Shown piece after piece: positions 1 through 64,000 of a stretch of DNA of 64,000 nucleotides. Position numbers and translations under genes: made by a program. How positions within the stretch are numbered: position 1 is the first letter of the stretch; each line of letters starts with the position of its first letter. The notes under the pieces are model-generated. The model ran no database searches. It was not told the origin of the DNA and saw nothing but the letters and a program-made list of their open reading frames with translations. The DNA comes from Styela clava (taxonomy: Eukaryota): assembly GCF_964204865.1 (NCBI RefSeq), contig NC_135252.1, positions 19,840,001 to 19,904,000 of the forward strand, written 5' to 3'.

Positions 1-3000
1 TACATAAGACACGTAAAATTTCAATCAATTGTTGTCGCTAAGGCGTTTGCGATTGCATTTTGTTTAAATCTCCATTGTTTACGTTAGCGTGGCGTGGTAT
101 TTAAGCCCTAAAAATCTTGATTCCGGTGTTTATTCTTCCTAAATCCGAAATTTCCCTCGACATATTCTTGTGCCGCGAAGACGATTATAATTACTTTTTT
201 GTTCTCGAATGGAACCATGACACCTCTGAGAAAAACGAGTTAATTTTTATTATAATCATCAGCGACGAGATGCTAAAGATAGAATAAAGAAGTGAATCCG
301 TAACTAAAAATTTTTTATTGTAAAAGTGGCGTTATAAAATACTAAAAATAAAACGGAAAACGCCATGAGTTTTGTTTTGGGGTGGACCGCGACAGATTAA
401 AAACATTTTCTTAGACATTGAAAATCTCATAAATTCCTTGTGCGTGCGCCACACCAGTAGTGTTCTAAAACTACAAACTTTATTTAAATTTTACTCCGTG
501 GGATCGCAGACTTATATATATACTTATATCGCAGGAATATCTGTAACGGTGATGTCTTGGAATTAATCGAGTGGCCGAATTGCGATAGAGCGGAGTGAGA
601 GATGCAGGGACAGCTCATATTGGTGAAATTGGCAAGAATACAAATCAAAACAAAATGTAATCGACATTTTTATGGTTGCGGATTACCGTGTTATTTTAGA
701 GTACTGGTGCTTTTATTTTATCGACGCAATCGCAAATTTAATTTATCACGATTAAATGAATAAAGCAACCATTTTAAATAAGTATATCAATCATGGATTG
801 AATATTTTATTCAACAAAAAACCATTACATATTCGTTGAAAAAGTCGGCTCTTTTAATGATTGGCGTAATCTCGAGGACTGACTCCGAAGCCGTATCGCG
901 GGGATTTCGTTTCGATGAATATGTATTTTTCATTTACTAATATACTTTACATGTATTTTAGTTGTACTAAATTAAATATACCTTTTGGGATATTATACCA
1001 GATCTTTCTAATGACGACAACGAATTCACACGAGTGCAATATATATAAAAAACTAAATGCAATCACACTTTATTATGTCTGCGGATTGGCGTGGTATTTT
1101 AGATAGGTAATATTTTGTTGTGAGTCGCCGCAAACGCGAGTTACCTCGAACACAAATGAAATAAAATAGAGAGACTTTTTGAATTATTGTAGTTATCACG
1201 AGACAGAAAAATTTATTATAACACGAAAAAGCCGGTATTTTTAACAAACGCGGAGACCGTTTCAGGAGCCGATACATGTAAATTCACGATTCCAACTTGT
1301 GACCTCTCGCGCCCCCCCTGGGAGCATCTCGCGCCCCCCAATTTGAGAACCACTGAATTCTAGATAGTTCAGATTTCACAAAATAATAAAGATGTTCAAA
1401 GCTTAAGTGTTTATGTAAAGAGTAATTGTATCTGAAAAAGTTGGTTAAGATTCCAAAAGAGTGAATTATCAAAATCTTAGACGATTTTTACACACGTCAC
1501 AAGTATCATAAATAAAGATGTACAAAAAAAGATACATACAACATTGTAACTAGTTTAATGAGCGCATTTGTTCGGGCATCCATTATTTCCTTTTCGCGGC
1601 GGTGGTCTAATTCTCGCCGTACTTCCGCTCTTAGCGAACACTGTAATTCGTATTTTCTCTCTTTCTCTTTTATTTTTAAACGTATTTCTTCTTCTCTGTT
1701 AATATATATAAAGCGACAACAAATGAAGGCATAGCCTGTCAATATTAAACAGTCTTCCTCATTAGATATTTATTTGCAATTAAAGTGCCTAGTCATGACT
1801 ATAAATCCATACAATTCATTATTTCTTCTAGCATAAAACGTGTCAAAATCAATTCAGATCAATAAGACAGTTTCCATATACGAATCCAATACCAACTTAA
1901 AAATTTTGAATGTCCTTTCCATCTTCCCTCAACATACTAAGCTCATAAATGAATACAAAAACTATTCGTCATGTAATATATCCTCTCCGAAAAATGAGGA
2001 ATCAACACTAAAATGTTTGACAAAATGATAGGGTCAAATATAAAAGCATGTTTTTTCAACTTATCAAGTTTGGTCACACATCAGCTGCATTCTTGGTAGT
2101 GAGGTGCCTCAAATGTTTGCTTGGTAACGCGATTCAGTGTCAGATTACTTGATTACTTGTAACATGATTACAAACCACTGTACTGACATTTTTGCAGACA
2201 AAAGAAAATTCATTTTCGTCTCGAAACGATTGTTGTTATATTCAGATTTGAGGATTTGGGAAACCCCTACACACTCATCGGACACGGAATACGTTGGCCC
2301 AACACACCATACCTATTTATCAAACAAAACGCCCACTTTAGAAGAGAGCTCTTCAAACTAAGGGTCAGGCCTGAGGCTTATCGTGAATGGGCTCAATAGG
2401 AGTCGCGGTGCCAATTATTCGTCAGAATTATCCATACTTACACCTCTTTCTTTTGCCACCACTTATTTGTGTGAAAAATCGTTTGCATAAACAAATGCGA
2501 TGCATAAAATCCCGCATATTTGATAGGATTTTTCCGTAAGTTGTATCCCCTCATATTTTTCTTCTTATTTGCTGTTTTAAATTGAATGTTATAATTGCCT
2601 TAATAAATTCCGCTGGTTGTGAAAATGACGTAAAGTTTTATTGTGTCCACGTTTGTTCTGGGATCATTATAATTGGCTGTGGGCTCCTCTCGTTTTCCAA
2701 GGTCTGCCGCGTACAAGAAGGCTATTATTCTACTTTTCTCAAACAGCATAGGTTTTATATTTTCAATGTTGCTCGGAATTTGTCTTGATTAAAGATTAAA
2801 TCAAAAAGATAAAATTAGTAAGAAAAATTTATGGGAAGTTGCGAGGTTACCAAAGTTCTAGAAAATAGGAAACAATTTGATGAATAAAACACCACTCCGT
2901 AGAGAAATGAAAGTATTCTCAGATTTAATTCTCATCCAACTGTTGGGCAAGGTTTTACTATGTTTTGTTCCGGTTTAATCAAATTTTATTTTGAGATAAA

Positions 3001-4103
3001 TAAATCAATATTTCTAGAATTTAATGTGTGATCAATTGGCACATAACAATCTTAGAAAAATAGGGATCAATTATGTGAAAAACATTTTCTGCGCCGTATT
3101 TTCAGTAATAACCCATAGATTTTATTTCGAAATAAAATAATTAAGCAATATTTTCAGAATACAGGGGGTACACCAAAATCTGACTTCCGAAATGTATACA
3201 CTTCATCAATGAAAACAGCAGTCAGTATTTGTATTTTGGAAGTGTGTTCAAATGAACCATCACCAAACAATTCATCCGACAAGGTTACCATGATATGCTC
3301 AAATAGTGAATTTATTTCGAGAATTTAGCAAGTCGTGCTATGGTAAAATCTTTGAAAAAAGGGTTTAATTTGGTAAAAGAATAACTAATTACTGAAACTG
3401 AATTCAATAATGAAAGGACACAACTGTGTTCAAAATTAACCGTTAGCCGACTGCTGTATATGATTGTGTGTTGTTCCCTCTCGAATGACGAATCGATATT
3501 ATTGGGCGAGCGAGATACTGACAGTTGAAGCTGTACAATTACTATCGTTGGCATTGTAGATTTCAAATCCCATGCACTCCACCCAGGGTATGAAGAATAG
3601 AAATGCAAAACCGAAAATGCTGTCAGCTGCATATATAATACATACAGTACCCAAGATGTTGTTACTACATGAAAAGCATTATTCGAGTAACTTTCCACTT
3701 TTTTCACACACACCCTCAAACCAGTCGACATTTGTCGTGAGGAACATGTCTACAACAGTTTCGAAAACAAAGAAATACAATACCGTCTAAAATTGCGCAA
3801 ACAATCCAAATGAGGAAGTCAATGATACCATGTATATTACCTAAAAGTGTTTCCAGGTTTGATATTTTCAGATAAATTAATAATGGGAGCATTTTATTTT
3901 ACATTGTTGATTTATAGATGTGTTAGTTTTAACAGAGAAATAGCGGCGACGCGTTTCATTCAAATCAAATTCGACCTCTGGGTCGTTTTAATGAAAGAGA
4001 TAGCATGCTTTGGTTTCTGCGTGACTAACCACTTATCCTTCTTCTATGCTTTTGTGCCGGCGGATCCGTATGCATATAATGCAAGGATGATGTAGCAAGA
4101 GTA

Positions 4104-4396
4104 AACACGAGAATATCGGTCGGAGACCGACGACTTATCGATCGAAACTGCGGTTTCGATTTATGACTCCATAGTGACACTACGTGTCCCATTACTAATT
4201 AATTAATACCTCGCTAATTATATGACATAATTCATCCAAAATAAATATGCTACTGGTCCGAGATATGATAATTCCACATGCAAAATTTGGAGCCGATTTA
4301 ACCTCGCTTTCGTGAGATATCGCGTGCATCTAACAGACAGACAGACAAACAGACAAATACCTATCAACATACTTACCGATCAAGATCGATAAGTAA
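4104..4396. mobile_element. Helentron/HINE (DINE-1-like) non-autonomous element, copy 1
   Basis: Subterminal ACTTATCGAT ... terminal ATCGATAAGT inverted repeat, end hairpin and (CAGA)n microsatellite. Five related copies in the window. Confidence 0.65.
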
Positions 4397-4450
4397 TAGC
4401 TATCCTAAGTGATTCAAGAGTCTTGCTGCACACTAACACAAATATATTTC

Positions 4451-4490
4451 TGTGACGTTTCGTCTGACCAAGGTCAGACTTCTTCAGACA
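4451..4490 (-). ncRNA. Minimal type I hammerhead ribozyme
   Basis: Minus strand reads TGT-CTGAAGA-A-GTCTGACC-TT-GGTCAGAC-GAAA-C-GTC-ACA: core boxes, perfect 8-bp stem II, 3-bp stem I and the reduced stem III typical of Penelope hammerheads. Confidence 0.8.
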
Positions 4491-4521
4491 TACATAGTTC
4501 AACTATAACAAGAAAAGCAGA

Positions 4522-4904
4522 TACGAGAATATCGGTTGGAAACCGAAGACTTATCGATCGATAGTTAGGGGATCCCCCAAAACAGAAACTGCAGTTTCGA
4601 TTCATCCGCTCTTGTAACTTGCGCACTGCGCATCGCACACACACACTCGGCGGGTCTCAAAATTCTCTCGCTTTACAAAAATCTAGATCACGATATCAAT
4701 AATTGATTGATAACTCGCTAATTATACGACATAATTCGCCCAAAATCAATAGGCTTCTGGTCTGAGATAAGATGAATACACATGCAAAATCTGGAGCAGA
4801 TTTAATCTCGCTTTCGTGAGATATTGCGTGCATCTAACAGACAAACAGACAAACATACAGACAAATACCTATCAACATACTTACCGATTAAAATCGATAA
4901 GTAA
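4522..4904. mobile_element. Helentron/HINE-like element, copy 2
   Basis: Same family, inserted in the Penelope remnant. Confidence 0.65.
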
Positions 4905-6493
4905 CAAGCATATTTGAACAATCAGTGTAAGAGTATGGGATTTACGCATGTTAAATAATCAATAAAATAAGTGAAATCTTGATTAAATATCAGCGGGTGA
5001 CTGAAATGAAAAGTCATTGATGGTATCTCTCTCTTTGTTTTATATTTAGCAATTGAAGTCCAAACTAAACAATGGTGTTTTGTGTTTCTCAGCATTGGAT
5101 GATGCTGACCAGAAAAGTCGTCTGTGAGTCAATTGCAATATATTGATTGTGTTTGTCTGTTGATGACATATCTGGCCATGTATGATCCAACCTTGTGAAT
5201 AACATTAAGTACAAGTGATAAGTTACACAATGAATGAAAGATTTGTAATTGCTCTAAACTTCCTTAATAATCATCCCATGTGGTTCATGTGTCCCGAAGA
5301 AATGAATGAGATAAGATTCTTTGTATTTTCTATAAATGTGGTCATGAAATAGTTTTTCAATGCCAATGACACTGAAGTCTTTAAGTGAATGTCCCGGTTG
5401 GCTGAAATGGGCACCTACAACTAGATCTTTGTTTTGGCTTTTATACTTCTAATATGTTCAGTTATTCTATATTTGAGATGCCTTCCCGTTTCTCCTATGT
5501 ATTGCATTCCACACTTTTTGCAACAAAAATTCCCCACATTCTCCGTGAGGATTTCTGTTGTTTTGGGGAGGAAATACTATACTTTGGTATAGATTTACTT
5601 ATAAAATTAATATAGATAATAAATATATTAATATATATCGATAAATAATATATTAATATAGATGACTTCTGAATTCACCAATTTTCTTTTTTTTCTTAAA
5701 ATCTTCCTTTAACGCTTTGGACTACACTTTCCTGATTTTAAAAAATGTGCTTATATATGCTGCTTATACGAGCACCACCACGCGGGTTTCTACTGTTCAT
5801 TTTTGTCATCTCTTGCTCAACAAACTGCATAGGTTGGCGGTCGGGTATCGGTTATTTTAATTCCATATATTTTAGTGCCTAGATGTGTCGCTATGTAGTA
5901 TAAAATACACCCTTTTATTGCGGACATTCGGGACGTATAAGACCCCCTTTGAGCTGCTAATAAACTAAATGTTCATTCAGACGCCCAATTTATGACTTGT
6001 TGACGTGGACTCGTCTAGAATGTGTACAAAACGTGTATTGGATAAGCAGATTTTGCATCGGTCACAAGCTAGTGTTTTTGTGATGATCGGATGTGCAGAC
6101 TGGGTACTGACGTAGAGCACTTCTCTAACACCATGACTACATAAACAAAAAAACAGGCAGGTTTTCAGCCAGACTTTTTGAAAAATAAAACTTAACAATA
6201 CCCTGCATTATACGTTGATTTATTGAACAATAGTATTTGAGACAAAGGCTGATTATAGCGAGGGATACGGACCCTGTCATTTTCTTCATATTAAGAGCAA
6301 AGTCAGGCTTAAGCAAGTTAAATGATTTTGTATTTTGTATAATTTGTAAATTCGTTATAGCCGATAATTCTTTTAATTATTTATGCTGAATATATACAAA
6401 AATTAAGCAAAATATTTGCATGTTTTCAAAAAGTCTTGACTACGTATACGTGTCTTTGCTGATCCTAAGTTATTTCTTCAATAGATGAATGAC

Positions 6494-8715
6494 TCAATTT
6501 TGCTGGTCTATTTGATCCATCGCCTCCAGAAAATCAAAAACATCCTCGTCTAAAAAGTATTGAATATTGTTAACTATATTATTCTGATTCTACCATAATA
6601 TATCAATTTTACTGAACTTTATGGATGAGAACATCTATTTCTAAATATATATTCTTCAATGACTTCCTTATTTTAGTCGCGCCAAGTTTATAGAAATCTA
6701 CGTAAAAAAATATAAAACAGATATTTCTGGACAGCGAGTAAAAGGGATAAATAAGACTAATGATTGTACTCTTCTATACGGACACAAAAGAGACAGCACA
6801 ATTGCATCCACGTACATTTACACCCGTAAACTGCATCAAGGAAATTTGAACCCGCATATATTTGCACCCACCGACATTTCCACCCATAGATTTTCACAGC
6901 CGCATATAGATTGCACCCGCGAAAATTTTCAACCATGTACATTTGCACCGATGTACATTTGCAATATGTAATTCGAAAAACATACTGAAATCTGAAATAT
7001 TTAACGACACTCAATTTGGAGCATGCTGCTCTAAAGTATTGGGGATGCTTCGGTCAAATGAGTTGTTTGATATCGCGTAAACTCACCGACACTTTCTCCC
7101 GTGTCTGCGCCATCTTGATCGGGGTATTGAATTTCCTCGTCATTTGTCGAACCCTGTATAAAATGTTCCTTTAGGGCAGGGGTGTGCAAACTGCGGCCCG
7201 CGGGCCAAATTCGGCCCGCAAGAAGAAGTTGTGCGGCCCGCGGAGAAATAATAATTTCGAATGGTGTACCCGCAAAGCCCATACCAGTCATATTAGCAAA
7301 ACAAGCTAACAAAATTCTGTTGCAAAATACACGATTCATATTACAAAAACGTGTTTCTCACTGCATTCGTTTGAAGTCGGTGTGACAAAAAATTAAAATA
7401 GCAGTTTCTTCAGAAGTTTATGCGTTTTAAATCTACTATTTCTGCAAGAACCCCTAATAATGCCGTAAGATCAATAGCAAATATAGGCAATTTTTGTGCT
7501 TGCAACTACCAGAAAGCCTAAATTAAATGAAGGTGCGGCCCGCGGCTTCACCCAGTTACTTGTATTTGGCCCGCCAATAAAAAAGGTTGCACACCCCTGC
7601 TTCAGGGTATTTGATGTAATATATTTTATTTTGTCTAAAAATTACGGATATGTCTATACAAGCAACAGATTGTATTATTAAATTTCAAAATGTATATCAA
7701 AGTTTCAATATTGGGATATTTTGACCGTATTTAGGTCAATTTGGAATGATTTAAAAAATTTGCAAATTATGTGGACGAAAGCTGTACTAACTTACAGTAG
7801 TGATGGCAATAATACCCCTAAACTAAAGATGTAGATGCAATATAGAAGGTTACATATCAAGTTTATAGTCATTTTTGAACAAATAAACATCGCATATTAA
7901 TCAGAGGCGTGTATGATTTTTTATGATAATCATTATTCAGTAAGTTAAGAATTTTGTCATAATTATATTGAATAATTGAAGCAATTTTCTTGGATATTTT
8001 AAAAAAATAATTTTTAGTGCTCATAATAGCTGTTTCAATGCCTTCTAATTGACTTCCTAGAAAGAAGAATACAAAAATGACCTTTTGACAATTATACAAT
8101 TTTCACAACTCACCTTGTTGATTATTTCTGGATCTATATATGGTCTCCGAGTCGGTCCAGGTCGCGGGCAACGTGTTTGAGGATATGGGGATCCACCGGG
8201 ACATAACCTTTCGTTATGAAAAAACTTAAATAAAATGTACTTCGAAGATGCAAATAAATTCTTCATTATGAATATCTATAATTATACCTAACTATATGTT
8301 TTTAGAAAACATCTTTGCTTAAATTTTTTATTGTGTTAAACAACCAAAGTAGTAGAGCAATTGGAAGCATACTTTTATGTGTCCAAGCCACATGATTCCT
8401 TCATATTACTTGTAGCCTATTATCGTGACAGTGTAAGTTTTATCACCACAAACAAAATGTCTACTGGATTGCGAAGTGTAAGGTATTTCAATAGGTTACT
8501 CACTTAGGAGGTATTGCCACTCTTCGCCGACTTCTTTTCACATGTTCAATAATTCTTTTGGTAGCCTTGACGATTCTTCTCACCAATTTCACTATTCGTG
8601 GTCTCCATGACACTTTTTTGCGTGTTTTGTCATTTTGCGTTTTCTTGACTGAACTATCAGAAAGTGATGCCATGACCATTGCCACAAGTAACAAACCGAA
8701 AAAGATAGACTTCAT
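6494..8715 (-). CDS. Antimicrobial-peptide-like prepropeptide gene A (142 aa): signal peptide, cationic helix, Pro/Cys module, anionic C-terminal propiece
   Basis: Exons 8715-8504, 8207-8114, 7153-7087, 6549-6494, all GT-AG, phases 2,0,1, frame continuous. Protein: MKSIFFGLLLVAMVMASLSDSSVKKTQNDKTRKKVSWRPRIVKLVRRIVKATKRIIEHVKRSRRRVAIPPKLCPGGSPYPQTRCPRPGPTRRPYIDPEIINKGSTNDEEIQYPDQDGADTGESVDEDVFDFLEAMDQIDQQN*. The ORF-track stop at 8500 lies inside the GTGAGT donor. Every exon has a counterpart in gene B. Confidence 0.85.
6798..6965. repeat. ACATTTGCACCC-type minisatellite in intron 3 of gene A
   Basis: About 10 degenerate 15-17-bp units, paralogous to 11335-11515. Confidence 0.8.
7177..7599. 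mobile_element. hAT-type MITE in intron 2 of gene A
   Basis: TIR CAGGGGTGTGCAA/TTGCACACCCCTG, 8-bp TSD CTTTAGGG/CTTCAGGG, GCGGCCCG subterminal motifs. Confidence 0.85.
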
Positions 8716-8907
8716 GGTGGTATATTGAATCACGTTTACAGTTTATAATGTTTATGCGATGATCTGTTGGTTAACCAGATTAAATAATAAGTTATGCTGT
8801 TTTTCACGACTATTATCTAGCACCATTCATTACCAACGAAAACATACTTTTGATTCTGTATTTGCAGTTCTTACGCAAGATTATCTGTCACAATCAAAGC
8901 ATTAAAA

Positions 8908-9030
8908 AGCACTGATGCTTCTGAAGTAATCATCAAACAAACTTAAGTTTATATAAAGAAGACCAAACAAGGAAAGCAAAAAAAGAAAAAGAAAAATGCG
9001 CACCGCTCCTTTTTACGTGAATCACATGCA
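8908..9030 (-). promoter_or_regulatory. Putative promoter of gene A (TATA box and conserved upstream blocks)
   Basis: TATATAAA on minus strand at 8948-8955. Blocks AAGCACTGATGCTTCT, GCGCACCGCTC and TGAATCA occur in the same order upstream of gene B. Confidence 0.5.
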
Positions 9031-10117
9031 TTCTATAAGAATGTTAAAATTAACGATAATTTTAATGTAATTGTATTTTATTGAGTTTTATATTACCGAG
9101 TACGCTGATAATGTGACAGAGTTCGCGTATCGGCCATTCTATCAATGTATACAATAGAGGTATTCATAATTTACACAGATATATTGCTGTATTTAACCTT
9201 GTCGATCGCTACTTGATATGTTCGCTTGTACAATAACTCTGATTGGGGTTATAGGATGTCCTGGATATAACCTGGCGATAATATTGTTGATAACTATTAC
9301 CTCCATAACCTGTTACTGACAGGCTGTAAGAGCACGATTGTCACCAGGTATATTCATATCGTTTTAGTAAGAGTTTTGTATAAATACCAATCCCCAGTAA
9401 GCGGTCAAAAGTACGGCAGTTCTATTATAAATACTCAAATACCTCATTTTCAATATATTGAACAATCACAAACGTTCGCTCACTCCCCACGGGCTATAAA
9501 AGATGATGACATTGCTGTGAGAATACTTCATTGTTATAAGGGAAGGAAGCTATACCGACTTATGAATGTTCAGTACGAAGCCATTAAAATGTCAATAACA
9601 GGTTATGCTGAGGAAGAATAAAGGACAACCGGTGTTACCAATTCGATGTAATTTGCTGACATTTTGAACTTCTATACAGAACCTCACATAGATATAATTT
9701 TTTTTTTGCTAAAAAAAAATTAATATTCATTGATATGAGGAGTTGAATTTGAAATACACGAATCACAATTCGTAGATGAGAATTGTCTTTAACTTTTGCT
9801 TTTGTTTGTTTATACCCATTTCAGTACAATATATTATTAGATTATATTTCAATTTGATCATATGTTACCGATGAAATTATATGTTCCTCTGACTTTCAAA
9901 ATAGAAATTATTGATAAATAGCGTGTACATAAAGTCTCTTTTCAATTAACAAAAAAATATTGCGAAGTGAAATGATGAGATATGAGGGTTGTTTTATGTT
10001 AATCGGTATTTCATAAAGTTTTTATTGACACTAAAATTTGTTGTTTCAGATAAAATTTATTAATTAAATTTCTTATGTTTAATGATTGAATTATATGAAC
10101 CGAACCCCAATAAAATC

Positions 10118-10312
10118 ACTACTGCTCAAGAAAAAGCGCAGTGTGTATCCTGGTTCACTGAGACAAAATTATATGTTCATACCAAGCGAAAGTATATAGA
10201 CGTAAGAATGGAAGAGACACACCATCACTTCCTTCAATTGGTTTAGGGCACAATAAATTTATGGAGACAGGGACAAGTGTTTGGTATAAGGAGGAGCGGG
10301 TGACCAAGAGTT
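10118..10312 (+). mobile_element. Degenerate Tc1/mariner transposase N-terminal (HTH) fragment
   Basis: Translates, with frameshifts, TAQEKAQCVSWFTETK..GRDTPSLPSI..HNKFMETG..RSG*PR. Confidence 0.65.
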
Positions 10313-10869
10313 CAGAGTATCAGTCGCTGCCGTGATCAGGCGAAAATGTCAAAAAACAAAATAAATTTATGCAGCCATTAAATTTTTCTTTTATAAATCA
10401 TATTATTTTAAAATTAAATAAAAAAAAAATAAAAACCCATCAAATCTTTTTATATTTAACGACATGTTAAAGCACAGAGTTTGTAAAGCACGTAAGTTTG
10501 GCCCATCAAGGGGCTTTTCAGTAGTTCGCATGAATCTATTCTTGGAATGTCGTGATAATTAGCAAAACCGTACTTGCTCCTTCTTTTAGAGGTTAGATGA
10601 GGGGTGGGCAAAGTTTTTGGACCAGGGGCCAAATATTTTGCCCACCTAGACTGGCGGGTCATGTAAGTGTGACGTAAGAGGTTACATTGTGTGAAAAATA
10701 TTTACAGTGTTACAAAAGCAAAAGTTGGAAACGATAATCCTCGCGCCAAAACTAAAATTAATAGCAACCTCAACAAATTCCTTGAGCTTTTTTCAGCCAA
10801 AACATCAAAAGTTTTAGTTTGGTTTTGGTTATTTTCTTCATGTACTAAGCAAAGTCAATTGACACACAG

Positions 10870-11655
10870 ATTAAATGATTTTATATCATATATATTTTGT
10901 AAATGCGTTATACTCAATAATCCTTTCGATTACTCTTGCTGAATATATACAAAGAATATATATCACTTTCTTTGCTGATGTCTAAGTTACTTCATCAATA
11001 GATGAATGACTCAATTTTGCTGGTCTATTTGATCCATCGCCTCCAGAAAATCAAAAACATCCTCGTCTAAAAAGTAATAAATATTTAATTATATTTTTTA
11101 ATTCTATTATAATATTTTAATTTGATGGCTATTTTACTGAACTTCATAGCTGAGAACACTTATTTCCAAATATATATTCTTCAATGACTTCATTATTTTA
11201 GTCGCGCCAAGTTTATAGAAATTTAAAACAGATTAAATTTAAAAAATTTAAAACAGATGATTCTGGACAGCGAGTAAAAAGGGTAAAAAGAAACAACGAT
11301 TGCACTCTTCTATACCGACACAAAGGGGACAGCACAATTGCACCCACGTACATTTGCACCCGTTAGCTGCACCCAAGACATTTGCACCTGCATACATTTG
11401 CATCCACCGACATTTGAACCCGTACATTTCCACCCATAGAATTTAACACTCGCGAAAATTTGCACCCATGTACATTTGCACCATATGGACGTTTGCACCC
11501 ATGTACATTTGCAATATGTAATCTGTTTTTGACGAATATAGTGAAACCTGAAATATTTAACGACACTTAGTTTGGAAAACGCTAAGATAATGGCGATGGT
11601 CGAATGAGTTGTTTGGTACCGCAGGTAAACTCACCAAAACTCTCTCCCGTGTCTA
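10870..11655 (-). pseudogene. Truncated third copy of the gene A/B family (3' half of exon 3, intron 3, last exon, 3' UTR)
   Basis: Last exon 11066-11011 matches gene A 6549-6494. Flanks parallel 6320-7108, including the intronic minisatellite. Homology stops mid-exon 3 at about 11655. Confidence 0.8.
11335..11515. repeat. ACATTTGCACCC-type minisatellite in the truncated gene copy
   Basis: About 11 degenerate units; it produces the spurious Cys-rich ORFs at 11248-11566. Confidence 0.8.
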
Positions 11656-12150
11656 GCGCTTACTCGCCATCCCTAATATTCAACGAAGCAGCGTGAAGCT
11701 AATCTCCATCCACCCACCATATAATAATCTGCCAAAAAAGCTGAGGCAAAAGCTGGTTATACGATTTCGCGGATTTTCCAATGTTCAATTTCGTCGTTTT
11801 TGTCGCCGTGATGCTGACTTTTATGCCTACAGTATTTTGTTTTGGCATTTCAGTCCTAGGCTGATTCAAAAGGAGAGCTTCGGCCTATGCCGCAAAAGTA
11901 CTGACGGACTGTTCTTATATATTAAGATCAACAATTATCACACAGGTAAATATTTTTATATTGTGCATATATAACAGTATAATATATTTTCTAAATCAAT
12001 TGTGCCCAATATATAAACGGTCGACCACTATAAATTTGCTATGTATATCTAAAAACAGGAATTATAATAATTTTTAACGTTTTAAAAAAGACTTGATTAA
12101 ATATATAATTATCCTTGGAGGGTAAATTTTTTCTTCACTGGATGAATCAT

Positions 12151-14049
12151 TTAATTTTGTTGGTCCATTTCATCCATCGCCTCCAAAAAATCGAAAACAT
12201 CTTCATCTGAAAAAATGGTAAATTTTGGTGCCAAGTTAGCAACGACTTTATCATTGTGATATAGATAAATTTATGAACATATTTATTTCGCAAAGAATTA
12301 TAAAACAAATATTTCTAAACAGCGAAAAAATCTACATTTTCTTGTCGACTAGCTCGGTAGCTGAATCATTTCGCATGAGCCAAATTTCGGATATTCTCTA
12401 GCTCGCAAAATCGTTCGGAAATAAAAAAAAAATTATGCAATATTCAAAGATCAAAGGACGCAAAATTTTGTCACATTTTGCTTAACCAAAAGGTAGGCTG
12501 GCAGCTATAAAGGCAGTGATGATTAGCAAAAGGCCCGTTAAACTCACCCTGACTCTCTGCCATGTCTGCGCCATTTTGATCGTTGTATTGAATTTCTTCG
12601 TCACCTCTCGAACCCTGTATAGTAATGTTGTATTTGGGGTTTCATGTGATATATCTTCTATCGTCTAATTAATGCGGATTTGGCTATATATGGTCAACAA
12701 ATCGTGTTTTTTATTTGAAAATGTGGATTTATGTTTAAATGTTAAAATCTACATATTTCCATCGATGTAAAGCAAATCATTGTATGCTACGTAGGTTATT
12801 GAAATCCATGTATTTGTATCAATTTCGAATAAATTAATATTTTTGTGATTAACATATAGTTTGCGCAAATAAAAAAAAAAGCTTGCAAAAGCGATTTCAG
12901 TTTTAAAGATGTATTGACATTATTACAATCAAACTAAAAAATCATATATATACAAAATTAGTGACACATTTTGTGGACATTTTTCAATTAAATATACAAA
13001 TCACACCGTAATCATAGGCTGCATATATGGCAATCACAATTCTGATAATCGTTCTTCGACGGATGAAAAATTGTGCTCTAATTATATTGAGCAATTGAAA
13101 TAATTTTTTGAGATGCTTTTAAAAACATTTAGAATAAAAATAAAATAACTTCTTGAATTAATAGGAGAAAAAAAAATTAGGTTGCTGTAATATTTGTTTC
13201 AAAAACAAATCAAATTACTTAATCTTAAATAAGCTATGGGAAACATACCGTGATACTTGGATATGGCTTCACGAACGGTGGAGGTGGACAACGTGTGTAA
13301 TGATATGGGTATCTGCCGGGAATGCATATCCTGTGAAAATGTCAAATAACTAAATTGAATAAAATTTATTTGTCATATATTTGGAAAATCATTTATATAT
13401 TTATGTTTTTTTTTATTAGATGGTATGCTAGGAACTGATATTTTGGGAAAGAGTATCCAGCTCGGCATTGTCTACCTAATTCAAACCTCGAGTGAGGCCG
13501 TGGGCATGGGTTTTGAACAAAGTCGTGTAACTTGCGATGCCAACAAGTGAAGTCTAACAATTTAGCCGCTTGGCCATCGCGCATAAAGAAAATAAATGAA
13601 ATTATTAAGATATGGAATCGCCCATTGTATAAAACAAGTTTTTTTTTTTTGTAAAATACCTGAAATATTGATTATATTTGAAAAGTTTCTTCGATAAATA
13701 AAAAGTTTGCGTTTCAAGTACTGCAATTTAAAGTGCGAATGCCACAGCGTTTATTCGTGGTAACTTGTAAGACATTATCAAAATTAGAGTTATCACAACA
13801 AACACTATTTGTATTGAACTACGAAGCGTAAATAGATAATAGATAATATAAAGGTCACCTAAAAGGTGTTCTCCGTCTATTTCTCCTGGCGTAATCAATC
13901 CCTCTTTTGGTTAGCTTAAAAACTCTCCACCACAATCGCCATGACAACTTTTTTGGTGCTTTGCCTCTTTGCGTTTTCTTGACTGAACTTTCAGAAAGTG
14001 ATGCCATGACCATCGCGACAAGTAACAAACCGAAAAAGATATACTTCAT
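12151..14049 (-). CDS. Antimicrobial-peptide-like prepropeptide gene B (131 aa), paralogue of gene A
   Basis: Exons 14049-13859, 13330-13249, 12614-12548, 12206-12151, GT-AG, phases 2,0,1. Protein: MKYIFFGLLLVAMVMASLSESSVKKTQRGKAPKKLSWRLWWRVFKLTKRGIDYARRNRRRTPFRICIPGRYPYHYTRCPPPPFVKPYPSITGSRGDEEIQYNDQNGADMAESQDEDVFDFLEAMDEMDQQN*. Exons 3 and 4 have the same lengths as in gene A (67 and 56 nt). Confidence 0.85.
13425..13582 (-). mobile_element. tRNA-derived SINE-like fragment in intron 1 of gene B
   Basis: A box TGGCCAAGCGG and degenerate B box GTTCAAAACC. Confidence 0.45.
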
Positions 14050-14541
14050 GGTGTTATATTGAAACACGTTTACAGTATATATATATATATAAAGATTATA
14101 TAATAATCTGTCCACAAAGCGGATTGAAATATTAGTTATGCTGCTTTTAATCACCATGTTACTTTAATTTACACACGCGAAAATTTAATATTAGGAATAG
14201 TTGCGCTAAAAATACCTACTCAGCAAAAGTTATTGCTGTATTAGAAAACAAATCATGTTGATTTTTGCACCGCAAATATTGAGTCGCTTTTAGTATGCTG
14301 CTTTTTATCCATATAGTATTTTTATATTACTCCTATGAAAAATCTAAATATACAAATAAGAATGCTAGCGCTGTATCAAATGCCCAAGAGCGATAGTTTT
14401 AACTATAAAAAAATATCTTGTTGTTCTTGGTAAAGTTTATCGCCAATAAAACGCAATTTAAAATTTGATATAAGTTACATCATGCATTCATAGTTGTTAA
14501 CAAGTCATTAAATAAAAAAAAATATCAATCGTAACACCTAA

Positions 14542-14650
14542 AAGCACTGATGCTTCTAGAGTAATTATCCAACAAACTCTATTTTATATAGATGGCCGTT
14601 AAAAAAATGAAAAAGGCGCACCGCTCTTTTTTTCTTATGAATCATATGCA
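14542..14650 (-). promoter_or_regulatory. Putative promoter of gene B
   Basis: TATATAAA on minus strand at 14583-14590, with the same conserved blocks as upstream of gene A. Confidence 0.5.
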
Positions 14651-14783
14651 TTTAGCATATAGACATGTTAAAAGTAACATTGATTTTAATGTAATTGTAT
14701 TTTATCGTGTTATATATTATTGAGTACACTGATAAGGTGACAAGAATCGTGTATTGGTCATGGTACCAACGCATACAATAGGC

Positions 14784-15952
14784 TAGGCGTCGGCAACCCC
14801 CGGCACGCGTGCCAATCGTGGCTCGCGAGGTGATATTACTCGCCACGAGGCGTCGTGAAAATTTTTCCAAAAACACGTTATCAATTTATCATACATTCTG
14901 TGCAAAACACGTGGTTATATTTATTGTGTTTTATCTGTTTCCTTCTTCATTATAATTTTTAGACACGAAATGAAACTATCGATTGTTATTGTGTTGTTGT
15001 TGTTCCTATTGTTGTTAGGAATTTTCTTCCTATTGTTATGAGAGAATCACTGTTTTCAATCACTGCACCAATAGCTGTTTTATTCTGTTTTCAACCGTGA
15101 TGCATCGTAGTCATTTCACGGCTGATAATTCCAAAGCTTGTGTTCAGCTAAAAGTCACAAATTACAAACCAAATATTGATACATTGAGTGGAGAAAATAA
15201 AGTACAAGAGTCCCACTAAATCAATATGGTATTGTGATTATGTTTGTGTTTATATGTAATAAAAACAAGAGAGTTATTCCCAGAAAACCATATGCGGTAC
15301 GGTAACCTACCAGTACCGTACCTGTAGACTTATCATGGTCCTGTAACGGTTCTAGCTTTTCCAGGTCCTGTTACGATGATCCTTTCTTCATTATTCAGTT
15401 TCAACGTGAATAAAAATATCAATCGATCCGAGTCACTACCGCATTAAATCTTTATTTGTATTTATTTTATAAATACAGCCCCCCTCCCGCCTGCGCGGGG
15501 GAGGCTAGGGTTACTGGCGTATGCACCATGGATAAATTAATAAAAGTACATGAAAATAAAAGTAAATTAAAATAACAGCACCAAGTATCGTAGTCTACCG
15601 TTCCCAATAAAAAGTTCCTTCGACATTTGCTAAACATCATATATGCTGATATTTTGCCTTCGCGGAACAGACACAGGTGCCCAATTTTTGATGACGTTAT
15701 CAAATTTTATAAATAAATAAAAGTAATAGCCTTCTGGGGAAAATCGAACAATCTTCAACCACTGAAAATTCTGAAGCAATTGATTCAGTGATACAAGAAA
15801 AAGGCGACTTTTTCACAACAAGAAAATGACGTCATAGCTCACAAAAACGAATCCGAAAAATTTCACAAAATTTTTTGAAATGAATTAAAGTAATAATCTT
15901 ATAGCTGTATTGTGCCCAGGTCTGATTGAAAAAAAAAGGTTGCCGCCCTCCT
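14784..15952 (+). mobile_element. Internally deleted hAT (Charlie-like) element with transposase C-terminal remnant
   Basis: Ends TAGGCGTCGGCAACC / GGTTGCCGCCCTCC (degenerate). About 15104-15219 translates HRSHFTADNSKACVQLKVTNYKPNIDTLSGENKVQESH*, typical of hAT transposase termini. Confidence 0.6.
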
Positions 15953-16460
15953 TAACCCCGTCCGAACCCTACTTGAATTTTTTTTGTACACTTCCATCCA
16001 CTTACTAAGTGAGATAAAAAGGTGAAAGGAGTCGTGTTTCGGCCATACTACCCATGCATATAGACCATACATATATTCATAATTTTACAAATAGTTTTTA
16101 CCTCTTTAACGCCGTCCCAACCCTACTCGATGTGTTTCTTGTACACTTACTTTCAATAACTTACTAAGTGAGATAGGAAGGTGAAAGGAGTCGTGTTTCG
16201 GCCATACTACCCATGCATATAACAGTCCATACAGGTATCCAGAATTTACAAATAATATTCAGGGATTTAACGTCAGTTGAACCTTACTTAACATGTTTGC
16301 GTGTACAATAATTTTCGCTCACGTACTGAGTGAGATAGAAAAGGGGAAAGGGGTCTTGTTTTGGTAATGCTATCAATATATACAATAGATCATATAGCGG
16401 TAGCCATAATTATCAAATAACGTTTTTGTCTGCAACCCCAATTAAACTCTACTTGTAAGC
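15953..16460. repeat. Degenerate tandem repeat, unit ~150-165 bp, 3-3.5 copies
   Basis: Recurring ACTTACTAAGTGAGATA..AAGGTGAAAGGAGTCGTGTTTCGGCCATACTACCCATGCATATA. A diverged monomer lies upstream of gene A (about 9095-9230). Confidence 0.8.
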
Positions 16461-17511
16461 TTACTCTTATTGTGGTTATAGCGTGTTAGAGGATATACCC
16501 TGACAATCAATGCAAGAAAAATATGGTCGATAACTATAACCTCTTTACCCGTGTATTACCACATAATCGTGAGCATGTATATCCATGTCAAGGTCAAATA
16601 AAGCACAACCGGTTTTGGCAACACGATGTAATGTGCCGACGTCTATATTCAAGAAGCCTGCAACCTACCCATGTACGCGTAATTGTGTACTCCCGAAGTA
16701 TGAGAACCATGACGGCGGTCACCGGGACGTAGTATTTGTACCAGGTTAACGTTAGGCTTAATTTTATTGCAATGTTTCTTATTTTTGTTCTATTACAAAT
16801 CTGGGGACTAGCCAAGTGACTCCTGTAGTACTTGTATCTGAAATTATGGCCTACCCTAAGTGGTACACATACTACGTTCATACGTACGTAGGTAATTAGC
16901 GCATGATTGCCACCAGATATGTCAATATTGGGGATAAATAAAGCACAACCGGTGTTAAGAAACCAAGACGTTGGCCGAGGTTTCGAAATGGTACTTCCGT
17001 AGTATATGTACCAGGTTAGGGTTAGACCATAATTCTATTCTGATTTTCCTTATTCTAGTTCTATTACGAGTTCTAGGACTTTCTGTGTTAGCCAAATGAA
17101 TATACCCCATTTCTATAGGTTTCAGTCCCTTTACACAACTTGATGTAGGCGAACGAAATTAGTTACAATTCATATTGGTACACACACTTCTGGAACGCCG
17201 TCGAAATTATTATATTTAGAAAAACTTCCTATGGCATGATACAGGAAATGTAGAAACTCTAAACGTCGACAAATTACATCGGTTTGCTGACACCGGTTGT
17301 GCTTCATTTATCCTCGACATAACCTGTTATTGACATCGCACTGAGCATATATAAGTCGGTATATGCTATGCTTCCTTTCTATTGTAAGGCCAACGTGTTC
17401 TCACAATAATGTCACAATCGTCGATAACCTGTATAGGAAGAAAACTGAGCGGTTATGAACTTTCGATATTTGTCAGAAAAAGGTTTACCTGACCGCTTAC
17501 TGGCTAGCAAA

Positions 17512-17842
17512 AAGACGATAATATTGGTTAGAGACCGAAGACTTATCGATCGAAAATTAGGGCATCCCTCAAACCCCAAAACAGCGCTCCTACTCCATAG
17601 TGACACCTTGTGTCCCATCACTAATTAATTATTGATTCGCTAATTATACGACATAATTCATCCAAAATCAATAGGCTTCTGGTCCGACATATGATGAATG
17701 CACATGCAAAATCTGGAGCAGATTCAATCTCGCTTTCGTGAGATATCGCGTGCATCTAACAGACAAACAGACAGACAAACAGGCAAACAGACAAACAGAA
17801 AAATACCTATCAACATACTTACCGATTAAAATCGATAAGTAA
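17512..17842. mobile_element. Helentron/HINE-like element, copy 3
   Basis: Same family sequence and termini. Confidence 0.65.
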
Positions 17843-19834
17843 TAAGGTCAATAAAATACTGTTTTCAAATGAAGTATGAGGTATTTGTGACATACGAACA
17901 ACTTTTCTTTCTTTCTATTTTTTCCAGTTTTCAGACGTATTTGTACAATATATTGTTCAAACATATTCCCGCAGAAACTAAGTTGGTTGCGATTTTTCGT
18001 TTTAAATTATTGAGTTTAATGAAAACTGGTATAACAGTTTACTGATGCTTGATTTCAAATGCGAAACGACGTGTCCACACATATTATGTGTTTTTTTTAT
18101 TTCATTTCTTCGTCAACCACGCACATGTCTACAATGCATTATTAGCCCGACCTGTTGAACTAAAAAAAAAAAATTTATATCAAAAGGATGTGCGACATTA
18201 TAAAACAAAATTGGTAGAAATCTACTTTATTGTTATTTATATGAGCTACAATATGGCATTATCCATCTATAAACTATATTGATATTAAAATTATGGTCGG
18301 TTGAAACCTTCTCACCGAATACTTGCAAATAATAGAAGAGGTTGCGCGACTTTATAGAATAGAGTTTGGTTGAAATGTACTGAATGAAATGTTGAAATGT
18401 TTTTTATTCGTATCCTAACATGATTATTGATAAATCTGTTAATGTTAAATAATCTCAGCATTACAACTATTGACAGTACAACCTGTATCAGACGATGCCT
18501 GTATTTTATGTCAAAAGTGGATGTGTGACATTATAAGCCAGTTCCGTCGACTTCTTTCTACTTCATAGGAATCTTGACACGTCGTGTACATTGTATTATA
18601 TTTACGGATACAACTGGGAGATATATGCAAGAGGGATGCACTAGTGTAGAAGTTTTGTTATTTTATCCTACACTAGCTACTGTAAAACATTCTAAGAAAT
18701 TTAAACTTACCATAACTGGTAGCTTACAATGAAAACATGTTAAAATATTATTTGAGGATTATAACCAATCAAGTCTATGCATCTGAAACATTATTTTAAG
18801 CGCCGATTCACGAATCGGCGTGCAATGTACTTTATGCTGTTTTTTGTTCTTTGTTGTTCCTTCCTTCCCCCGGGCTAAATGCGGCCCGCGATGAAAAATT
18901 GTTCGGCCCACGGAGAAGTGTATTATGTAAAATAGAAACTAATCCAGTTCGGAATCGAAGCTTATTACTAATATTGATGCTTTTGGCAAAGGTCATTAGG
19001 TCAGAAATTTTATCTTCGGCAGATTTACATTTTCAACCCGGAAGTAAAAGACCTTTGACCTGGTCGCCATCCGCACTACGACAAGTGCGGTCACTTTGGA
19101 TATGATATACGCCGATTCTTAGATCAGAGCTTAAAATAATGTTTCAGATGCATGGACTTGCTTAACGCTTAACCTTCAAGGAGTGAATATTTTAATTCCA
19201 AACCATCATTTGTGATATGTTTAAATTGTCGACATTTCTCAATTTGTAGTTTGAAGGAGGGACCATAAAAATACAGGTACTCCTGTAGTATGCGAAACAA
19301 GAAGACGGGCACCGGAACGTGGTATGTTTACCGGGTTAGATTGTCCGCCATATTGGTTCACATACTTCGGGGGTACCCATATTTGTAATCTCTGATTATC
19401 CGTTACTCACTCATTGAGTAATTAAGTAATAAGCTACAAAAGATTCTAGTTTGATGTGTTTTTTCTTCGTTAATTCCATAAATGTCTCACACAAATTGCC
19501 AAACCGTTTTGACTCAAAGATGTTAAAGATAATTCATCGATATTAGTTTTTCGTGCGATATACTTGCAATTAATACCATGGTGAACAAAATATAAATATC
19601 ATTTTTCACCCTAATAAATCTCATTTTTTTAAATAATATAATATATATATATATATTATATTATACGGAACATTAATATAGTAACGTCAATTTCACCCAT
19701 GCTCAAATAATTCACACTATCTATATAAATATAGGCTGTGCGCACTTAGATTATTTTTTTTCAACAGGTTTCGATATATAACTCATTTTAGTTGCGATCT
19801 ACTTCAGCAGCTTCATAGATTAATTAGGGTTTGC

Positions 19835-19877
19835 GCTTTGCGCAGTGGCAGTATCGTAACCAATGAGGTTTATCGAG
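19835..19877 (+). ncRNA. U4: 5' fragment of U4 snRNA (nt ~2-45), retrocopied; not a complete gene
   Basis: GCTTTGCGCAGTGGCAGTATCGTAACCAATGAGGTTTATCGAG versus metazoan U4 5' end AGCUUUGCGCAGUGGCAGUAUCGUAGCCAAUGAGGUUUAUCCGAG: about one substitution and one 1-nt gap. The rest of U4 is absent from the window. Confidence 0.9.
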
Positions 19878-19920
19878 CTATCTGTTTGATTAAAATGAAC
19901 ATCTGCTATTGTTATCATCA

Positions 19921-19943
19921 ATTGGAATACTTTGGATTGTAAG
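19921..19943 (+). other. Spliced-leader-like 23-mer ahead of ORF1
   Basis: ATTGGAATACTTTGGATTGTAAG begins ATT and ends AAG like ascidian SL exons. It resembles the Halocynthia-type SL, recalled from memory as ATTGGAGTATTTGGTTGTATTAAG (needs verification). It is not followed by a GT donor and ends 32 nt before the ORF1 ATG. Confidence 0.6.
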
Positions 19944-19975
19944 CTATTTTGGATATTCGTTCTTGGATACTGAAA

Positions 19976-21271
19976 ATGGATTACTCCGCAGCTCTTACAG
20001 GATCAATAGGGATTACAGGTAATCGCCCTCGATCGGTTGTGGCAGAGGTGAGTGATTCTATTGATATAAACCGATTTCTCTACATCTTGGGAGAAAACCC
20101 TATAACAAAAGGATATGTCGAACACCTGTCAGGAATTTTTGAAACTAGACCGAAAATTTGGTTGATATCTTTCAAACAGTTGAACCCAACAAATCCAAAT
20201 GATTCAGTTAGAGACAAATTTATTGTAGAAACGCAAAATGGCATTAAAGTCGATGGTGTAATAGTACGCTTTTTTCCACCCACAAAACCTCCAACAAGGA
20301 TTAGCATTCGCGATATCCCAGACGAATCACGACCACAAGTCGTTTTCGAAGCTCTGAATAAGGCTGGATGCGGAAAAATTAAAAACATGACCAAACTATA
20401 CTACCGAAACACTCAACTATTCAACGGATATATAGCCGTATGGATAGATGATTTTAAACAGGAAAAACTGCCCCCCTTTCTTGTCATTGACAAAGCTAGG
20501 TGCAAAACCTACGTACCCACCGAGTTGTACAATCCAACATGCATGAACTGCCTTGATACTGGTCATAATGCAAGAAATTGCCGAAATAAAACGAAATGTA
20601 GGTCGTGCAAAATTGAAGGTCACGTTCAGGCAAATTGCCCCCTAAAATCCAATGTGAGACCGAATAACATGGAATCCTGGTTTAAGGAATCGATATCCAC
20701 AAAACCTGGAATAGTATCACATGTAGGAGAAAAAGAAGATGCAATACCAAACAATAACACCACACCAGAAATAGGAGTAAACCAAATTCCAGAAGCAGTG
20801 TTCCCAACTTCAAAATCCGACACAATATCTGATACGGATTTGTTATACGAAGAAGTAAAAGATTGGTCTCTATCAGAAGACAATACTATAACAACACCCA
20901 AAAAGCGCACTCCACCTCGCAAAACAGTCCCGAAGCCTAAATTAAAACCTACATCCACAATAGGGAACACTCCAATTAGACCCCCAGTAATTGGCAAATC
21001 GTATGTAAACATGGTAATTAACGACTTCGAGATTAGAGACAGCACGTCATCATCAGTATTCTCAGACATACTTCAAAGTAACTCGGCACCGGCATACCTA
21101 GAGAACCCAGATAGCACGTATGAAACAGACCCATCACAAACACCCAGACTTGAACCTACTATGAACAAAACCGAAAAACAGATTGGAAAACGGGGAAGAG
21201 AAAATACTTCCTCGTCGACAACGTCGAATATATCACCCTCGCCAAAAAAGGGGAAAGACAATAAAACATAG
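19976..21271 (+). CDS. Retrotransposon ORF1 (gag-like nucleic-acid-binding protein, two CCHC zinc knuckles)
   Basis: CMNCLDTGHNARNC and CRSCKIEGHVQANC motifs with a low-complexity S/T/P/K tail. First in-frame ATG is 19976; the track start 19949 is a TTG. Confidence 0.92.
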   Translation: MDYSAALTGSIGITGNRPRSVVAEVSDSIDINRFLYILGENPITKGYVEHLSGIFETRPKIWLISFKQLNPTNPNDSVRDKFIVETQNGIKVDGVIVRFFPPTKPPTRISIRDIPDESRPQVVFEALNKAGCGKIKNMTKLYYRNTQLFNGYIAVWIDDFKQEKLPPFLVIDKARCKTYVPTELYNPTCMNCLDTGHNARNCRNKTKCRSCKIEGHVQANCPLKSNVRPNNMESWFKESISTKPGIVSHVGEKEDAIPNNNTTPEIGVNQIPEAVFPTSKSDTISDTDLLYEEVKDWSLSEDNTITTPKKRTPPRKTVPKPKLKPTSTIGNTPIRPPVIGKSYVNMVINDFEIRDSTSSSVFSDILQSNSAPAYLENPDSTYETDPSQTPRLEPTMNKTEKQIGKRGRENTSSSTTSNISPSPKKGKDNKT

Positions 21272-21308
21272 AAAGTATAAAATAAAAATCATCTACAAGA
21301 CCCAATAT

Positions 21309-24300
21309 ATGACTGAAAATCTATCACAATTAAAAATAATCTCACTGAACGTAAACGGACTGGAAAAAAATTGGAATAAACTTAAAATCTTCATAACTTA
21401 TCACAACCCAGACATTATTGCTTTACAAGAAGTCCACAGAGTTAAAAGAGACGTTTCCGAGAACCGACTTCAAAACATGGGGTACAGATTATTTATTAAC
21501 TCACTGACCGACTTCGATAAGAGGGATGACCAAAGATTCTTCCAAGGCACCGCCACTGCAATAAGAGAAAACTTATGTGCAACGCACAGCTTTGAATATG
21601 TTACATTCATACCTTGTAGAGCGTGTTCGACAACAATGACGAACTTACAAACCAAAGACAAGCTATCGCTAGTAAATGTTTATGCACCTCCCAGAAGAGG
21701 CGACAGAAAAACTAGAATGTTCTACGAAAAGCTGATAAACTTAGTGAGAGAGATCAAGCATATTCAAATAATTTGCGGTGACTTTAACATGGTTCATCAG
21801 AAAATAGACGTCAGCAACCAAAACTCATTTACACTAGGGAACACAGAAATGCAATGGAAAGACTTTATACAAGCTTACAACTACATAGACACGTATAGAT
21901 ATCACTGGCCCGATAAAAGATTATATACAATTACCAGGAGAAGACAATCCCGACGAATAGATCGAATATATATTCCGTACAACATTAGTCATGAATTGAA
22001 AAATACAGAATATTTAGTAAACACCGTTTCAGACCACCACTTTGCATCACACATCACTTTCAAAAATATTAAACAAGTTAACTGGGGACGGGGAACCTGG
22101 AAAAACAATACAGCTCATTTTAGGCACGAAAAAGTCAGGTTTTTGATAAATGAGATATACAAAAAAGAAGAACAAAGAAAACACGAATATGAAATACTTG
22201 CCGACTGGTGGGACAACTTGAAGACCAAAATTAAAAAAAGCCTCCTCCAACACGGAATTAACGAAGCAAAGGTAAAGAAACAAAATGAAAGCAGGTGGAA
22301 AAATGAAATTCTAAATAGCATGAACAAGTCACCATCAAACCAAGCAATATATATACTCATTAAAAACCTAAAACAAATGGAAAAAGAAAAAGTGATGTTT
22401 AAACAAAATACAGCAAAAATCAAAGCATTAGAACAAAACGAAAGACCAACAAAATATTTCTTTGACAAATTGAAAACTAGAAGACGTAAAACCACTATAG
22501 ACAGACTACAAAACAAAGAAGGAAATTATTTAAAAACAAAAAACGAAATTTTGGAAGAAGCGCAAACATTCTATAAAACACTATGGACACAAACAACACC
22601 AGGTGAGGAAGATAGAATGGAAGAATACCTCAACATATATGGGGAAACTAAGCTTAGCACTGAAGAAAAGGAACAAATGGGGACCTTAGCTTCAAAAGAA
22701 GAACTTCTCGTGACTTTAAAACAAATGAATAACTATAAAACACCGGGACCAGACGGACTATCAAAGGAATTTTACGTTGAATTTTGGGAAATTTTGAAGA
22801 ATGACTTGCACCAGCTAGTAAACAATGCTATCGCTTTCGGCACCTTACCCACCAGTAGCAAAGAATCGATAGTCACCCTTATCTATAAAAAAGGAAATTC
22901 AAATCACCTATCTAACTACCGGCCCATATCTAACCTAAATGTAGATTTTAAACTGATATCAAAAATATTAGCTAACCGATTGAAACCTATCTTGGATAAA
23001 TATATAATGCCAACACAGAAAAGCGCAATTCCTAAACGATCTATATTTGATAATTTACGAAACGTTCAAGGAATATGGAATTATACAACAAAATGGAACC
23101 TACCTTTATATATAATCAGTTTCGATCAGGAAAAAGCTTTTGATATGGTTAACCAACGTTTTTTATTCAAAACCATGACCAAACTAAACTTCAACAAAAA
23201 TATCATTAACTTAATCAAAGAAATGTACAATCGGATATACAGCAGAATACAAATTAACGGGGCTAAAACCAATAAAATCTTTCTGACAAGAGGAATCAGA
23301 CAAGGCTGTCCATTGAGCATGGCAATGTACACCTTAGCCGCTGACCCATTGGCAAGAAAAATCATCGCGAACCAAAAGATAAAAGGATTCAACATCGGAA
23401 AATACAAAACCGTAATTGATCAATTTGCAGACGACAATACAACATACGCGCGAGACATTGAATCGATAGAACACACCTTCAACGAATTTAAGACTTACGA
23501 ATTAATAACGGGACAAAAAATAAATGAGAAAAAAACTGAAATATTATGTACTAACCAAATCGCAATGCAAAAACTTAAAACCTCGCCGTACAACAAATTC
23601 ATGAAACCAAATATAAAAGTTTTAGGCCAAATTATAGGACCCCAACAGACGGAAAAAACTTGGGATGAAATCCTCAAAAGACTTAGGAACACCCTGGAAG
23701 TTAATAAGCAGAGACAATTGACGTGGATAGGTAAATTCCAAATTTTAAATGCCTTGTGTATATCGCAGGTAATATACCACGCTAGAGTAGTGAATGTACC
23801 ACCAATCTACATACGGAAACTGAACACACTTTTCTTTGACTTCATCTGGCACCCAGAAAGCTTTCAGCTATTGGCACAAAATAAATTAACAGCCGATTAC
23901 TACAATGGAGGATTAAATGCCCCATGCATAAAAACAAAAATACAGGCATGTCTTCTGGAAAAAATAAAAACATTGAAAGCAATAACAGAACCTAAAGAGA
24001 TATGGCACGCAATAGCCCTTTATGACATTGGCACGAAGATAAAGAGAATAAATCCCAAACTTTACACCAACCAGATGCCCCATGCCCTCGAAACCCCAAA
24101 GCACTGGAAAGATTGCATTCAGTTAACCGAAAAAATAGGCATAAAAGAAGAAAAATGGACAGACATTTCTTTCAAACAAATTTACCAGACGATCTTGAAA
24201 TCAAACCAATCGGGAAGAAGAAAAGGGGAAGAAACACAAACATGCACCAATTGGAAAGAGATTCTAAGTAAAGAAAAAGACATAAAAAATATAATAACAA

Positions 24301-24827
24301 ACAAGGAAAGGGTGATATCATACAGGCTGGCGCACAATGCAATACTAAATGGAACACAAAGAAAAAGAATCAATTTATATCATACAGTAAGCGGGAAAAT
24401 GGCTATCACGGAGTGTAAATTCTGCTCGAAATCGGAGGACAACACGGAACACCTTATTAAAGAATGTCCTTTCACGTGGCGGATTTTGTATAAAATACAA
24501 AAATCTCTGAATCAGGCTCTGCAAACACATCACCCCTTTTTAAATGAACTACTTTGGCATAATATCTACTTAAAAGAAAACCGAAAAATAATATTAATAA
24601 CAGTGAATATAGTAAAAACTCAAATATACAAGGTCAAATCAATGAAGGACATGACAAACACAAAAATGAATCCCGAAGAAAGTAAAAGGATAGAAGATGG
24701 CATAGTTTCGAAAACTTTTAATAAAATGGGCTGGAGAGTAAAAAACATAGAATCACTCAGCGAAGAAATAAAACAGATAGAGAAAATTGAAAATTGGTTG
24801 GCCCAAAAAAGTGTTGCTACAAACTAA
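21309..24827 (+). CDS. Retrotransposon ORF2 (APE endonuclease, reverse transcriptase, C-terminal CCHC)
   Basis: APE motifs NVNGL, LQE, GDFN, RIDR, SDH. RT motifs PGPDG, YRPISNLNVDFK, DQEKAFD, GIRQGCPLS, FADD. C-terminal CKFC..EHLIKEC. First ATG at 21309. Confidence 0.96.
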   Translation: MTENLSQLKIISLNVNGLEKNWNKLKIFITYHNPDIIALQEVHRVKRDVSENRLQNMGYRLFINSLTDFDKRDDQRFFQGTATAIRENLCATHSFEYVTFIPCRACSTTMTNLQTKDKLSLVNVYAPPRRGDRKTRMFYEKLINLVREIKHIQIICGDFNMVHQKIDVSNQNSFTLGNTEMQWKDFIQAYNYIDTYRYHWPDKRLYTITRRRQSRRIDRIYIPYNISHELKNTEYLVNTVSDHHFASHITFKNIKQVNWGRGTWKNNTAHFRHEKVRFLINEIYKKEEQRKHEYEILADWWDNLKTKIKKSLLQHGINEAKVKKQNESRWKNEILNSMNKSPSNQAIYILIKNLKQMEKEKVMFKQNTAKIKALEQNERPTKYFFDKLKTRRRKTTIDRLQNKEGNYLKTKNEILEEAQTFYKTLWTQTTPGEEDRMEEYLNIYGETKLSTEEKEQMGTLASKEELLVTLKQMNNYKTPGPDGLSKEFYVEFWEILKNDLHQLVNNAIAFGTLPTSSKESIVTLIYKKGNSNHLSNYRPISNLNVDFKLISKILANRLKPILDKYIMPTQKSAIPKRSIFDNLRNVQGIWNYTTKWNLPLYIISFDQEKAFDMVNQRFLFKTMTKLNFNKNIINLIKEMYNRIYSRIQINGAKTNKIFLTRGIRQGCPLSMAMYTLAADPLARKIIANQKIKGFNIGKYKTVIDQFADDNTTYARDIESIEHTFNEFKTYELITGQKINEKKTEILCTNQIAMQKLKTSPYNKFMKPNIKVLGQIIGPQQTEKTWDEILKRLRNTLEVNKQRQLTWIGKFQILNALCISQVIYHARVVNVPPIYIRKLNTLFFDFIWHPESFQLLAQNKLTADYYNGGLNAPCIKTKIQACLLEKIKTLKAITEPKEIWHAIALYDIGTKIKRINPKLYTNQMPHALETPKHWKDCIQLTEKIGIKEEKWTDISFKQIYQTILKSNQSGRRKGEETQTCTNWKEILSKEKDIKNIITNKERVISYRLAHNAILNGTQRKRINLYHTVSGKMAITECKFCSKSEDNTEHLIKECPFTWRILYKIQKSLNQALQTHHPFLNELLWHNIYLKENRKIILITVNIVKTQIYKVKSMKDMTNTKMNPEESKRIEDGIVSKTFNKMGWRVKNIESLSEEIKQIEKIENWLAQKSVATN

Positions 24828-25229
24828 TTAAAAAAAATGATTAATTTACTGATTTTATGCTCAAAATTGAAAAACCATCTAAAACGGAAATGACGAAATA
24901 GGAGCCTATCAATGAGAACGGCAATAGTCATCTATTGCCATTATGTGATACGGTCTATAACTGACCAAGCTCCGAATGGGATACAGGAAATGACGGTTTA
25001 TCCCCGATCCCGTATATTATAATCTGATCCGAAAAAAAAAAAAAAAAAAAAAAGATTAATTAGGGTTATTAAAAAAAAAAAAAAAAAAAAAAAAAGATAA
25101 ATTAGGGTTATTTATTTAGACCGTAACATATAATCATTAATAATGCGCTAACAATATGTCGCGTGAACGCTCAACCATACTGGCCTTAAAATCACCGTTG
25201 TAGCCCAGCTCCTGTTACATAATGTAAAA

Positions 25230-25476
25230 AGATGTGCGACATTATGAAATGAAAATTTATAGATGTGCGACATTATGAAATGAAAATTTATAGATGTGCG
25301 ACATTATGAAATGAAAATTTATAGATGTGCGACATTATGAAATGAAAATTTATAGATGTGCGACATTATGAAATGAAAAATTTATAGATGTGCGACATTA
25401 TGAAATGAAAATTTATAGATGTGCGACATTATGAAATGAAAATTTATAGATGTGCGACATTATAAAATGAAAATTT
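25230..25476. repeat. 31-bp minisatellite, about 8 near-identical copies
   Basis: Unit AGATGTGCGACATTATGAAATGAAAATTTAT. Diverged monomers at about 18186, 18519 and 25605. Confidence 0.95.
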
Positions 25477-26044
25477 GTTGAAATAACCACATGAGTCTGA
25501 TTTAAATGAATTCCTCAGGCATCACTTATTAATAACGTGCTTACAATCTGTCGCAACCATGCATTATCAAAATTATATTCGCTTTACAGCGGCTTATCAA
25601 AAAGGATGTATGACATTATATCATGAAATTTAGTTAACGAATGTCTCAAAAGTATTTTTATTGTTATTAATCTAATTGTGAGGTATAAGGCTTAGTCAAT
25701 ATTGTGCTAATAACGTACCACAATTCAAATCATAACGATAACAAAATTATCATAATTTCAACCTGTCTTAGGTAATATTAAGAGGTTGTGCGACACCTAT
25801 AATACACCTAAATGGGACGCGGATATTTATAATAGCCCGTGGAATTACCGTGAAAGCTAGCTGATACGACGCACGCCGATCCTTGGATCAGAGTTTAAAA
25901 CAATGTTTCAGATGCATGAACTTACCAACGAAATTACACTTAAAGATTCAATAATTTATGAGTAAGCTACTATTTGTGGTGATTTTAAATTGTATATATT
26001 TTTTTCGATTTATCATTTCAAAATAAAGATTAAAATGTACTGAT

Positions 26045-27085
26045 AGCCTAATGCCAAACAGCTGTTAACTAGAAATAACAAACTGCGGGAGTGGATTCAG
26101 AGAAAGCCTAAAAAAAAGCAAATTTCGTGCCACAAACCAATCAGAGATCAGTTACAAAAAATGTTTCAATTCACGCTGAAACTAATTCAGAATCACAGGA
26201 TCAGTGACGTCCGTCTAACAATTGCTCGAATATTTTATAAGTAAGCTACCATTTGTGGTAATTTTAAATAGTGTTTATTGTGGGTTTTCCAGACACATAA
26301 ATCATTGGAAACATAGAATTTATATCTCCAGCAGTTCGTTGGGCGTTAAGCGTATCAAGAAAAATATTTCATTAATACCTCTAATTGGGGAGAAAAAGTC
26401 ACGTGACGCGATTAGAAATGACCGCAACCTACTCTTGTACAGACGCAGTTTGTTTGTAATAATCTTTACGCGGACACATAGACCAGCGCTTCAAAAAATG
26501 TTTCAGATGCATAGACTTGACTTATGAGTAAATACTCAACGAATATATATTTTAATTCTAAGCTACTATTTGTGGTAATTTTCGAAGTTTGGTATATATT
26601 TGATAGTAATGGATAAATTTGTATATATATTTACAGCGAAGCCCGTCCAGTCAGTATTTCGTTACCCCAATCGGTCATGTCAAAATTTTTCAACATCTAT
26701 TAAATACTACGAATAAAACCTGCGCTTATTTTTAATACTCGTGATGTGTAATTATCCAAATATATGAGTTCCAAGAATAATACATATAGCTAGCTATTCA
26801 AATCCTACAGTGATACGGGTCTTGAATTGAATTATGCTTAAAATGCAAACAGCATATTTCATAGCTTCAATAGTTTGTTTGACTCAAATATTATTACGTT
26901 TTCAACTATGGCCGTGATGCTAAACAATCGTGCCTAATGCCAAACAGCTGTTAACTAGAAATAACAAACTGCGGGCGTGGATTCAGAAAAAGCTTAGAAA
27001 GAAGCAAATTTCGTGCGCAAACCGATCAGAGATCAGTTACAAAAAATGTTTCAATTCACGCTGGAACTAAATCAGAATCACAGGA
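26045..27085. repeat. Local direct duplication (~155 bp at 26045-26202 and 26932-27086)
   Basis: Near-identical GCCTAATGCCAAACAGCTGTTAACTAGAAATAACAAACTGCGGG...CAGAATCACAGGATCA. Confidence 0.85.
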
Positions 27086-29058
27086 TCACAGATTTTAAAT
27101 AGAGGTAAATGAATAATTAGCTTCCATCGGCATTACCAGAAAATGAAGTCGGTGGGCTGAATCCAGTAGTGCTGTTCTGATCCGAATAATAAAAAAAAAA
27201 AAAAAAATCACGATGTGCTATACTTAGATATATCGAATCAAAATTTCCATAAATTTGCGTTTGGTACGACTCCATATGTACGAGGTGGTTAGATTATCTA
27301 ATAAAGGATCCTATATAAATATATATCGTGAGAAACGTCATATGATTAATGACCCTTTAAAATATGAATAAGTTAGTAAACAGATTGCAATCAATTAGCT
27401 TTATATTTGTCTTTAATTTGATTGATAGCTAAATTCGGAACTTGCGTGGCTGACTTCCCATTATTTCCTAATTTGAAAATCGCTAAGCCCTTTTTGATTT
27501 TATCATTTCCAATTAAAAATATACGGGACATTACATTGGATAATTGAAAAAATGATAAGGTCGAGTGCTTATCTCCGACGCTTTTCTTGGCAATATATAA
27601 ATGCCAAGTTTAGGGTTTAAAAAACAAATTTCCGAAACAATGAGCAAGTGAATTGCGAATGAGTTATAGTAACTTTCTATTTATTTAACTCGAGACTTAT
27701 TCATTAAAGGCAAAAAGGGGACATATCGAATCTGCCAAGCATATTGAAAGTTGAAACTTGCATTAGTGTGCAGCAACTCTCTCAAATCGAATATAACAGT
27801 CATTTTCACTCTTGCTACAGCATTCTTGCATTAATCGCATACAGGTTCACTAGCGAAAATGCATAGAGCAAGAAAAGGTAGTTAGTTTCGCGTAATCCGA
27901 ACAGATAGTAACTATCGATTTCTTTTACACATTTTTTAACAGTGTTATACTGCCACTTGTTCCCCATTGAATGGCTTTTAAATTACCGAAAACAATCAGA
28001 AGGGAGCAACAATTAGTATCACTTCTTGAAGAACTCTATACGCCTTGTAATACTATACAATATCCTGACAATTTCTGTTTCATACTAATCGGAAGTAATA
28101 TAAAATGTAAATATGTATGCTCTTATATATCGAACATAGTGTAAGATTCTTGCATATAATTTTTGTAAATTTTGAAATTGACCAAAAAAAAGATTGGATT
28201 CAAAATTATATTATACCAAGATAAAGTCTACATATACCGTTCTTTCCGTCTTGCTTATATATGTGAAGTAAAATTTTCTAGACATATTATCGAAAAATCC
28301 TAAAGTCCTTTGAATCGATGAATAAAGTGCAACATTTGGCAATGAATCTTGAAAACGTCTTTTCTACAAGATAAAATGTATTTCATTTCAAAGTAAGATA
28401 CCTCAGGTATAGAAAAGAAGGCGATTAAAAAAAAAATAAAAGAACATTTTGATTGAGTATGTTCCAGTTGCAACTATACTAAACACCGGTCACATACGGC
28501 TAATATCTTTATCTTATATAGTCCATTTATATCTGGGTCGTATGGGATCAATTTATTTAAAAATCGACAATTTGAATACGCATTATCCATGGTAGCATAT
28601 TTACATATCAGCAAGAATATACCTTCACAGCACGTATGCAGCATATGTTCCTAATAGAATTTAATCTGAGTTTATTATTTATCCTTTGCTGCCATGTGCT
28701 TAATATAATTGCTCATGCAAATGACTCAGAAGCAAAACAAAACAATCTAAGTTATTAATTTCAATTCTATTCATTCTGTATTTTTATAATAGAATAAATA
28801 TAGAATCATGGTACATGTTCTCTGTGCTACGAAAAGGAAATAGGAAACTTGTGTAATCGTAATCTCATTTGTTGCAGAGTTTTAATTTGCGGCAATGTTG
28901 AACACAACCATTTGAGTTGTTGTTGAGTTAACTAGTTAGGGCATTTATTTGATTTGTGTGTTTTTTGCAATTTTATAGGTAAACAAAATGAAATTTCTAT
29001 TTTTTAGGCACGTAACATCACACGCATATGGTTGATAATTTTTTCATATTAAAAATTG

Positions 29059-29165
29059 CGCAATGGCCTAGGGGTTAATGCGTGAACTGCAACGGTGTTT
29101 GCACCGCAGGTTACACACATCGGGTTCAAATCCCACGCCCTTCCCTCCTACCCAGGGTGTAATAA
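29059..29165 (+). mobile_element. tRNA-derived SINE-like head
   Basis: A box TGGCCTAGGGG and B box GGTTCAAATCC without a complete cloverleaf. Similar to minus-strand 13425-13582. Confidence 0.5.
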
Positions 29166-29864
29166 ATTAGTTAGGAAATGATAAACCAAAAAGATCATCT
29201 TCTTTCCAAAATAGTACGCGATTGAAGATCGTTAGATGACAGTGCCAGTACATTTCCCTGGTTTGAGTGAATAATGTGAAATGGTTGGAGAACCATTCTT
29301 GTCCAATTTTAATGAAACTGGGAACTCAACAAAATAAAAACAATAAAAATAGTTTTGGAAAAATGTATAAAGCTCCGAGACAAAGGACATCTATTAATTT
29401 CATTTTTCAGCTTATCCGATTGTATTACGGGAAAGTAAACAACAATTAATTGGAACGAATTTTATTTTTTCAATAAAAAAATCAATTGTTTAAGTTTTTT
29501 TAATCTTAAATTGCGAGGATAGTGAAAATTTTGTGTAGATGAATGTGGAAACGCAATTTTATCAAACTGATTAATTTGGAAACACAATTAGAAAATTTTT
29601 TATTTTATTTTTGTAAAAATTTACTCAAAATAAAAAAAAGTCAATCACGATAGAACGAGTGGAATAGAAGAAAAATAAAACAAATTAACGTCAAGCTAGT
29701 CGCCCGTGAGAGACTTAAGAGCGATGTATTGGAAAAAATTAATTGATTTAAGCCTTAAGGCATATTTTTTTACAATTTTACAATTTCGATAAAAATATAT
29801 GATAATGAGAACAAAGTATTCATCGGATTTGAAATTTTTGTTTCACATTTGGCAGATAAATTGT

Positions 29865-30002
29865 ATACGTTATCATGTTAGGAAAATGCTCATCGACCCC
29901 GCATTCGTGAGATATCGCGTAACTTACGAAAGTGTCTAATGAACAAATAAACAAACAGACAAATAACTATCAACATACTCACCGACCGAGATCGATAGGT
30001 AA
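29865..30002. mobile_element. Helentron/HINE-like element, partial copy 4
   Basis: Shares TTCGTGAGATATCGCGT, the CAAA/CAGA tract and the terminal hairpin. Confidence 0.55.
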
Positions 30003-30403
30003 TGAAATCAGTTAAAAATAGTTGTGAAAGGTAATTTGATTAATAATTAGTACCTTTCAAAATCGTTAACAAAACAAAATCTTAAAATAAAATGCATGTG
30101 GCGGAATCGCGGAATCTTTGAAATATTTCTGACGTCTTCATGAATGCACGAATTTTATGATAAAAAATTAACAAATTATTATTTTGAGTATTAGAACAAA
30201 TGAAACATCCATATTGAACATACATACCGCCGTAAAATTTACAGAACTTACAAAACAGCGGGTTACAACTAAAATCTACAACTAAAATCTTGTTAAGTAG
30301 TGGAAGAAATTTGCTAAATAATCTCAATGCTATAATGTACGGAAAAAAAATTACAACAAAGACGAACAAGCATAAACTCTAATGACTGACGATCGTCACT
30401 AGT

Positions 30404-30662
30404 CAGTGGCGTATCTAGGGTTTGGCAACCCTGGCTCGTGCCATAGGCGTTGTTTAGACAGGGGCGCAAAAACGGCGAAAAGTTTTAATCGTAATATGTT
30501 TCAATAAAATGATTTGAGACAACTGAAACTTGCATTTTTACTTGAATAAAAACGTACAGGTATAACATTTCAATAACAGTCATGAGGAATCGTTAACCCA
30601 CTATCAAGGGGGCGCATTTTTAAACTTTGCCATTGGCGCCTTTTTACGTAGATACGCCACTG
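30404..30662. mobile_element. hAT-type MITE
   Basis: TIR CAGTGGCGTATCTA/TAGATACGCCACTG, TSD TCACTAGT/TCACTAGC. Confidence 0.85.
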
Positions 30663-32799
30663 TCACTAGCCAGTTTGAGTAAATGTTTGTCCAGTTCTAG
30701 AAGTCTTGTGTTGTTAACGGTTTCGTAGATAAAAGAAAAATCATTTCACAATGTCATAATCTGCTGATATAGCATAGGTTGGAAATGTACTTTACAACCC
30801 ATGCATGTTGGCGAGGTTATGAACTTACACTTGTCTTGCACGAATATAGCTAGAATTCAGGGCAAGAACATCATGTTGCAAGGAACAAAAACAGTTCCCA
30901 AGTTCTTCTAATTGAACTATTGCAAATGCAAATGATTCAAGAATAGAGCCTGGTACATATTGCGGAAATATGTTAAAATACTGTTAATGTTAAAACAGGG
31001 GCAATATGTCACAAAGGATAAAACAGTAGACAAGTTTACCTATGATGATATACGTACTCGATTGCACTATTCGAGATTGTAACTACAAATAGAAGCATAT
31101 GATTCGGGAATATGGTAACCTCTACTAAATAACAAGCGTGATTAACGTTAATTTGCAATATTGTTGAATTCATTGGATTTAGTGATATTCCTGATGTGGA
31201 TTTTAAATATCATGAATTTTGTATTTCTGTCATCTCAACGAAGTGGCGAGGCGCTCACAGCCAGGATTGATCGCAATTTGTTCAGTTCCAATTAACATAT
31301 ACTACATTAGGCATACACATTGAAATTTGATTTCTTGAATTTGTTCTAATAAAACTCATGCCCACATATGGATTTGATTTAATGATAAAGCTCAAAGCTG
31401 ACAAATGATTGTAGTGAAACCATTCGAGGGAAATTTATTTAAACCGTTTTCTAAGCATTTAGTAATATAAACATTACTGCTATACTAAAACGAGAAAAAG
31501 AAGAATTTACAAGATGTATCAATCTTGACGCACGCTAACCAAATAAAACCCTCGCTTTGCCACGCGACTATTAACATCTTAAGATCGCTTGCTGATGGTG
31601 CCACGTTGGCCACATTAGGCGGCTCTAATTCATTTTCATAACAATAATATTTAAGAAAAACCTATAAGCTTTTCAGAAACAAAAATCTTTGGGAAAAGAA
31701 AATATTTATTCCGGGCAACGCCGAGGATATCCATCAGGTGGCGGCAAATCGCATTGGAGCATTGTTACTTCACAGTTTTATGCAAATGTCATTGTGTTTC
31801 CAAAAGTAACTCCAGGTAAATTATGATTACAACAATTCGTTCTGGGACACAATTATTTGTCGGGGCAATTATCCGCGGGTACGGATGTATGCAAGTGAAA
31901 ATGAGCGAGAGCGTCTTGTGGGCCGCGTGTTCGTCATTTAATGTGCTTAAACGATTATTACCAGCTGGAACTTCATTTCATCCAATATCTAATTGAAAGT
32001 TCATATTCCATAATTATATAGGTTTATTAGAGAGCACCTTACGTTCTGCACATTTGAATATGACTAATTAAATATACTATTTACTGCTACATACTTTCAT
32101 TTCATTTGAATACATATGCTAAACACAAAACATGGACCAAAATAGCAACAGGTAGCATATGTTTTGTGATAGGTACTGTGTATATATAACCGAGTCAAAA
32201 ACAAAACAAATCATTTCATTTGTTAACTCTTCTAATTGATACTAGAGACAATCAACAACAAAGTAAGTCTATTAATATACTACTGGGCAATGAGAATCAA
32301 ATTATTACTTGCTGCAATGGGTTCATTTATGTTTCCTAGGGTGGTATAGTTTACAATATTTGTATATAATTCAGTACAAATATTTTGGGGGGAATGTCAA
32401 TGAGATTTTTGCTTGCATGTATGTGTTTTTAATATGTATACTTGGTACTCTCGTAGTGTATGTACCAGATTGTGGTTAGTCCATAATTTCATTCCGATTT
32501 TCCTTATTTTAGTTCTATTACGAGTTCGTGGACTGTATGTGTTAGCTAAGTGAATATAGTTACCTCCATATTGGTTCATATACTGGAGTGCAGTATATTC
32601 TGCAGCATGTGTACATATCTTCAGTACTTAATAGGAGTCTGATGTAAAAAAAGCGAAGAACGACTTCTGTAATTTTCTGTGTTTAAATTGATATGTTTTT
32701 TGTTTTTCATAAAGTTAGCTCATAGTTTTTTGTACATAATAAATTTTTACTTTGTTCTTATATATTAACATTTATACTTTTTATGCTCAGTTTAAAACC

Positions 32800-34427
32800 A
32801 TGAACTCGAAGGTTATTGTTTTCATCGCACTGGTGGCAATGCTTGCTGTCGATAACACCCAAGGGTGGAAGTGGTGGAAAAAGGCGGTGAAAACAGCCAA
32901 AAAAATTTGGAACCATCCGTGAGTTCTCATATTTAACTTTATGAAAACACAAGAAACAATCACATGAATTAAATTTCACTTGGAAAGTTGATTTATTTTT
33001 AAAAATCAACGTAAAACGTATCCTTTCATTCCAATTCCGAATCTATATATTTTCTTTTATTTCATACATGGGTGGCAATTTATGAATATTACTTGACAAT
33101 AAAAAAAAAAACTTTATTTCGAATATATTCTACTCTTAAGTCTACCACAATAAGGTACATAGAAAGTTATAAGCCATATATTTTTTTCAGTGTCACCAAA
33201 GGAATAAGAAAAGCGTTTAAAAATTGGGATGCAATTACAGCATTGAGAGAGATGGTAAAAAATTAATAAATTCTCAGACAAATAATGTATCGTATGGATA
33301 TTATTACGCGTGTTTGAGTAATTTACATTTGTAGATAGTGTACAACTACCTATATCTATACTATCTATATAACTATCTATAAATGTTTTTTTTAAACTAG
33401 AAATGCTAAAATATATGGACACACAGACCAAAGCGAAGTAGTATCAAATATTCTACAGTCGCAGTAGTCTGATCACCGTATTGTTGAGTTACCACACAAA
33501 ACTTCAAAATGAAAAACGAGTCTCTTAGAACCCCAAAAAAATTTGAAATAAGTATAAGTAATAGCCTTTCAACGACAATCTTAAACCACTAAAAAAATTC
33601 AAATCAATTGGTTCAGTAAATGAAGATGAAGTTTTTTTTTTCCACAATGGCAGTATCAGCAAGATGGAAAAGAAAAACACTAACAACATAATAACAAAAC
33701 TAATGATATGTTTACTTCGTTTTCAACAATTCCCAGTTTATACCTTTTTGAAAAAAAGAAGAAAGTATTTGCCGTAGCCGAATATTTATTATGTATTTCT
33801 TGTATTATTCTTCCAACATTCAATACACCGTACTCCAAATTCACTTTGGCAATATTTCCATTTCAGAACGACTATGAGTACGAGAGCATAATGGAAAAAG
33901 TGAGAGACGATCTTGAAGATGATTATACCGAGAATGAACTTGATGAGCTTTTTGATGCCGTCAACCGAATCAGAGGATTGAGTGAAGGTAAATTCTATAT
34001 ATAATTGGTCGAATATCTCACGTCATCTATTATTAAACAGGCGGATAAACTGCAGACTGACATACTTCCAGGTCTTACTTTAGTCTTACTGAGAAGTTCT
34101 CAGATAATTCTTGATGGTGCATGATTTGTTAAATAGAACTAATTTCGCTCCGAGCTAATGTTTATTAATCCTACGCTGTTTTGTCGCACTTTTGACTGTG
34201 CTCATGAAATATATCATTACATATCCCTTATATCATTGAGCAAAAAATTGATAGCAAGGCACAGTTTACTAAACCTGTGAAGTAAAACAAAAATTCTGAC
34301 TAACTATCTTCTAATTGCAGACAATTTCATGGCTCTCAAGCTGATGACCGATGGAGTTGATTTTAACGATCAAGTTGACGCAAGCGATGTTGCCAAGGCT
34401 TTCGCCCGCAGTTTGTTGAGCCAGTAG
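32800..34427 (+). CDS. Styelin/clavanin-type antimicrobial prepropeptide gene E (136 aa) with Trp/Lys-rich amphipathic region and long acidic propiece
   Basis: Exons 32800-32918, 33191-33254, 33867-33987, 34321-34427, GT-AG, phases 2,0,1. Protein: MNSKVIVFIALVAMLAVDNTQG-WKWWKKAVKTAKKIWNHPVTKGIRKAFKNWDAITALREMNDYEYESIMEKVRDDLEDDYTENELDELFDAVNRIRGLSEDNFMALKLMTDGVDFNDQVDASDVAKAFARSLLSQ*. Also TATA near 32181, a non-coding first exon with GTAAGT donor near 32263, acceptor at 32790 and AATAAA near 34489. Confidence 0.88.
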
Positions 34428-34578
34428 TTCTTTGACAAAAATGTTGACACAGTTAATGTGTTAAAGTGTTCTTTCTTTAATGAATTTAAATAAAGATTGC
34501 ATGAACTAAATTATTTTGTGTTTCATGTTACAATAGAATTAGCAAAAAGTGCCAGTTATCGAAATAGGGAGTAATATA

Positions 34579-34749
34579 TAGGGTGTACAATGGGAATTTA
34601 TCGATACCATATATTGTTTTTTCCCGCACCGATGTAAATGAAGTAAGAATACTTTAACTGATTAAAAAACAACAAACCTGGTTGAAATATATTGAGAACT
34701 GACTTCGTACCAAAATTGAAATTGTAAAGGGACTTTATGAACACCCTGT
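34579..34749. mobile_element. Possible mariner-type MITE
   Basis: Degenerate TIR TAGGGTGTAC / GAACACCCTG flanked by TA. Confidence 0.4.
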
Positions 34750-35970
34750 ATATGCGTACTACATATATGAACATGGAATAAATAGAAGCAATAAAACGCA
34801 CCATATATTAAATGCGATTAAATATAGATAGCCCTTTCTTGGTCGTTGCTCGATGAACAAAATTATACATTACGGATGTGGAAATTTTCCGAGTAATTTT
34901 GTACGATTAGGTGAAAGTAGAATCCGCCAATATATGTTTATGTTCGATTTATTTCACAATTAATACATAACCAAGTGACAAATTTGTGAAAAAGTCTTTT
35001 TTAATTTAAACACTGATACTTTAAGTTTGCTCTGTTTAATGAATACTTCTTCCGGACCTCCTGAAGTATGCACACTAAGATGGCGCACAACCTGAAGTCA
35101 GGTTATCATGTTAATTAGAATTAAAACTTTAACGAAATCCAAAGCGGCAAACTGTTGGGTTACCTATTTTTATATATACCTGCTGTGTATGGATCATTTG
35201 TGTAATGGAAAAAAAGAAAGAAAGGATAATGGGAGCAATTTTTACTATCATATGAGCGGGTCGGCATAGGCAAAAATTTGATGCTTACTCTTTTTGTTTG
35301 GCGCTCGATGAACAAAAACTAAGAAAAATGGAGAAAGATTAATTTGCAATTTTCAACTACTATTTATTGTAATATAATACAAAAAAGCCATAATTAAAAT
35401 TGGTTAATGGTGCTATATTCATGTTAAAGCACTCAAATCGTTGACTCTTCAGCTTTGGATGTTCGACCATCATAAAAAATCAAATCATGTTGAATGCCAA
35501 TTTAGTATTTTTGTGTTATTCAGAAACAATTTTTGTATCAGATTCAAAAGTAAAATCCCACAACGCGAATAAATATTACTTACATTCATGTCGATAGCTG
35601 ACAATAGGAATAATTTGTAGCGAATGTTTGTTGCCAGACTTATTCATAGTAAAAAATGCGCAGCTGGTAAGAAGCAAACTATTGTGTATGCATGACATGT
35701 ATAAGTCTGGCAACAATAACTAAAGTTTTATTCTTTTTTTTATCATTGCATTGCATCAAAGCAACAAAATTCAGTAATAGATTATTTTAATAAAATTTTT
35801 CCTGATTTTAGGACTTCACGATAAGATTTCATAATCACCTAATACTTAGATCCAAGTTGTCAATAAAAAAATTCAAACAGTTACGTCTCACGAGAACGAA
35901 GAATATTCATTGCACGATTTTCTTCTTTGTTATTTAAGAACTTTATATCATGAAATTACTTGTTATCAAC

Positions 35971-38900
35971 ATGTCGCAAAACCCATATGGAATAGTTGCA
36001 TGATTTCTGCCGCTTATGAATATCATTGTTTCCAGGAGTATGTTTTCATCGTATGTTTTAAGTTGAAAGCAAATTCATAGATAACTATTTCTGTATATAT
36101 TTGAAGTGGATATTGCATGGATGTAAGATTTGCATCAGAAAATGATTCATTTAATGTTGAGACAAAAACAGTATATTATTAAGTTAACACAGATCATAAA
36201 CTTATATATCATAGTATGCTTATTAAATACTGTTAGATTGGAGCAAGTCCAATAACAATAGCCTAACTGTTGGTAAATGGTAAAGATAAGAATTTTAAAA
36301 TGAGTTGCTCTCGACAAACAACTTTGAGCCCTGATAGTGGGCATATTATTCATATTGAAGACTTCAAAAAAGGTGCAGAATGTACCTGGATATTCGATGT
36401 GGAACCGGGAAATAGTTATGCCATTTTGATGAACGTTATGTTTTCTAAAAGAATGAATTGCAATAAAGCTTCATTAAAGATTGGGGGTAAGTTGCAAAAA
36501 GGATGTAGGATTCACCTATGTTAGATAGTCATATTCACTGATTAGTTCATATACTTTAATGTTGCAGTAAAGTGTGATAATTCAGTGGTTGCATAACTTA
36601 GCCATTTTTGAACCAGTTTTCGGTTATTTATAATAAATATTCGTACATGTTTCGTCACCTAATACCTTTATACCTTAATTAAAAGCTTTGGAAAATGTTT
36701 TTTTGAATATTTCAGATTCCGTTTCATTACTCTTTAATTAATTTTTATATTTTGCGGTTCAATAATTTTCCTGTTCAATATACTCTATCATACGCATTTC
36801 AGGAACTGAATTTTGTGATAAAGAAAACCAATTCTGTGTCCTAAATTCAAAAGACCAATGCAACGATGAACTACTTATGGTTCCGGGTTGCCAGACTTTT
36901 AAGATTGATGGCTCACCTGTGGTGGAATACAAGGGCAAAAAGACATCAAACGAGGAAATTAAAATGTACTATAATATTTTAGAATGCGAAAATTCAGGTA
37001 ATAGACTTGACGCCATCCCAACATAATTTATAAACTAACTTTATTAATATTGTCGCTAGAGGACTATTGCTTTCAAATATTTTTGTGGGCTCTATGGGAA
37101 ACGTTTTGTCATTTTGAAGTTTTGTATGATGTTATCAAATTGATAACCGTGTTGCGGTTTTGCGGTAGCATTTCAGCGATATGGTAGTCAGATTGACGGT
37201 ACAGTACAGGATTCGATACTAGTGGTTTTGGCCTATATGTACATATATTGAAGAATTGCTTCTTGTTTTCTTATCAATTAGTTTATACATTTGCATTTTG
37301 CTTTGAATTAGAACCTCCAGAAACATCAAGTAAAAACATACGACGTCGAGTACCAACAACACAAAAAACAAAACCACCAACAAGTTCATCCACTCTGAAA
37401 TCTGGAATTAAAAAAGATTCACCATTCCCAACAATATATACAACCAATAATCAAACTTATTATAATCAGACGGAGCCAGCAGTACCTAACATTAAAGGTA
37501 AGTTTAATTCATGTACAATAACACAAATGACTCGGGAGACTATATAGAATACAAATTTAAACAACTTAGCATAATCTCTTTCCTCGAAATAGCAATTCGT
37601 TAGATCGTAGTCGTAGTCTAAATTCTTCAGAAAATACAAGATTTCACTACGAATTTGAAAAACTGTAATAATCAACGAGTCGAGTTACTGTAATAAACTT
37701 TGAAAAGTTTATAGGTGATTTGAAGATTTGATTTATATCAACTTGGCTGACTGTCTAGGCCAGGGGTTCTCAACCTGTGGTTCGCGAACCCCCAGGGGTT
37801 CACGAGAAGATTTCAAGGGTACTTGGATGGCAGTCGAGTTTCTGTGTTTTTTTTTTAATATTCTTTAACAATAGAAAACTAAGTAACTAACAGATGAAAA
37901 TTAATGCCAATTGAAACTCATCGAAATTTTCACTGATCTCGCGTTGTTGTGATTGTGACGCAAGAATGCGAAATGCACAACTTTTCAGCCAAACTAGGAA
38001 ATCTCAATGACAATGTGCTGCGAGCATTGCAGAAAGCTCATTGAAACTTGAGAGGGGGGTGGAGGTGGGTAAAGAAAAAAGGTTGAGAACCCCTGGTCTA
38101 GGCTAATTGATGTGGATGAATTCTGGTCCAGTCGATTTGTATAGTTTCCATTGCTTGTTTTTAACGTGTTTGCGTATAATATTGTTGTTATGTATTTGAA
38201 GAATACATTTTTTCGAGTGCACCATAATACTAGAAATAAATGGGTATCACAACGCCAATAAACAAAGGTGTACATTACATCAGTGTTGGTATAAAAAGCA
38301 TATATAAAGGAAATATTACTGACATTTTAAAACCACGAAGAACATGCAAAACCGATTAAATGTGTCCAATCAAAATTATCATAAAAATAATTGGATATAT
38401 TTTTGAATTATGTCTTTTATTTTATAAATATTTTGTGTACCTAAGCATAGGCATATCCAAAAATAGTAAATAGACACAACGCGCATTAAAAATATCATTC
38501 CAACTTGTAAAAGAATGATGGTATTGAGCATTTAATCAAAATAAATAAGACCTCTTTGTTTCTTTCAGGTTCACAGAAAGACTATCACATGACTGATGTG
38601 GTTTTGCCACTAATACTCTTTTCTATCCTATTTGCTGTGTTGCTGGTTTTCATGCTTTATACGAAGTAGGTGTATTTTCAAACTTCCATTTTTTTATCCG
38701 TCCTTTTTTTTAAAGGAAAACGTCAGGAAAGCCCATGTTGACTCCTGTCTGAACGCGTTTGGTACTCCTGAAGTATGCGCACCAAGATGTCGCATAACCT
38801 GAACAATAACCTGGTACACAACCCGAATTCAGGTTGTGCGCCATCTTGGTGCGCATACTTCAGTAGATCCAAACGTTTTTATTTTATATTTCTAATATTG

Positions 38901-39885
38901 ATCTTCTGAACATGCCCGAAAGTTTTTTTTTATAAGCTTTAAAATGAAATGTGTAATTGTGCCACTGTCAGGAAATTTTTTATACGTTATTAGAGCATAA
39001 AACTTTACCATAATCAGTAATGTACAAACTTCGATTTAAAAAATATTCGTCAAGATAAGATGTGCAATGCTTTGGTACATAAACTACTATTCATTTTTTT
39101 TCTAAGTATTTAAAATATGCTGTCGCTATTTTTTTTTCAGACGCAAGCAGCAATACAACAAAAACAGAGCACATACGTTCCAAATGAATCCTGCTTTGTA
39201 CAAATCTGCGTCACTTCCGGTTCTTGGAGACGCAATTCTTCAAAATCAAGAATTACATGATATAAACATCAGTCGTTCACATAATTGCTTGAATCAAGAA
39301 ACGCCGGTAATGATTCCAGGAATATTGGTGAATGGAAGACATGATGTCATTTCAGATTACTCCCGCTCAGCAAGTTTTATGGGAATAAACGCAAATGAAG
39401 AGCATGTTACAAACAATTTAGATGTCAAAAATCAACTTCCAAACACTCAGGAACAAATTTTTTTATGCCCTTCCCCAACTTTATTCCGTGCTTATTCAAA
39501 CGCACAAGATATTACAAATGAAATATCAAAGGACGATTATGAACTGGAACCACATATCGTTCGGTCTTATTCAACAACTTCAGAACTTTCAGCAATCATT
39601 GCCGCTGATCATCCTTATAGCTACATAGCACACGAAAATAACGCACAAATTCCATGTTATGCCAGTAGTAGCAATGATGACTCAGTTTTTCAAAACTGTG
39701 CAACTCGGAATCACCAGTATGCAACAATCTCTTTAAAATCGGATAATGCCAATGTGACTACGTCTACAACTTATGATGCTGAGAAATATAATGGCGCTAA
39801 TTTCAATCCATACTCAGTGGCGAGTGACCCACAAGCAGGTAATAATCAAACAAGAGATGATATTTACTCTGTTGTCTCAAAATAA
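35971..39885 (+). CDS. CUB-like-domain single-pass receptor with Tyr-motif tail (gene C); 5' end disrupted or unresolved, possible pseudogene
   Basis: Exons about 36237-36487 (CSRQ..SGHI..CTWIFDV..C), 36803-36997 (Cys-rich, ends YNILEC), 37312-37497 (S/T/P stalk), 38569-38665 (TM VVLPLILFSILFAVLLVFMLY) and 39141-39885 (tail ending DDIYSVVSK*), GT-AG and phase-compatible. Candidate first exon 35971-36037 has an in-frame TGA at 36001; exon 2 has a 7-bp duplication. Confidence 0.7.
37761..38095. mobile_element. hAT-type MITE in a gene C intron
   Basis: TIR CAGGGGTTCTCAACCT/AGGTTGAGAACCCCTG, perfect 8-bp TSD GTCTAGGC. Confidence 0.9.
38761..38870. mobile_element. Short palindromic MITE
   Basis: Near-perfect ~45-bp inverted arms (CTGAAGTATGCGCACCAAGATG..). 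Related copies at 59755-59863, about 35055-35110, 16690-16880, 16990-17200, 19277-19378 and 32445-32590. Confidence 0.75.
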
Positions 39886-41149
39886 GCCATGAAACATAGC
39901 AAATAGCTTAAAGTATTACAAATGCTGATTAACAAATCGAAAATCCGCAAAATAATTGAATTATGTCGCGGTATGAAGAAACTACAAAATCTATAAGTAA
40001 AGGAAGTAGAAACTAAAAATAGCATATCGCACCGAGTGTACAAAAAAGTTTTCCTAATGCAACAGTCAAAAACAAAATCTGTATTTTTGTCTGCGAAAAA
40101 TTCTTACTTGACAACAGATTGATAATCATTTTTGCGGAAAAAAGCATATCACTGTTTATTTGCAATGAAGTCCACCTACATTTTGCAATAATTCCTGTAA
40201 TTACTTCGAAGGCAGAAAAAAAGTGTACTAATGATATCTATTCGTCTATTTATTGATGAATTTTTTATTTACTTTCCTGAGTTTTCTGTTGTATAATACA
40301 ATTTGATTGTTCTTTGCAATGTCTATAATATGTGTTTTATTTTGACAGTTCTCAAAATCCAAATTCAATCGTGTCTATGATAATAAAATGTAAAAGTATA
40401 CCGCTCCATTTGTTAAATATTTGTCATTACATTGCCAGCAATTTTGGTGACGGTGTAGCTAATGTCAGTATCTTAATTTTGTAGTAGGGACCTAACGTCG
40501 CTATAGTTGTTTAGAAGATTTATGAAATTTCGGCTTTGAAATATGTCGATTTGTATTTTTGCTTCAAAAATTCTAAATTTGCTCAATTAGAATTTCCATA
40601 GCACCGAGTGTTAATCAAATATTTCAATATTGAATTCCACACATAGGGCTTCCAATTAAACAATTTATTTAGTCAATATTGAGACTTTTAAATGAAGGAA
40701 ACTAAAAACGCTAAGATGGTATCAGAATAAAGGAAATCAGTAATTAAAAGATGAGAACTTATGAACACCAACGTGGAGCAAGGATAGACGCAGGATTTAT
40801 TAGTACAGGCTACTAAATCGTGATGAAACGCTCTAATAATAAGGCATAAGCTACAGTACTGCAGTACTGTCATCACATGATTTTGAAACGTATGAGAATT
40901 CAATATTCAGTCAGTCAGTAGTTTTTTATCACATACCGAAAATACACATTGGACAAACATAATTAAAAAATGCATTTCAGTGTGAAGAATGACGCGATAA
41001 GCCAGTGGTGGTTATCGAGCAGCGCCACTTATGAGGAAGCAAGTCTAACATTAATTCATACTGAGGAAAATAGTCGAACACAAAATACCAACGAAAGCCG
41101 AACTTTGAGTTACACTTAAGAGACCGGATATCCCGGTGTCATTCTAGTT

Positions 41150-41770
41150 CAGGGGTCGGGAACCTTTTTGGTCAAGAGAGCCATGAAAGGTACATATTTT
41201 CAATTGCATTTCCGTACGAGCCATATAGCATTTCAGGCCTGAAATTTTTACTCAAAAGACAACAAATACAATATCAATACATTTAATGTGACTTTTGATG
41301 CAGCATGTTATCGCTGTAAGCCATGAACGGCTGCTCACATGCAGCACAAGTTGAAATCGACGATATTCATCACCCTTCTTTCGTTCAGGCATCTCTGTAG
41401 TATTTTAAAAACTAGCTTTGCTAGTCCGATTTAAATATGACAAATACTGTAACTAGCACGTACAAACGTACGAAAATCTTTCCTCTATTGCTCCTCGACT
41501 CTATCGCTTTGTGGTGTCACAAAATATGTTCCAGATTCCCCTAGGTTTGTCACAATGCTTTTCTGGTCATTCTCTTAGAAAACATAAACATGCGCTGGGC
41601 GTGCGTTCTCAAAGGTAGTGGCAAATTTTCTACCAAATTTGACTATAAAAGAGTTTGAAATCTCGTAACAATAGTAAGCTTAGCTTTACAATATTAGATT
41701 TTCCTGGGAGCCATAAGCCGTCACCAAAAGAGGGATATATGGCTCGCGAGCCATGGGTTCCCGACCCCTG
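41150..41770. mobile_element. hAT-type MITE
   Basis: TIR CAGGGGTCGGGAACC/GGTTCCCGACCCCTG, degenerate TSD TTCTAGTT/CTCTATTT. Confidence 0.85.
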
Positions 41771-42494
41771 CTCTATTTAATGGAATAAAACGACTCTAGA
41801 TACGATAGGCCGGAATAACCATGGCAATCGCAGTTAATTGATTAACAATAGAATGACAAGAGAATTCGGAGAATTCAATTACACAATACGTTCAAATTTA
41901 TATATTCTTATTCAAAATATTCTTAAAAGTGAATGTACATGTGATCGTTATATCGGAAAGCACAAGATAAAGTACTGCAATGTGTCATCATGTATAGTCG
42001 TAACAAATTAGAATTCATATGCATGTATTCGTAGTATCGGACTATTTTAAGTTTTTAATGTCATGATTCATTACTTCCGTCATGTGCGTGTAGCCTACTC
42101 TCAATATAATGTACTGTAACTACGCGAGAATTACACCAAAATGCATTTAATAAAATACGTGTGTGTTGCAAAATTACGTAGTGTATTACACATACGCATA
42201 TATAGGCTATGAATCAATAGAAAAATATTAGAACACATTAGAGCATATTATTTGTTACAATTTGAAACAAGAAGATTTACTATTAAAAATAAAAGGATGT
42301 GGACATGTGGTTCTTGACATCCACGATGTCTTTCATTACCCACTTATAAATTCTTTGAAATATTGAGATAATACTTCAAGATGAAAAATATTTATGTTAT
42401 TTGCGTACAAGAAAATGTAACTAACAGTAGCATTAATATAGAACATTTTTATACATTTGAACATGTGTATATAAAATGCGACTTTTAATTAGAA

Positions 42495-45400
42495 TCATTC
42501 TGAACTTGGCAATTCATAGGGGTTCTCGTTATCATTTGTTCCCTGTACGGCTATTTCATATTCCTTTGTATTCTCTTCAGTCTTTTTATATTCATTATTC
42601 GATGCGCTGTCGGCCATGGCATATTGTCCACCTACTAATTCATATTCTTTTTCTGCCATTTCGTAATGATTCGGGGAAGTAGGAATGTCCGGGCCCATTA
42701 AATCATGTTCTGAATTTGATGGTTCATATACATTTTCCAATGGAGCATTTTTGTCATTTATTGCCATTGCATATTTGTTGTCAATATCTACGTAGCCTTT
42801 GTCAGCAAACGCGTATTGTGTGTTGTCATTATAGTCATTGTTGGCCATATTAGTAGCCATAGCATATTTGCCATCAATATCAACGTAGCCCTTATCCGCA
42901 AATGTGTAACCTGTTTCCGCCACAAATAAGTTTGTATCTACTCCCATGTAGTCGTGTTTTACTACAGGAATATCTTCATATATCCCGTTTTGTGTGATGT
43001 TTGCAGCTGCATTCTCATTACCAACGATGGAAAGATTATTTCCATATTTTGTTTGAGCATTTCCATTCCAAACTTCATAAGTACCAGGATCTGTATTTGC
43101 ATTAGTGTTGTCTATTCCGTTTGTAAAGTCGTGTGCTTCAGCGTAGGGATTCTCAGATTTAGTAGAAAAAGCTTGTTTTGCTCTGAATAAAATAAAATGA
43201 ACTATGTATTGAAATTTACACCTAATCGTAAATATCCATATAGATTATAGTCACTGATTTTGCCCACTTGCGGAAAGGCAGAAGGAATAAATATTTATTC
43301 CACAAAAAATAAAAATATAGTTTACCGTGTGTTCATAGATTTTTCATTCAATTATTTTTATTCGGCCGTATTGTGAGATTTCTTTTTAATAAAAATTAGA
43401 AAAAAAAAATAAAAATAAAACGTCTACAAGCAGACAATAAATACCCATGAAAACACATACTTAATTTTGATTTGAAATAGGGAGAATTATATGCTTCCGA
43501 TATATGTGACAAAATAGTGCCTGAAATAAATTTTCTTCAGTTTCCTATTATTATCTCCTTATACATATACATACGTAATGTCTTTATTAAAATATAAACT
43601 ATTGAAAAAGCAAAGATATTTAAATATGTACCTGCGTCTCCATAGCATGAATGGAGTTAACAACAGAATAATTAGACTTATTAACATTATTGGCACAGCG
43701 ATCGCTTCAATGTTGGGGTTAGCTGCTGGATTCGTTTCAACAGTCGTATTGGAGGAGATGGTAGTTTCCTCGTTGATTGGCCTGATAAATTTACTTCCTG
43801 CATTTGTTTCTTTGGGCGTTTTTGTCGTGTCAGTATCTAGATGACCAAAACAGTTTAATTAACTTCTAACTGAACAATTTGACCTTTAATATATTCTTGT
43901 CGTGTATTACAACATCTATAATTTGTTTATCCGACGAATTACTTTTGAAGTTTAGTGTAAGGAACATCATTATCAGAAACTCGCGGCAGAAAAGTTTGGG
44001 GCACATATGGCGAGGGGAAGAGGAAGGACAATAACGCTTAATCATAAGAAGAACTTTTGTTCCGGTTACCGTTTCATATCGGATGGGTTTGCCACTTTCT
44101 GCGTTTCAGATGCGTGGACTTGAGGGTCGAAAAAGCGGTAGTCGATTAGCGGTTACGTGAACCACCCTACCACGTTTAGTCTATCAATCCTCTCTTATAT
44201 AATTATTCCCCACGGGATGTAAACATCCGCAAGGCAACCCAAGGTGCCGAGGTACATAATACTATTCCGGATGAAATTGTGGATTACCGTATTGTCACTA
44301 TATACGAAATGTTATATGATAAATAAACATAGGAATCGCCTAGAAGCTTGCATCAATGCAAAGTTTAAATTATCTGATAATTTAAGATAAAAGTTTGTGG
44401 TATAGTTTTACGTAAGAAAACATTATAGTGAAACCAGTGTTGATAAGACTCGACACAATGACTTGAACTACCTTGGACCGAGTCATCTAAACAAAACGAC
44501 TGGACTTGGACTTGAAATCGAACTCGATCTAATACAGGTTTTGGTGAAACACAATTCACCAAGTCCATTGAAATTGAATTGTGAAAATTGAGATACCATC
44601 AGCTTATAGCTGCTATAACTCAAAATATACAGCGATAATGCTCAGAAGAATTTTGTCTATACATGTCTTGTCAATACAGTTTCACTAATAACCAAAATAA
44701 TGTTCGATTAACTAGAATTTTCAGGTTTTAATGTTACTTATGCCTATTCATTTCTTTGTTGTTTATAAAATCCACTATGACTCCAAACCATGATGTGATT
44801 TGGACCTCTGGGTGCATTGACTTACTTTGACTTGAAACTCAAAATTTAAAATTTGCTGGTGCTCGAACTAGACTCGATATTCAAATAAACCGTGACTCGA
44901 CTTGACTGGAGTCAAATTGCACTAAACACTTGCAGTGTTGACAATTTAAGTAATTTATGAAACATTTTATTGCTTAAACTTTATTTAGCGAACAACGAAT
45001 ACCTGCTTTAAAATCTGAACGAGTTTCATACCTGAACAATTGAAAAATCTGTATTTCAATTTGAATTTTTGTGCCGTTAAAGTAAAGAAAAACTTTGTCT
45101 TTAACTGTATTTTGACACCTTCATCATTCATAGATTTTGGAATGCAGTGAGATAACTCAGATATTGAAGAAGTTATTTTGTTGCATTTTGATGAAGTCGA
45201 ATACAGGTTACAAAATGGTTTACTGGAAAAACAGTCCAGTTTTTCTGTAAAAAAATTATTCATGGTATAATAGAATGTAAATTTTCTAAGTTAACGTTTC
45301 CCAACATTTTGGGGAGAAATATTGTTTTGTATTCTCGGTAGTATTACAAATATTCTTAAAATATTTATTATTTCTATTCACGCTCACGTAATGAAATACT

Positions 45401-46908
45401 TGAGCTGTACAAAAACGGGATTACAACTCGCTTGTAAACACTAAAAATGATCCATTAAGGACTGAACAAATAGAGTAGTTTTTTGCGTAGGAAGGGGGAA
45501 TGAGGAAATGCAATATATGCAGAGTGAGGACCAAAAGGATGGGGCTTATAAGTAAACAGTAGCATAAAAACCAACATTCCAACCAAAAATAATAATAATT
45601 CCTTCTTACCTTCATTTATAGTAAGTGAACCAGAGCAACGCGTTTTTCTAATTCCATCATAAGAAGTCTGTATTTCCAATACATCTATTGCTATTGCGTA
45701 GTCTTCAAGATTGTTATTGACAATCCAGTTGCATTCATCATTGTTATAGTAGCTTCCAGGATGACCAGGAGATTTTACAATGCCCGAAGCTTCTGATTCA
45801 ATTTTAGTCTCTCCAAAACATTGCCCTGAAGCCAGCTTCGATACTGAATAAAAACACAATCCAAGTTGAAAATAGCAAAAAAAAAAATTTAAAATTTTTT
45901 TTTGAGTGATTGTACAAAATTCAGAATGAATAGCTTTCAAAATACATTTACACCAATATATTCACAGAAATCCCATTTCCAAAACAACATAGTCCAAGTG
46001 CCAGCTTTGGAACCAAATAAAAACTTAATCCACGTTATCAAAATATAGTGAAATATAATTTTAAAATGAAGGTTTAGAATCTGGGATAGTTCATTCAAAT
46101 TTATGAGTCATTATACAACAATCCAGAATAACTAGCTTTTAATATACATTTACACCAATATATTCACAATAAACATAATGATCAGATACCACCTTTGATA
46201 CTGAATAAAAAACATAATCTAAACTGAATATACTGAAATAAAATTTTAAATGAAACATTGAAATGTACAAAAATTTCCATTTTCTAAGAGATTGTACAAA
46301 AATTCCAGAATAAATAGCCATCAATATAATTTACACTAATATATTGACACTAAACATAATTGTGATCAGATGACAGTAACGGAACTGAATGGAAACTTAA
46401 TTTGAATCGAATATAGTGAACATTTTCAATAACGCATCGAAATTTACGATCTTTTGATTTTTTAAGTGATTATTTAAAAATAAAAAATAAATAGCTTTTA
46501 TTTATATACATTAACACTGATATATTTCACACTAAACATACTTATGATCAGATGCCAGCTTTGATACTGAATAAAAACAATCCAAATTAAACATACTTGA
46601 ATACAATTTCGAATAAAGCATTGAAAGTTACAAAAAATCTTTTAATTATTTTGCGAGATTGATAATGAACAGCTTTCAATATAATTTACACTAGACATAT
46701 CACCTCTGACCAGATGCCAGCTTTGGAATAAATAAAAACATAATACAAGTTAAATATAGTGAAATAAAAATGGAAAAAAAGATTATAAACATTATGTAAG
46801 ATTTTTTCAATTTTTTTGTGATTATATAAAAATGCAGGATTAATAGATCTCAATAATATTCAAATTATTATACCTACCTTGCAAAATGCTTAGAAGTATA
46901 AATATCAT
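42495..46908 (-). CDS. CUB-like-domain single-pass receptor with Tyr-rich cytoplasmic tail (gene D, about 456 aa)
   Basis: Exons 46908-46878, 45843-45610, 45244-45032, 43836-43632, 43182-42495, GT-AG, phases 1,1,1,2. Signal MIFILLSILQVSKLASG, CUB signature SGIVKSPGHPGSYYNNDECNWIV, Thr-rich stalk, TM AIAVPIMLISLIILLLTPFMLW followed by RRR, and an ~230-aa tail with 19 Tyr. Confidence 0.85.
45830..46860. repeat. About 6 degenerate ~175-bp tandem copies of the intron 1/exon 2 junction of gene D
   Basis: CCAGCTT(T/C)GATACTGAATAAAA-like motif at about 45832, 46001, 46189, 46372, 46555 and 46717. Confidence 0.75.
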
Positions 46909-48985
46909 TATAAATATGAATTTCTTCGATATATCAAAATTTTTGAACTAGTAATATCTTAACTGCTTTACTATGTAATATAATTATTAACATGATACGA
47001 ATTGAACAAGAGTGGGAATACATTTCTAAAGTGACGTAGTTCCGATTCCCATATTATGCAACAGTATTGACTTAACGACGATGTAGAAAAATATGATTTT
47101 ATTTATATTTCTATGAAACCCTTGATGTGGACAATTGAGCTTGAACATATAAATTAATCACAATTTGTTTTAAAATTTTAATTTGAAGTTTTTTTTTCCA
47201 GGTTTAAATGCATTTTAGTCTGCGTATCTGAAGATTATTGTATTAGTGAATAACGTAGGAAAACAACTTAAGATACAACTTTTTTTAGTGATGTTAAATT
47301 ATTTCCTGAATCATTCCATGCGCGGTAACGTAGTCTCCAGTGACGTAATTAAGTCGTTGAATGAATGTATGCGTACGTGTGGGTTATTGTAGCTTGGAAT
47401 CAAGATCGGGGGTGATGAAACTCATTACTGGATCCTCTATGATTCATATCATGAAAAAAAAAAAACGGAATATTAAAAACAATTTATCATATTTTAATTG
47501 CATATTCACTTTTTTTGGAAATAGTCACGAATTTGAAAAAAATATGACTGGGCTTACTCTTTTTCATTTAAATCCAAACCCTACTCAAATTAAAAATATA
47601 ATATTTATCCATTACAATTTTATTAATTTAATGGTATAAATTTAACTATGGGAAGTGAAGTCGACAATTGTACTATATCCTGTTAAACAATCATGCGGAA
47701 TCCAAATATCAGAAATGTAAGTGGTTTATTTATTCAGAGCTTTAGAATTCACAATTGACCAAGATTGTAAAATACATCAGGTTATTCAATTATGGAGTGA
47801 TCATTTAAAAAATTGAGTTGAAAAATAGTATTTGCAGAGATGACGGTGATTTGCTGATTAATTAATTACCTTGTTTACGATACATGTGGAAAAATAGAAA
47901 GCCACCGAAGAGCCCACAGAATTTTTTGAAATAAAAAAGTAATAGCCTTGTAACGAAAAATACAATCTTTAACAATTGAAAATTTGGGTCATTAGCGGTA
48001 GACCTCACGCTAGAGCACTATCTTGCGGTATATCCATGGCAGCCATCGATATGAACTCAAAAATAAAAACATCAAGGAAACATAATAATAAGATAACAAA
48101 GAACGGAATGTAACATACAAAATGTATTCATGCCAGTGCGACCCGTGTCAAATCATACTTTGCACTAGAATGGATTTGCACCAGCAGTTCTTTATTCCTA
48201 GAAACTAGCAGTTTCATCTCTCTTCTAAGTTCACTTTCACTGACGCTATGAATACGCGTAGCAATCAATGAAGTTATAAGTTCATTTCTAGCAAATCAAT
48301 CATTCGAATTGAACAATCTAATTGTTTGGTATTAGAATCTCTACCTCTGAATTGAAAGAAAAAATAAGGACACATTTCATGTCAAAATAAGAAATTTTCT
48401 TAAAAATAAGGACAAAATTTTTTTCTAAGATAAAGACATTCAAAAAAAGGACAAATGGTAGAAATAAGGACGTTATGGTGGCCCTGAATATATCCCACAC
48501 TATAGTTTTGGTGGCCCACACGCTATTGAAGCCCGTCCTATTTTTTTCAAAATTTATGTGTATCGATTGGCATCTCAAAATATCTATGTACGTATATGCG
48601 TTAACGTGACTAGCTTTGATTGATAAGTTGTTAATTAATGATTAATATCGGATACTTGTCAGTATGACTGATTGATTATTCAAATCATGCATTTAGAAAT
48701 AATAAATAATTACAGTTGTCCTTGTGTGCAAATGGTCACTTATCCGACATTGGTGGAAATTATCAATGATCAATGTACTTGCAAGTAAGGTCAGTCAGTT
48801 CACTAATGATAGCTAGCAACTGTCGTTGACGTATAAGCCAGGGTTTTCCCTGTGTAAATTATCGAACTCCCTCCGCTTCGTTCCGCTTCAAACTGGTTTT
48901 ACTGTCAATCATTTCTTCGTTCTATTTAATCCGCCTCAATCCAGATTGGTAGTCATTTAGCATTTGTTAAACTGGTTGTTCCGTC

Positions 48986-50215
48986 ATGCAGTACGTCGGG
49001 TTTGACAAAACTTTAGCTGTGAGGAAATTTCAAGAATATCTTCGCATTAAAACGGATCATCCAAACCCTGACTACGAAAGGGCGAATGAATTTCTTATAG
49101 AATATGCTGAAGAGTTGCAAGTAAAGGTAAAACTAGTTCAAATCGGAGATGGGGAAAGATCGATAGTACTGATGCTTATACCAGGAAAACAACCAGAGCT
49201 GCCGTCTATTCTTCTCAATTCACACATTGACGTAAGCTGCGCGGATTATGTCAATTGGAAGCAAGATCCATGGTCCGCGTACAAAGATGATATTGGAAAT
49301 ATTCACGGTGTCGGGGCCCAGGACATGAAATGTGTTGGTATTCAGTATTTAGAAGCTATCAGGATTTTGACACTTTTAAGAAAAGAACGTTTTGAACGGA
49401 ACATTTATATTTCGTTTATTCCTGATGAACAAATCAACGACGGTTCATTGGGAATGACATTATTCATTCAAACGCAGGAATTTAAAAACATGAATGTAGG
49501 TTTCGCTATGGATGAAGGTTTAGCCAATCCTCTGGACCAATATTCAGTATACTACGGAGAAAAGATTCCGTGGTGGGTACGCGTCAAATGTCAAGGACAA
49601 GGAGGGCACTCGTCGAATCTAATAGGAGAGTCTGCCGCTGAAAAGTTTTCTCGTGTAATAGCATCATTTATGTCTTTTCGCAAAGGTGAAATCGAAAAAT
49701 TGAAAAACAATTCCACCTTGCGAGTAGGAGATGTCACGTCCATCGAACTCACCGTGCTTGGAGGTGGAGAACGCCCAAATTCGATACCTCCTGATTTTTC
49801 AGCCACGTTTGACGTCCGAATTCCACCCTCGGTTAACTTAACCGAGTTCGAAGAGATGTTAACCGGATGGTGTCAACAAGCGGGCAAAGACGTCACACTT
49901 GAATTTTTATACAAAGGGATGTGTCAGGTGACAACTCGTAGTGACGAATCTAGTCCATGGTGGATCACTTTCACTGAAGCACTTCGAGAAAATAATCTGA
50001 AGTTTTCTAAAGAAATTCACCCCGCATTTTCAGACGGTCGTTTTCTGAGGGAGATCGGTATTCCGGTAATTGGATTCAGCCCAATGAAAAATACTCCCAT
50101 CGCCCTTTTCACATCAGATGAATTTTTGAACGAGGATGTATTTTTGGATGGTATTAGGGCATACTGTGCCGTTATTAGTGCCGTTGCTAATTTGGACACG
50201 GAGTGGGCTTGCTGA
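48986..50215 (+). CDS. ACY1: Aminoacylase-1-like M20 metallohydrolase, intronless, atypical metal site
   Basis: 409 aa with ACY1 motifs FQEYLRIKT, SILLNSHIDV, GAQDMKCVGIQYLEA, GFAMDEGLANP, VYYGE, GDVTS, GFSPMKNTP. Confidence 0.9.
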   Translation: MQYVGFDKTLAVRKFQEYLRIKTDHPNPDYERANEFLIEYAEELQVKVKLVQIGDGERSIVLMLIPGKQPELPSILLNSHIDVSCADYVNWKQDPWSAYKDDIGNIHGVGAQDMKCVGIQYLEAIRILTLLRKERFERNIYISFIPDEQINDGSLGMTLFIQTQEFKNMNVGFAMDEGLANPLDQYSVYYGEKIPWWVRVKCQGQGGHSSNLIGESAAEKFSRVIASFMSFRKGEIEKLKNNSTLRVGDVTSIELTVLGGGERPNSIPPDFSATFDVRIPPSVNLTEFEEMLTGWCQQAGKDVTLEFLYKGMCQVTTRSDESSPWWITFTEALRENNLKFSKEIHPAFSDGRFLREIGIPVIGFSPMKNTPIALFTSDEFLNEDVFLDGIRAYCAVISAVANLDTEWAC

Positions 50216-50799
50216 TCATTTTCTACATTGTTTTCTCTGTTTTTGTGTTGGGTTGTTATTGCAAAAAAACATTTTCCATTCAACTAATTTACCCAGCCAT
50301 TTAATTTTGTTTATGCCACAGATATGCGTAATTGCAAGAAGACAATATGAATTTTCTTTTTTACCCCTATGGAGTCTTACGGTATCCGATATTTCACCCT
50401 ATGTTTTGTGAGTTTTTTATAATTCAATGCATTGCTTTGGCCAATTTAGTCACTTGATATTTGTGTCCACATATGGTACATTGCTCCCTCGTTTTCAATA
50501 AATATTGCTATTCGATACCATGAATTTACAATTTCATTAAATTGAATGTATATAATAAACTCATGCCTCATCGTACTTACTCTTTCTTTATGTTATTTGT
50601 TCATGTTATTATTATTATTGGATGAAACATCTTATAAATCACATTTGGTCAATTTTTGTGTTTAACATTGCAATGCACAATGGCAATACATGACTAAAAC
50701 AAACACGAGCAGTTCTAGATACCGTGTTGTGACCTCTGTAAAAAATTGATCAGAAGATAACCCTAAAGTGAGTTTATGCTATGGCGATGCGATCATAGT

Positions 50800-52095
50800 T
50801 GAATCCAACTTCTTAACCACCACGCCTCCACTACGCCCACAAATGAATTAGTCAATAGGCGTCGAGTACAAGTTATATGTCGGTTATAAGGAGCAAAGGA
50901 TGAATCCCACGGGACACGATCGCGGTTATATTATCATGGCATATGAATTCAAAAATGTTTGATGACGTCAATTTAGGTGGTAAATTTAGCCGCTGCATAA
51001 AACAAACAATGAAAAGCAAATCTAACGGTAGCAATGGCAAGATTATCGAGCCGCGACACCCGAAGTTCAATATCTAACTTAATTTGTAAGGAAATTACGT
51101 TTTCAGAACACTTTTAATATGAATGGCTTTGGCACCTGAACCACATATAACATCCAAAAGACATGAAAATTATACGAGACGACCATAAATTGTACATGGC
51201 AACATCTCTAATCGAACCCACCAGATAATTTATGGGGATTACAGATTGACAGGCACTGAAATGTGTAAATTGATTGAGGTATACTAGTTGCTATGGTAAC
51301 GTGAAATCGATCAAGTGGAGCAGTTCAAATCGATCGAGTGGAGCAGTTCGGTCCGGGCATTGATATACACATGATGGGATGGATGATAATGAGAAGACTC
51401 AATAACTACAACCACGCACTACAGCGTACACTATATCCAATGAACTTAAACGCAGCAAGAAATATTATTTTAACCCTACAACGCAAAGTTTTTCTAGAGC
51501 GCTGTCATAAATTAAGGGAATGTCAGTCAGAACATTAAAACTGTGTAAAGGGCAAGCTATTTGAAAAATACTTGAGCTCCCAGCAGATTAGTTATGTTTG
51601 CAAAACCACAATTTCAACTGGAGGAAAAAGTTTGAAATAATTATGTAAAATATGTTGTGTTTGATGTATGAATCGACTAAGCCACTACATACAGATATTC
51701 TGCGTTATATGAATAATTCATACACAAGGGTGGCAAAGTTGCATAGTTTTTTTTATTTTATTTGCACTACGCATTTAAACGCCTTCGATTTAAACAAGGC
51801 TCTTTTGACACTTCTATACATCGATCTACTGAATATTCCGAAGACGTAATATGAAACTAGATTTTAACCAGTTCAATCCAACGCTTCAACCACCACGCCT
51901 CTACTACGCCTCTAAATGCATTAATCAATAGGCGTCGAGTATATGCCGGTTACAAGAGGCAAACGACGAATCCCACTGGACACGATCGCGGTTATATTAT
52001 CATGGAATATGAAGTATTTGGTGACGTCAAATTATGTTGTAACTAAAATCATTGTCAAAACAAACAATCATAAGCAAATACAAGTTTGGCGACGG
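50800..52095. repeat. Local direct duplication (~230 bp at 50800-51030 and 51870-52095)
   Basis: Shared AACCACCACGCCTC.ACTACGCC..AATAGGCGTCGAGTA..GGACACGATCGCGGTTATATTATCATGG. Confidence 0.8.
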
Positions 52096-53498
52096 TAAAA
52101 TATCCGTTTTCACATAACGGGACTACAAAGTTATGGTTTGCTTAATTTTAAAACTAAAATTGATCACTAATGGTAGCTAGCAACTGTCGCTGACGTATAC
52201 GCTAGGGTTTTCTATGTATAAACGATCGAACTCTCCCTTTTGCCATTGCTAATCTTGTGAATGACAAAATATCGTATTTTTATTGTGATGTTTTTTCCGG
52301 GAAATTAAGTCCTGTTTTCATCAATTAAATTATGGGACACAGTGGAGCAAGAAACTCGATAGTTAGAAAAATGTCAAATAATTTTCCACGTTTTACGACG
52401 GTTATTTTTATTTATAAAGCAATAAGACCTGATCGATTGTTTGACATTTTCCGTTTTTGACTCCCCTCTATGACCACTATGCACGGAAGTACACTGAAAA
52501 TCGAATTATCTTGAAGGTTTGATAAAGTTAGAAACCATTTGCAAATACGCCATAACATATTTCATTTGTTTCAGTCACCAAAATCTTTTAAATCTTATAG
52601 AGAAAACAAACCATAAGATAAAGCAACACAATCATTAAATATTACTACGATGTTTTCACTAACTGCGTGCCACAGAAGTCTTTGATTTCGATAATTGCGC
52701 ATATTGTCTGACTCAAAATATTTCCTTATGTCACTATGCGAAAATAAGACGAACACAAAATACTGTTTATAGAAATAACTAAATTAAAAATTTGATTCAA
52801 TTATCTTCTAGTTGATTATGACAGTCAATCAACTATCATATCATGCTTTCTATAAATGTGACAGGTTTATCCCGTGTGTTGTTTACCCTTTTGTTTTCCT
52901 GTTTGTTTTTGTGATTTGATTTTAATATTGCTCTGTTTGATGATGATTGACGCTGAACGTGAAGGCAAGAAGACATGGATGTCTGGCACGCTGTGACATC
53001 TGACAAGGCAGAGTCGTTTTCGTCTTCCGTGTGAGAAGGTTCTGTTCGAGTTATCATTGGCCACGTTAAATTGTAATTTTGATATTTGATGAACATCAAA
53101 GCCGCAGTCGAACCTCGGAACTCCTGATTTTAGCGTAGTGGATGTTTCGAAAAGATGGGGGAAAAAAGTTGCGACATAATAGTGACACAAATTTGTTTAT
53201 TTGGCAGGCAGAACTGGGTTTAATGTTGAATGAAGCACTGAATGAAAAAAATATATAAAACACAGGTATCGTGTTACCCATAATTGATGAATATAGCTTT
53301 CACGAGGCCGAAATTTGTAAAAAAATGAAAATTATAACTGCGGCGACAGAGATATTTTAAGGTTGGCTTCCGACAACTTACAACCATTCTACCATTAGAA
53401 AAAAGTATCTAACCAAAATTTGAAACTCGATAGCTCTTTTGCAGCGCATAGAGTTTTATTCAGAATAAGATATCAAACTTTTCTGACATTGTCTACAG

Positions 53499-53909
53499 CA
53501 GGGGTTCCCAAGCTTTTCTCAGGACGACCCCAAAGACAACTTTCAAGTGTTCAGTCCGACCCCAGGTCACTATATATATTTTTCATGAAATTTTAGAGCT
53601 TTTTTCACTGCACTTTTGAGTTTGGTCATATGGTGGTATTAAGTAAAATAAGCTAAAACCCAACAGTGATGTCACAATAAACACCTACATTTTCAATAAC
53701 AAAAGCATAGAGTGATGCCTATGGGCCTTTACATTAAGCCATGGTACAAACTGCTAAATTTAACATGGTTTGTCAAATTTTAGATGAGTTGTACCTCCAT
53801 CCTCTACCATACCTCAGCGACCCAACCGACCCCATGACCTGGTTGCGACCCTACCTATTTATTACTCCGACCCAATTTGGGGTCGCGACCCCTGGTTTTG
53901 GAACCCCTG
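53499..53909. mobile_element. hAT-type MITE
   Basis: TIR CAGGGGTTCC/GGAACCCCTG, perfect 8-bp TSD GTCTACAG, CGACCC subterminal repeats. Confidence 0.9.
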
Positions 53910-56900
53910 GTCTACAGGATAGCCTTGACTTTCACAAATTCTAAATACAACACTGCTTGTCGCAATTTATTCTGAAACTGGCGAACTTGCTAACGGCTAA
54001 AATTTCACCAATGATACCAAAATATTGAAATTGAAAAAAAAAAACTCAACTACTGTAAAGCCATTGATTCAAAAACAACAAGCAATAAACAACGGGAAGA
54101 AGAATTTATGAGTTTAGGATCACTTAACATTCAATTGTGTTGTGCTGATGAATAAATCTTAATTAAATAGTAAATGCATATAAATTTGCAAAATGAACAA
54201 CACAATGTCTATTTTAAGTCGTCCTCACCAGTTTATAGTGTCACCAAGAAGCGGTTTTCATCTTGAAATGAGTCCCTTGCAAAAGCTCTATGCCGCTTGT
54301 GATGCATGCATAGACACTTATATTCCTTAGTTTATATGATTTTTTTGCGTTGATTCATACTTTTGTAATGCCCAATGTGAGGTTATTCCGAGATATAAGT
54401 AAGAGATTTATCTGGTAAAGCATAAATACAAAAAGCATGATATTTCCAAGTCTTAAAACAATTATGAAGATAAAGCAGTTCGTTACATAATTAACTTTTT
54501 TTTAATGAACTTTTCATCGAATATAAAAGTAAAGCTTTCTTGAAAATCTTTAGAAAGTTGAAGAAATTTCATAATATACACTTGGGAAGATGCCATGAGT
54601 AGATGACCAATGCTGGCGTTCAAATATTCATCATCTAATTCAACGTAAACACTTCACCGGTAATATATCTGTAGACAATACGTTCAAACTCGTTCCAGTA
54701 GTCAGTATTTAGGATTTTATTTTCTCACCATACAGAAAATACACTTTATGCGAACAATAAAGAAAGAAATTCTAAGAATTTTGAATGTATCATTTCAAGG
54801 TAAAGGAAGACGCGAAAAACCAATACTGTTTGACAAGCTGTGACACCAGCGATTAAATCTAACAGTGATTAATACAGCAGAGAAAGTTCACAAAAAAAGC
54901 TAACCCTATACACAAAAAAATATGACTCCAAGCACAACCAAGTACGCTAACCATAGGAACGACATTCCATTTGAGTAACTAAAATAGTTCAAAACCGTAC
55001 AGTTTTTTTTTTATATTTGAGCTGTGTCTTAAACGCTTCGAATTGGCATTTTTTAACAATATAAAACAGTTCGAGTTATAAACTTCACGGTTTTTAGGTT
55101 TGTGCTGTATCTTAAACGCAACGGATTGAATTTTTAACGATAAACGACCATTGTTTTATACGTTATACCAAACATGATAAATGCTTGAATAACGCAGTAA
55201 CGAAATTAGCAAATTACTGATTATACCCATTTATTGTGATGGCTGCCCTCGTTTATTGACAACTCTATTCAATGTCCGGCGAGGTAGTAGACAGACAATG
55301 TATAACGAATGTCAAGTCGAGGTCGTCCTTTGGATTCGATTTTTATTGTTTTGAAAATTTTAAAATGGCGATGAAATGTTGAGTTAATTAATCTAACAAA
55401 CAAAATGTTCTATCATCTTGGATTCCAGTTTGTTAATTTAAACCACTTTGTATTTTGTTTAGACGGGTGGCAATATTCTACGGCAGGGGAACATAACCAG
55501 GCCCGCCAAGCCATTTAGTGTGAGCTTTGTCAACACTCAGGTTTTTCCCTATCCCGCGTAAAATTCTAATCCGATAGTTTGTTGGAAAAGGCGCTCACAT
55601 GAATATAAATACATAATGTTTTTTGCTCTTGTCGCTGCGTTAAATCATCCTCTGTTTTTTCCGGTGCATTTATCACTATAAGGCCAATCGATAGTCGCAT
55701 TCACTTCCCTTTCCTTTCCTGCTAAGTTTTTTTGTGTGGCCCGGCTATATGTCTGAAGTCTATAATATGGCTCGCAGATAAAATATGATGCGCACCATTG
55801 TTCTACAGTGTTTGCAGTTAGAGCGAAATTGCATCTTTATATACAATTTCGCGTCAACATCACGTATAAGATAAATTCCTTTGGGAGCCGATGGGTGTAT
55901 GGACAAGTAATAGTCATTGGGTGAAGTAATACATTATATAAATTTCAATCAGTTCTTGAATCAATAGGATATTATTAATATATGTTATAAATTCTTATTA
56001 CGAATGTTTAAGAACACTGAGAATAACAAATATTCTGCTCCAATTTGCGCAAAATATTTCATAAAAAAATAAAATAGAAGCCTTCTTGAAACGCGATGAA
56101 AAAATAATATAAATTTGAGACGATGGCGTAAGAACAGGAGCGATGCTGGCGTTCAAATTTCCAGCACGCATTTTTGCTAAATCAATTTACGAATCGACGT
56201 AATGCCGTATGAGACCATTTTTCTGATCTCATCATGAAGTCCGGCGTTAAACCCTTAATTAAATAAACAAACATTTGGCAGCATTGCTGACAACGAAACG
56301 TGATGGACTCGACTGTAAATATGACCTTTCGAGTCGACGCAATGTCTTTCACGATCTTTGTCAGTGACAGCGTAACCTTTTGCGTTGGGCGCATTTCAGT
56401 ATGTTATAGTTTCTACGGCGTTAATATTCTCAGTATTCTCTTGTTCAAACTGGTTTAATCCAGTATTCGGACAGTAAATGGTAACAGTGAACACGCGCAA
56501 CAGCGGATGCATAATATGATTTTTAGATTTATTGATATGAAATCAGACTCTTGGAAACCATGCAATGCAAATCGTTTCTACAAATACACGAAATGTATAA
56601 CTATCTGATGCTGAATGTGATTCATATGTCAACGATAGAGTTTGCTGTCATTAATCAACAACCACGGTTGTGATGCCATCTCACGTTTAACAAGATTTCA
56701 ATTGATTTTTTGCAATATTAGAAGCGTCACACACATTAACAATATATCTTCAAAAAAAGTTCTTTAACCTTGTAATTATGTTTGTTCGCTCGACCCGCAG
56801 TTTGAATAGTTGTAGCTGATATGATCTGTAATTTTTTCCGTGTGGCATGTATTTTACATAAATTCCACAACATAGGATATTTTTAAAAACTACAATTTAT

Positions 56901-59754
56901 CTAAGTATTGAATTATTGTTTTCGGCTTATGTTGAATACCTGTATTGTCTAGGGAGTTGCTTTTAGTCTTGCGCATTTAATTCTGATAATTAGAAGCGAC
57001 ATTACTCATAATAATAAAATATCAACCTGTCGACATTAAACAAGTGGTGGAATTCGTGCGAACCCGTTCTTTAAATAACAGCGCAACCGTTTTTTTTAGT
57101 TCGGTATCGTTTTCTGAAATCAGGGAGTCTTTTGTTAGCAAGTTCGATACAAAAAAGCACTTGTTCTCAATATTTTGAATACCATCATTACATATAACTA
57201 TCAAACCCAAAGGGATATAGACACCTTTACTAATTCGATTATATAACTAATTTTTGTTAAATTAGAGCATAGTAAAGTCTAAAAATTCTGCAAAGTGTTA
57301 GATAAAAGCGAATTGTCAATAAATATTTCCTTTTTGTAACCCACAAAACCGCGAGCAAATGCCAATCATCGACATATACGGGAATATCTCTGTCAGCTTT
57401 TCCTATGATCTACCTATGTTACCAATTATATGTATGTATATACCAATCAATCAATGCGATAATTGCACTTTAAATCTAACAGCGAATAATAACAAATCAA
57501 GTGACAGGAAACGTCTAGGAATCTTATCACAATTCAACATTTACAATTAAAGCAACCTCATCTCAACAACTCACCAAATTTAACTTCTCATTTCTACCAA
57601 ATGACCATTTCCAATTTGGTTAACCGTCTATTATTGTAATAATTGAATAAATTATATATATAAGGAAACCTAATAATTTCAAAAGAAAATGATCATTAAT
57701 TGCGTAGCAAGTTCAATTATACCGACAAACTCAGTGGGTATTTAAATATATTTTCGAACATCATACATATAATAATATATACTAAGATTTGATTAGAAAC
57801 TTGCGTAACCCCTGAACTGTACGGGTGGAACCCTAGGATGGCGCGGAACCCTGTTGAAAACCACCGAGTTTAATATTTTTGTTATTAAATATCTGCGAAT
57901 TGCTAAAATGTATACTGTATGCAACGCGTTTCCAAATTCATGCTAGTAAGCATTAACTTCAACAGTAAAACATTGGGTCCCTGAGGACCACGATTCATAC
58001 AGTTCACTTAATAAAATCAACGTGCGAGGTAACTTTGATTTGACGAATGCAACACGAAGCGAATGTTTTGACATACATAGATATTCTTATAGATTCCTGA
58101 AGATATTATAAATATAATGCTGTGTAATTTTGTTTACCTTGTAAATTGAAATGTCTTTTAGTTTAAAATATAGGCTCAGTCGCCTTCTGAACGGTCTAAT
58201 TCGTATTTATATTGGGTTGCCATATAGACAGCGAATTTGGCTTGAATGGAAGCTTCAATGTTTTATACATTATTTTATTCAGCTTCTTTGAGCTTTTAAA
58301 TCAATAGCTCGATTGCGGTATGTGACGAAGCTCGGGGAAGCACGCTGCAATACCTAAATTATTTTATTTTCACGGTGCATACACACTTTTAACGACACAA
58401 TAATCTTTTGAAAATAAACGAGAGAAATGTATAAAAATACTTCTCAGTTTGTCCGGGCTATTTAACAAGAAAAAATTGTTTCAATATAATACCCTCCCGA
58501 CTAAATTAACCAAACGAAATACATACCGGACAATACATACATTAACGATACATACCAAAACCAAAGGCACGTATACAATAACACATTCCGGCATGTGTGT
58601 ACTTGGAATTGCACTATTTTTCAGGTTATTATAACAAATGAATGTTTTTTGCGGCGTTATTCATTTAAAACTGGACCGAACAGCTGTGGGCTTTGTACTT
58701 CTCCATGGGTTCCGCGTCTATTCCAGATGTAACTTATCAAATTTAACCAGAATTAGAGCTTACCTAAACCATGTGTATTGTTTCATATATACATCAACTA
58801 TTTCTTGCCTATTTTACTTTTTACAAGCATTCGAAGATCCCTTCCCCAATTTCTTATAACGTGCAAGACTAATGTATTAATTTTGAATCGGATAAATCGA
58901 GAATTCCATTTATTCGTCTTCTGCAAATATTTGTGTATTGATATTGGGTGTTTAATTTAAAAACCCAAATTTACTTTCACCAACCAAAAGCCCAGTTAAC
59001 GACGATGGGTTTCTTTGCTTAGTGTACGCACGTTAATAATTTCATACACTATTACGTTCCACGCATTTATCAATGGTAAGGAATGCAATTGAATGTATAT
59101 ACTTACAAAATAAACCAATATTGTTTTTGGTCCCGTCTTTCTACAGTAACAGTAAACTCAAAGAGCAAATGACTTACATAAGATTTTACTTTATTCTTTT
59201 TACACAAGCTACCAAAATCGGCATCTATCTTTTACTCTTCATTTTAGTTTATCAAAAGAATTAATGATTAGTACAAATAATCCCAACATAATAAATAATG
59301 TTCATGTGAACTCTCTTATCAAAATGCTTGAGCTCAAAACTTCCAGAACAGTACGCATCAAAACAAAACACAGGGGAATTCCCTTATTTCAAAAAAAACA
59401 TAATGAAATGCCTTTGGCGCTAACTTGTGACCATGACTTTTACTTTTTAACGTGTTTAGACATCGCACAAGACAAGTCGGAAAACTTTCTAAAGAGTTTT
59501 TGTTTGAACTTCCGACTTCTTTATTTGTGGATATGATACGTTCAATGAAAAAAATCAACAACATGAGGTATGAAAATCCACAAAGCTAGAGAAATATGTA
59601 GAAGAATAATATTGCGACGACGGTGTGTCGCAAATGTTTAAATTTGATTTTTTTTTTATTATGGTACAATCACAACAACGTCTATCTCACTATGTTCGTT
59701 GTAATCATTGCTGAAGTATAAATATGTTCACAACATTAACATACATTCTAGTCA

Positions 59755-59863
59755 GACCTGCTGACGTATGCGCACCAAGATGGCGCACAACCTGAACTCA
59801 GGTTGTGTACCAGGTTAGGGTTCAGGTTGTGCGACATCTTGGTGCGCATACTTCAGGAGTACC
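59755..59863. mobile_element. Short palindromic MITE, same family as 38761-38870
   Basis: Inverted arms GTATGCGCACCAAGATGGCGCACAACCTGAA / TTCAGGTTGTGCGACATCTTGGTGCGCATAC. Confidence 0.75.
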
Positions 59864-60825
59864 CATTAGTCTAACTGCTTGAAATCTAACAAATAACAGA
59901 ACAGGGACAAGCTACTGTTTCTTATTTGAAGACTAACCTCGTTTGTATCAACGACCACATATTTTAAACAAATTTTTACTTTTTTCCTAAACATACTAAC
60001 ATAACCTATGATGTGTAGCAATATTTTCAATCCTACGGACTATATTCAAAAATTGATTTCCCACACAACAACTGGTTGATAAATTAATTAGTGTAGTTAT
60101 TACCGCAATAACAATAGTTGCATAAATATTTTTGAATATACATGAATAAAAACAAAATATTCAAATTAATATCGATTGCTTTCGCAAACAATTATAAAAA
60201 ATTGATTAAGATCAAGTGATTCATTATATACTTTTAAAAACTTACAACTCATGATTAGGTAGATTCAATTTTATTTTTTAAGCTGACAAGGAATGTATCT
60301 TTTAGATAAATGTTTTCAATATACATGTCTAACTCTGGAAAGTCACGAACCATTAACTTTCAAGGTTGAACGAGTGTGGAAAAGTCGCCAAAATCTTACT
60401 ACAATATGGGATCCTATAAATATTTGCATATATATATGTATTTGCTGCATTGATCAGGTGCCAAAGTTGTTGAACAAAAACGCAATCCAAATTGGATAAA
60501 TTACAATGTTATTTTATGTATATATATATATACAGGAAACAATCTACATTGATTTTGTTCTGCATATGAAATTTAGCCATCTAATGGAATTAGCATTTTT
60601 TTGTCTATTATTTTAATGACTTGAATCTGTTATTTATTAAGTGTGAATGTTGGACTGCTGTATGATAAAATCCTGCAGTCAATTCAAAAGTGTGTAGGAA
60701 TATGTCAAATATAAACTACGCTATATCAGTTTATTAAATACGCCCTAAATATTTATTTATATACATATAGTTCATAACTTGAGTGGGGAGCAAGCAAATC
60801 AAACTGAATTTAGTGGGTATGAGTT

Positions 60826-63080
60826 TTATAATGTCTGGAAGATAGATAGTCCACCAGGTAACTTGGCAAAGATTGGAAGGCAGATGTTTTTGAGTTTTTC
60901 CTTCATCCCGTTGGATTCACTAATTTCTGGATTCTAAAAGCAAGTAATAAATAGATATAAGGAGTCACTAAACGTTTTTATGTCATTTATTTAAAAAGAT
61001 GAGGTAAGTTAGATACTATAAAACAAAATTTTGTTCTTTTTAATGATCACAAAGATAAAGCATAATTATTATGTATTTAGAGATTTAAAAAATCCATATT
61101 TTAAACAAAATAAAATTTTACTCCTTTCATATTAGTCCATTCTAATATTTCCGTGCATTTTTCAAGCATGAGCTTTTTGTCGTGCATTGGCATTTCGAGT
61201 ATGAAATCAGGATCGTCGACTGAATGCTTGATTGCATACACAAAATCTTCAAGATCATTTCGAGCTCTATTTCGTGCTTTCCACTCTTCATCCTCTTTTC
61301 TAAGTTTTTCTGCTTCCTTTTTCTGTTATTAGTATCACAGAAACTAGTAATTCTAACCAAAAACAATTACCAATAACAAGTACAAACTAAACAACTCAAT
61401 ACATCACTTTAAATATAAACTTGAAATAGGCAATAAATTAGCAAACTAGTGACATACCATTCTATCAATTTCTTTTGCACTTAATCTTGCTCTGTTGTTC
61501 GAAATTACAATTTGATTTTCTTCGCCACTACTGATGTTACGGGCGCTCACAGTAAGTATTCCACTTTCATCAATTGCGAAGCATAACGAACACTTCTCTT
61601 CGCCTCTCGGCTTCGGTGGAATATTATCAACAATGAAACTCCCAAGGAAATGATTATCTTTAACACGTGCTCTCTCCCCTTCGTAAATCTAAAAAAACAA
61701 ATATCTGGTAATTATGTTTTATGCTGTCAAATATTATAGCTCATTTCGATTGTTATTAGAAATTACTTTGCTTATATAAAGGAAAATACAGGAAGATCAC
61801 GATCTGGGAAAGATTGTCATCGCAGTTCTTGTTGTATAACAAAAACATCTGTATTATTGTGAGTAAGGCGTAGCAAAATATTTTATCTCATGCATGCAAA
61901 ACCAAGGCGAAACAAAACTACTACAGAATAATTTCAAAATTGTTTTATAACTATATTAAAGAATATTAAAAAAACTCTTACTATAAACGACAATGATGTT
62001 TGATTATCTCCTGGTGTAGTCAGTCCATGGACTGTCTCAATGATGGGTATTTTGGTATTTCGTTGCAGTACGATATTCATTCCTCCCCCATAATTTTCCC
62101 ATCCAATTGATAGGGGCAACACGTCACGAAGATCAATTTCTTTAAACTAAAAATGCTGCAGTATCATTTACGAATCCTGACAAGGTACTGAATTTTTGTC
62201 AATAAAGTTCGTCGGTTCGTCCCCCCTTATTAATTGCCCAGAAGTTGTTGTAGTACTCTGAAGGATTCCTAAATTGCGCGTATTCATTCAGTCTTTGCTT
62301 TGCGCGCTTTTCACTTCAGACATTTTTGTTTCTCTTAGCTTAACAATTCCGCCCAACTTGTGTTCTATCTTTTATTTTCTTAATAAATTTGCAGTAACTG
62401 CGCACAGAGTATCGATATTCAGATCTTAGCGTCTTCTGATTCATTGGCAAACACCGCACTGTGGGATCGCGACGTTTTTTCGTCATGACGATCGTGTTTT
62501 GGATCATCAGCCTTACGAAAAAAATTTCCTACAATTCATAGAGGAAATATGTTTGGTGACAGAATCAGTGTTCATTTTTGGGATGATCAAAGCATTTTTC
62601 AAACATAGCTTTCCTTCTCGCCGATTTTCTTTATACTGCATTACGAAATGCCATGGATACATTATTTTCAGACGCAGTTTTTTCGGTGGGAAAGGACATT
62701 AAATCTGATTAGCAAGAACCGGCACTGGTTATATATATGAAATAAATATGAAACAAAATGGGTTGATAAGTTACATTATAATTGAGATTTGTGGAAAAAA
62801 ACTCTCACTCGACCCTGATCAAATGTATATAAGGATGAACAGTACTTTTGGACGTAAAATGAGAGAAATGTTTGAAACATTAACTCTATGTATAACAACT
62901 TACGTCAGACATAAACTGTGTATCATTGGCCAGTTTAGCTGCTAAAGCTCCTGCACCATACGCTACAGCTTCATCAGCATTAATCTTCTTATCTATAACT
63001 TTGCCACCAAAAAGTTTTTTCAAAAGTTGCTGAATTTTTGGAATCCTTGTAGATCCACCAACAATTACAACGTTGTCAAT
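60826..63080 (-). CDS. Divergent HSP70-family protein, 3' part (5' exons not found in the window)
   Basis: Exons 63080-62904 ([24 protein letters not shown]), 62146-61982 ([19 protein letters not shown]), 61688-61458 ([34 protein letters not shown]), 61322-61122 (helical lid) and 60933-60826 (..[19 protein letters not shown]), all phase 0 and open. Confidence 0.92.
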
Positions 63081-63681
63081 CTGAAAAAATGTTATATTTG
63101 ACTGGCAATATATAAAATTTCATAATAGCTTTGTTCAGCTACATTACTACACACGTTTTCATATACTGACTAGGTATTTTTCCATGGTTTCTGTGAAACC
63201 AAGTCATAGTTGTTGTCAAGGAAAAATTGCTTTTCATCCTAACTAATGGACCAATCGACTTTGAATGTTCAGTAATTCAAAATAAAAAAAATCGCTGAGC
63301 ATTACGTTTTAATTTAGTCTACACCATTTTTTACAAAGTTTGCTTAAATATTATTAGAATCAATATTTAACCCAAAACTAGGTTTTATTACTGTTTTTAC
63401 TATTAAACCCACCAGAGCATTTTAAACGTATAGAAACATTTTATTCCTCCACTTTTGTCAGTCAAACGACTGAGCTTAGACATAAAGAGTGTTTAGTTGT
63501 TGTTGTTGTTGCTATTTGTATTTACAACTAATAGACGAACCAATTTTGAAATTTTAGTAAGTATGAATGAAGCCTTCAGAAGGCTAATGTTTTGGTATTG
63601 TACAAATGTTCCTTCCTTGAGTCCAATATACCTGTTATTTTGCCCAAATTTTAAATTCGAGCCATTACATAACAATATGTC

Positions 63682-63979
63682 AAACGAGATAGCGATTGGA
63701 AACCGCCGACTTATCGATCTAGAGGTGTCTCCTCTCTTCTGACTCCACAGCGACACCGCGTGTCCCATCAATAAATATTTATTAATTCGCTAATTATAAG
63801 ACCAAATTTATCCAATCAATAGCCTCCTGGTCTCCAAGATATGATGAATGTACACGCAAAATTTGGAGCAGATTCAACCTCGCTCCCGTAAGATATCGCG
63901 TAACATACGAAAGTGTCTAACAGACAAACAGACAGACAAATACCTATCAACATACTTACCAATCGAGATTGATAAGTAA
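63682..63979. mobile_element. Helentron/HINE-like element, copy 5 (probably within an HSP70 intron)
   Basis: Same family sequence and termini. Confidence 0.65.
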
Positions 63980-64000
63980 CTAGTCGCCTTCTTTTTGACA

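What the first reader, a model, noticed from the sequence alone, without database searches (positions are those of the whole stretch)
6494..14049. Tandem family of two-module antimicrobial-like precursors missed by the ORF track (genes A and B)
Seen: each precursor has a signal, a short spacer ending in KK, a very cationic amphipathic segment (SWRPRIVKLVRRIVKATKRII.. / SWRLWWRVFKLTKRGI..), a polybasic furin-type site (RSRRR / RNRRR), an exon-encoded Pro/Tyr-rich module with two Cys (CPGGSPYPQTRC / CIPGRYPYHYTRC) and an acidic tail ending DEDVFDFLEAMD..DQQN. Known: styelin and clavanin precursors have a signal/cationic/anionic layout, but I know of none with this Cys-loop Pro-rich module. Inference: a probably undescribed family releasing two different peptides from one precursor.
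Basis: partly seen in the sequence, partly recalled or inferred. Interest (0 to 1): 0.85.

Follow-up and report, generated by a model that had tools for sequence, protein, structure and literature searches.

The report
Orphan two-module defence-peptide gene pair

Summary
On the minus strand lie two paralogous four-exon genes. Gene A spans 8715-6494 and encodes 142 aa; gene B spans 14049-12151 and encodes 131 aa. All introns are GT-AG, with phases 2-0-1 in both genes. My spliced models are identical to NCBI proteins LOC144420819 and LOC144420872 of Styela clava, so the genes were missed only by the scan's ORF track.

Each precursor has these parts in order:
- a signal peptide;
- a 15-aa basic spacer;
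- an amphipathic cationic helix;
- an R-x-R-R-R site;
- a basic Pro/Tyr-rich module encoded by exon 2, with one conserved Cys pair;
- a 40-aa acidic tail.

dN/dS between the copies is 0.38 (bootstrap 0.22-0.63), so both are under constraint. The family is an orphan: it has only these two genes plus a 3' fragment in the 377-Mb genome, and nothing in 1.84 billion representative proteins, Pfam, PDB, the Atlas or papers.

The genes share the four-exon design and intron phases of styelin/botryllin-type genes, one of which lies 19 kb away. Sequence kinship is only suggestive, and clavanin genes are built differently.

Antimicrobial function and release of two peptides are plausible but untested. RNA reads could not be consulted.

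The scan noted this same stretch once more (s1-823088), and many other AMP-like clusters elsewhere in this genome.

The parts
8504..8715 (-). Gene A exon 1. Encodes the signal (aa 1-19), a basic spacer ending in KK (20-34), a cationic amphipathic segment (35-60), RSRRR (61-65) and VAIPP(K). Ends in phase 2 at the donor GTGAGT.
   Evidence: Helix 38-66 in the AF2 model. Hydrophobic moment 0.62, shuffle p 0.009.
8114..8207 (-). Gene A exon 2. Encodes the basic Pro/Tyr-rich module LCPGGSPYPQTRCPRPGPTRRPYIDPEIINK, with Cys73 and Cys84.
   Evidence: A exon 2 against B exon 2 gives z 5.6.
7087..7153 (-). Gene A exon 3. Encodes the first half of the acidic tail (GSTNDEEIQYPDQDGADTGESV). Ends in phase 1.
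   Evidence: 81% nucleotide identity to B exon 3.
6494..6549 (-). Gene A exon 4. Encodes the acidic amphipathic C-terminus (D)EDVFDFLEAMDQIDQQN plus the TGA stop.
   Evidence: Helix 125-141 in the AF2 model.
13859..14049 (-). Gene B exon 1. Encodes the signal, spacer, Trp-rich cationic segment LSWRLWWRVFKLTKRGIDYAR, RNRRR and TPF(R). Ends in phase 2.
13249..13330 (-). Gene B exon 2. Encodes the module ICIPGRYPYHYTRCPPPPFVKPYPSIT, with Cys66 and Cys78.
12548..12614 (-). Gene B exon 3. Encodes GSRGDEEIQYNDQNGADMAESQ.
12151..12206 (-). Gene B exon 4. Encodes (D)EDVFDFLEAMDEMDQQN plus the TAA stop.
8716..8747 (-). Conserved 32-nt leader of gene A, with a TATA-like motif and the start context CCACCATG. 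It belongs to a block 90% identical to gene B's counterpart.
   Evidence: The promoter role is inferred.
14050..14081 (-). Conserved 32-nt leader of gene B, with a TATA run upstream and the start context ACACCATG.
   Evidence: The promoter role is inferred.
10828..11659 (-). Fragment C, a partial duplicate of gene A's 3' end. Its exon-4 copy (11011-11066) is 100% identical to A's. Its exon-3 remnant carries an in-frame TAA. No exons 1-2 are present.

Best explanation
Genes A and B are a species- or lineage-restricted pair of functional Styela clava genes. They encode secreted host-defence-type prepropeptides.

Shown:
- The gene models and their identity to the RefSeq proteins.
- Purifying selection on both copies.
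- The orphan status of the family.
- The domain layout: a signal peptide, a cationic amphipathic helix (net +8 in A, +5 in B), a basic module with one conserved Cys pair, and an acidic tail (-14 in A, -13 in B).
- The same four-exon, phase 2-0-1 design as the styelin/botryllin-type genes of this genome.

Inferred:
- The precursor enters the secretory pathway and is stored in haemocyte granules, with the acidic tail partly masking the cationic parts.
- A furin-type convertase cuts at R-x-R-R|R. This frees the N-terminal helix, which acts on microbial membranes as styelins and clavanins do.
- The C-terminal piece carries the disulfide-closed Pro/Tyr-rich loop. It may be trimmed from the acidic tail at the conserved Gly that opens exon 3, as happens at the Gly-acidic junction of styelins and clavanins. 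It would then serve as a second effector or as a substrate for Tyr modification.
- The family most likely arose from a styelin/botryllin-type ancestor. Exon 2 and the end of exon 1 were remodelled, while the signal and tail were kept.
For: Gene structure and database identity:
- Canonical splice sites and identical phases in both copies.
- Models identical to NCBI proteins of Styela clava.

Selection:
- dN/dS is 0.38, range 0.22-0.63.
- The signal is 95% identical in nucleotides. The central part is diverged with indels (dS about 1). The tail is 83% identical.

Peptide properties:
- The hydrophobic moment of the cationic segments is 0.62 and 0.58, against 0.54 for clavanin A. Shuffle p values are 0.009 and 0.022.
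- AF2 predicts helices at 2-19, 38-66 and 125-141 and disorder elsewhere.
- Inside the otherwise variable module 2, the residues C, P, G, P, Y, T, R, C, P are conserved.

Links to styelin-type genes:
- The intron phases 2-0-1 and the four-exon plan match the botryllin-type gene L013 and gene D, which lies 19 kb away. Styelin D-like has phases 2-0-0.
- Gene A's tail against the styelin D tail gives z 3.5, p 0.007. A's exon 4 aligns without gaps to DEEFQDFMKEVEQ.
- A styelin-type profile scores A above all 1000 segment-wise decoys.

Literature:
- Furin is reported in ascidian morula-cell granules, and botryllin is processed there from a pre-propeptide (PMC9966394).
- Furin-separated double products are established for insect AMP genes such as Drosocin/Buletin (PMC9233930).
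Against: - There is no expression, peptide or activity evidence.
- Sequence kinship with styelin-type genes is weak. Exon 1 gives z 1.3-1.6, against z 8 for true members. Gene B's tail gives p 0.21 and B's profile score gives p 0.12. Exon 2 shows no similarity.
- The spacer after the signal is basic rather than acidic, and its KK is only a possible cleavage site.
- There is no Gly amidation signal before the polybasic site.
- Poly-Arg runs lie inside the presumed mature peptides of botryllin-type paralogs, so RSRRR may not be cleaved.
- Module 2 has no basic site before the tail.
- The precursor stays net +7 (A) or +6 (B), so the tail does not neutralise it.
- dN/dS is below 1 in every region, so diversifying selection is not demonstrated.
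Confidence: 0.55

Rival explanations
1. The genes make one two-domain mature peptide rather than two peptides. The R-x-R-R-R run is part of the cationic peptide and is not cut. The product is a helix joined to a Pro/Tyr-rich disulfide loop, comparable in design to penaeidins or arasin. It is freed only from the acidic tail.
For: - Poly-Arg runs occur within the presumed mature peptides of botryllin-type paralogs in this genome.
- AF2 runs the helix through the site, at residues 38-66.
- Styelin and clavanin precursors lose their acidic tails at a Gly-acidic junction without basic residues. Both A and B have a Gly at the start of exon 3.
Against: - R-S-R-R|R and R-N-R-R|R both fit the furin consensus R-X-K/R-R, and this five-residue run is conserved (4 of 5 residues) while its flanks vary.
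- Intron 1 separates the two parts into different exons.
Confidence: 0.2
2. The genes encode a hormone- or neuropeptide-type precursor. The bioactive product would be the disulfide-looped peptide released after the polybasic site, and the cationic helix and acidic tail would be pro-regions.
For: - The layout is a signal peptide, a polybasic convertase site and a conserved Cys-x10/11-Cys loop with conserved PG, PY and TRCP residues.
- A Gly follows the module and could act as an amidation signal.
Against: - There is no dibasic site at the C-terminal side of the loop.
- The loop region is variable between the paralogs (13 of 30 identical, with indels), which is unusual for receptor ligands.
- No relatives exist in other organisms.
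- The neighbour 19 kb away and the gene design are of the styelin type.
Confidence: 0.08
3. The genes encode a secreted Tyr/Pro/Lys-rich substrate for phenoloxidase-driven cross-linking in the tunic, in clotting or in wound repair. The cationic helix would serve to bind surfaces.
For: - Module 2 has 27-29% Pro, 2-4 Tyr and basic residues.
- Styelin D carries DOPA and other modifications.
- The botryllin authors propose DOPA peptides as phenoloxidase substrates.
Against: - The module is short, is not repetitive and holds only 2-4 Tyr.
- No similarity to known DOPA proteins was found.
- This reading is pure inference.
Confidence: 0.07
4. The genes are predicted but are not meaningfully expressed or functional. 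They would be decaying duplicates or an annotation artefact.
For:
- Each protein is on record from a single contig only.
- A decayed third copy lies between the two genes.
Against: - Both reading frames are intact, with all 12 splice sites canonical.
- dN/dS is 0.38, with no bootstrap replicate at or above 1.
- The leader and start context are conserved.
- NCBI's pipeline independently produced the same models.
Confidence: 0.05

Closest known systems
Styelins (Styela clava) and botryllin-type precursors (Botryllus schlosseri botryllin; paralog clusters in this genome)
   Same: - The layout is signal, then cationic peptide, then acidic C-terminal propiece.
- The genes have four exons, with intron 1 in phase 2 and intron 2 in phase 0. 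Intron 3 is in phase 1 in the botryllin-type genes and in gene D.
- The acidic tail carries a DE[DE]..DF[LM] motif like styelin D's DEEFQDFM.
- A clear member, gene D, lies 19 kb away.
   Different: - A basic 15-aa spacer lies between the signal and the cationic segment.
- There is no KHK motif and no Gly amidation signal after the helix.
- An R-x-R-R-R site ends exon 1.
- Exon 2 encodes a Pro/Tyr-rich Cys-loop unrelated to styelin exon 2.
- Exon 1 similarity is not significant (z 1.3-1.6, against 8 for members).
- HMMER finds no link.
Clavanins / clavaspirin (Styela clava)
   Same: - The organism is the same.
- The layout is a signal, a short piece before the peptide, an amphipathic helical peptide and an acidic tail. 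The hydrophobic moments are comparable.
   Different: - Clavanin genes have a signal exon plus a single exon that holds the anionic propiece, the 23-aa His/Phe-rich peptide, a Gly and the tail. A and B have four exons.
- There is no sequence similarity.
- The spacer in A and B is basic, not anionic.
Insect polypeptide AMP genes with furin-separated products (Drosocin/Buletin, Attacin C/MPAC, Baramicin, apidaecin)
   Same: One precursor carries a canonical R-X-K/R-R site between two dissimilar modules. The second product is Pro-rich or anionic (PMC9233930; PMC9246212).
   Different: These genes are unrelated in sequence and taxon. In those cases both products were detected by mass spectrometry, whereas here nothing has been detected. 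The similarity is one of working principle only.
Two-domain Pro-rich/Cys-containing AMPs of crustaceans (penaeidins, arasin) and linear proline-rich AMPs
   Same: A basic, Pro-rich stretch (PRPGPTRRPY in A) is combined with disulfide-bonded Cys. This comparison rests on my own knowledge and was not tested.
   Different: Those peptides have 4-6 Cys, or none in the linear proline-rich AMPs, whereas module 2 has a single Cys-x10/11-Cys loop. No sequence match was found in Pfam or PDB.

Membership tests
Styelin/botryllin-type prepropeptides | Significant sequence similarity of the signal plus the N-terminal mature peptide (exon 1) | tested here: not met
   Local-alignment z is 1.3-1.6 (p 0.08-0.12) for A and B against styelin D exon 1. 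The botryllin-type gene and gene D give z 8.0-8.2. HMMER profile search finds only the query family.
Styelin/botryllin-type prepropeptides | Four-exon gene with intron 1 in phase 2 and intron 2 in phase 0 before the acidic tail | tested here: met
   Phases are 2-0-1 in A and B, 2-0-1 in the botryllin-type gene L013 and gene D, and 2-0-0 in the styelin D-like gene. The chance of a 2-0-1 match is roughly 1 in 27 to 1 in 30 (my estimate).
Styelin/botryllin-type prepropeptides | Mature cationic peptide directly after the signal, KHK motif, and a Gly amidation signal before the acidic propiece | tested here: not met
   A and B have a 15-aa basic spacer, no KHK and no Gly before RSRRR/RNRRR.
Styelin/botryllin-type prepropeptides | Acidic C-terminal propiece related in sequence (DEEFQ[DE]F[ML] motif) | tested here: inconclusive
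   A's tail against styelin D's tail gives p 0.007, and B's gives p 0.21. Against the botryllin-type gene and gene D the p values are above 0.3.
Clavanins | Signal exon plus a single exon encoding the anionic propiece, a 23-aa His/Phe-rich peptide, Gly and the tail | tested here: not met
   The clavanin loci L029 and L030 show that structure. A and B have four exons and no His/Phe-rich peptide.
Furin-processed polypeptide AMP precursors (a functional class) | Canonical R-X-K/R-R site between two modules | tested here: met
   R-S-R-R|R in A and R-N-R-R|R in B, conserved between the paralogs.
Furin-processed polypeptide AMP precursors (a functional class) | Both products demonstrated as separate peptides | not testable with these tools
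   This needs peptidomics.
Antimicrobial peptides in general | Measured antimicrobial or membrane activity | not testable with these tools
   Only physico-chemical proxies are available: net charge +8 and +5, hydrophobic moment 0.62 and 0.58.

The most novel reading that the evidence does not exclude
A single sea-squirt precursor delivers two mechanistically different host-defence peptides. One is a membrane-active cationic helix. The other is a disulfide-looped, Pro/Tyr-rich peptide, possibly DOPA-modified and amidated, that is cut apart from the helix by furin. This would be the first furin-separated polypeptide AMP gene described in tunicates, arising by exon remodelling of a styelin-type gene.
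Probability: 0.2. Interest if true: 0.7.

Novelty: new variant of a known kind. Interest (0 to 1): 0.45.

Why it matters
Tunicates are the sister group of vertebrates. Their known gene-encoded antimicrobials (styelins, clavanins, botryllin) are simple precursors yielding one peptide each.

An orphan pair adds a conserved disulfide-looped Pro/Tyr module behind a furin-type site. If that holds up, it shows how new effector modules are grafted onto an old precursor design. It also offers two new peptide scaffolds for testing in high salt, where styelin-type peptides work.

The value is tempered in two ways. Function and expression are untested. And this genome carries many other uncharacterised AMP-like clusters.

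Tried and rejected
Searches that led nowhere:
- A word-based protein search with gene A's exon 1 alone found nothing, because of the length window. Repeating it with gene B's longer ORF plus the region option gave the two NCBI proteins.
- The HMMER profile of A+B against 1.84e9 representatives returned only the query family.
- Pfam gave no real hit; the SIT match at E 0.19 is the signal peptide.
- PDB gave only chance hits at E above 0.1.
- The ESM Atlas gave no usable hit.
- A metagenome scan found 600 pattern matches, none confirmed.
- No paper holds the peptide strings or the LOC ids, and no Styela clava genome-wide AMP survey was found.
- In the own genome the family comprises only A, B and fragment C.

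Readings rejected:
- Clavanin kinship is rejected on gene structure.
- Homology of the acidic tail with botryllin-type tails does not exceed composition.
- Exon 2 has no similarity to styelin-type exon 2.
- Positive selection on the variable region is not supported; dN/dS is 0.34-0.62 there.

Handling of sequences:
- I sent no joined spliced model as typed letters to any search. Searches used single exons by reference or the database proteins P0001 and P0002. Joined models of the other genes were used only inside scripts, for pairwise statistics.
- Two short peptides were typed as genome queries. Clavanin A came from a paper. Styelin D came from memory, and the genome hit it produced stands on its own.


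Full report
**What is there.** Reading the minus strand of window 6300-14300 shows two small genes of the same build. Splice contexts and exact coordinates are as follows.

| Gene | Exon 1 | Exon 2 | Exon 3 | Exon 4 | Protein |
|---|---|---|---|---|---|
| A | 8715-8504 | 8207-8114 | 7153-7087 | 6549-6494 | 142 aa |
| B | 14049-13859 | 13330-13249 | 12614-12548 | 12206-12151 | 131 aa |

All six introns are GT..AG, and their phases are 2, 0, 1 in both genes. The Cys-containing Pro/Tyr-rich module is exactly exon 2.

**Identity of the genome and of the genes.** A word-based protein search with gene A's exon 1 alone was blank. The cause was the tool's length window. Using gene B's longer ORF with the region option returned two NCBI proteins:
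- 'uncharacterized protein LOC144420872 [Styela clava]', 131 aa;
- 'uncharacterized protein LOC144420819 [Styela clava]', 142 aa.

Their sequences are identical to my spliced models. So the genes are real enough for NCBI's pipeline to have modelled them the same way. They were 'missed' only by the scan's ORF track. I sent no joined, typed model to any search. Searches used single exons by reference, or these two database proteins.

**Evidence that the genes are functional.**
- Between A and B the exons align and most intron sequence does not.
- dN/dS over 130 aligned codons is 0.38. The bootstrap 95% range is 0.22-0.63, and no replicate reached 1.
- The pattern is uneven along the gene. The signal is 95% identical in nucleotides (dS 0.18). 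That 90% block extends 32 nt upstream of the ATG, with TATA-like motifs and a CCACC/ACACC start context.
- The cationic segment and module 2 are strongly diverged with indels (dS about 1, dN/dS 0.34-0.62). The tail is 83% identical.
- This confirms the 'variable core between conserved ends' picture, which was also noted as s1-823088. It does not demonstrate positive selection.

**Anatomy of the products.**
- Residues 1-19 are a classical signal peptide.
- Residues 20-34 are a basic spacer (SSVKKTQ..KK).
- Next comes a cationic segment. Its net charge is +8 in A and +5 in B (B has three Trp). The helical hydrophobic moment is 0.62 and 0.58, with shuffle p of 0.009 and 0.022. Clavanin A scores 0.54 on the same scale.
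- Next comes R-S-R-R-R in A and R-N-R-R-R in B, which fit the furin consensus R-X-K/R-R.
- Module 2 follows. It is 37 aa in A and 31 aa in B, net +4, with 27-29% Pro and 2-4 Tyr. It has one Cys pair, spaced by 10 residues in A and 11 in B. The residues C, P, G, P, Y, T, R, C, P are conserved inside an otherwise variable stretch.
- Last comes a 40-aa acidic tail (-14 in A, -13 in B).
- AlphaFold2, run on a two-sequence alignment with a mean pLDDT of only 54, gives helices at 2-19, 38-66 and 125-141 and disorder elsewhere.
- The whole precursor stays net +7 (A) or +6 (B).

**How widespread is it?**
- In the 377-Mb assembly there are only A, B and a fragment C.
- Fragment C (10828-11659) copies A's 3' end. 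Its exon-4 copy is 100% identical to A's. Its exon-3 remnant carries an in-frame TAA. It has no exons 1-2.
- A profile of A+B found nothing else among 1.84 billion representative proteins.
- Pfam, PDB, the ESM Atlas and a metagenome scan were blank.
- No paper holds the peptides or the LOC ids.
- The family is therefore an orphan as far as these tools can see. Other tunicate genomes could not be searched.

**Relation to known Styela peptides.** I rebuilt comparison genes from this genome.

*Clavanins.*
- Clavanin A's sequence, taken from a paper, finds two genes on contig C1.
- Each has a signal exon plus one exon holding the propiece, peptide, Gly and tail.
- That is a different gene structure with no similarity, so membership is rejected.

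*Styelin-type genes.*
That gene encodes an 81-aa precursor with the layout described in the literature. It has four exons in phases 2-0-0.
- A botryllin-type gene in the C3:16.19 Mb cluster (L013; compare s1-810828) also has four exons in phases 2-0-1.
- Both are clearly styelin kin. Their exon 1 gives z of about 8 against styelin D and z 12.9 against each other.

*Where A and B stand.*
- A and B share this four-exon, 2-0-1 design, and gene D is only 19 kb away.
- At sequence level the link is only suggestive:
  - exon 1 gives z 1.3-1.6;
  - the signal alone gives p 0.01-0.03;
  - A's tail against styelin D's tail gives z 3.5 (p 0.007), with an ungapped match of DEDVFDFLEAMDQ to DEEFQDFMKEVEQ;
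  - B's tail gives p 0.21;
  - exon 2 shows no similarity.
- A three-sequence styelin-type profile scores A above all 1000 layout-preserving decoys. It scores B at only p 0.12, and the match is mainly the signal.
- I therefore treat common descent from a styelin-type gene as likely but unproven, and I do not file A and B as members.

**How it most likely works.**

*Shown:* the genes encode constrained secretory proteins with a cationic amphipathic helix, a polybasic site, a conserved one-disulfide Pro/Tyr module and an acidic tail.

*Inferred:*
- The precursor is stored in haemocyte granules.
- A furin-type enzyme cuts at R-x-R-R|R. Furin is reported in ascidian morula-cell granules, where botryllin is processed (PMC9966394).
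- Cleavage releases the helix as a membrane-active peptide.
- The remaining piece carries the loop. Both genes place a Gly right after it, at the first codon of exon 3. Styelin and clavanin precursors are cut at a Gly-acidic junction without basic residues. The loop could therefore be freed and amidated in the same way.
- Its Tyr residues are candidates for the DOPA-type modifications known from styelin D.
- Furin-separated double products are well documented for insect AMP genes such as Drosocin/Buletin (PMC9233930). This is an analogy of principle only.

**Rivals.**
- *One two-domain peptide, site not cut.* Poly-Arg runs sit inside the presumed mature peptides of botryllin-type paralogs, and the predicted helix runs through the site.
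- *A hormone-type precursor whose product is the loop.* The variability of the loop and the orphan status speak against this.
- *A phenoloxidase cross-linking substrate.*
- *A non-expressed prediction.* The dN/dS value, the intact splice sites and the conserved leader speak against this.

**Limits.**
- All function is inferred.

**Verdict.** I rate it a new variant of a known kind, namely tunicate cationic-peptide/acidic-propiece precursors. Interest is moderate, because this genome holds many other uncharacterised AMP-like clusters and nothing has been tested here.

Noticed in passing
window 32800-34427 (+); exons 32800-32918, 33191-33254, 33867-33987, 34321-34427: Gene D is a 136-aa, four-exon precursor with phases 2-0-1 and a WKWWKK.. 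cationic peptide. It is clear styelin/botryllin-type kin: its exon 1 gives z 8.2 against styelin D and z 12.9 against a botryllin-type gene. A word search of the large protein set with its exon 3 found nothing, so it may be unannotated.
   Followed up: partly
window 10828-11659 (-): Fragment C is a partial duplicate of gene A's 3' end, lying downstream of gene B. Its exon-4 copy (11011-11066) plus about 20 nt are 100% identical to A's, while the flanks are about 75-90% identical. Its exon-3 remnant is broken by a TAA. The cause could be gene conversion or use as an alternative terminal exon; this is undecided.
   Followed up: partly
window 7176-7600: A MITE-like insertion of about 425 bp with 17-nt terminal inverted repeats (GCAGGGGTGTGCAAACT) sits in intron 2 of gene A. 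It ends only 22 nt upstream of the exon-3 acceptor. It is absent from gene B.
   Followed up: partly
window 6844-6920 and 11334-11513: A 16-nt tandem repeat (ACATTTGCACCCACGT) lies in intron 3 of gene A. It is expanded to about 11.6 copies in fragment C.
   Followed up: no
L032 1435-2922 (G000:C10:16312433-16313920): A styelin D-like gene has four exons in phases 2-0-0 and encodes an 81-aa precursor. Intron 1 splits the mature peptide, and the acidic tail starts at exon 3 with TDEEFQDFM.
   Followed up: partly
L029 and L030 (G000:C1:10574722 and 10538332): Two clavanin genes lie about 36 kb apart. Each has a signal exon plus one exon encoding ..KSEEEK, the 23-aa peptide, Gly and the tail DDQQDNGKFY.HYAEDNGKHWYDTGDQ.
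   Followed up: partly
G000:C3:16189217-16236358 (L018-L027): At least ten copies of the botryllin-type acidic exon 3 (81-100% identical) lie within 47 kb on the same chromosome, 3.6 Mb from the window.
   Followed up: no

What the first reader, a model, noticed from the sequence alone, without database searches (positions are those of the whole stretch)
19817..19978. Intact L1/Tx1 element whose 5' end is a U4 snRNA + unknown + spliced-leader-like chimera inside one TSD
Seen: after the left TSD (19817-19831) come 3 extra nt, U4 nt ~2-45 (19835-19877), 43 nt of unknown origin, an SL-like 23-mer (19921-19943), a 32-nt leader and ORF1. The TSD recurs after the poly(A), so everything integrated as one event. 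Known: Tx1-group Keno and the Utopia elements target U2 snRNA, NeSL targets SL genes, and mammalian U6-L1 chimeras arise from RNA joining or template switching. I know of no U4-headed full-length element. Inference, either (a) a family that inserts in U4 genes and is transcribed from the U4 promoter, here retrotransposed off-target, or (b) serial RT template jumps from the end of the element RNA onto spliceosomal RNAs.
Basis: partly seen in the sequence, partly recalled or inferred. Interest (0 to 1): 0.9.

Follow-up and report, generated by a model that had tools for sequence, protein, structure and literature searches.

The report
U4-gene-targeting LINE, stray full-length copy
This is a complete copy of a jumping gene (an L1/Tx1-type LINE) whose family normally inserts at one exact spot inside U4 snRNA genes and is read from their promoter. 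This copy landed elsewhere, so it carries the first 41 bases of U4 as a tag; U4 looks like a new target for an already known kind of site-specific element.

Summary
A 5.2-kb LINE with both ORFs open lies between 14-bp target-site duplications (TSDs). Its first 40 bases (19835-19874) are identical to nt 2-41 of this genome's own U4 genes.

It is not a three-part chimera. The "unknown 43 nt", the "SL-like 23-mer" and the "leader" form one 101-nt 5' UTR. That UTR occurs only in the nine copies of this family and matches nothing else in the genome.

- Six of nine copies sit inside U4 genes of two large U4 arrays (C4 about 20.1 Mb, C10 about 7.4 and 8.9 Mb).
- All five young U4-gene copies show, in the same orientation, a U4 promoter, U4 nt 1-41, the element and poly(A). 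The copy that closes each of the three occupied young genes is followed by U4 nt 27/28-139; the older copy's 3' end was not recovered.
- One U4 gene holds three copies in tandem.
- The three copies outside U4 genes, this one included, start at U4 nt 2-3, which is the U4 transcription start.

Model (b), serial template jumps, is rejected.

The closest known relatives by behaviour are Keno (Tx1 group, U2 genes) and a U5-targeting Tx1 family. I found no U4-targeting retrotransposon in the searchable literature.

The scan had already flagged this family on another piece of this genome (s1-813320, s1-813370). Read-level checks and an RT tree with named Tx1 references could not be run.

The parts
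19818..19831 (+). Left target-site duplication (14 bp).
   Evidence: The identical 14 nt recur at 25054-25067, right after the poly(A).
19832..19834 (+). Three extra bases at the 5' junction, found neither in U4 nor in the empty site.
   Evidence: Read directly from the sequence. The C9 off-target copy has 4 extra bases at the same place.
19835..19874 (+). U4 snRNA head, nt 2-41 of the U4 gene. It is co-transcribed target sequence running from the U4 start site to the insertion point.
   Evidence: 40/40 identity to many U4 genes. The junction is identical in copies sitting inside U4 genes. Rfam U4 gives 26.8 bits.
19875..19975 (+). The element's own 5' UTR.
   Evidence: It matches only the 9 element copies genome-wide. 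It has no U4 similarity. The 23-mer has no array-type match: nine of 13 hits are element copies, four are scattered 3-mismatch hits.
19976..21271 (+). ORF1 (431 aa) with two CCHC zinc knuckles.
21309..24827 (+). ORF2 (1172 aa): APE-type endonuclease, reverse transcriptase with FADD, and a C-terminal Cys/His motif.
   Evidence: Pfam Exo_endo_phos 1.2e-12 and RVT_1 2.9e-30. It aligns over residues 1-881 with human L1 ORF2p, E 6e-71.
24828..25031 (+). 3' UTR. Its ends pair and carry box C-like and box D (CUGA) motifs next to the terminal stem.
   Evidence: Fold (z -2.0). No Rfam family matches. This is a lead only.
25032..25053 (+). Poly(A) tail (22 nt).
   Evidence: The A-run length differs between copies, about 18 to 45 nt.
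25054..25067 (+). Right target-site duplication (14 bp).
25071..25112 (+). Second A-run (25 nt) plus a second 17-nt copy of the target site with one mismatch. Most likely a poly(A)-only micro-insertion at the same site.
   Evidence: Similar micro-insertions lie at the U4 site of other U4 genes. A 42-bp slippage duplication is not excluded.

Best explanation
The window holds an off-target, full-length copy of a young L1/Tx1-type LINE family whose endonuclease cuts U4 snRNA genes at one position in the 5' stem-loop. The bottom strand is nicked at about nt 27/28 and the top strand after nt 41, which gives a 14-15 bp TSD.

Copies sitting in a U4 gene have no need of a promoter of their own. RNA polymerase starts at U4 +1, so the RNA is U4 nt 1-41, then the 101-nt 5' UTR, ORF1, ORF2, the 3' UTR and poly(A).

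When such an RNA is reverse-transcribed into another U4 gene, the head is homologous to the target and is not duplicated. The tandem copies carry only nt 27-41 between them.

When the RNA is inserted elsewhere, the whole head down to the transcription start is copied in. This happened here and at two other loci.

Shown: the anatomy, the target site, the orientation, the TSDs, the promoter context, and where the heads start. Inferred: use of the U4 promoter, sequence-specific cleavage by the APE domain, and homology-guided 5' joining.
For: - The genome has at least 74 full-length U4 genes in arrays on C4 and C10.
- Nine copies carry the 5' end. Six of them lie in U4 genes: C4 20117041 and 20139459; C10 7399734, 7404963 and 7410181 in tandem; and an older copy, 85-90% identical, at C10 8883234.
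- Each young on-target copy follows the conserved U4 upstream box at -60 to -45 and U4 nt 1-41. Each of the three occupied young genes ends in poly(A) plus U4 nt 27/28-139.
- The three off-target copies start at U4 nt 2, 3 and 3, and none carries any U4 3' part.
- The eight young copies differ by 0.5-1.5%. The window copy and C10a have both ORFs open.
- U4 genes also carry poly(A)-only or extreme 3'-end micro-insertions at the same site.
- The off-target site here matches the U4 TSD at 10 of 14 positions, against a background of 1.6% of windows. It appears to have been hit twice.
Against:
- snRNA-type promoters normally give short, non-polyadenylated RNAs, and no canonical poly(A) signal is visible near the 3' end.
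- Three of eight young copies are off-target, so specificity is loose.
- The resemblance of off-target sites to U4 is weak. It vanishes with longer probes, and one copy (C10 16.89 Mb) has no clear TSD.
- Older 3'-end relatives, 72-90% identical, lie at seven places outside the known U4 loci and could not be inspected.
Confidence: 0.9

Rival explanations
1. Template-switch chimera. During one retrotransposition the RT jumped from the 5' end of the element RNA onto U4 snRNA and other small RNAs, as in mammalian U6-L1 chimeras.
For: The head lies inside the TSD together with the element. Extra bases at the 5' junction are typical of end-joining or template jumps.
Against: The same head-to-UTR junction occurs in all eight young copies, including those with a U4 promoter upstream and the U4 remainder downstream. 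The head stops exactly at the family's insertion point in U4 (nt 41), not at the 3' end of U4 as a jump onto mature U4 would give. The supposed extra pieces are element-specific 5' UTR.
Confidence: 0.02
2. DNA-level copy. A piece of the U4 array carrying an element was moved here by segmental duplication or ectopic recombination, not by retrotransposition.
For: The window copy is 99% identical to the array copies.
Against: The copy starts at the U4 transcription start and ends in poly(A). It is flanked by a 14-bp TSD and carries no U4 promoter and no U4 3' part. Two further loci show the same limits.
Confidence: 0.02
3. The U4 head has become a fixed part of the element, which has a promoter of its own in the head or 5' UTR. 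Array copies and stray copies would then be equally able to fire, and the U4 promoter would not be required.
For: The stray window copy is one of only two with both ORFs open. The window copy's 5' UTR contains an Sm-site-like run and a GTAAG motif; one search aligns the former to the U4 Sm site.
Against: Tandem on-target copies lack nt 1-26 of the head, so the head is not an obligatory part of the DNA copy. All off-target heads begin at U4 +2/+3, as expected from the external U4 promoter. No internal snRNA promoter is known (PMC4494074).
Confidence: 0.06

Closest known systems
Keno (Tx1 group of the L1 clade; targets U2 snRNA genes; Kojima and Fujiwara 2004, as cited in PMC4494074 and PMC4640811)
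   Same: An APE-type LINE inserted at one fixed position of a multicopy, Pol II-transcribed spliceosomal snRNA gene, in the gene's orientation. The scan also noted a U2-headed stray copy in this genome (s1-815914, not checked).
   Different: The target is U4 (nt 27-41 of the 5' stem-loop), not U2. Whether the RT is related to Keno was not tested.
Tx1 family with a U5 snRNA target (listed in Fig. 3 of PMC4494074)
   Same: It shows that Tx1-group elements have taken other snRNA genes as targets.
   Different: A different snRNA. No sequence was available for comparison.
Utopia (restriction-like-endonuclease LINE in U2 genes; PMC4640811)
   Same: It targets an snRNA gene and is occasionally inserted in tandem. 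Its 3' junction is precise and its 5' junction variable.
   Different: Utopia has a PD-(D/E)xK endonuclease and a single ORF. This element has an APE endonuclease and two ORFs.
R2 and R1 elements of rRNA genes (co-transcription with the target; cited in PMC4494074)
   Same: They have no promoter of their own and rely on the target gene's promoter. Target sequence carried in the transcript helps precise joining.
   Different: They depend on a Pol I target. R2 trims its 5' end with a ribozyme, whereas here the target-derived head stays on the RNA.
Mammalian U6-L1 chimeric retrocopies (bioRxiv 10.1101/2025.02.02.635956)
   Same: An snRNA sequence lies at the 5' end of LINE sequence inside one TSD.
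   Different: Those join a full snRNA to variably truncated L1 by template switching or ligation. Here a fixed 41-nt gene fragment is joined to a full-length element at the family's insertion point.

Membership tests
Target-specific APE-type LINE of a multicopy RNA gene (Tx1-group style) | ORF2 carries an APE-type endonuclease plus a reverse transcriptase. | tested here: met
   Pfam Exo_endo_phos 1.2e-12 and RVT_1 2.9e-30. FADD at residue 706.
Target-specific APE-type LINE of a multicopy RNA gene (Tx1-group style) | More than 20% of copies are flanked by the same target sequence at the same position (criterion in PMC4494074). | tested here: met
   Six of 9 copies with a 5' end lie in U4 genes. 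All 6 share the same 5' position (after U4 nt 39-41) in the same orientation. The three occupied young U4 genes show the U4 remainder from nt 27/28 at the 3' end; the older copy's 3' junction was not recovered.
Tx1 clade (phylogenetic sense) | The RT groups with Tx1L, Keno, Mutsu and Dewa rather than with L1 proper. | not testable with these tools
   No named Tx1 reference could be reached. The best homologues are 37% identical and unnamed. Only membership of the wider L1 group is shown, from residues 1-881 aligning with human ORF2p at E 6e-71.
Tx1 clade (phylogenetic sense) | ORF1 carries CCHC zinc knuckles, unlike mammalian L1 ORF1p. That this is the Tx1 pattern is my own recollection. | tested here: met
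   Two CX2CX4HX4C knuckles at ORF1 residues 189-221.
Keno | Inserts in U2 snRNA genes. | tested here: not met
   The flanks are U4 (Rfam RF00015, 114-131 bits for the target genes).
U4 snRNA gene or pseudogene (RF00015) | A full-length match at or above the gathering score. | tested here: not met
   26.8 bits against a cut-off of 46. Only nt 2-41 are U4.
snRNA-LINE template-switch chimera (U6-L1 type) | The junction differs from copy to copy, and the snRNA is joined through its 3' end. | tested here: not met
   The junction is the same in eight copies. The head ends at U4 nt 41, the insertion point.
SL-gene-targeting element (NeSL-like) or SL-derived leader | The 5' part derives from a spliced-leader RNA gene of the host. 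| tested here: not met
   The 23-mer has no array-type match within 3 mismatches: nine of 13 hits are element copies, four are scattered, against 2 control hits. The 101-nt UTR matches only element copies. A more diverged relic is not excluded.

The most novel reading that the evidence does not exclude
This would be the first described retrotransposon lineage specific for U4 snRNA genes, and it may still be active: copies differ by under 1.5% and two have both ORFs open. It would make a 5-kb polyadenylated, protein-coding RNA from an snRNA-type promoter.

It cuts the DNA that encodes the U4 kink-turn stem-loop, and its own RNA ends in a box C/D-like kink-turn motif. That leaves room for a role of the shared kink-turn protein (Snu13/15.5K) in its RNP or its targeting.
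Probability: 0.12. Interest if true: 0.65.

Novelty: new member of a known kind. Interest (0 to 1): 0.4.

Why it matters
It adds U4 to the short list of snRNA genes used as safe landing sites by mobile elements. The lists I read give U2 for Keno and Utopia, U5 for one Tx1 family, and U1 and U6 for Dada DNA transposons.

The family offers an unusually clean natural experiment. On-target, tandem, micro-insertion and off-target products of one young family can be compared side by side:
- The stray copies mark the 5' end of the element RNA.
- The doubly hit pseudo-target hints at which bases the endonuclease reads.

It is also a caution for annotation. A snRNA fragment at the head of a LINE can be co-transcribed target sequence rather than a template-switch chimera.

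Tried and rejected
- Rfam at gathering threshold gave no hit in the window. In E-value mode the apparent full-length U4 alignment is carried by the first 41 nt only. I therefore dropped the idea that the whole 5' UTR is a diverged or mimicked U4.
- I tested the SL-relic idea. The UTR has no other source in the genome.
- I tested T at U4 nt 36 as an element-specific marker. It is simply the majority U4 variant.
- For Tx1-versus-L1 placement I tried search for homologous proteins (27), the protein atlas (29), the representatives search (42) and the cluster look-up (43). All gave only unnamed homologues.
- The 3' UTR gave no Rfam family.
- Longer U4 probes show no resemblance to the off-target site.

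Full report
**What is in the window**

A 14-nt sequence at 19818-19831 recurs at 25054-25067, directly after a 22-nt poly(A). Between the two copies lie:
- three extra bases (19832-19834);
- 40 bases of U4 (19835-19874);
- a 101-nt leader (19875-19975);
- ORF1 (19976-21271, two CCHC knuckles);
- ORF2 (21309-24827);
- a 204-nt 3' UTR.

ORF2 has an APE endonuclease, an RT with FADD and a C-terminal Cys/His motif. It aligns over residues 1-881 with human L1 ORF2p at E 6e-71. The element therefore belongs to the L1/Tx1 group of APE-type LINEs.

**Is the head really U4?**

Rfam's U4 model does not reach its gathering score here. There is no hit, and one search gives 26.8 bits against a cut-off of 46 (local E 2.8e-4). 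The genome's own U4 genes settle the question:
- The same model finds at least 42 genes at 114-131 bits, in arrays on C4 (20.09-20.17 Mb) and C10 (7.36-7.43 Mb).
- Window 19835-19874 is 40/40 identical to nt 2-41 of many of these genes.
- I counted 74 full-length U4 genes in the DNA fetched.

Past nt 41 there is no U4 signal. The stretch 19876-20000 alone gives no U4 hit. Its alignment to the rest of U4 is no better than shuffles, with 106 of 500 scoring as well.

**The other 'pieces' of the supposed chimera**

The 101-nt leader matches only nine places in the 377-Mb genome, and all nine are copies of this element at 85-100% identity. The 23-mer called SL-like gave 13 hits within three mismatches. 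Nine are those copies and four are scattered, against two for the reversed control. These stretches are the element's own 5' UTR. They are not captured RNAs.

**The family and its target**

Six of the nine copies with a 5' end lie inside U4 genes:
- two on C4;
- three in direct tandem within one U4 gene on C10;
- an older copy, 85-90% identical, next to U4 genes at C10 8.88 Mb.

Each young on-target copy shows the same order of parts. First comes the conserved U4 upstream box at -60 to -45, which is shared with 72 intact U4 genes. Then come U4 nt 1-41, the element and poly(A). The copy that closes each occupied U4 gene is followed by U4 nt 27/28-139. The older C10 8.88 Mb copy shows the promoter box and U4 head, but its 3' end was not recovered. 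The TSD is therefore U4 nt 27/28-41, in the 5' stem-loop, always in the gene's orientation.

In the tandem trio, only nt 27-41 separate one copy's poly(A) from the next copy's UTR.

U4 genes also carry tiny insertions at the same site:
- one has an element 3' terminus plus poly(A);
- one has a poly(A) with a short TSD;
- one poly(A) micro-insertion lies just upstream of the old copy.

**The stray copies**

Three copies lie outside U4 genes: the window, C9 16.77 Mb and C10 16.89 Mb. They begin at U4 nt 2, 3 and 3. The first two have 3 and 4 extra bases. All three end in poly(A) with no U4 3' part.

An RNA 5' end that coincides with the U4 transcription start at three independent loci is the main argument that the family is transcribed from the U4 promoter. 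This remains an inference, because no RNA data could be obtained.

On-target insertions do not duplicate nt 1-26. I take this to mean that the head on the cDNA pairs with the target and guides the 5' join. This has been proposed for co-transcribed R1/R2-type elements (cited in PMC4494074).

**Age and state**

The eight young copies differ pairwise by 0.5-1.5%. The window copy and the first C10 copy have both ORFs open. The other six have a nonsense codon or frameshifts. I only describe this.

**The off-target site**

The window's site matches the 14-nt U4 TSD at 10 positions, and only 1.6% of comparable windows do as well. Longer probes show nothing.

The C9 site shares the six bases that precede the nick in U4. 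I noticed this after the fact.

The window site seems to have been used twice. After the right TSD come ATT, a 25-nt A-run and a 17-nt copy of the site with one mismatch. I read this as a poly(A)-only micro-insertion like those seen in U4 genes. A 42-bp slippage duplication would give the same picture.

**Comparison with what is known**

[quoted passage not shown] Kojima (PMC4494074) shows a Tx1 family with a U5 target and describes Keno as a Tx1-group element.

Four full-text searches found no retrotransposon reported in U4 genes. Repbase itself could not be searched.

By behaviour this is a Keno-like element with a new target. Membership of the Tx1 clade proper could not be tested, because every homologue reached was unnamed.

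**Earlier notes of this scan**

First readers flagged a 'candidate U4 snRNA-targeting Tx1-like retrotransposon' (s1-813320) and a poly(A) micro-insertion at the U4 site (s1-813370) on other pieces of this genome. My results agree with both.

Other notes call the genome a tunicate. They mention U2-, SL- and histone-headed Tx1-like elements, and Tx1 elements that end in a box C/D-like module. I saw such a motif at this element's 3' end but did not test it.

**Limits**

**Verdict**

The 'chimera' is a co-transcribed target head plus an ordinary 5' UTR. This is a new member, with a new target, of a known kind of element.

Noticed in passing
window 24885-25031: The 3' UTR closes with a 4-bp terminal stem. 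A box C-like AUGACGA flanks it on the 5' side and a box D CUGA on the 3' side, as in a box C/D kink-turn module. The same CUGAUCCG end appears in a micro-insertion of a U4 gene at C4 20152476. No Rfam match.
   Followed up: partly
window 25230-25476: A 31-bp tandem repeat with 7.9 copies at 98% match lies about 120 bp downstream of the insertion.
   Followed up: no
window 48986-50215: An uninterrupted 409-aa ORF with Peptidase_M20 and M20_dimer domains. It is an intronless gene in an animal genome, and its origin was not examined.
   Followed up: no
L053 (C4:20152450-20152640 and 20153110-20153280): Two U4 genes of the array are interrupted at nt 26/27 by very short insertions. One is an element 3' terminus plus poly(A) without a TSD; the other is an A-rich run with a short TSD.
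   Followed up: partly
L066 3734-3850 (C10:8883233-): An older on-target copy, 85-90% identical. It has a poly(A) micro-insertion in the U4 head and 16 extra bases between U4 nt 40 and the element's start, so 5' junctions vary.
   Followed up: partly
G000 C4 20.09-20.17 Mb and C10 7.36-7.43 Mb: U4 genes form large tandem arrays, with at least 74 full-length genes in the fetched parts and spacing of 0.5-1.3 kb. There are two variants at nt 36 (T in the majority, A in the minority) and two upstream-region types.
   Followed up: partly
G000 C4:24922893, C17:1493335, C13:16224911 and 16241823, C5:24780858, C16:4636207, C8:12808326: Diverged relatives of the element's 3' end, 72-90% identical, lie outside the known U4 loci. 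They are either older stray copies or sister families with other targets.
   Followed up: no

Follow-up and report, generated by a model that had tools for sequence, protein, structure and literature searches.

Results

Gene structure at the locus

The window analyzed here is a 64,000-nt stretch of the Styela clava genome (contig NC_135252.1, positions 19,840,001 to 19,904,000), and its positions 32800-34427 contain a gene model of four exons (Table 1). The coding parts add up to 411 nt, or 136 codons plus the stop, with intron phases 2-0-1, and all three introns run from GT to AG with pyrimidine tracts. After the signal peptide, which ends in QG, exon 1 continues with WKWWKKAVKTAKKIWNH and closes on a Pro codon that intron 1 splits between CC and T; the first helix comprises 17 aa with four Trp and six Lys, and the phase-2 donor is GTGAGT. 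Exon 2 supplies the last base of the Pro codon, a second cationic helix, VTKGIRKAFKNW, and the motif W-D-x-I-x-x-L-R-x-M, whose last residue directly abuts the phase-0 donor GTAAAA. Exon 3 is a 40-aa acidic propiece module with 15 Asp/Glu; its last base opens an Asp codon that intron 3 splits, and its phase-1 donor is GTAAAT. Exon 4 encodes a mildly acidic tail of 34 aa before the TAG.

Searches of the exons or the region against Pfam, NCBIfam, PDB sequences and Rfam returned nothing meaningful, and no competing ORF or RNA family was found at the locus. Dispersed repeats lie within intron 2, at about 33381-33451, 33523-33593 and 33665-33735. An arrangement of pyrimidine tract and AG like the one listed here upstream of the ATG is also seen in styelin genes.

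Table 1. Features of the gene at 32800-34427 (positions in the window)
Feature	Position	Strand	Description
TATA-like TATATATT	32759..32766	+	34-41 nt 5′ of ATG; candidate core promoter, weak, by eye
Pyrimidine-rich tract ending AG	32777..32790	+	directly 5′ of ATG; candidate trans-splice or 5′-UTR-intron acceptor
Exon 1	32800-32918	+	119 nt
Signal peptide part of exon 1	32800..32865	+	22 codons, M...NTQG
Rest of exon 1	32866..32918	+	first amphipathic Trp/Lys-rich helix and CC of the hinge Pro codon
Intron 1	32919..33190	+	272 nt, GT...AG, phase 2
Exon 2	33191-33254	+	64 nt
Intron 2	33255..33866	+	612 nt, phase 0
Exon 3	33867-33987	+	121 nt
Intron 3	33988..34320	+	333 nt, phase 1, codon split between G and AC
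Exon 4	34321-34427	+	107 nt including TAG
AATAAA	34489..34494	+	62 nt 3′ of stop codon; likely polyadenylation signal

Predicted prepropeptide

By the -3/-1 rule, the signal peptide is predicted to be cleaved after its Gly; a cut before that Gly, leaving a GW N-terminus of styelin type, is conceivable. The initial annotation had described a mature N-terminus of helix-Pro-helix layout with five Trp, and the exon translations bear this out (four Trp plus one). The cationic segment holds 10 Lys/Arg and no Asp/Glu, a net charge of +10, and its Pro hinge lies on the exon 1/2 junction. Both halves are strongly amphipathic: the helical moments of the first and the second (0.67 and 0.81) were reached by only 3 and 7 of 5000 shuffles, respectively. 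An acidic region of ~75 aa had also been proposed: it measures 75 aa when counted from the start of exon 3 (40, the split Asp and 34), with 21 Asp/Glu versus 7 Lys/Arg, and 84 aa when the Asp that follows the last Trp is taken as its start. As the product has neither a Gly amidation signal nor a dibasic site, its processing is a guess.

AlphaFold2, run on the closest annotated paralogue (P0002) with five relatives, gave a mean pLDDT of 53 and a pTM of 0.43. The model was read only as an all-helical chain with a break at the Pro.

The Trp adjoining the signal cleavage site is invariant across the long-tailed family described below. It corresponds to the brominated Trp-2 of styelin D. As excerpted, the review PMC8659048 lists position 2 as the only brominated one. 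The styelin D-like and E-like genes of this genome encode a second Trp. Styelin D itself has a second Trp, which is not known to be brominated. Multiple Trp bromination of the present peptide, for which the initial annotation had made it a candidate, is speculation.

A dispersed family of long-tailed styelin-like genes

The exons were compared by hhalign with a family profile built from six RefSeq paralogues, the present gene left out (LOC120339621, LOC120339730, LOC120335939, LOC120335937, LOC120327039 and LOC120327047). Exon 1 matched at a probability of 97.7 % (E 1.6e-12, 38 columns), exon 2 at E 7.3e-4 and exon 3 at E 1.1e-7, and the three matches are collinear (profile positions 2-45, 59-73 and 75-113). 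With exons 1 and 3 matching in this order at these values, the array lies beyond chance. A genome search with exon 1 found the first exons of paralogues at E 5.9e-7 and 1.1e-6. With about 15 other members, on contigs C10, C2 and C4 and elsewhere on C3 (3.6 Mb from the present gene), the family is dispersed, and 16 exons of the exon-3 type, including the one described here, occur in the genome at E < 1e-7. RefSeq names the relatives uncharacterized proteins; version 1 of LOC120335939 carried the NCBI name 'styelin-C-like'. At the level of literature listings, no description of the long-tailed family was found.

Paralogues on C10, C2 and C4 have four exons and the same phases, and their splice models are confirmed by RefSeq proteins P0001, P0002 and P0005. 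The split Pro or exon 1/2 junction falls at the same place in the present gene and in L002, L011 and L004, and the position and phase of intron 1 are common to the paralogues and the canonical styelin genes. Exon 2 of the present gene reads WDAITALREM and then GT; the motif recurs in L002, L003 and L012, and L011 has a variant with Lys for Met. In an eight-member alignment, exon 3 aligns without gaps to five of the seven other sequences. Exon 4 has no relatives in the genome beyond its self match and gives E 0.73 against the family by hhalign; since tails differ among paralogue pairs too, it is a weak family criterion. A search with exon 1 of the C4 paralogue L006 returned no candidates.

Two paralogue pairs illustrate the range of likeness. 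LOC120339621 and LOC120339730 (P0002/P0012 and P0013; C10 at 9.04 Mb) share the four exons and 2-0-1 phases, a signal ending in TQG followed by Trp, the Pro codon split by intron 1, the W-D-x-I-x-x-L-R-x-M motif closing exon 2 and a 40-aa acidic exon 3. Their identity to the present gene is 44-48 % in exon 1, about 47 % in exon 2 and only 23-25 % in exon 3; they differ in lying on another contig, in an unrelated exon 4 and in having fewer Trp than the five found here. LOC120335939 and LOC120335937 (P0001 and P0014; C2) have the same plan and phases, an exon 1 that likewise ends in HP, and the best match to exon 3 (33-35 % identity). In contrast, their exon 1 is 28 % identical and their second helix is Ala/Gly-rich and far less cationic.

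Relation to styelins

The styelin genes C, D and E (PF17562; P0016-P0018) lie at 16.31-16.34 Mb of C10. A 16-residue string from the styelin E-like locus had no match in full-text literature, and it is for this reason that these three loci (L050, L052 and L054) are identified by the named RefSeq proteins P0016-P0018 together with the precursor plan (PMC8659048). In hhalign, the long-tailed family profile matched the styelin C/D-like precursors at 98.3 % (E 1.2e-14, 77 columns), and the family is thus, on profile comparison, homologous to canonical styelins. Compared directly with styelins, the present gene shows weak similarity (E 3.2e-4 for exon 1, 0.099 for exon 2 and 0.023 for exon 3), and none of its four exons, searched one by one, matched PF17562 at E up to 10. 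Against a gathering cut-off of 27 bits for that model, P0002 scores 15.4 bits and the styelins 134 bits.

Comparison of exon structures, which the initial annotation had called for, gave a divided answer: introns 1 and 2 have the same place and phase in the styelin genes, whereas intron 3 differs (L050 and L052 are 2-0-0). Styelins C, D and E share with the present gene a 22-residue signal and a cationic helical peptide with Trp at its beginning. In both, intron 1 is in phase 2 inside the mature peptide after about 16-17 residues, and intron 2 follows in phase 0, in styelins directly after a conserved Met (...G-D-M) that has its counterpart here. The start of the acidic propiece, D-x-E-[FY]-x-x-[FI]-M, is common as well. 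Intron 3 follows a 19-aa exon in phase 0 in the styelin genes and a 40-aa exon in phase 1 here. The styelin-type plan can be summarized as a cationic exon closed by a phase-2 intron, a second module closed in phase 0, an acidic exon closed in phase 1 or 0, and a tail.

As excerpted from PMC8659048, styelin precursors are 80-81 aa long, with a 22-aa signal, a 31-32-aa peptide, a Gly amidation signal and a 26-aa propiece. The present product differs in its 136 aa, its 75-84-aa tail and an Arg in place of the Gly; its peptide lacks the KHK motif and is Trp/Lys-rich, whereas styelins are Phe/Tyr-rich. Two further proposals found no backing. That exon 3 arose by doubling of the 19-aa styelin module was rejected, as its two halves, taken from the exon-3 alignment and compared by hhalign, gave E 0.17. 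A styelin-type gene 48 kb beyond the window was not supported as kin, the best E values being 0.36 and 1.9 among 232 ORF pieces.

Genes A and B of the window

The initial annotation had linked the gene to two others in the window, A and B, on the strength of an identical four-exon plan. The phases 2-0-1 are indeed shared (exon lengths of 212/94/67 for A and 191/82/67 for B), the distance of ~19 kb holds (the ATG of gene B at 14049 is 18.75 kb from the ATG at 32800), and the reported lack of obvious similarity agrees with hhalign, in which exon 1 of A and B reached a probability of 1.3-1.8 % against the family. Genes A and B, both on the minus strand, are conserved with each other in exons 1, 3 and 4. 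Their exon 2 is Cys-looped and Pro/Tyr-rich, whereas that of the present gene lacks any Cys, Pro or Tyr-rich stretch. Against the family exon-3 profile, the last exons of B and A gave E values of 1 and 6.3 in a set of 4005 ORF pieces from the window. The proposal of an old AMP cluster derived from one ancestral gene plan is not supported: no sequence similarity to A or B was detected, and the relatives with the same plan lie elsewhere. Given demonstrable relatives on other contigs and 3.6 Mb away, 2-0-1 is the plan of a dispersed family and not a mark of the neighborhood.

Annotation, expression and constraint

Neither a profile scan of 1.84 billion representative proteins nor a word-plus-profile search of 5.8 billion clusters recovered the product. 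Each of them did return RefSeq paralogues, the collections holding eight products of six paralogous genes, so that NCBI seems to have annotated no gene model at this locus. A 13-residue string of the peptide had no match in full-text literature. In all three mapped runs guessed to be RNA, out of seven listed, read depth was zero on all four exons. In a DNA run of another sample, the exonic SNPs were synonymous in three of three cases (chance about 0.008), and SNP density was 1.6 % in the exons versus 3.2 % outside. The open frame and the SNP pattern are signs of constraint.

Discussion

We conclude that the locus probably holds an intact, so far unannotated four-exon Styela clava gene of the long-tailed styelin-like family. 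The part of the initial annotation that called it an AMP-type prepropeptide gene related to styelins, with a cationic helix-Pro-helix part and an acidic propiece, is upheld, as is the sharing of 2-0-1 phases with A and B.

The antimicrobial action of styelins and botryllin has been tested, and both are produced as prepropeptides that include an acidic propiece (PMC8659048 and PMC9966394, as excerpted). Botryllin of Botryllus schlosseri is a styelin-like prepropeptide of 158 aa with a 23-aa signal and a 37-aa cationic mature peptide; it is made by morula cells, and the synthetic peptide kills bacteria and yeast (PMC9966394, as excerpted). By this description its prepropeptide, like the present one, far exceeds styelins in length. 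Reviews call styelins cecropin-like (PMC10608444). The exons described here had no match to cecropins (PF00272) among Pfam results at E up to 10. In insect cecropins a Trp lies close to the N-terminus and two helices, the first of them amphipathic, are joined by a Gly/Pro hinge; the apparent likeness to them is one of design only.

We hypothesize that the 136-aa prepropeptide would enter the secretory pathway by way of its 22-residue signal. The cationic part, of 30 aa by the limits of the initial annotation or about 36 aa with the end point of styelins, would carry a net charge of +9 to +10 and five Trp in two amphipathic helices joined at the Pro hinge. The C-terminal propiece, acidic with a net charge of about -14 to -15, may keep it harmless in storage, presumably in hemocyte granules, until proteolysis near the W-D-x-I-x-x-L-R-x-M junction releases the peptide, which might then act on microbial membranes like styelins and botryllin. 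The analysis shows the gene structure, the open frame, membership of the family, the homology of that family to styelins and signs of constraint; that the product is expressed, in which cells, where it is cut, how it is modified and how it acts are inferences.

Other readings of the locus differ in what they put in question. That the exons are a chance array of open pieces and no gene draws on nothing but the lack of RNA reads, and the collinear profile matches of three exons, the family-typical intron positions and the clear field of competing ORFs and RNA families make it exceedingly improbable. A silent or near-silent family copy, its promoter activity lost or confined to rare conditions and its frame intact because the loss is recent, would explain both the zero exon depth and the missing protein model where six paralogous genes have products in the collections. 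We regard it as rather unlikely. Such a copy would be old, since even the nearest paralogue is distant (46-48 % identical in exon 1, 23-35 % in exon 3), and an old unselected copy in a region of 31 % G+C would be expected to carry a broken frame or splice site; the synonymous exonic SNPs also speak against it. The RNA runs, moreover, are small and of unspecified tissue, and hemocyte peptides can drop out of embryo or whole-body libraries. A secreted peptide of the same plan might instead serve as a cytotoxic or allorecognition effector of morula-type cells, as a phenoloxidase substrate or as a signaling peptide. The function of the long-tailed members is so far putative, and styelins are also hemolytic and cytotoxic and may be phenoloxidase substrates (discussion of PMC9966394, as excerpted). 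Nevertheless, a high net charge combined with amphipathicity and a high Trp content is typical of host-defense peptides that act on membranes, and the tested homologues are antimicrobial, so that we give this role little credence.

Shared ancestry with A and B, as a local and very old cluster that keeps only its exon plan, is a reading we consider unlikely. All three genes split the same Asp codon between G and AC at intron 3 and have identical phases, and the last exons of B and A rank second and sixth of the 4005 ORF pieces against the exon-3 profile. Those scores are not significant, however, and an acidic composition is enough by itself to raise pieces of this kind; in exon 1, the likeness of A and B stops at the signal's hydrophobic core, the motif lies in exon 4 of A and B versus exon 3 here, the two genes are on the opposite strand, and demonstrable relatives on three other contigs have the same exon plan. 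On a wider and distinctly speculative view, for which we see only a slim chance, the styelin-type exon plan would be the remnant of a very old, very large sea-squirt defense superfamily including A and B, diverged beyond recognition, within which the present gene would encode a conditionally expressed, multiply brominated Trp-rich peptide. If true, that member could help to show how the Trp halogenase is guided to the residues it modifies.

As a member of the long-tailed family, the gene would leave our knowledge of how such peptides work unchanged. The candidate peptide, with five Trp and a charge of +10, lends itself readily to synthesis and to a hunt for bromo-Trp by mass spectrometry. The gene at 32800-34427 brings a Trp-rich, apparently unannotated member to the long-tailed styelin relatives, which number about sixteen, and from the exon structure of the styelin genes it is seen that styelins and this family have their first two introns in common.

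Gene structure and predicted product

The initial annotation described a four-exon gene with a Trp/Lys-rich N-terminus of the WKWWKK type, five Trp residues, and an acidic tail, and our exon reading and translation bear this out. The exons sum to 411 nt, and their lengths give intron phases of 2, 0, and 1. All introns are of the GT...AG type with a pyrimidine tract ahead of the AG, and an AATAAA lies 62 nt 3′ of the TAG.

Exons of the focal gene (window coordinates)
Feature	Position	Strand	Length	Read from
Exon 1	32800-32918	+	119 nt	sequence of 32500-34800 and translations
Exon 2	33191-33254	+	64 nt	sequence and translation
Exon 3	33867-33987	+	121 nt	sequence and translation
Exon 4	34321-34427	+	107 nt, ends TAG	sequence and translation

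The product of exon 1 starts with a hydrophobic leader of 22 residues (ending ...NTQG), followed by a 17-residue Trp/Lys-rich piece; intron 1 splits a Pro codon (CC/T). The exon 2 product is a 12-residue cationic piece with a terminal Trp, followed by DAITALREM. Exon 3 encodes 40 residues, 15 of them Asp or Glu, and is separated by a split Asp codon (G/AC) from the 34 mildly acidic residues of exon 4. The cationic part contains 10 Lys/Arg and 5 Trp but no acidic residues, and the helical hydrophobic moments of its two halves were matched by 3 and 7 of 5000 same-residue shuffles. The focal region contains no sensible competing ORF of at least 50 aa and no Rfam family. For the paralogue nearest to the focal gene among those annotated, a low-confidence AlphaFold2 model (mean pLDDT 53) shows helix throughout, interrupted at the Pro.

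A pyrimidine tract ending in AG (window 32777-32790) lies 7-10 nt ahead of the ATG, as it does in three styelin genes (L050, L052, and L054, just before position 1501), and could be a spliced-leader or 5′-UTR-intron acceptor.

The focal gene belongs to a long-tailed styelin-like family

The focal exons were compared one by one, as separate peptides. In the genome, exon 1 matched two paralogous exons on C10 at 9.04 Mb (E 5.9e-7 and 1.1e-6) and, more weakly, sites on C10 at 8.85 Mb and on C4; exon 3 as a single sequence gave weak matches only, and exon 4 matched itself alone. Using tblastn of the exons against paralogue loci, we found collinear matches to exons 1, 2, and 3 in L002, L003, L011, and L012. 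In the paralogues, intron 1 again interrupts a Pro codon, as CC/N (KYP, RHP, or TSP, compared to NHP in the focal gene), exon 2 ends in ...W-D-x-I-x-x-L-R-x-M at a phase-0 donor (splice sites read in these four loci), and the third exon encodes 40 acidic aa and ends in phase 1.

A profile built from eight exon-3 peptides gave 21 genomic matches at E up to 1 (24 candidates scored). Sixteen had E < 1e-7: two each on C2, C10, and C4, nine in an array at C3:16.19-16.24 Mb, and the focal gene itself. The same profile was also run against 1.84 billion representative proteins, where 8 hits had an E of 0.001 or lower. Five of these come from Styela clava and belong to the family (P0001, P0002, P0004, P0005, and P0006); the others are P0008, a longer repetitive acidic protein, and P0003 (602 aa) and P0007 (755 aa), in which the profile matched 9 and 6 stretches, respectively. 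By exact look-up, the five family members correspond to RefSeq entries for "uncharacterized protein," version 1 of one being named "styelin-C-like," and the RefSeq family sequences agree with the splice models read from the paralogue loci.

A further profile was built from six full-length paralogues, without the focal gene. On it, exon 1 aligned to columns 2-45 (E 1.6e-12), exon 2 to columns 59-73 (E 7.3e-4), and exon 3 to columns 75-113 (E 1.1e-7), and exon 4 had no match. Because exons 1-3 match this profile, the predicted family membership of the focal gene is well founded; its tail exon, judged from these searches, is unique. The focal product is absent from both protein collections, and paralogues are present in both. 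When the exon peptides were searched as separate rows, 8 of 1884 candidates passed, all paralogues, and a full-length focal product would have qualified. The gene is therefore seemingly unannotated and, on sequence evidence, is an additional member of the long-tailed family. A full-text search did not find the focal peptide in published papers. Among the paper listings and abstracts searched, and in passages of PMC9966394, PMC10817596, PMC10608444, and PMC8659048, we found no account of the Styela clava genome that describes such an extended family of styelin-like genes.

We note several features of the paralogues. The neighboring loci L002/L003 (C10:9.04 Mb; P0002 and P0013) are 88% identical overall, with differences concentrated in the second cationic helix (exon 2) and the signal and propiece nearly unchanged, which is the usual pattern for fast-evolving mature peptides. 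At C4:7.12 Mb, P0005 (L005) keeps the styelin-type ...A-G-D-M followed by six extra residues ahead of intron 2, and P0015 has ...L-W-D-M at that site; intron 3 of L005 seems to start with GC in place of GT. In the Arg-rich array, L008 and L009 (C3:16.19-16.22 Mb) appear to lack an exon-2 equivalent and would have three exons, as the phase-2 end of exon 1 fits the frame of the acidic exon directly. Unlike these two, L010 (C3:16223431-16223535) has no acceptor AG before the acidic exon and may be a damaged copy.

Relation to canonical styelins

A profile of ten exon-1 peptides, all of which share Met-1 and the Trp that follows the signal, gave 53 genomic matches with E of 1 or less (82 candidates scored). 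Three of these, at C10:16.31-16.34 Mb (E 4e-6 to 2e-5), lie in open frames that read as styelin precursors, and a search with one such frame returned three candidates, named styelin-D-like, styelin-C-like, and styelin-C. These proteins (80-81 aa) carry Pfam PF17562 (134 bits) and fit the precursor plan of 22 + 31/32 + Gly + 26 residues set out in PMC8659048. The canonical genes L050, L052, and L054 form a small cluster at this site, each with four exons and phases 2-0-0; the L050 product is a styelin E-like peptide that is not among the three named proteins.

Styelin exon 1 ends in phase 2, 16 residues into the mature peptide, and exon 2 ends in phase 0 directly 3′ of ...G-D-M. Exon 3 encodes 19 aa (T-D-E-E-F-Q-x-F-M...) and ends in phase 0, and the last exon encodes five residues. 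In the comparison of exon structures suggested in the initial annotation, introns 1 and 2 of this 2-0-0 structure correspond to those of the focal gene in place and phase, and intron 3 does not.

Compared profile to profile, the three styelins and six long-tailed proteins match with a probability of 98.3% (E 1.2e-14); the alignment is collinear over 77 columns, starting in the signal and reaching into the propiece. In all three styelin loci, the true exon 3 is the top ORF piece against the exon-3 profile (E 0.0022, 0.0023, and 0.033 among 605 pieces; next best 2.3). Compared directly, the focal gene and the styelins show weak similarity (exon 1, E 3.2e-4; exon 2, 0.099; exon 3, 0.023), single focal exons had no hit to Pfam Styelin, and the paralogues score 10.7-15.4 bits, below its cut-off of 27. 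The focal gene is a relative of the styelins and not a styelin.

Comparison with genes A and B

The focal gene had also been placed in a cluster derived from one ancestral plan with genes A and B, two AMP-like genes on the minus strand of the same window. Gene A has exons of 212, 94, and 67 nt and a last exon ending at 6494; gene B has exons of 191, 82, and 67 nt and a last exon. These lengths place both at 2-0-1, and both share the split codon G/AC at intron 3, with conserved blocks corresponding to exons 1, 3, and 4. The claim of an exon plan common to all three genes is therefore correct, as is the separation of about 19 kb (ATG at 14049 versus 32800).

Sequence kinship is another matter. 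Exon 1 of A and B matched the long-tailed family profiles with probabilities of 1.3 and 1.8%, with the hydrophobic core of the signal alone aligned. Their last exons ranked 2nd and 6th of 4005 window ORF pieces against the exon-3 profile but with E of 1 and 6.3, a ranking that may be explained by acidic composition. In these searches, A and B are not detectable kin of the focal gene. They may share a common origin with it, but the exon plan is the sole argument for this, and demonstrable relatives elsewhere have the same plan. What stands of the initial interpretation is a styelin relative with a shared plan, without detectable kinship to A and B.

GC-rich GCGGGCCGC-type repeats occur on the minus strand in intron 2 of gene A (window ~7190-7270 and 7540-7590), the nearer block ending ~40 nt upstream of conserved exon 3; their appearance suggests pieces of a foldback element that has inserted there. 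At 48 kb beyond the window, L063 (C3:19951000-19954500) is a gene with a signal and an acidic last exon that gave no significant match to the exon-1 and exon-3 profiles.

Expression, constraint, and repeats

Four of 11 sequencing runs contain the focal stretch, and the seven runs guessed to be RNA contain next to none of its words. We mapped three of these seven and one run that contains the stretch; contigs of the latter continue across the introns, so it behaves as DNA. Exons 1-4 have zero depth in all three mapped RNA-guessed runs, although the same runs do cover repeats in intron 2 and at 34588-34700.

The DNA run has 19 SNPs in the 677-base left part of the stretch, at half the density in exons compared to outside. 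Three are exonic, and all are third-position synonymous; as 19.8% of possible changes are synonymous, the probability that all three would be so is ~0.008. The copy is old, yet it has kept an intact frame and six of six splice signals in DNA of ~31% G+C. The intact old frame and the synonymous SNPs argue for a working gene, and the zero RNA depth and absent product argue against one.

Within intron 2, depth is raised in the DNA run at window 33381-33451, 33523-33593, and 33665-33735, in some cases also in RNA-guessed runs; these stretches are repeat fragments and not exon signal. Directly downstream of the gene, 34588-34700 is a very high-copy dispersed repeat, with summed contig depth ranging from the thousands into the tens of thousands in each of the four mapped runs and many loose contig ends at 34588, 34620, and 34657.

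Predicted maturation and action

The predicted mature N-terminus is Trp by the -3/-1 rule, or Gly-Trp if the precursor is cut as in styelins. The C-terminus is uncertain. The 30-mer of the initial annotation stops at the conserved Trp. In styelin D-/E-like genes, however, the mature peptide includes the equivalent stretch (W-x-I-G-x-H-[AV]-[LV], then G-D-M), and by this correspondence the focal peptide would end at ...TAL, with 36 residues and Arg replacing the amidation Gly.

The first Trp, invariant in the family, is the counterpart of position 2 in styelin D, where a 6-bromo-Trp occurs. Multiple Trp bromination, which had been suggested, is possible but unsupported, because position 2 alone is listed as a brominated Trp of styelin D in a passage of the review PMC8659048.

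By homology with styelins and botryllin (PMC8659048 and PMC9966394), the signal would be removed from the focal precursor and the acidic tail would neutralize the cationic helices in storage. A protease would then free the cationic peptide, which would disrupt microbial membranes. We hypothesize that storage, release, and membrane disruption of this kind probably apply to the focal product.

What the first reader, a model, noticed from the sequence alone, without database searches (positions are those of the whole stretch)
35971..46908. Convergent pair of non-catalytic CUB-variant receptors with tyrosine-motif tails next to the AMP cluster
Seen: genes C and D share a split CUB-like domain whose second exon carries extra Cys (C..FC..C..C..Y...C), an S/T stalk, one TM, a phase-2 intron after the TM and a single-exon tail of 230-250 aa with no enzymatic domain. 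Gene C ends with YSYI, YATI, YSVA and IYSVV; gene D has YEDI, YVDI x2, YELV, YEIA and YELP. Known: such YxxI/V/L motifs are SH2 docking sites, and vertebrate paired immune receptors combine related ectodomains with differing tails. Inference: a candidate lineage-specific paired signalling or immune receptor family.
Basis: partly seen in the sequence, partly recalled or inferred. Interest (0 to 1): 0.7.

Follow-up and report, generated by a model that had tools for sequence, protein, structure and literature searches.

The report
Sea-squirt CUB-variant tyrosine-tail receptor family
These two neighbouring sea-squirt genes encode distantly related surface proteins with a cysteine-rich, predicted CUB-fold outer domain and enzyme-free, tyrosine-rich tails that likely dock signalling proteins; they are too different to be a matched on/off pair, but they are likely outliers of a family of about 70 or more genes, one cluster of which joins near-identical outer domains to two unrelated tails, as immune paired receptors do.

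Summary
Both genes are real. D (456 aa) is intact and spliced in contigs of presumed RNA runs from two studies. Their domain is an 8-cysteine CUB variant (predicted fold, Z 9.0) without the calcium-site motifs. C and D are only 23% identical there, each is closer to an unlinked paralogue, their tails are unrelated, and neither has a canonical ITIM or ITAM; C's YxxI/L/V count is at chance. So they are not a pair. Both link through P0052 to a family with at least 70 loci in the stretches fetched. One array (G000:C14, 34 ectodomain loci) joins ectodomains 74% identical between classes to two unrelated tails: twin Y[AS]V[VI] motifs, or repeated YEV/YEI motifs. That is paired-receptor architecture on a CUB-like scaffold, which my paper searches did not find described. 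The scan apparently noted this array before on other DNA (e1-8661580, e1-9927922). C echoes the YSVV class and D the YE class in motif type only. Ligands, phosphorylation and hemocyte expression are untested.

The parts
46878..46908 (-). Gene D exon 1, start of signal peptide (phase-1 donor)
   Evidence: identical to NCBI model P0001; its joint was not listed
45610..45843 (-). Gene D exon 2, N-half of CUB-variant domain (C19, C48, C80)
   Evidence: Pfam CUB 21.1 bits, E 4e-4, cut-off 21.4; joint seen
45032..45244 (-). Gene D exon 3, C-half of domain with C93, C100, C109, C122, C158
   Evidence: CUB fold of the whole domain
43632..43836 (-). Gene D exon 4, S/T/P stalk and TM helix, phase-2 donor
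42495..43182 (-). Gene D exon 5, 228-aa tail with 19 Tyr, 7 of them YE (YEDI 42980, YELV 42644, YEIA 42560, YELP 42518) and duplicated YVDI (42887, 42794)
35692..35773 (+). Candidate signal-peptide exon of gene C (unproven; needs the weak acceptor at 36286; one extra T at 35733 in run X9)
35971..36003 (+).
36267..36486 (+). Gene C exon with N-half of CUB-variant domain; in-frame TAA at 36264-36266, NCBI start Met 36300
36803..36997 (+). Gene C exon with C-half of domain (extra cysteines)
37312..37497 (+). Gene C S/T/P stalk exon
38569..38665 (+). Gene C TM exon, phase-2 donor
   Evidence: joined to tail exon in run X6
39141..39885 (+). Gene C 247-aa tail exon with 14 Tyr (YSYI 39616, YATI 39718, YSVA 39811, YSVV 39865)

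Best explanation
C and D are diverged, likely ancient members of a sea-squirt family of single-pass surface proteins whose 8-cysteine, predicted CUB-fold domain likely binds a protein ligand and whose enzyme-free tail is likely phosphorylated by Src-family kinases and would then recruit SH2 proteins. Shown: gene structure, family membership, splicing of D, motif content. Inferred: D, with seven YE sites, would act as a receptor with a built-in adaptor platform of the activating type, and C, if it reaches the surface at all, would carry a YSVV-type dock resembling inhibitory motifs. They probably see different ligands and are neighbours from an old duplication. The recognition/defence role is borrowed from the family's behaviour: tandem arrays, broken and truncated copies, and in the C14 array near-identical ectodomains on two unrelated tails.
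For: Fold: model pLDDT 68.8, pTM 0.66; the top 23 of 50 VIA rows are CUB-bearing proteins, best Z 9.0, rmsd 2.9, 108 aligned; Foldseek's top rows agree. Family: a profile built without C and D scores D 77.9 and C 34.3 bits against shuffle maxima 17.7 and 12.6. Ectodomain-only scores D-P0052 100 and C-P0052 80, each 0 of 2000 shuffles; P0052 hits 88 places, mostly on C14. Same intron phases in the two C14 genes checked. 70 loci with the first domain exon in the fetched stretches. C14-type ectodomains (31 compared): 74.2% between classes, 72.5% and 76.6% within; tail scores between classes 33.9 against 31.3 shuffled and about 260 within; class labels need 7 changes on the ectodomain tree against 8.8 shuffled, 62 of 500 as low. 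Src, Syk, SHP-1, Vav, Grb2 and Crk homologues are reported in Botryllus, while LAT and SLP-76 are reported absent from ascidian genomes (PMC12582321 section 17). Atlas neighbours by features: single-CUB mollusc proteins 0.90-0.91, CDCP1 0.86-0.87, DCBLD1 0.83-0.84 (leads only).
Against: No ligand, phosphorylation, partner or cell-type data. No canonical ITIM/ITAM in C or D. The link to the C14 array is transitive: a C14-only profile gives D 15.5 bits (shuffle maximum 14.2) and misses C (111 of 965 shuffles as high), and profile-profile comparison of C14 with dispersed members gives only E 0.013, no better than C14 with canonical CUB (E 0.0023); E and P0135 show no pairwise similarity to P0052. 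The C14-type model failed, so its CUB fold is not shown. No excess of amino-acid change: dN/dS 0.58-0.69 in the array; 5 of 8 listed SNPs in D's domain are non-synonymous, 78% expected if neutral. C's tail does not match the class I profile (129 of 497 shuffles) and D's match to the class II profile is marginal (1 of 500). Only 5 of 21 C6 loci hit the second-exon profile.
Confidence: 0.62

Rival explanations
1. C and D are a working inhibitory/activating pair that sees one ligand.
For: Adjacent, opposite orientation, same exon layout; C carries YATI/YSVA/YSVV and no cluster of YE, D carries 7 YE and no YSVV-type motif, echoing the two C14 tail classes.
Against: 23% ectodomain identity, closer unlinked paralogues, no DNA homogenisation, no canonical ITIM/ITAM, doubtful signal peptide in C.
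Confidence: 0.1
2. They are developmental or adhesion scaffolds working like CDCP1 or DCBLD, and the position beside antimicrobial-peptide genes is chance.
For: Atlas neighbours are CDCP1 and DCBLD1 clusters; C and D are single-copy rather than arrayed; no sign of diversifying selection in D; the other neighbour is an aminoacylase-type M20 peptidase.
Against: The family shows large tandem arrays, broken copies and swapped tails, a pattern typical of recognition receptors (PMC5112662 passages).
Confidence: 0.22
3. Gene C is a decaying copy that has lost its signal peptide, so only D makes a surface receptor (compatible with the best explanation).
For: In-frame stops upstream of the domain; two NCBI versions without signal peptide; the one candidate signal exon needs a purine-rich acceptor (8 pyrimidines against 11-15 in the 8 other acceptors) and has an extra T in run X9; no RNA contig over C's first exons (weak).
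Against: All 469 codons from Met 36300 are open in two alleles that differ at 17 residues, with all 8 cysteines kept; the TM-tail joint is spliced; a plausible signal exon exists.
Confidence: 0.35

Closest known systems
Vertebrate paired receptor families (CEACAM1/CEACAM3, KIR, Siglec, SIRP; PMC5112662, passages seen)
   Same: Clustered genes with very similar ectodomains and different tyrosine-motif tails: matched by the C14 array.
   Different: Scaffold here is a CUB variant, not Ig or C-type lectin; C and D themselves do not share similar ectodomains; opposing function untested.
Botryllus schlosseri fester co-receptors, FcoR (PMC12582321; abstract and sections 13 and 17 read)
   Same: Tunicate multigene receptors with tyrosine motifs; FcoR core-2 ([A/D]VYxxV) pairs lie 29-33 residues apart at the C-terminus, like the twin Y[AS]V[VI] motifs of C14 class I tails (33 apart in the one tail counted by hand).
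   Different: FcoR ectodomains are Ig-like and sushi; C and D match no core-2, ITIM or hemITAM pattern.
CDCP1 and DCBLD1/2 (CUB-bearing, kinase-free transmembrane scaffolds; their mechanism is recalled, not read here)
   Same: CUB ectodomain, one TM, tyrosine tail; near neighbours in the Atlas feature search.
   Different: They carry several CUB domains or CUB-LCCL-discoidin; C and D have one 8-Cys domain and no such Pfam hits.
Halocynthia roretzi hemocyte ITAM glycoprotein (PMC5465252 passage; the name A74 is recalled)
   Same: Membrane protein of a solitary ascidian with tyrosine motifs, active in phagocytosis and aggregation.
   Different: It has two ITAMs; its sequence was not retrieved, so any homology is untested.

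Membership tests
CUB domain (PF00431) | CUB beta-sandwich fold | tested here: met
   D model: Z 9.0, rmsd 2.9, 108 aligned to TSG-6 CUB; top 23 rows CUB-bearing. C not modelled on its own.
CUB domain (PF00431) | Pfam gathering score 21.4 | tested here: not met
   D exon 21.1 bits, whole protein 17.2; C exons no CUB hit. Paralogues P0014, P0135, P0055 pass.
Calcium-binding CUB | Acidic C..D[YF] and F.[ST]D motifs (motif definition recalled) | tested here: not met
   Absent in C and D; present in 19 and 23 of 30 canonical CUB stretches; 8 Cys against a mean of 4.
Paired receptors (C versus D) | Highly similar ectodomains | tested here: not met
   23% over 122 columns.
Paired receptors (C versus D) | Canonical ITIM in one member, ITAM/hemITAM or charged TM in the other | tested here: not met
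   0 ITIM, ITAM, hemITAM in both tails; TM segments uncharged.
Paired receptors (C versus D) | Same gene cluster | tested here: met
   Stops 2.6 kb apart, convergent.
Paired receptors (C versus D) | Ectodomain exons homogenised by gene conversion | tested here: not met
   Best blastn match 27 nt, E 0.006.
Paired receptors (C14 array of the same family) | Highly similar ectodomains on two tail classes | tested here: met
   74.2% between classes, tails unrelated.
Paired receptors (C14 array of the same family) | Inhibitory versus activating motifs | tested here: inconclusive
   Broad ITIM S[IL]YAVV in 6 of 8 class I tails; ITAM-like spacing in only 4 of 19 class II tails, which carry YEV/YEI repeats.
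Paired receptors (any member) | Opposing signals on a shared ligand in immune cells | not testable with these tools
   No functional or cell-type data.
Botryllus FcoR | Ig-like plus sushi ectodomain | tested here: not met
   D folds as CUB; only a sub-threshold Sushi_2 hit in C's exon (17.2 bits against 22.1).
CDCP1 / DCBLD | Multi-CUB or CUB-LCCL-discoidin ectodomain | tested here: not met
   Single domain of 125-142 aa; no such Pfam hit for P0001.
Halocynthia ITAM glycoprotein | Sequence homology | not tested
   Paper not held; no sequence retrieved.

The most novel reading that the evidence does not exclude
A solitary sea squirt has built a whole paired-receptor system on an 8-cysteine CUB variant instead of Ig or lectin domains: old dispersed members such as C (YSVV-type tail) and D (YE-type tail) mark the origin of two signalling modes, and young arrays multiply them on shared ectodomains, with YE-repeat tails standing in for the LAT/SLP-76 adaptors that ascidians lack. 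This would supply candidate receptors for hemocyte pathogen sensing or the allogeneic contact reaction.
Probability: 0.35. Interest if true: 0.78.

Novelty: new variant of a known kind. Interest (0 to 1): 0.53.

Why it matters
Known paired and allorecognition receptors use Ig or C-type lectin domains. A CUB-variant family of about 70 or more genes with two tail classes would be another independent solution in the vertebrates' sister group, and it gives a concrete gene list for the open question of which receptors drive hemocyte recognition in solitary ascidians. The two genes in this window matter mainly as the outliers that tie the family to the CUB fold; alone they are ordinary tyrosine-tail receptors.

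Tried and rejected
No holder was on record as RNA; runs X1, X2, X4, X6 are guessed RNA and are contigs, so they give no expression level. Missing cover over C's first exons is no proof of silence. Word-based protein searches found only S. clava proteins (1, 1 and 4 hits), weak evidence on range; P0054 from an unnamed source is at most 41% identical to anything in this genome, so the family is probably not confined to this species, but its organism is unknown. The C14-type structure model was poor (ectodomain first half under pLDDT 50) and its fold search returned only helices, Z at most 4.1: uninformative. The tree is the quick version; long branches meet; loci without both exons or flagged broken were left out (51 rows). 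Exon-B pairwise alignment of C and D alone was at chance (248 of 1000). Positive selection not detected. No tRNA. No complex prediction was run: no candidate ligand. Paper searches: ascidian+ITIM+CUB domain+receptor+hemocyte (9 listings), A74 searches, Styela clava+CUB+transmembrane+tyrosine+immune (3), tunicate+paired receptors+ITIM (3), Styela clava+genome+tandem+CUB domain (0), Halocynthia contact reaction (6), DCBLD+CDCP1 (0); none of the listings describes this family, but most were seen as listings only, subscription journals are missing and no supplements were read. PMC12065747: passages only; PMC6916515: abstract only (HrSMLP1 is described as DD3-3-like, so not pursued). My hand model of the upstream AMP-like gene was out of frame after exon 2, so its later exons rest on ORF reading only. 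A proteome-wide control for how common such tails are among this species' single-pass proteins could not be run.
Full report
Observation. The window lies in a 377-Mb animal genome; NCBI names the protein of gene D as Styela clava LOC120343053 and that of gene C as LOC120343242. Gene D has five exons on the minus strand and gives 456 aa, identical to the NCBI model. Three of its four joints appear in contigs of runs guessed to be RNA, in 3 of 4 runs laid and 2 studies. Gene C on the plus strand has the same layout from its domain exon onward. Intron phases are 1 within the domain, 1 after it and 2 after the TM, and neither tail has a Pfam hit.

Gene C's 5' end. Two further runs show the same letters there. 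Both NCBI versions start at Met 36300 without a signal peptide. A scan of 26-36.3 kb gave four candidate signal exons; the nearest, 35692-35773, gives an open signal only with a weak acceptor at 36286 and carries an extra T in run X9. Against decay, the 469 codons are open in two alleles differing at 17 residues, and the TM-tail joint is spliced in one run. I leave C's status open at about 35% decaying.

The domain. Pfam CUB is just under threshold for D and absent for C. A model of D's domain (pLDDT 68.8) matches CUB proteins in Foldseek and VIA (best Z 9.0, rmsd 2.9, 108 residues). Nine of ten dispersed members examined have 8 or more cysteines against a mean of 4 in 30 canonical stretches, and C and D lack both acidic motifs of calcium-binding CUBs. 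The model shows a helix inserted in the second half. Two extra disulfides are inferred; pairings were not read from the model.

Are C and D a pair? No. They are 23% identical in the domain; C is closest to a gene at C1:19.18 Mb and D to P0014 at C1:6.95 Mb, both 31%. Their DNA shares nothing longer than 27 bases and their tails are unrelated. Neither has a canonical ITIM, ITAM or hemITAM. C's YxxI/L/V count is at chance; D's real signal is YE, 7 against 1.7, and its two YVDI are one duplication.

The family. A search of 1.84 billion representatives with D found 143 proteins, mostly multi-CUB proteins matching only the first half; four S. clava proteins matched across most of the domain (P0014, P0052, P0055, P0135). 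Searching the genome with them revealed an array on C14 and one on C6. In the fetched stretches 70 loci carry the first domain exon, a lower bound. In the main C14 array 34 ectodomain loci sit on two kinds of TM and tail: class I with twin Y[AS]V[VI] motifs, class II with YEN plus a variable number of YEV/YEI sites. Ectodomain identity is 74.2% between classes and 72.5% and 76.6% within; the tails of the two classes score at shuffle level; the ectodomain tree does not sort the classes. That meets the structural definition of paired receptors given in PMC5112662 (passages). I found this array before looking up the scan's notes on this genome; two earlier notes (e1-8661580, e1-9927922) appear to describe it, and my 34 plus 5 ectodomain-less units equals their 39. 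They are not independent support.

How firm is the link from C and D to the array? Both align to P0052 far above shuffles on the ectodomain alone (100 and 80; 0 of 2000), P0052 is 23-53% identical to the array-type exons, and intron phases match in the two array genes checked. But a C14-only profile barely finds D and misses C, the profile-profile score is weak, and the C14-type model failed. I put the link at about 75%.

Mechanism. By established knowledge of kinase-free tyrosine-tail receptors, ligand binding or clustering would let Src-family kinases phosphorylate the tail, which then recruits SH2 proteins. The needed kinases, phosphatases and adaptors are reported in Botryllus, while LAT and SLP-76 are reported missing from ascidian genomes (PMC12582321 section 17), which makes YE-rich tails plausible built-in adaptors. 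C's YSVV-type sites resemble the C14 class I and FcoR core motifs in kind (section 13), but C's tail does not match the class I profile, so this is likeness of motif, not shown descent. Every step after gene structure is inferred. I found no positive selection, and adjacency to AMP-like genes has no support beyond position.

Verdict. My paper searches showed no description of a CUB-based receptor family of this kind in tunicates, within the limits of the library. Novelty: new variant of a known kind. Interest 0.53; 0.78 if the family proves to be a working CUB-based paired-receptor system.

Noticed in passing
G000:C14:5528555-5792000 (L060-L087): Tandem array: 34 ectodomain loci (8 class I, 19 class II with TM and tail found, 7 incomplete or unassigned) plus 5 TM-and-tail units without ectodomain; one class II tail has 24 YEV/YEI sites. 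Probably the 39-gene array of e1-8661580.
   Followed up: yes
G000:C6:20218000-20406000 (L100-L119): Second array, 21 loci with the first domain exon; the 7 tails found carry YEE[VI]/YE[KN]V repeats.
   Followed up: partly
G000:C3:22228000-22256000 and C3:22063000-22070000: Small cluster of at least four dispersed-type members with short tails ending in an N[VI]LY motif, including another convergent pair; P0055 nearby has two domains and ends in a canonical ITIM, VSYAKV.
   Followed up: partly
G000:C14:19043487-19046517 (P0052): Bridge member between C/D and the C14 array; tail has two YENL motifs six residues apart, an ITAM-like spacing.
   Followed up: partly
window 45817-46852: Intron 1 of gene D is made of decayed 160-370 bp repeats that copy the exon-2 acceptor and its first codons.
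   Followed up: partly
window 32800-34430 (+), 13858-14049 (-), 8503-8715 (-): AMP-like genes: a multi-exon precursor with signal, cationic peptide and acidic extension (styelin-like by recall), and two related cationic ORFs 62-66% identical.
   Followed up: partly
window 19943-24824 (+): Two long open frames (442 and 1220 aa) that read like a zinc-knuckle protein and an endonuclease/reverse transcriptase of a non-LTR retrotransposon (by eye).
   Followed up: no
window 48971-50215 (+): Intronless 414-codon frame with Peptidase_M20 and M20_dimer hits, aminoacylase-like, possibly a retrocopy.
   Followed up: no
window 38756-38875: Short inverted-repeat element (48-nt arms, 90% complementary) in C's last intron, very abundant in the laid runs.
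   Followed up: no
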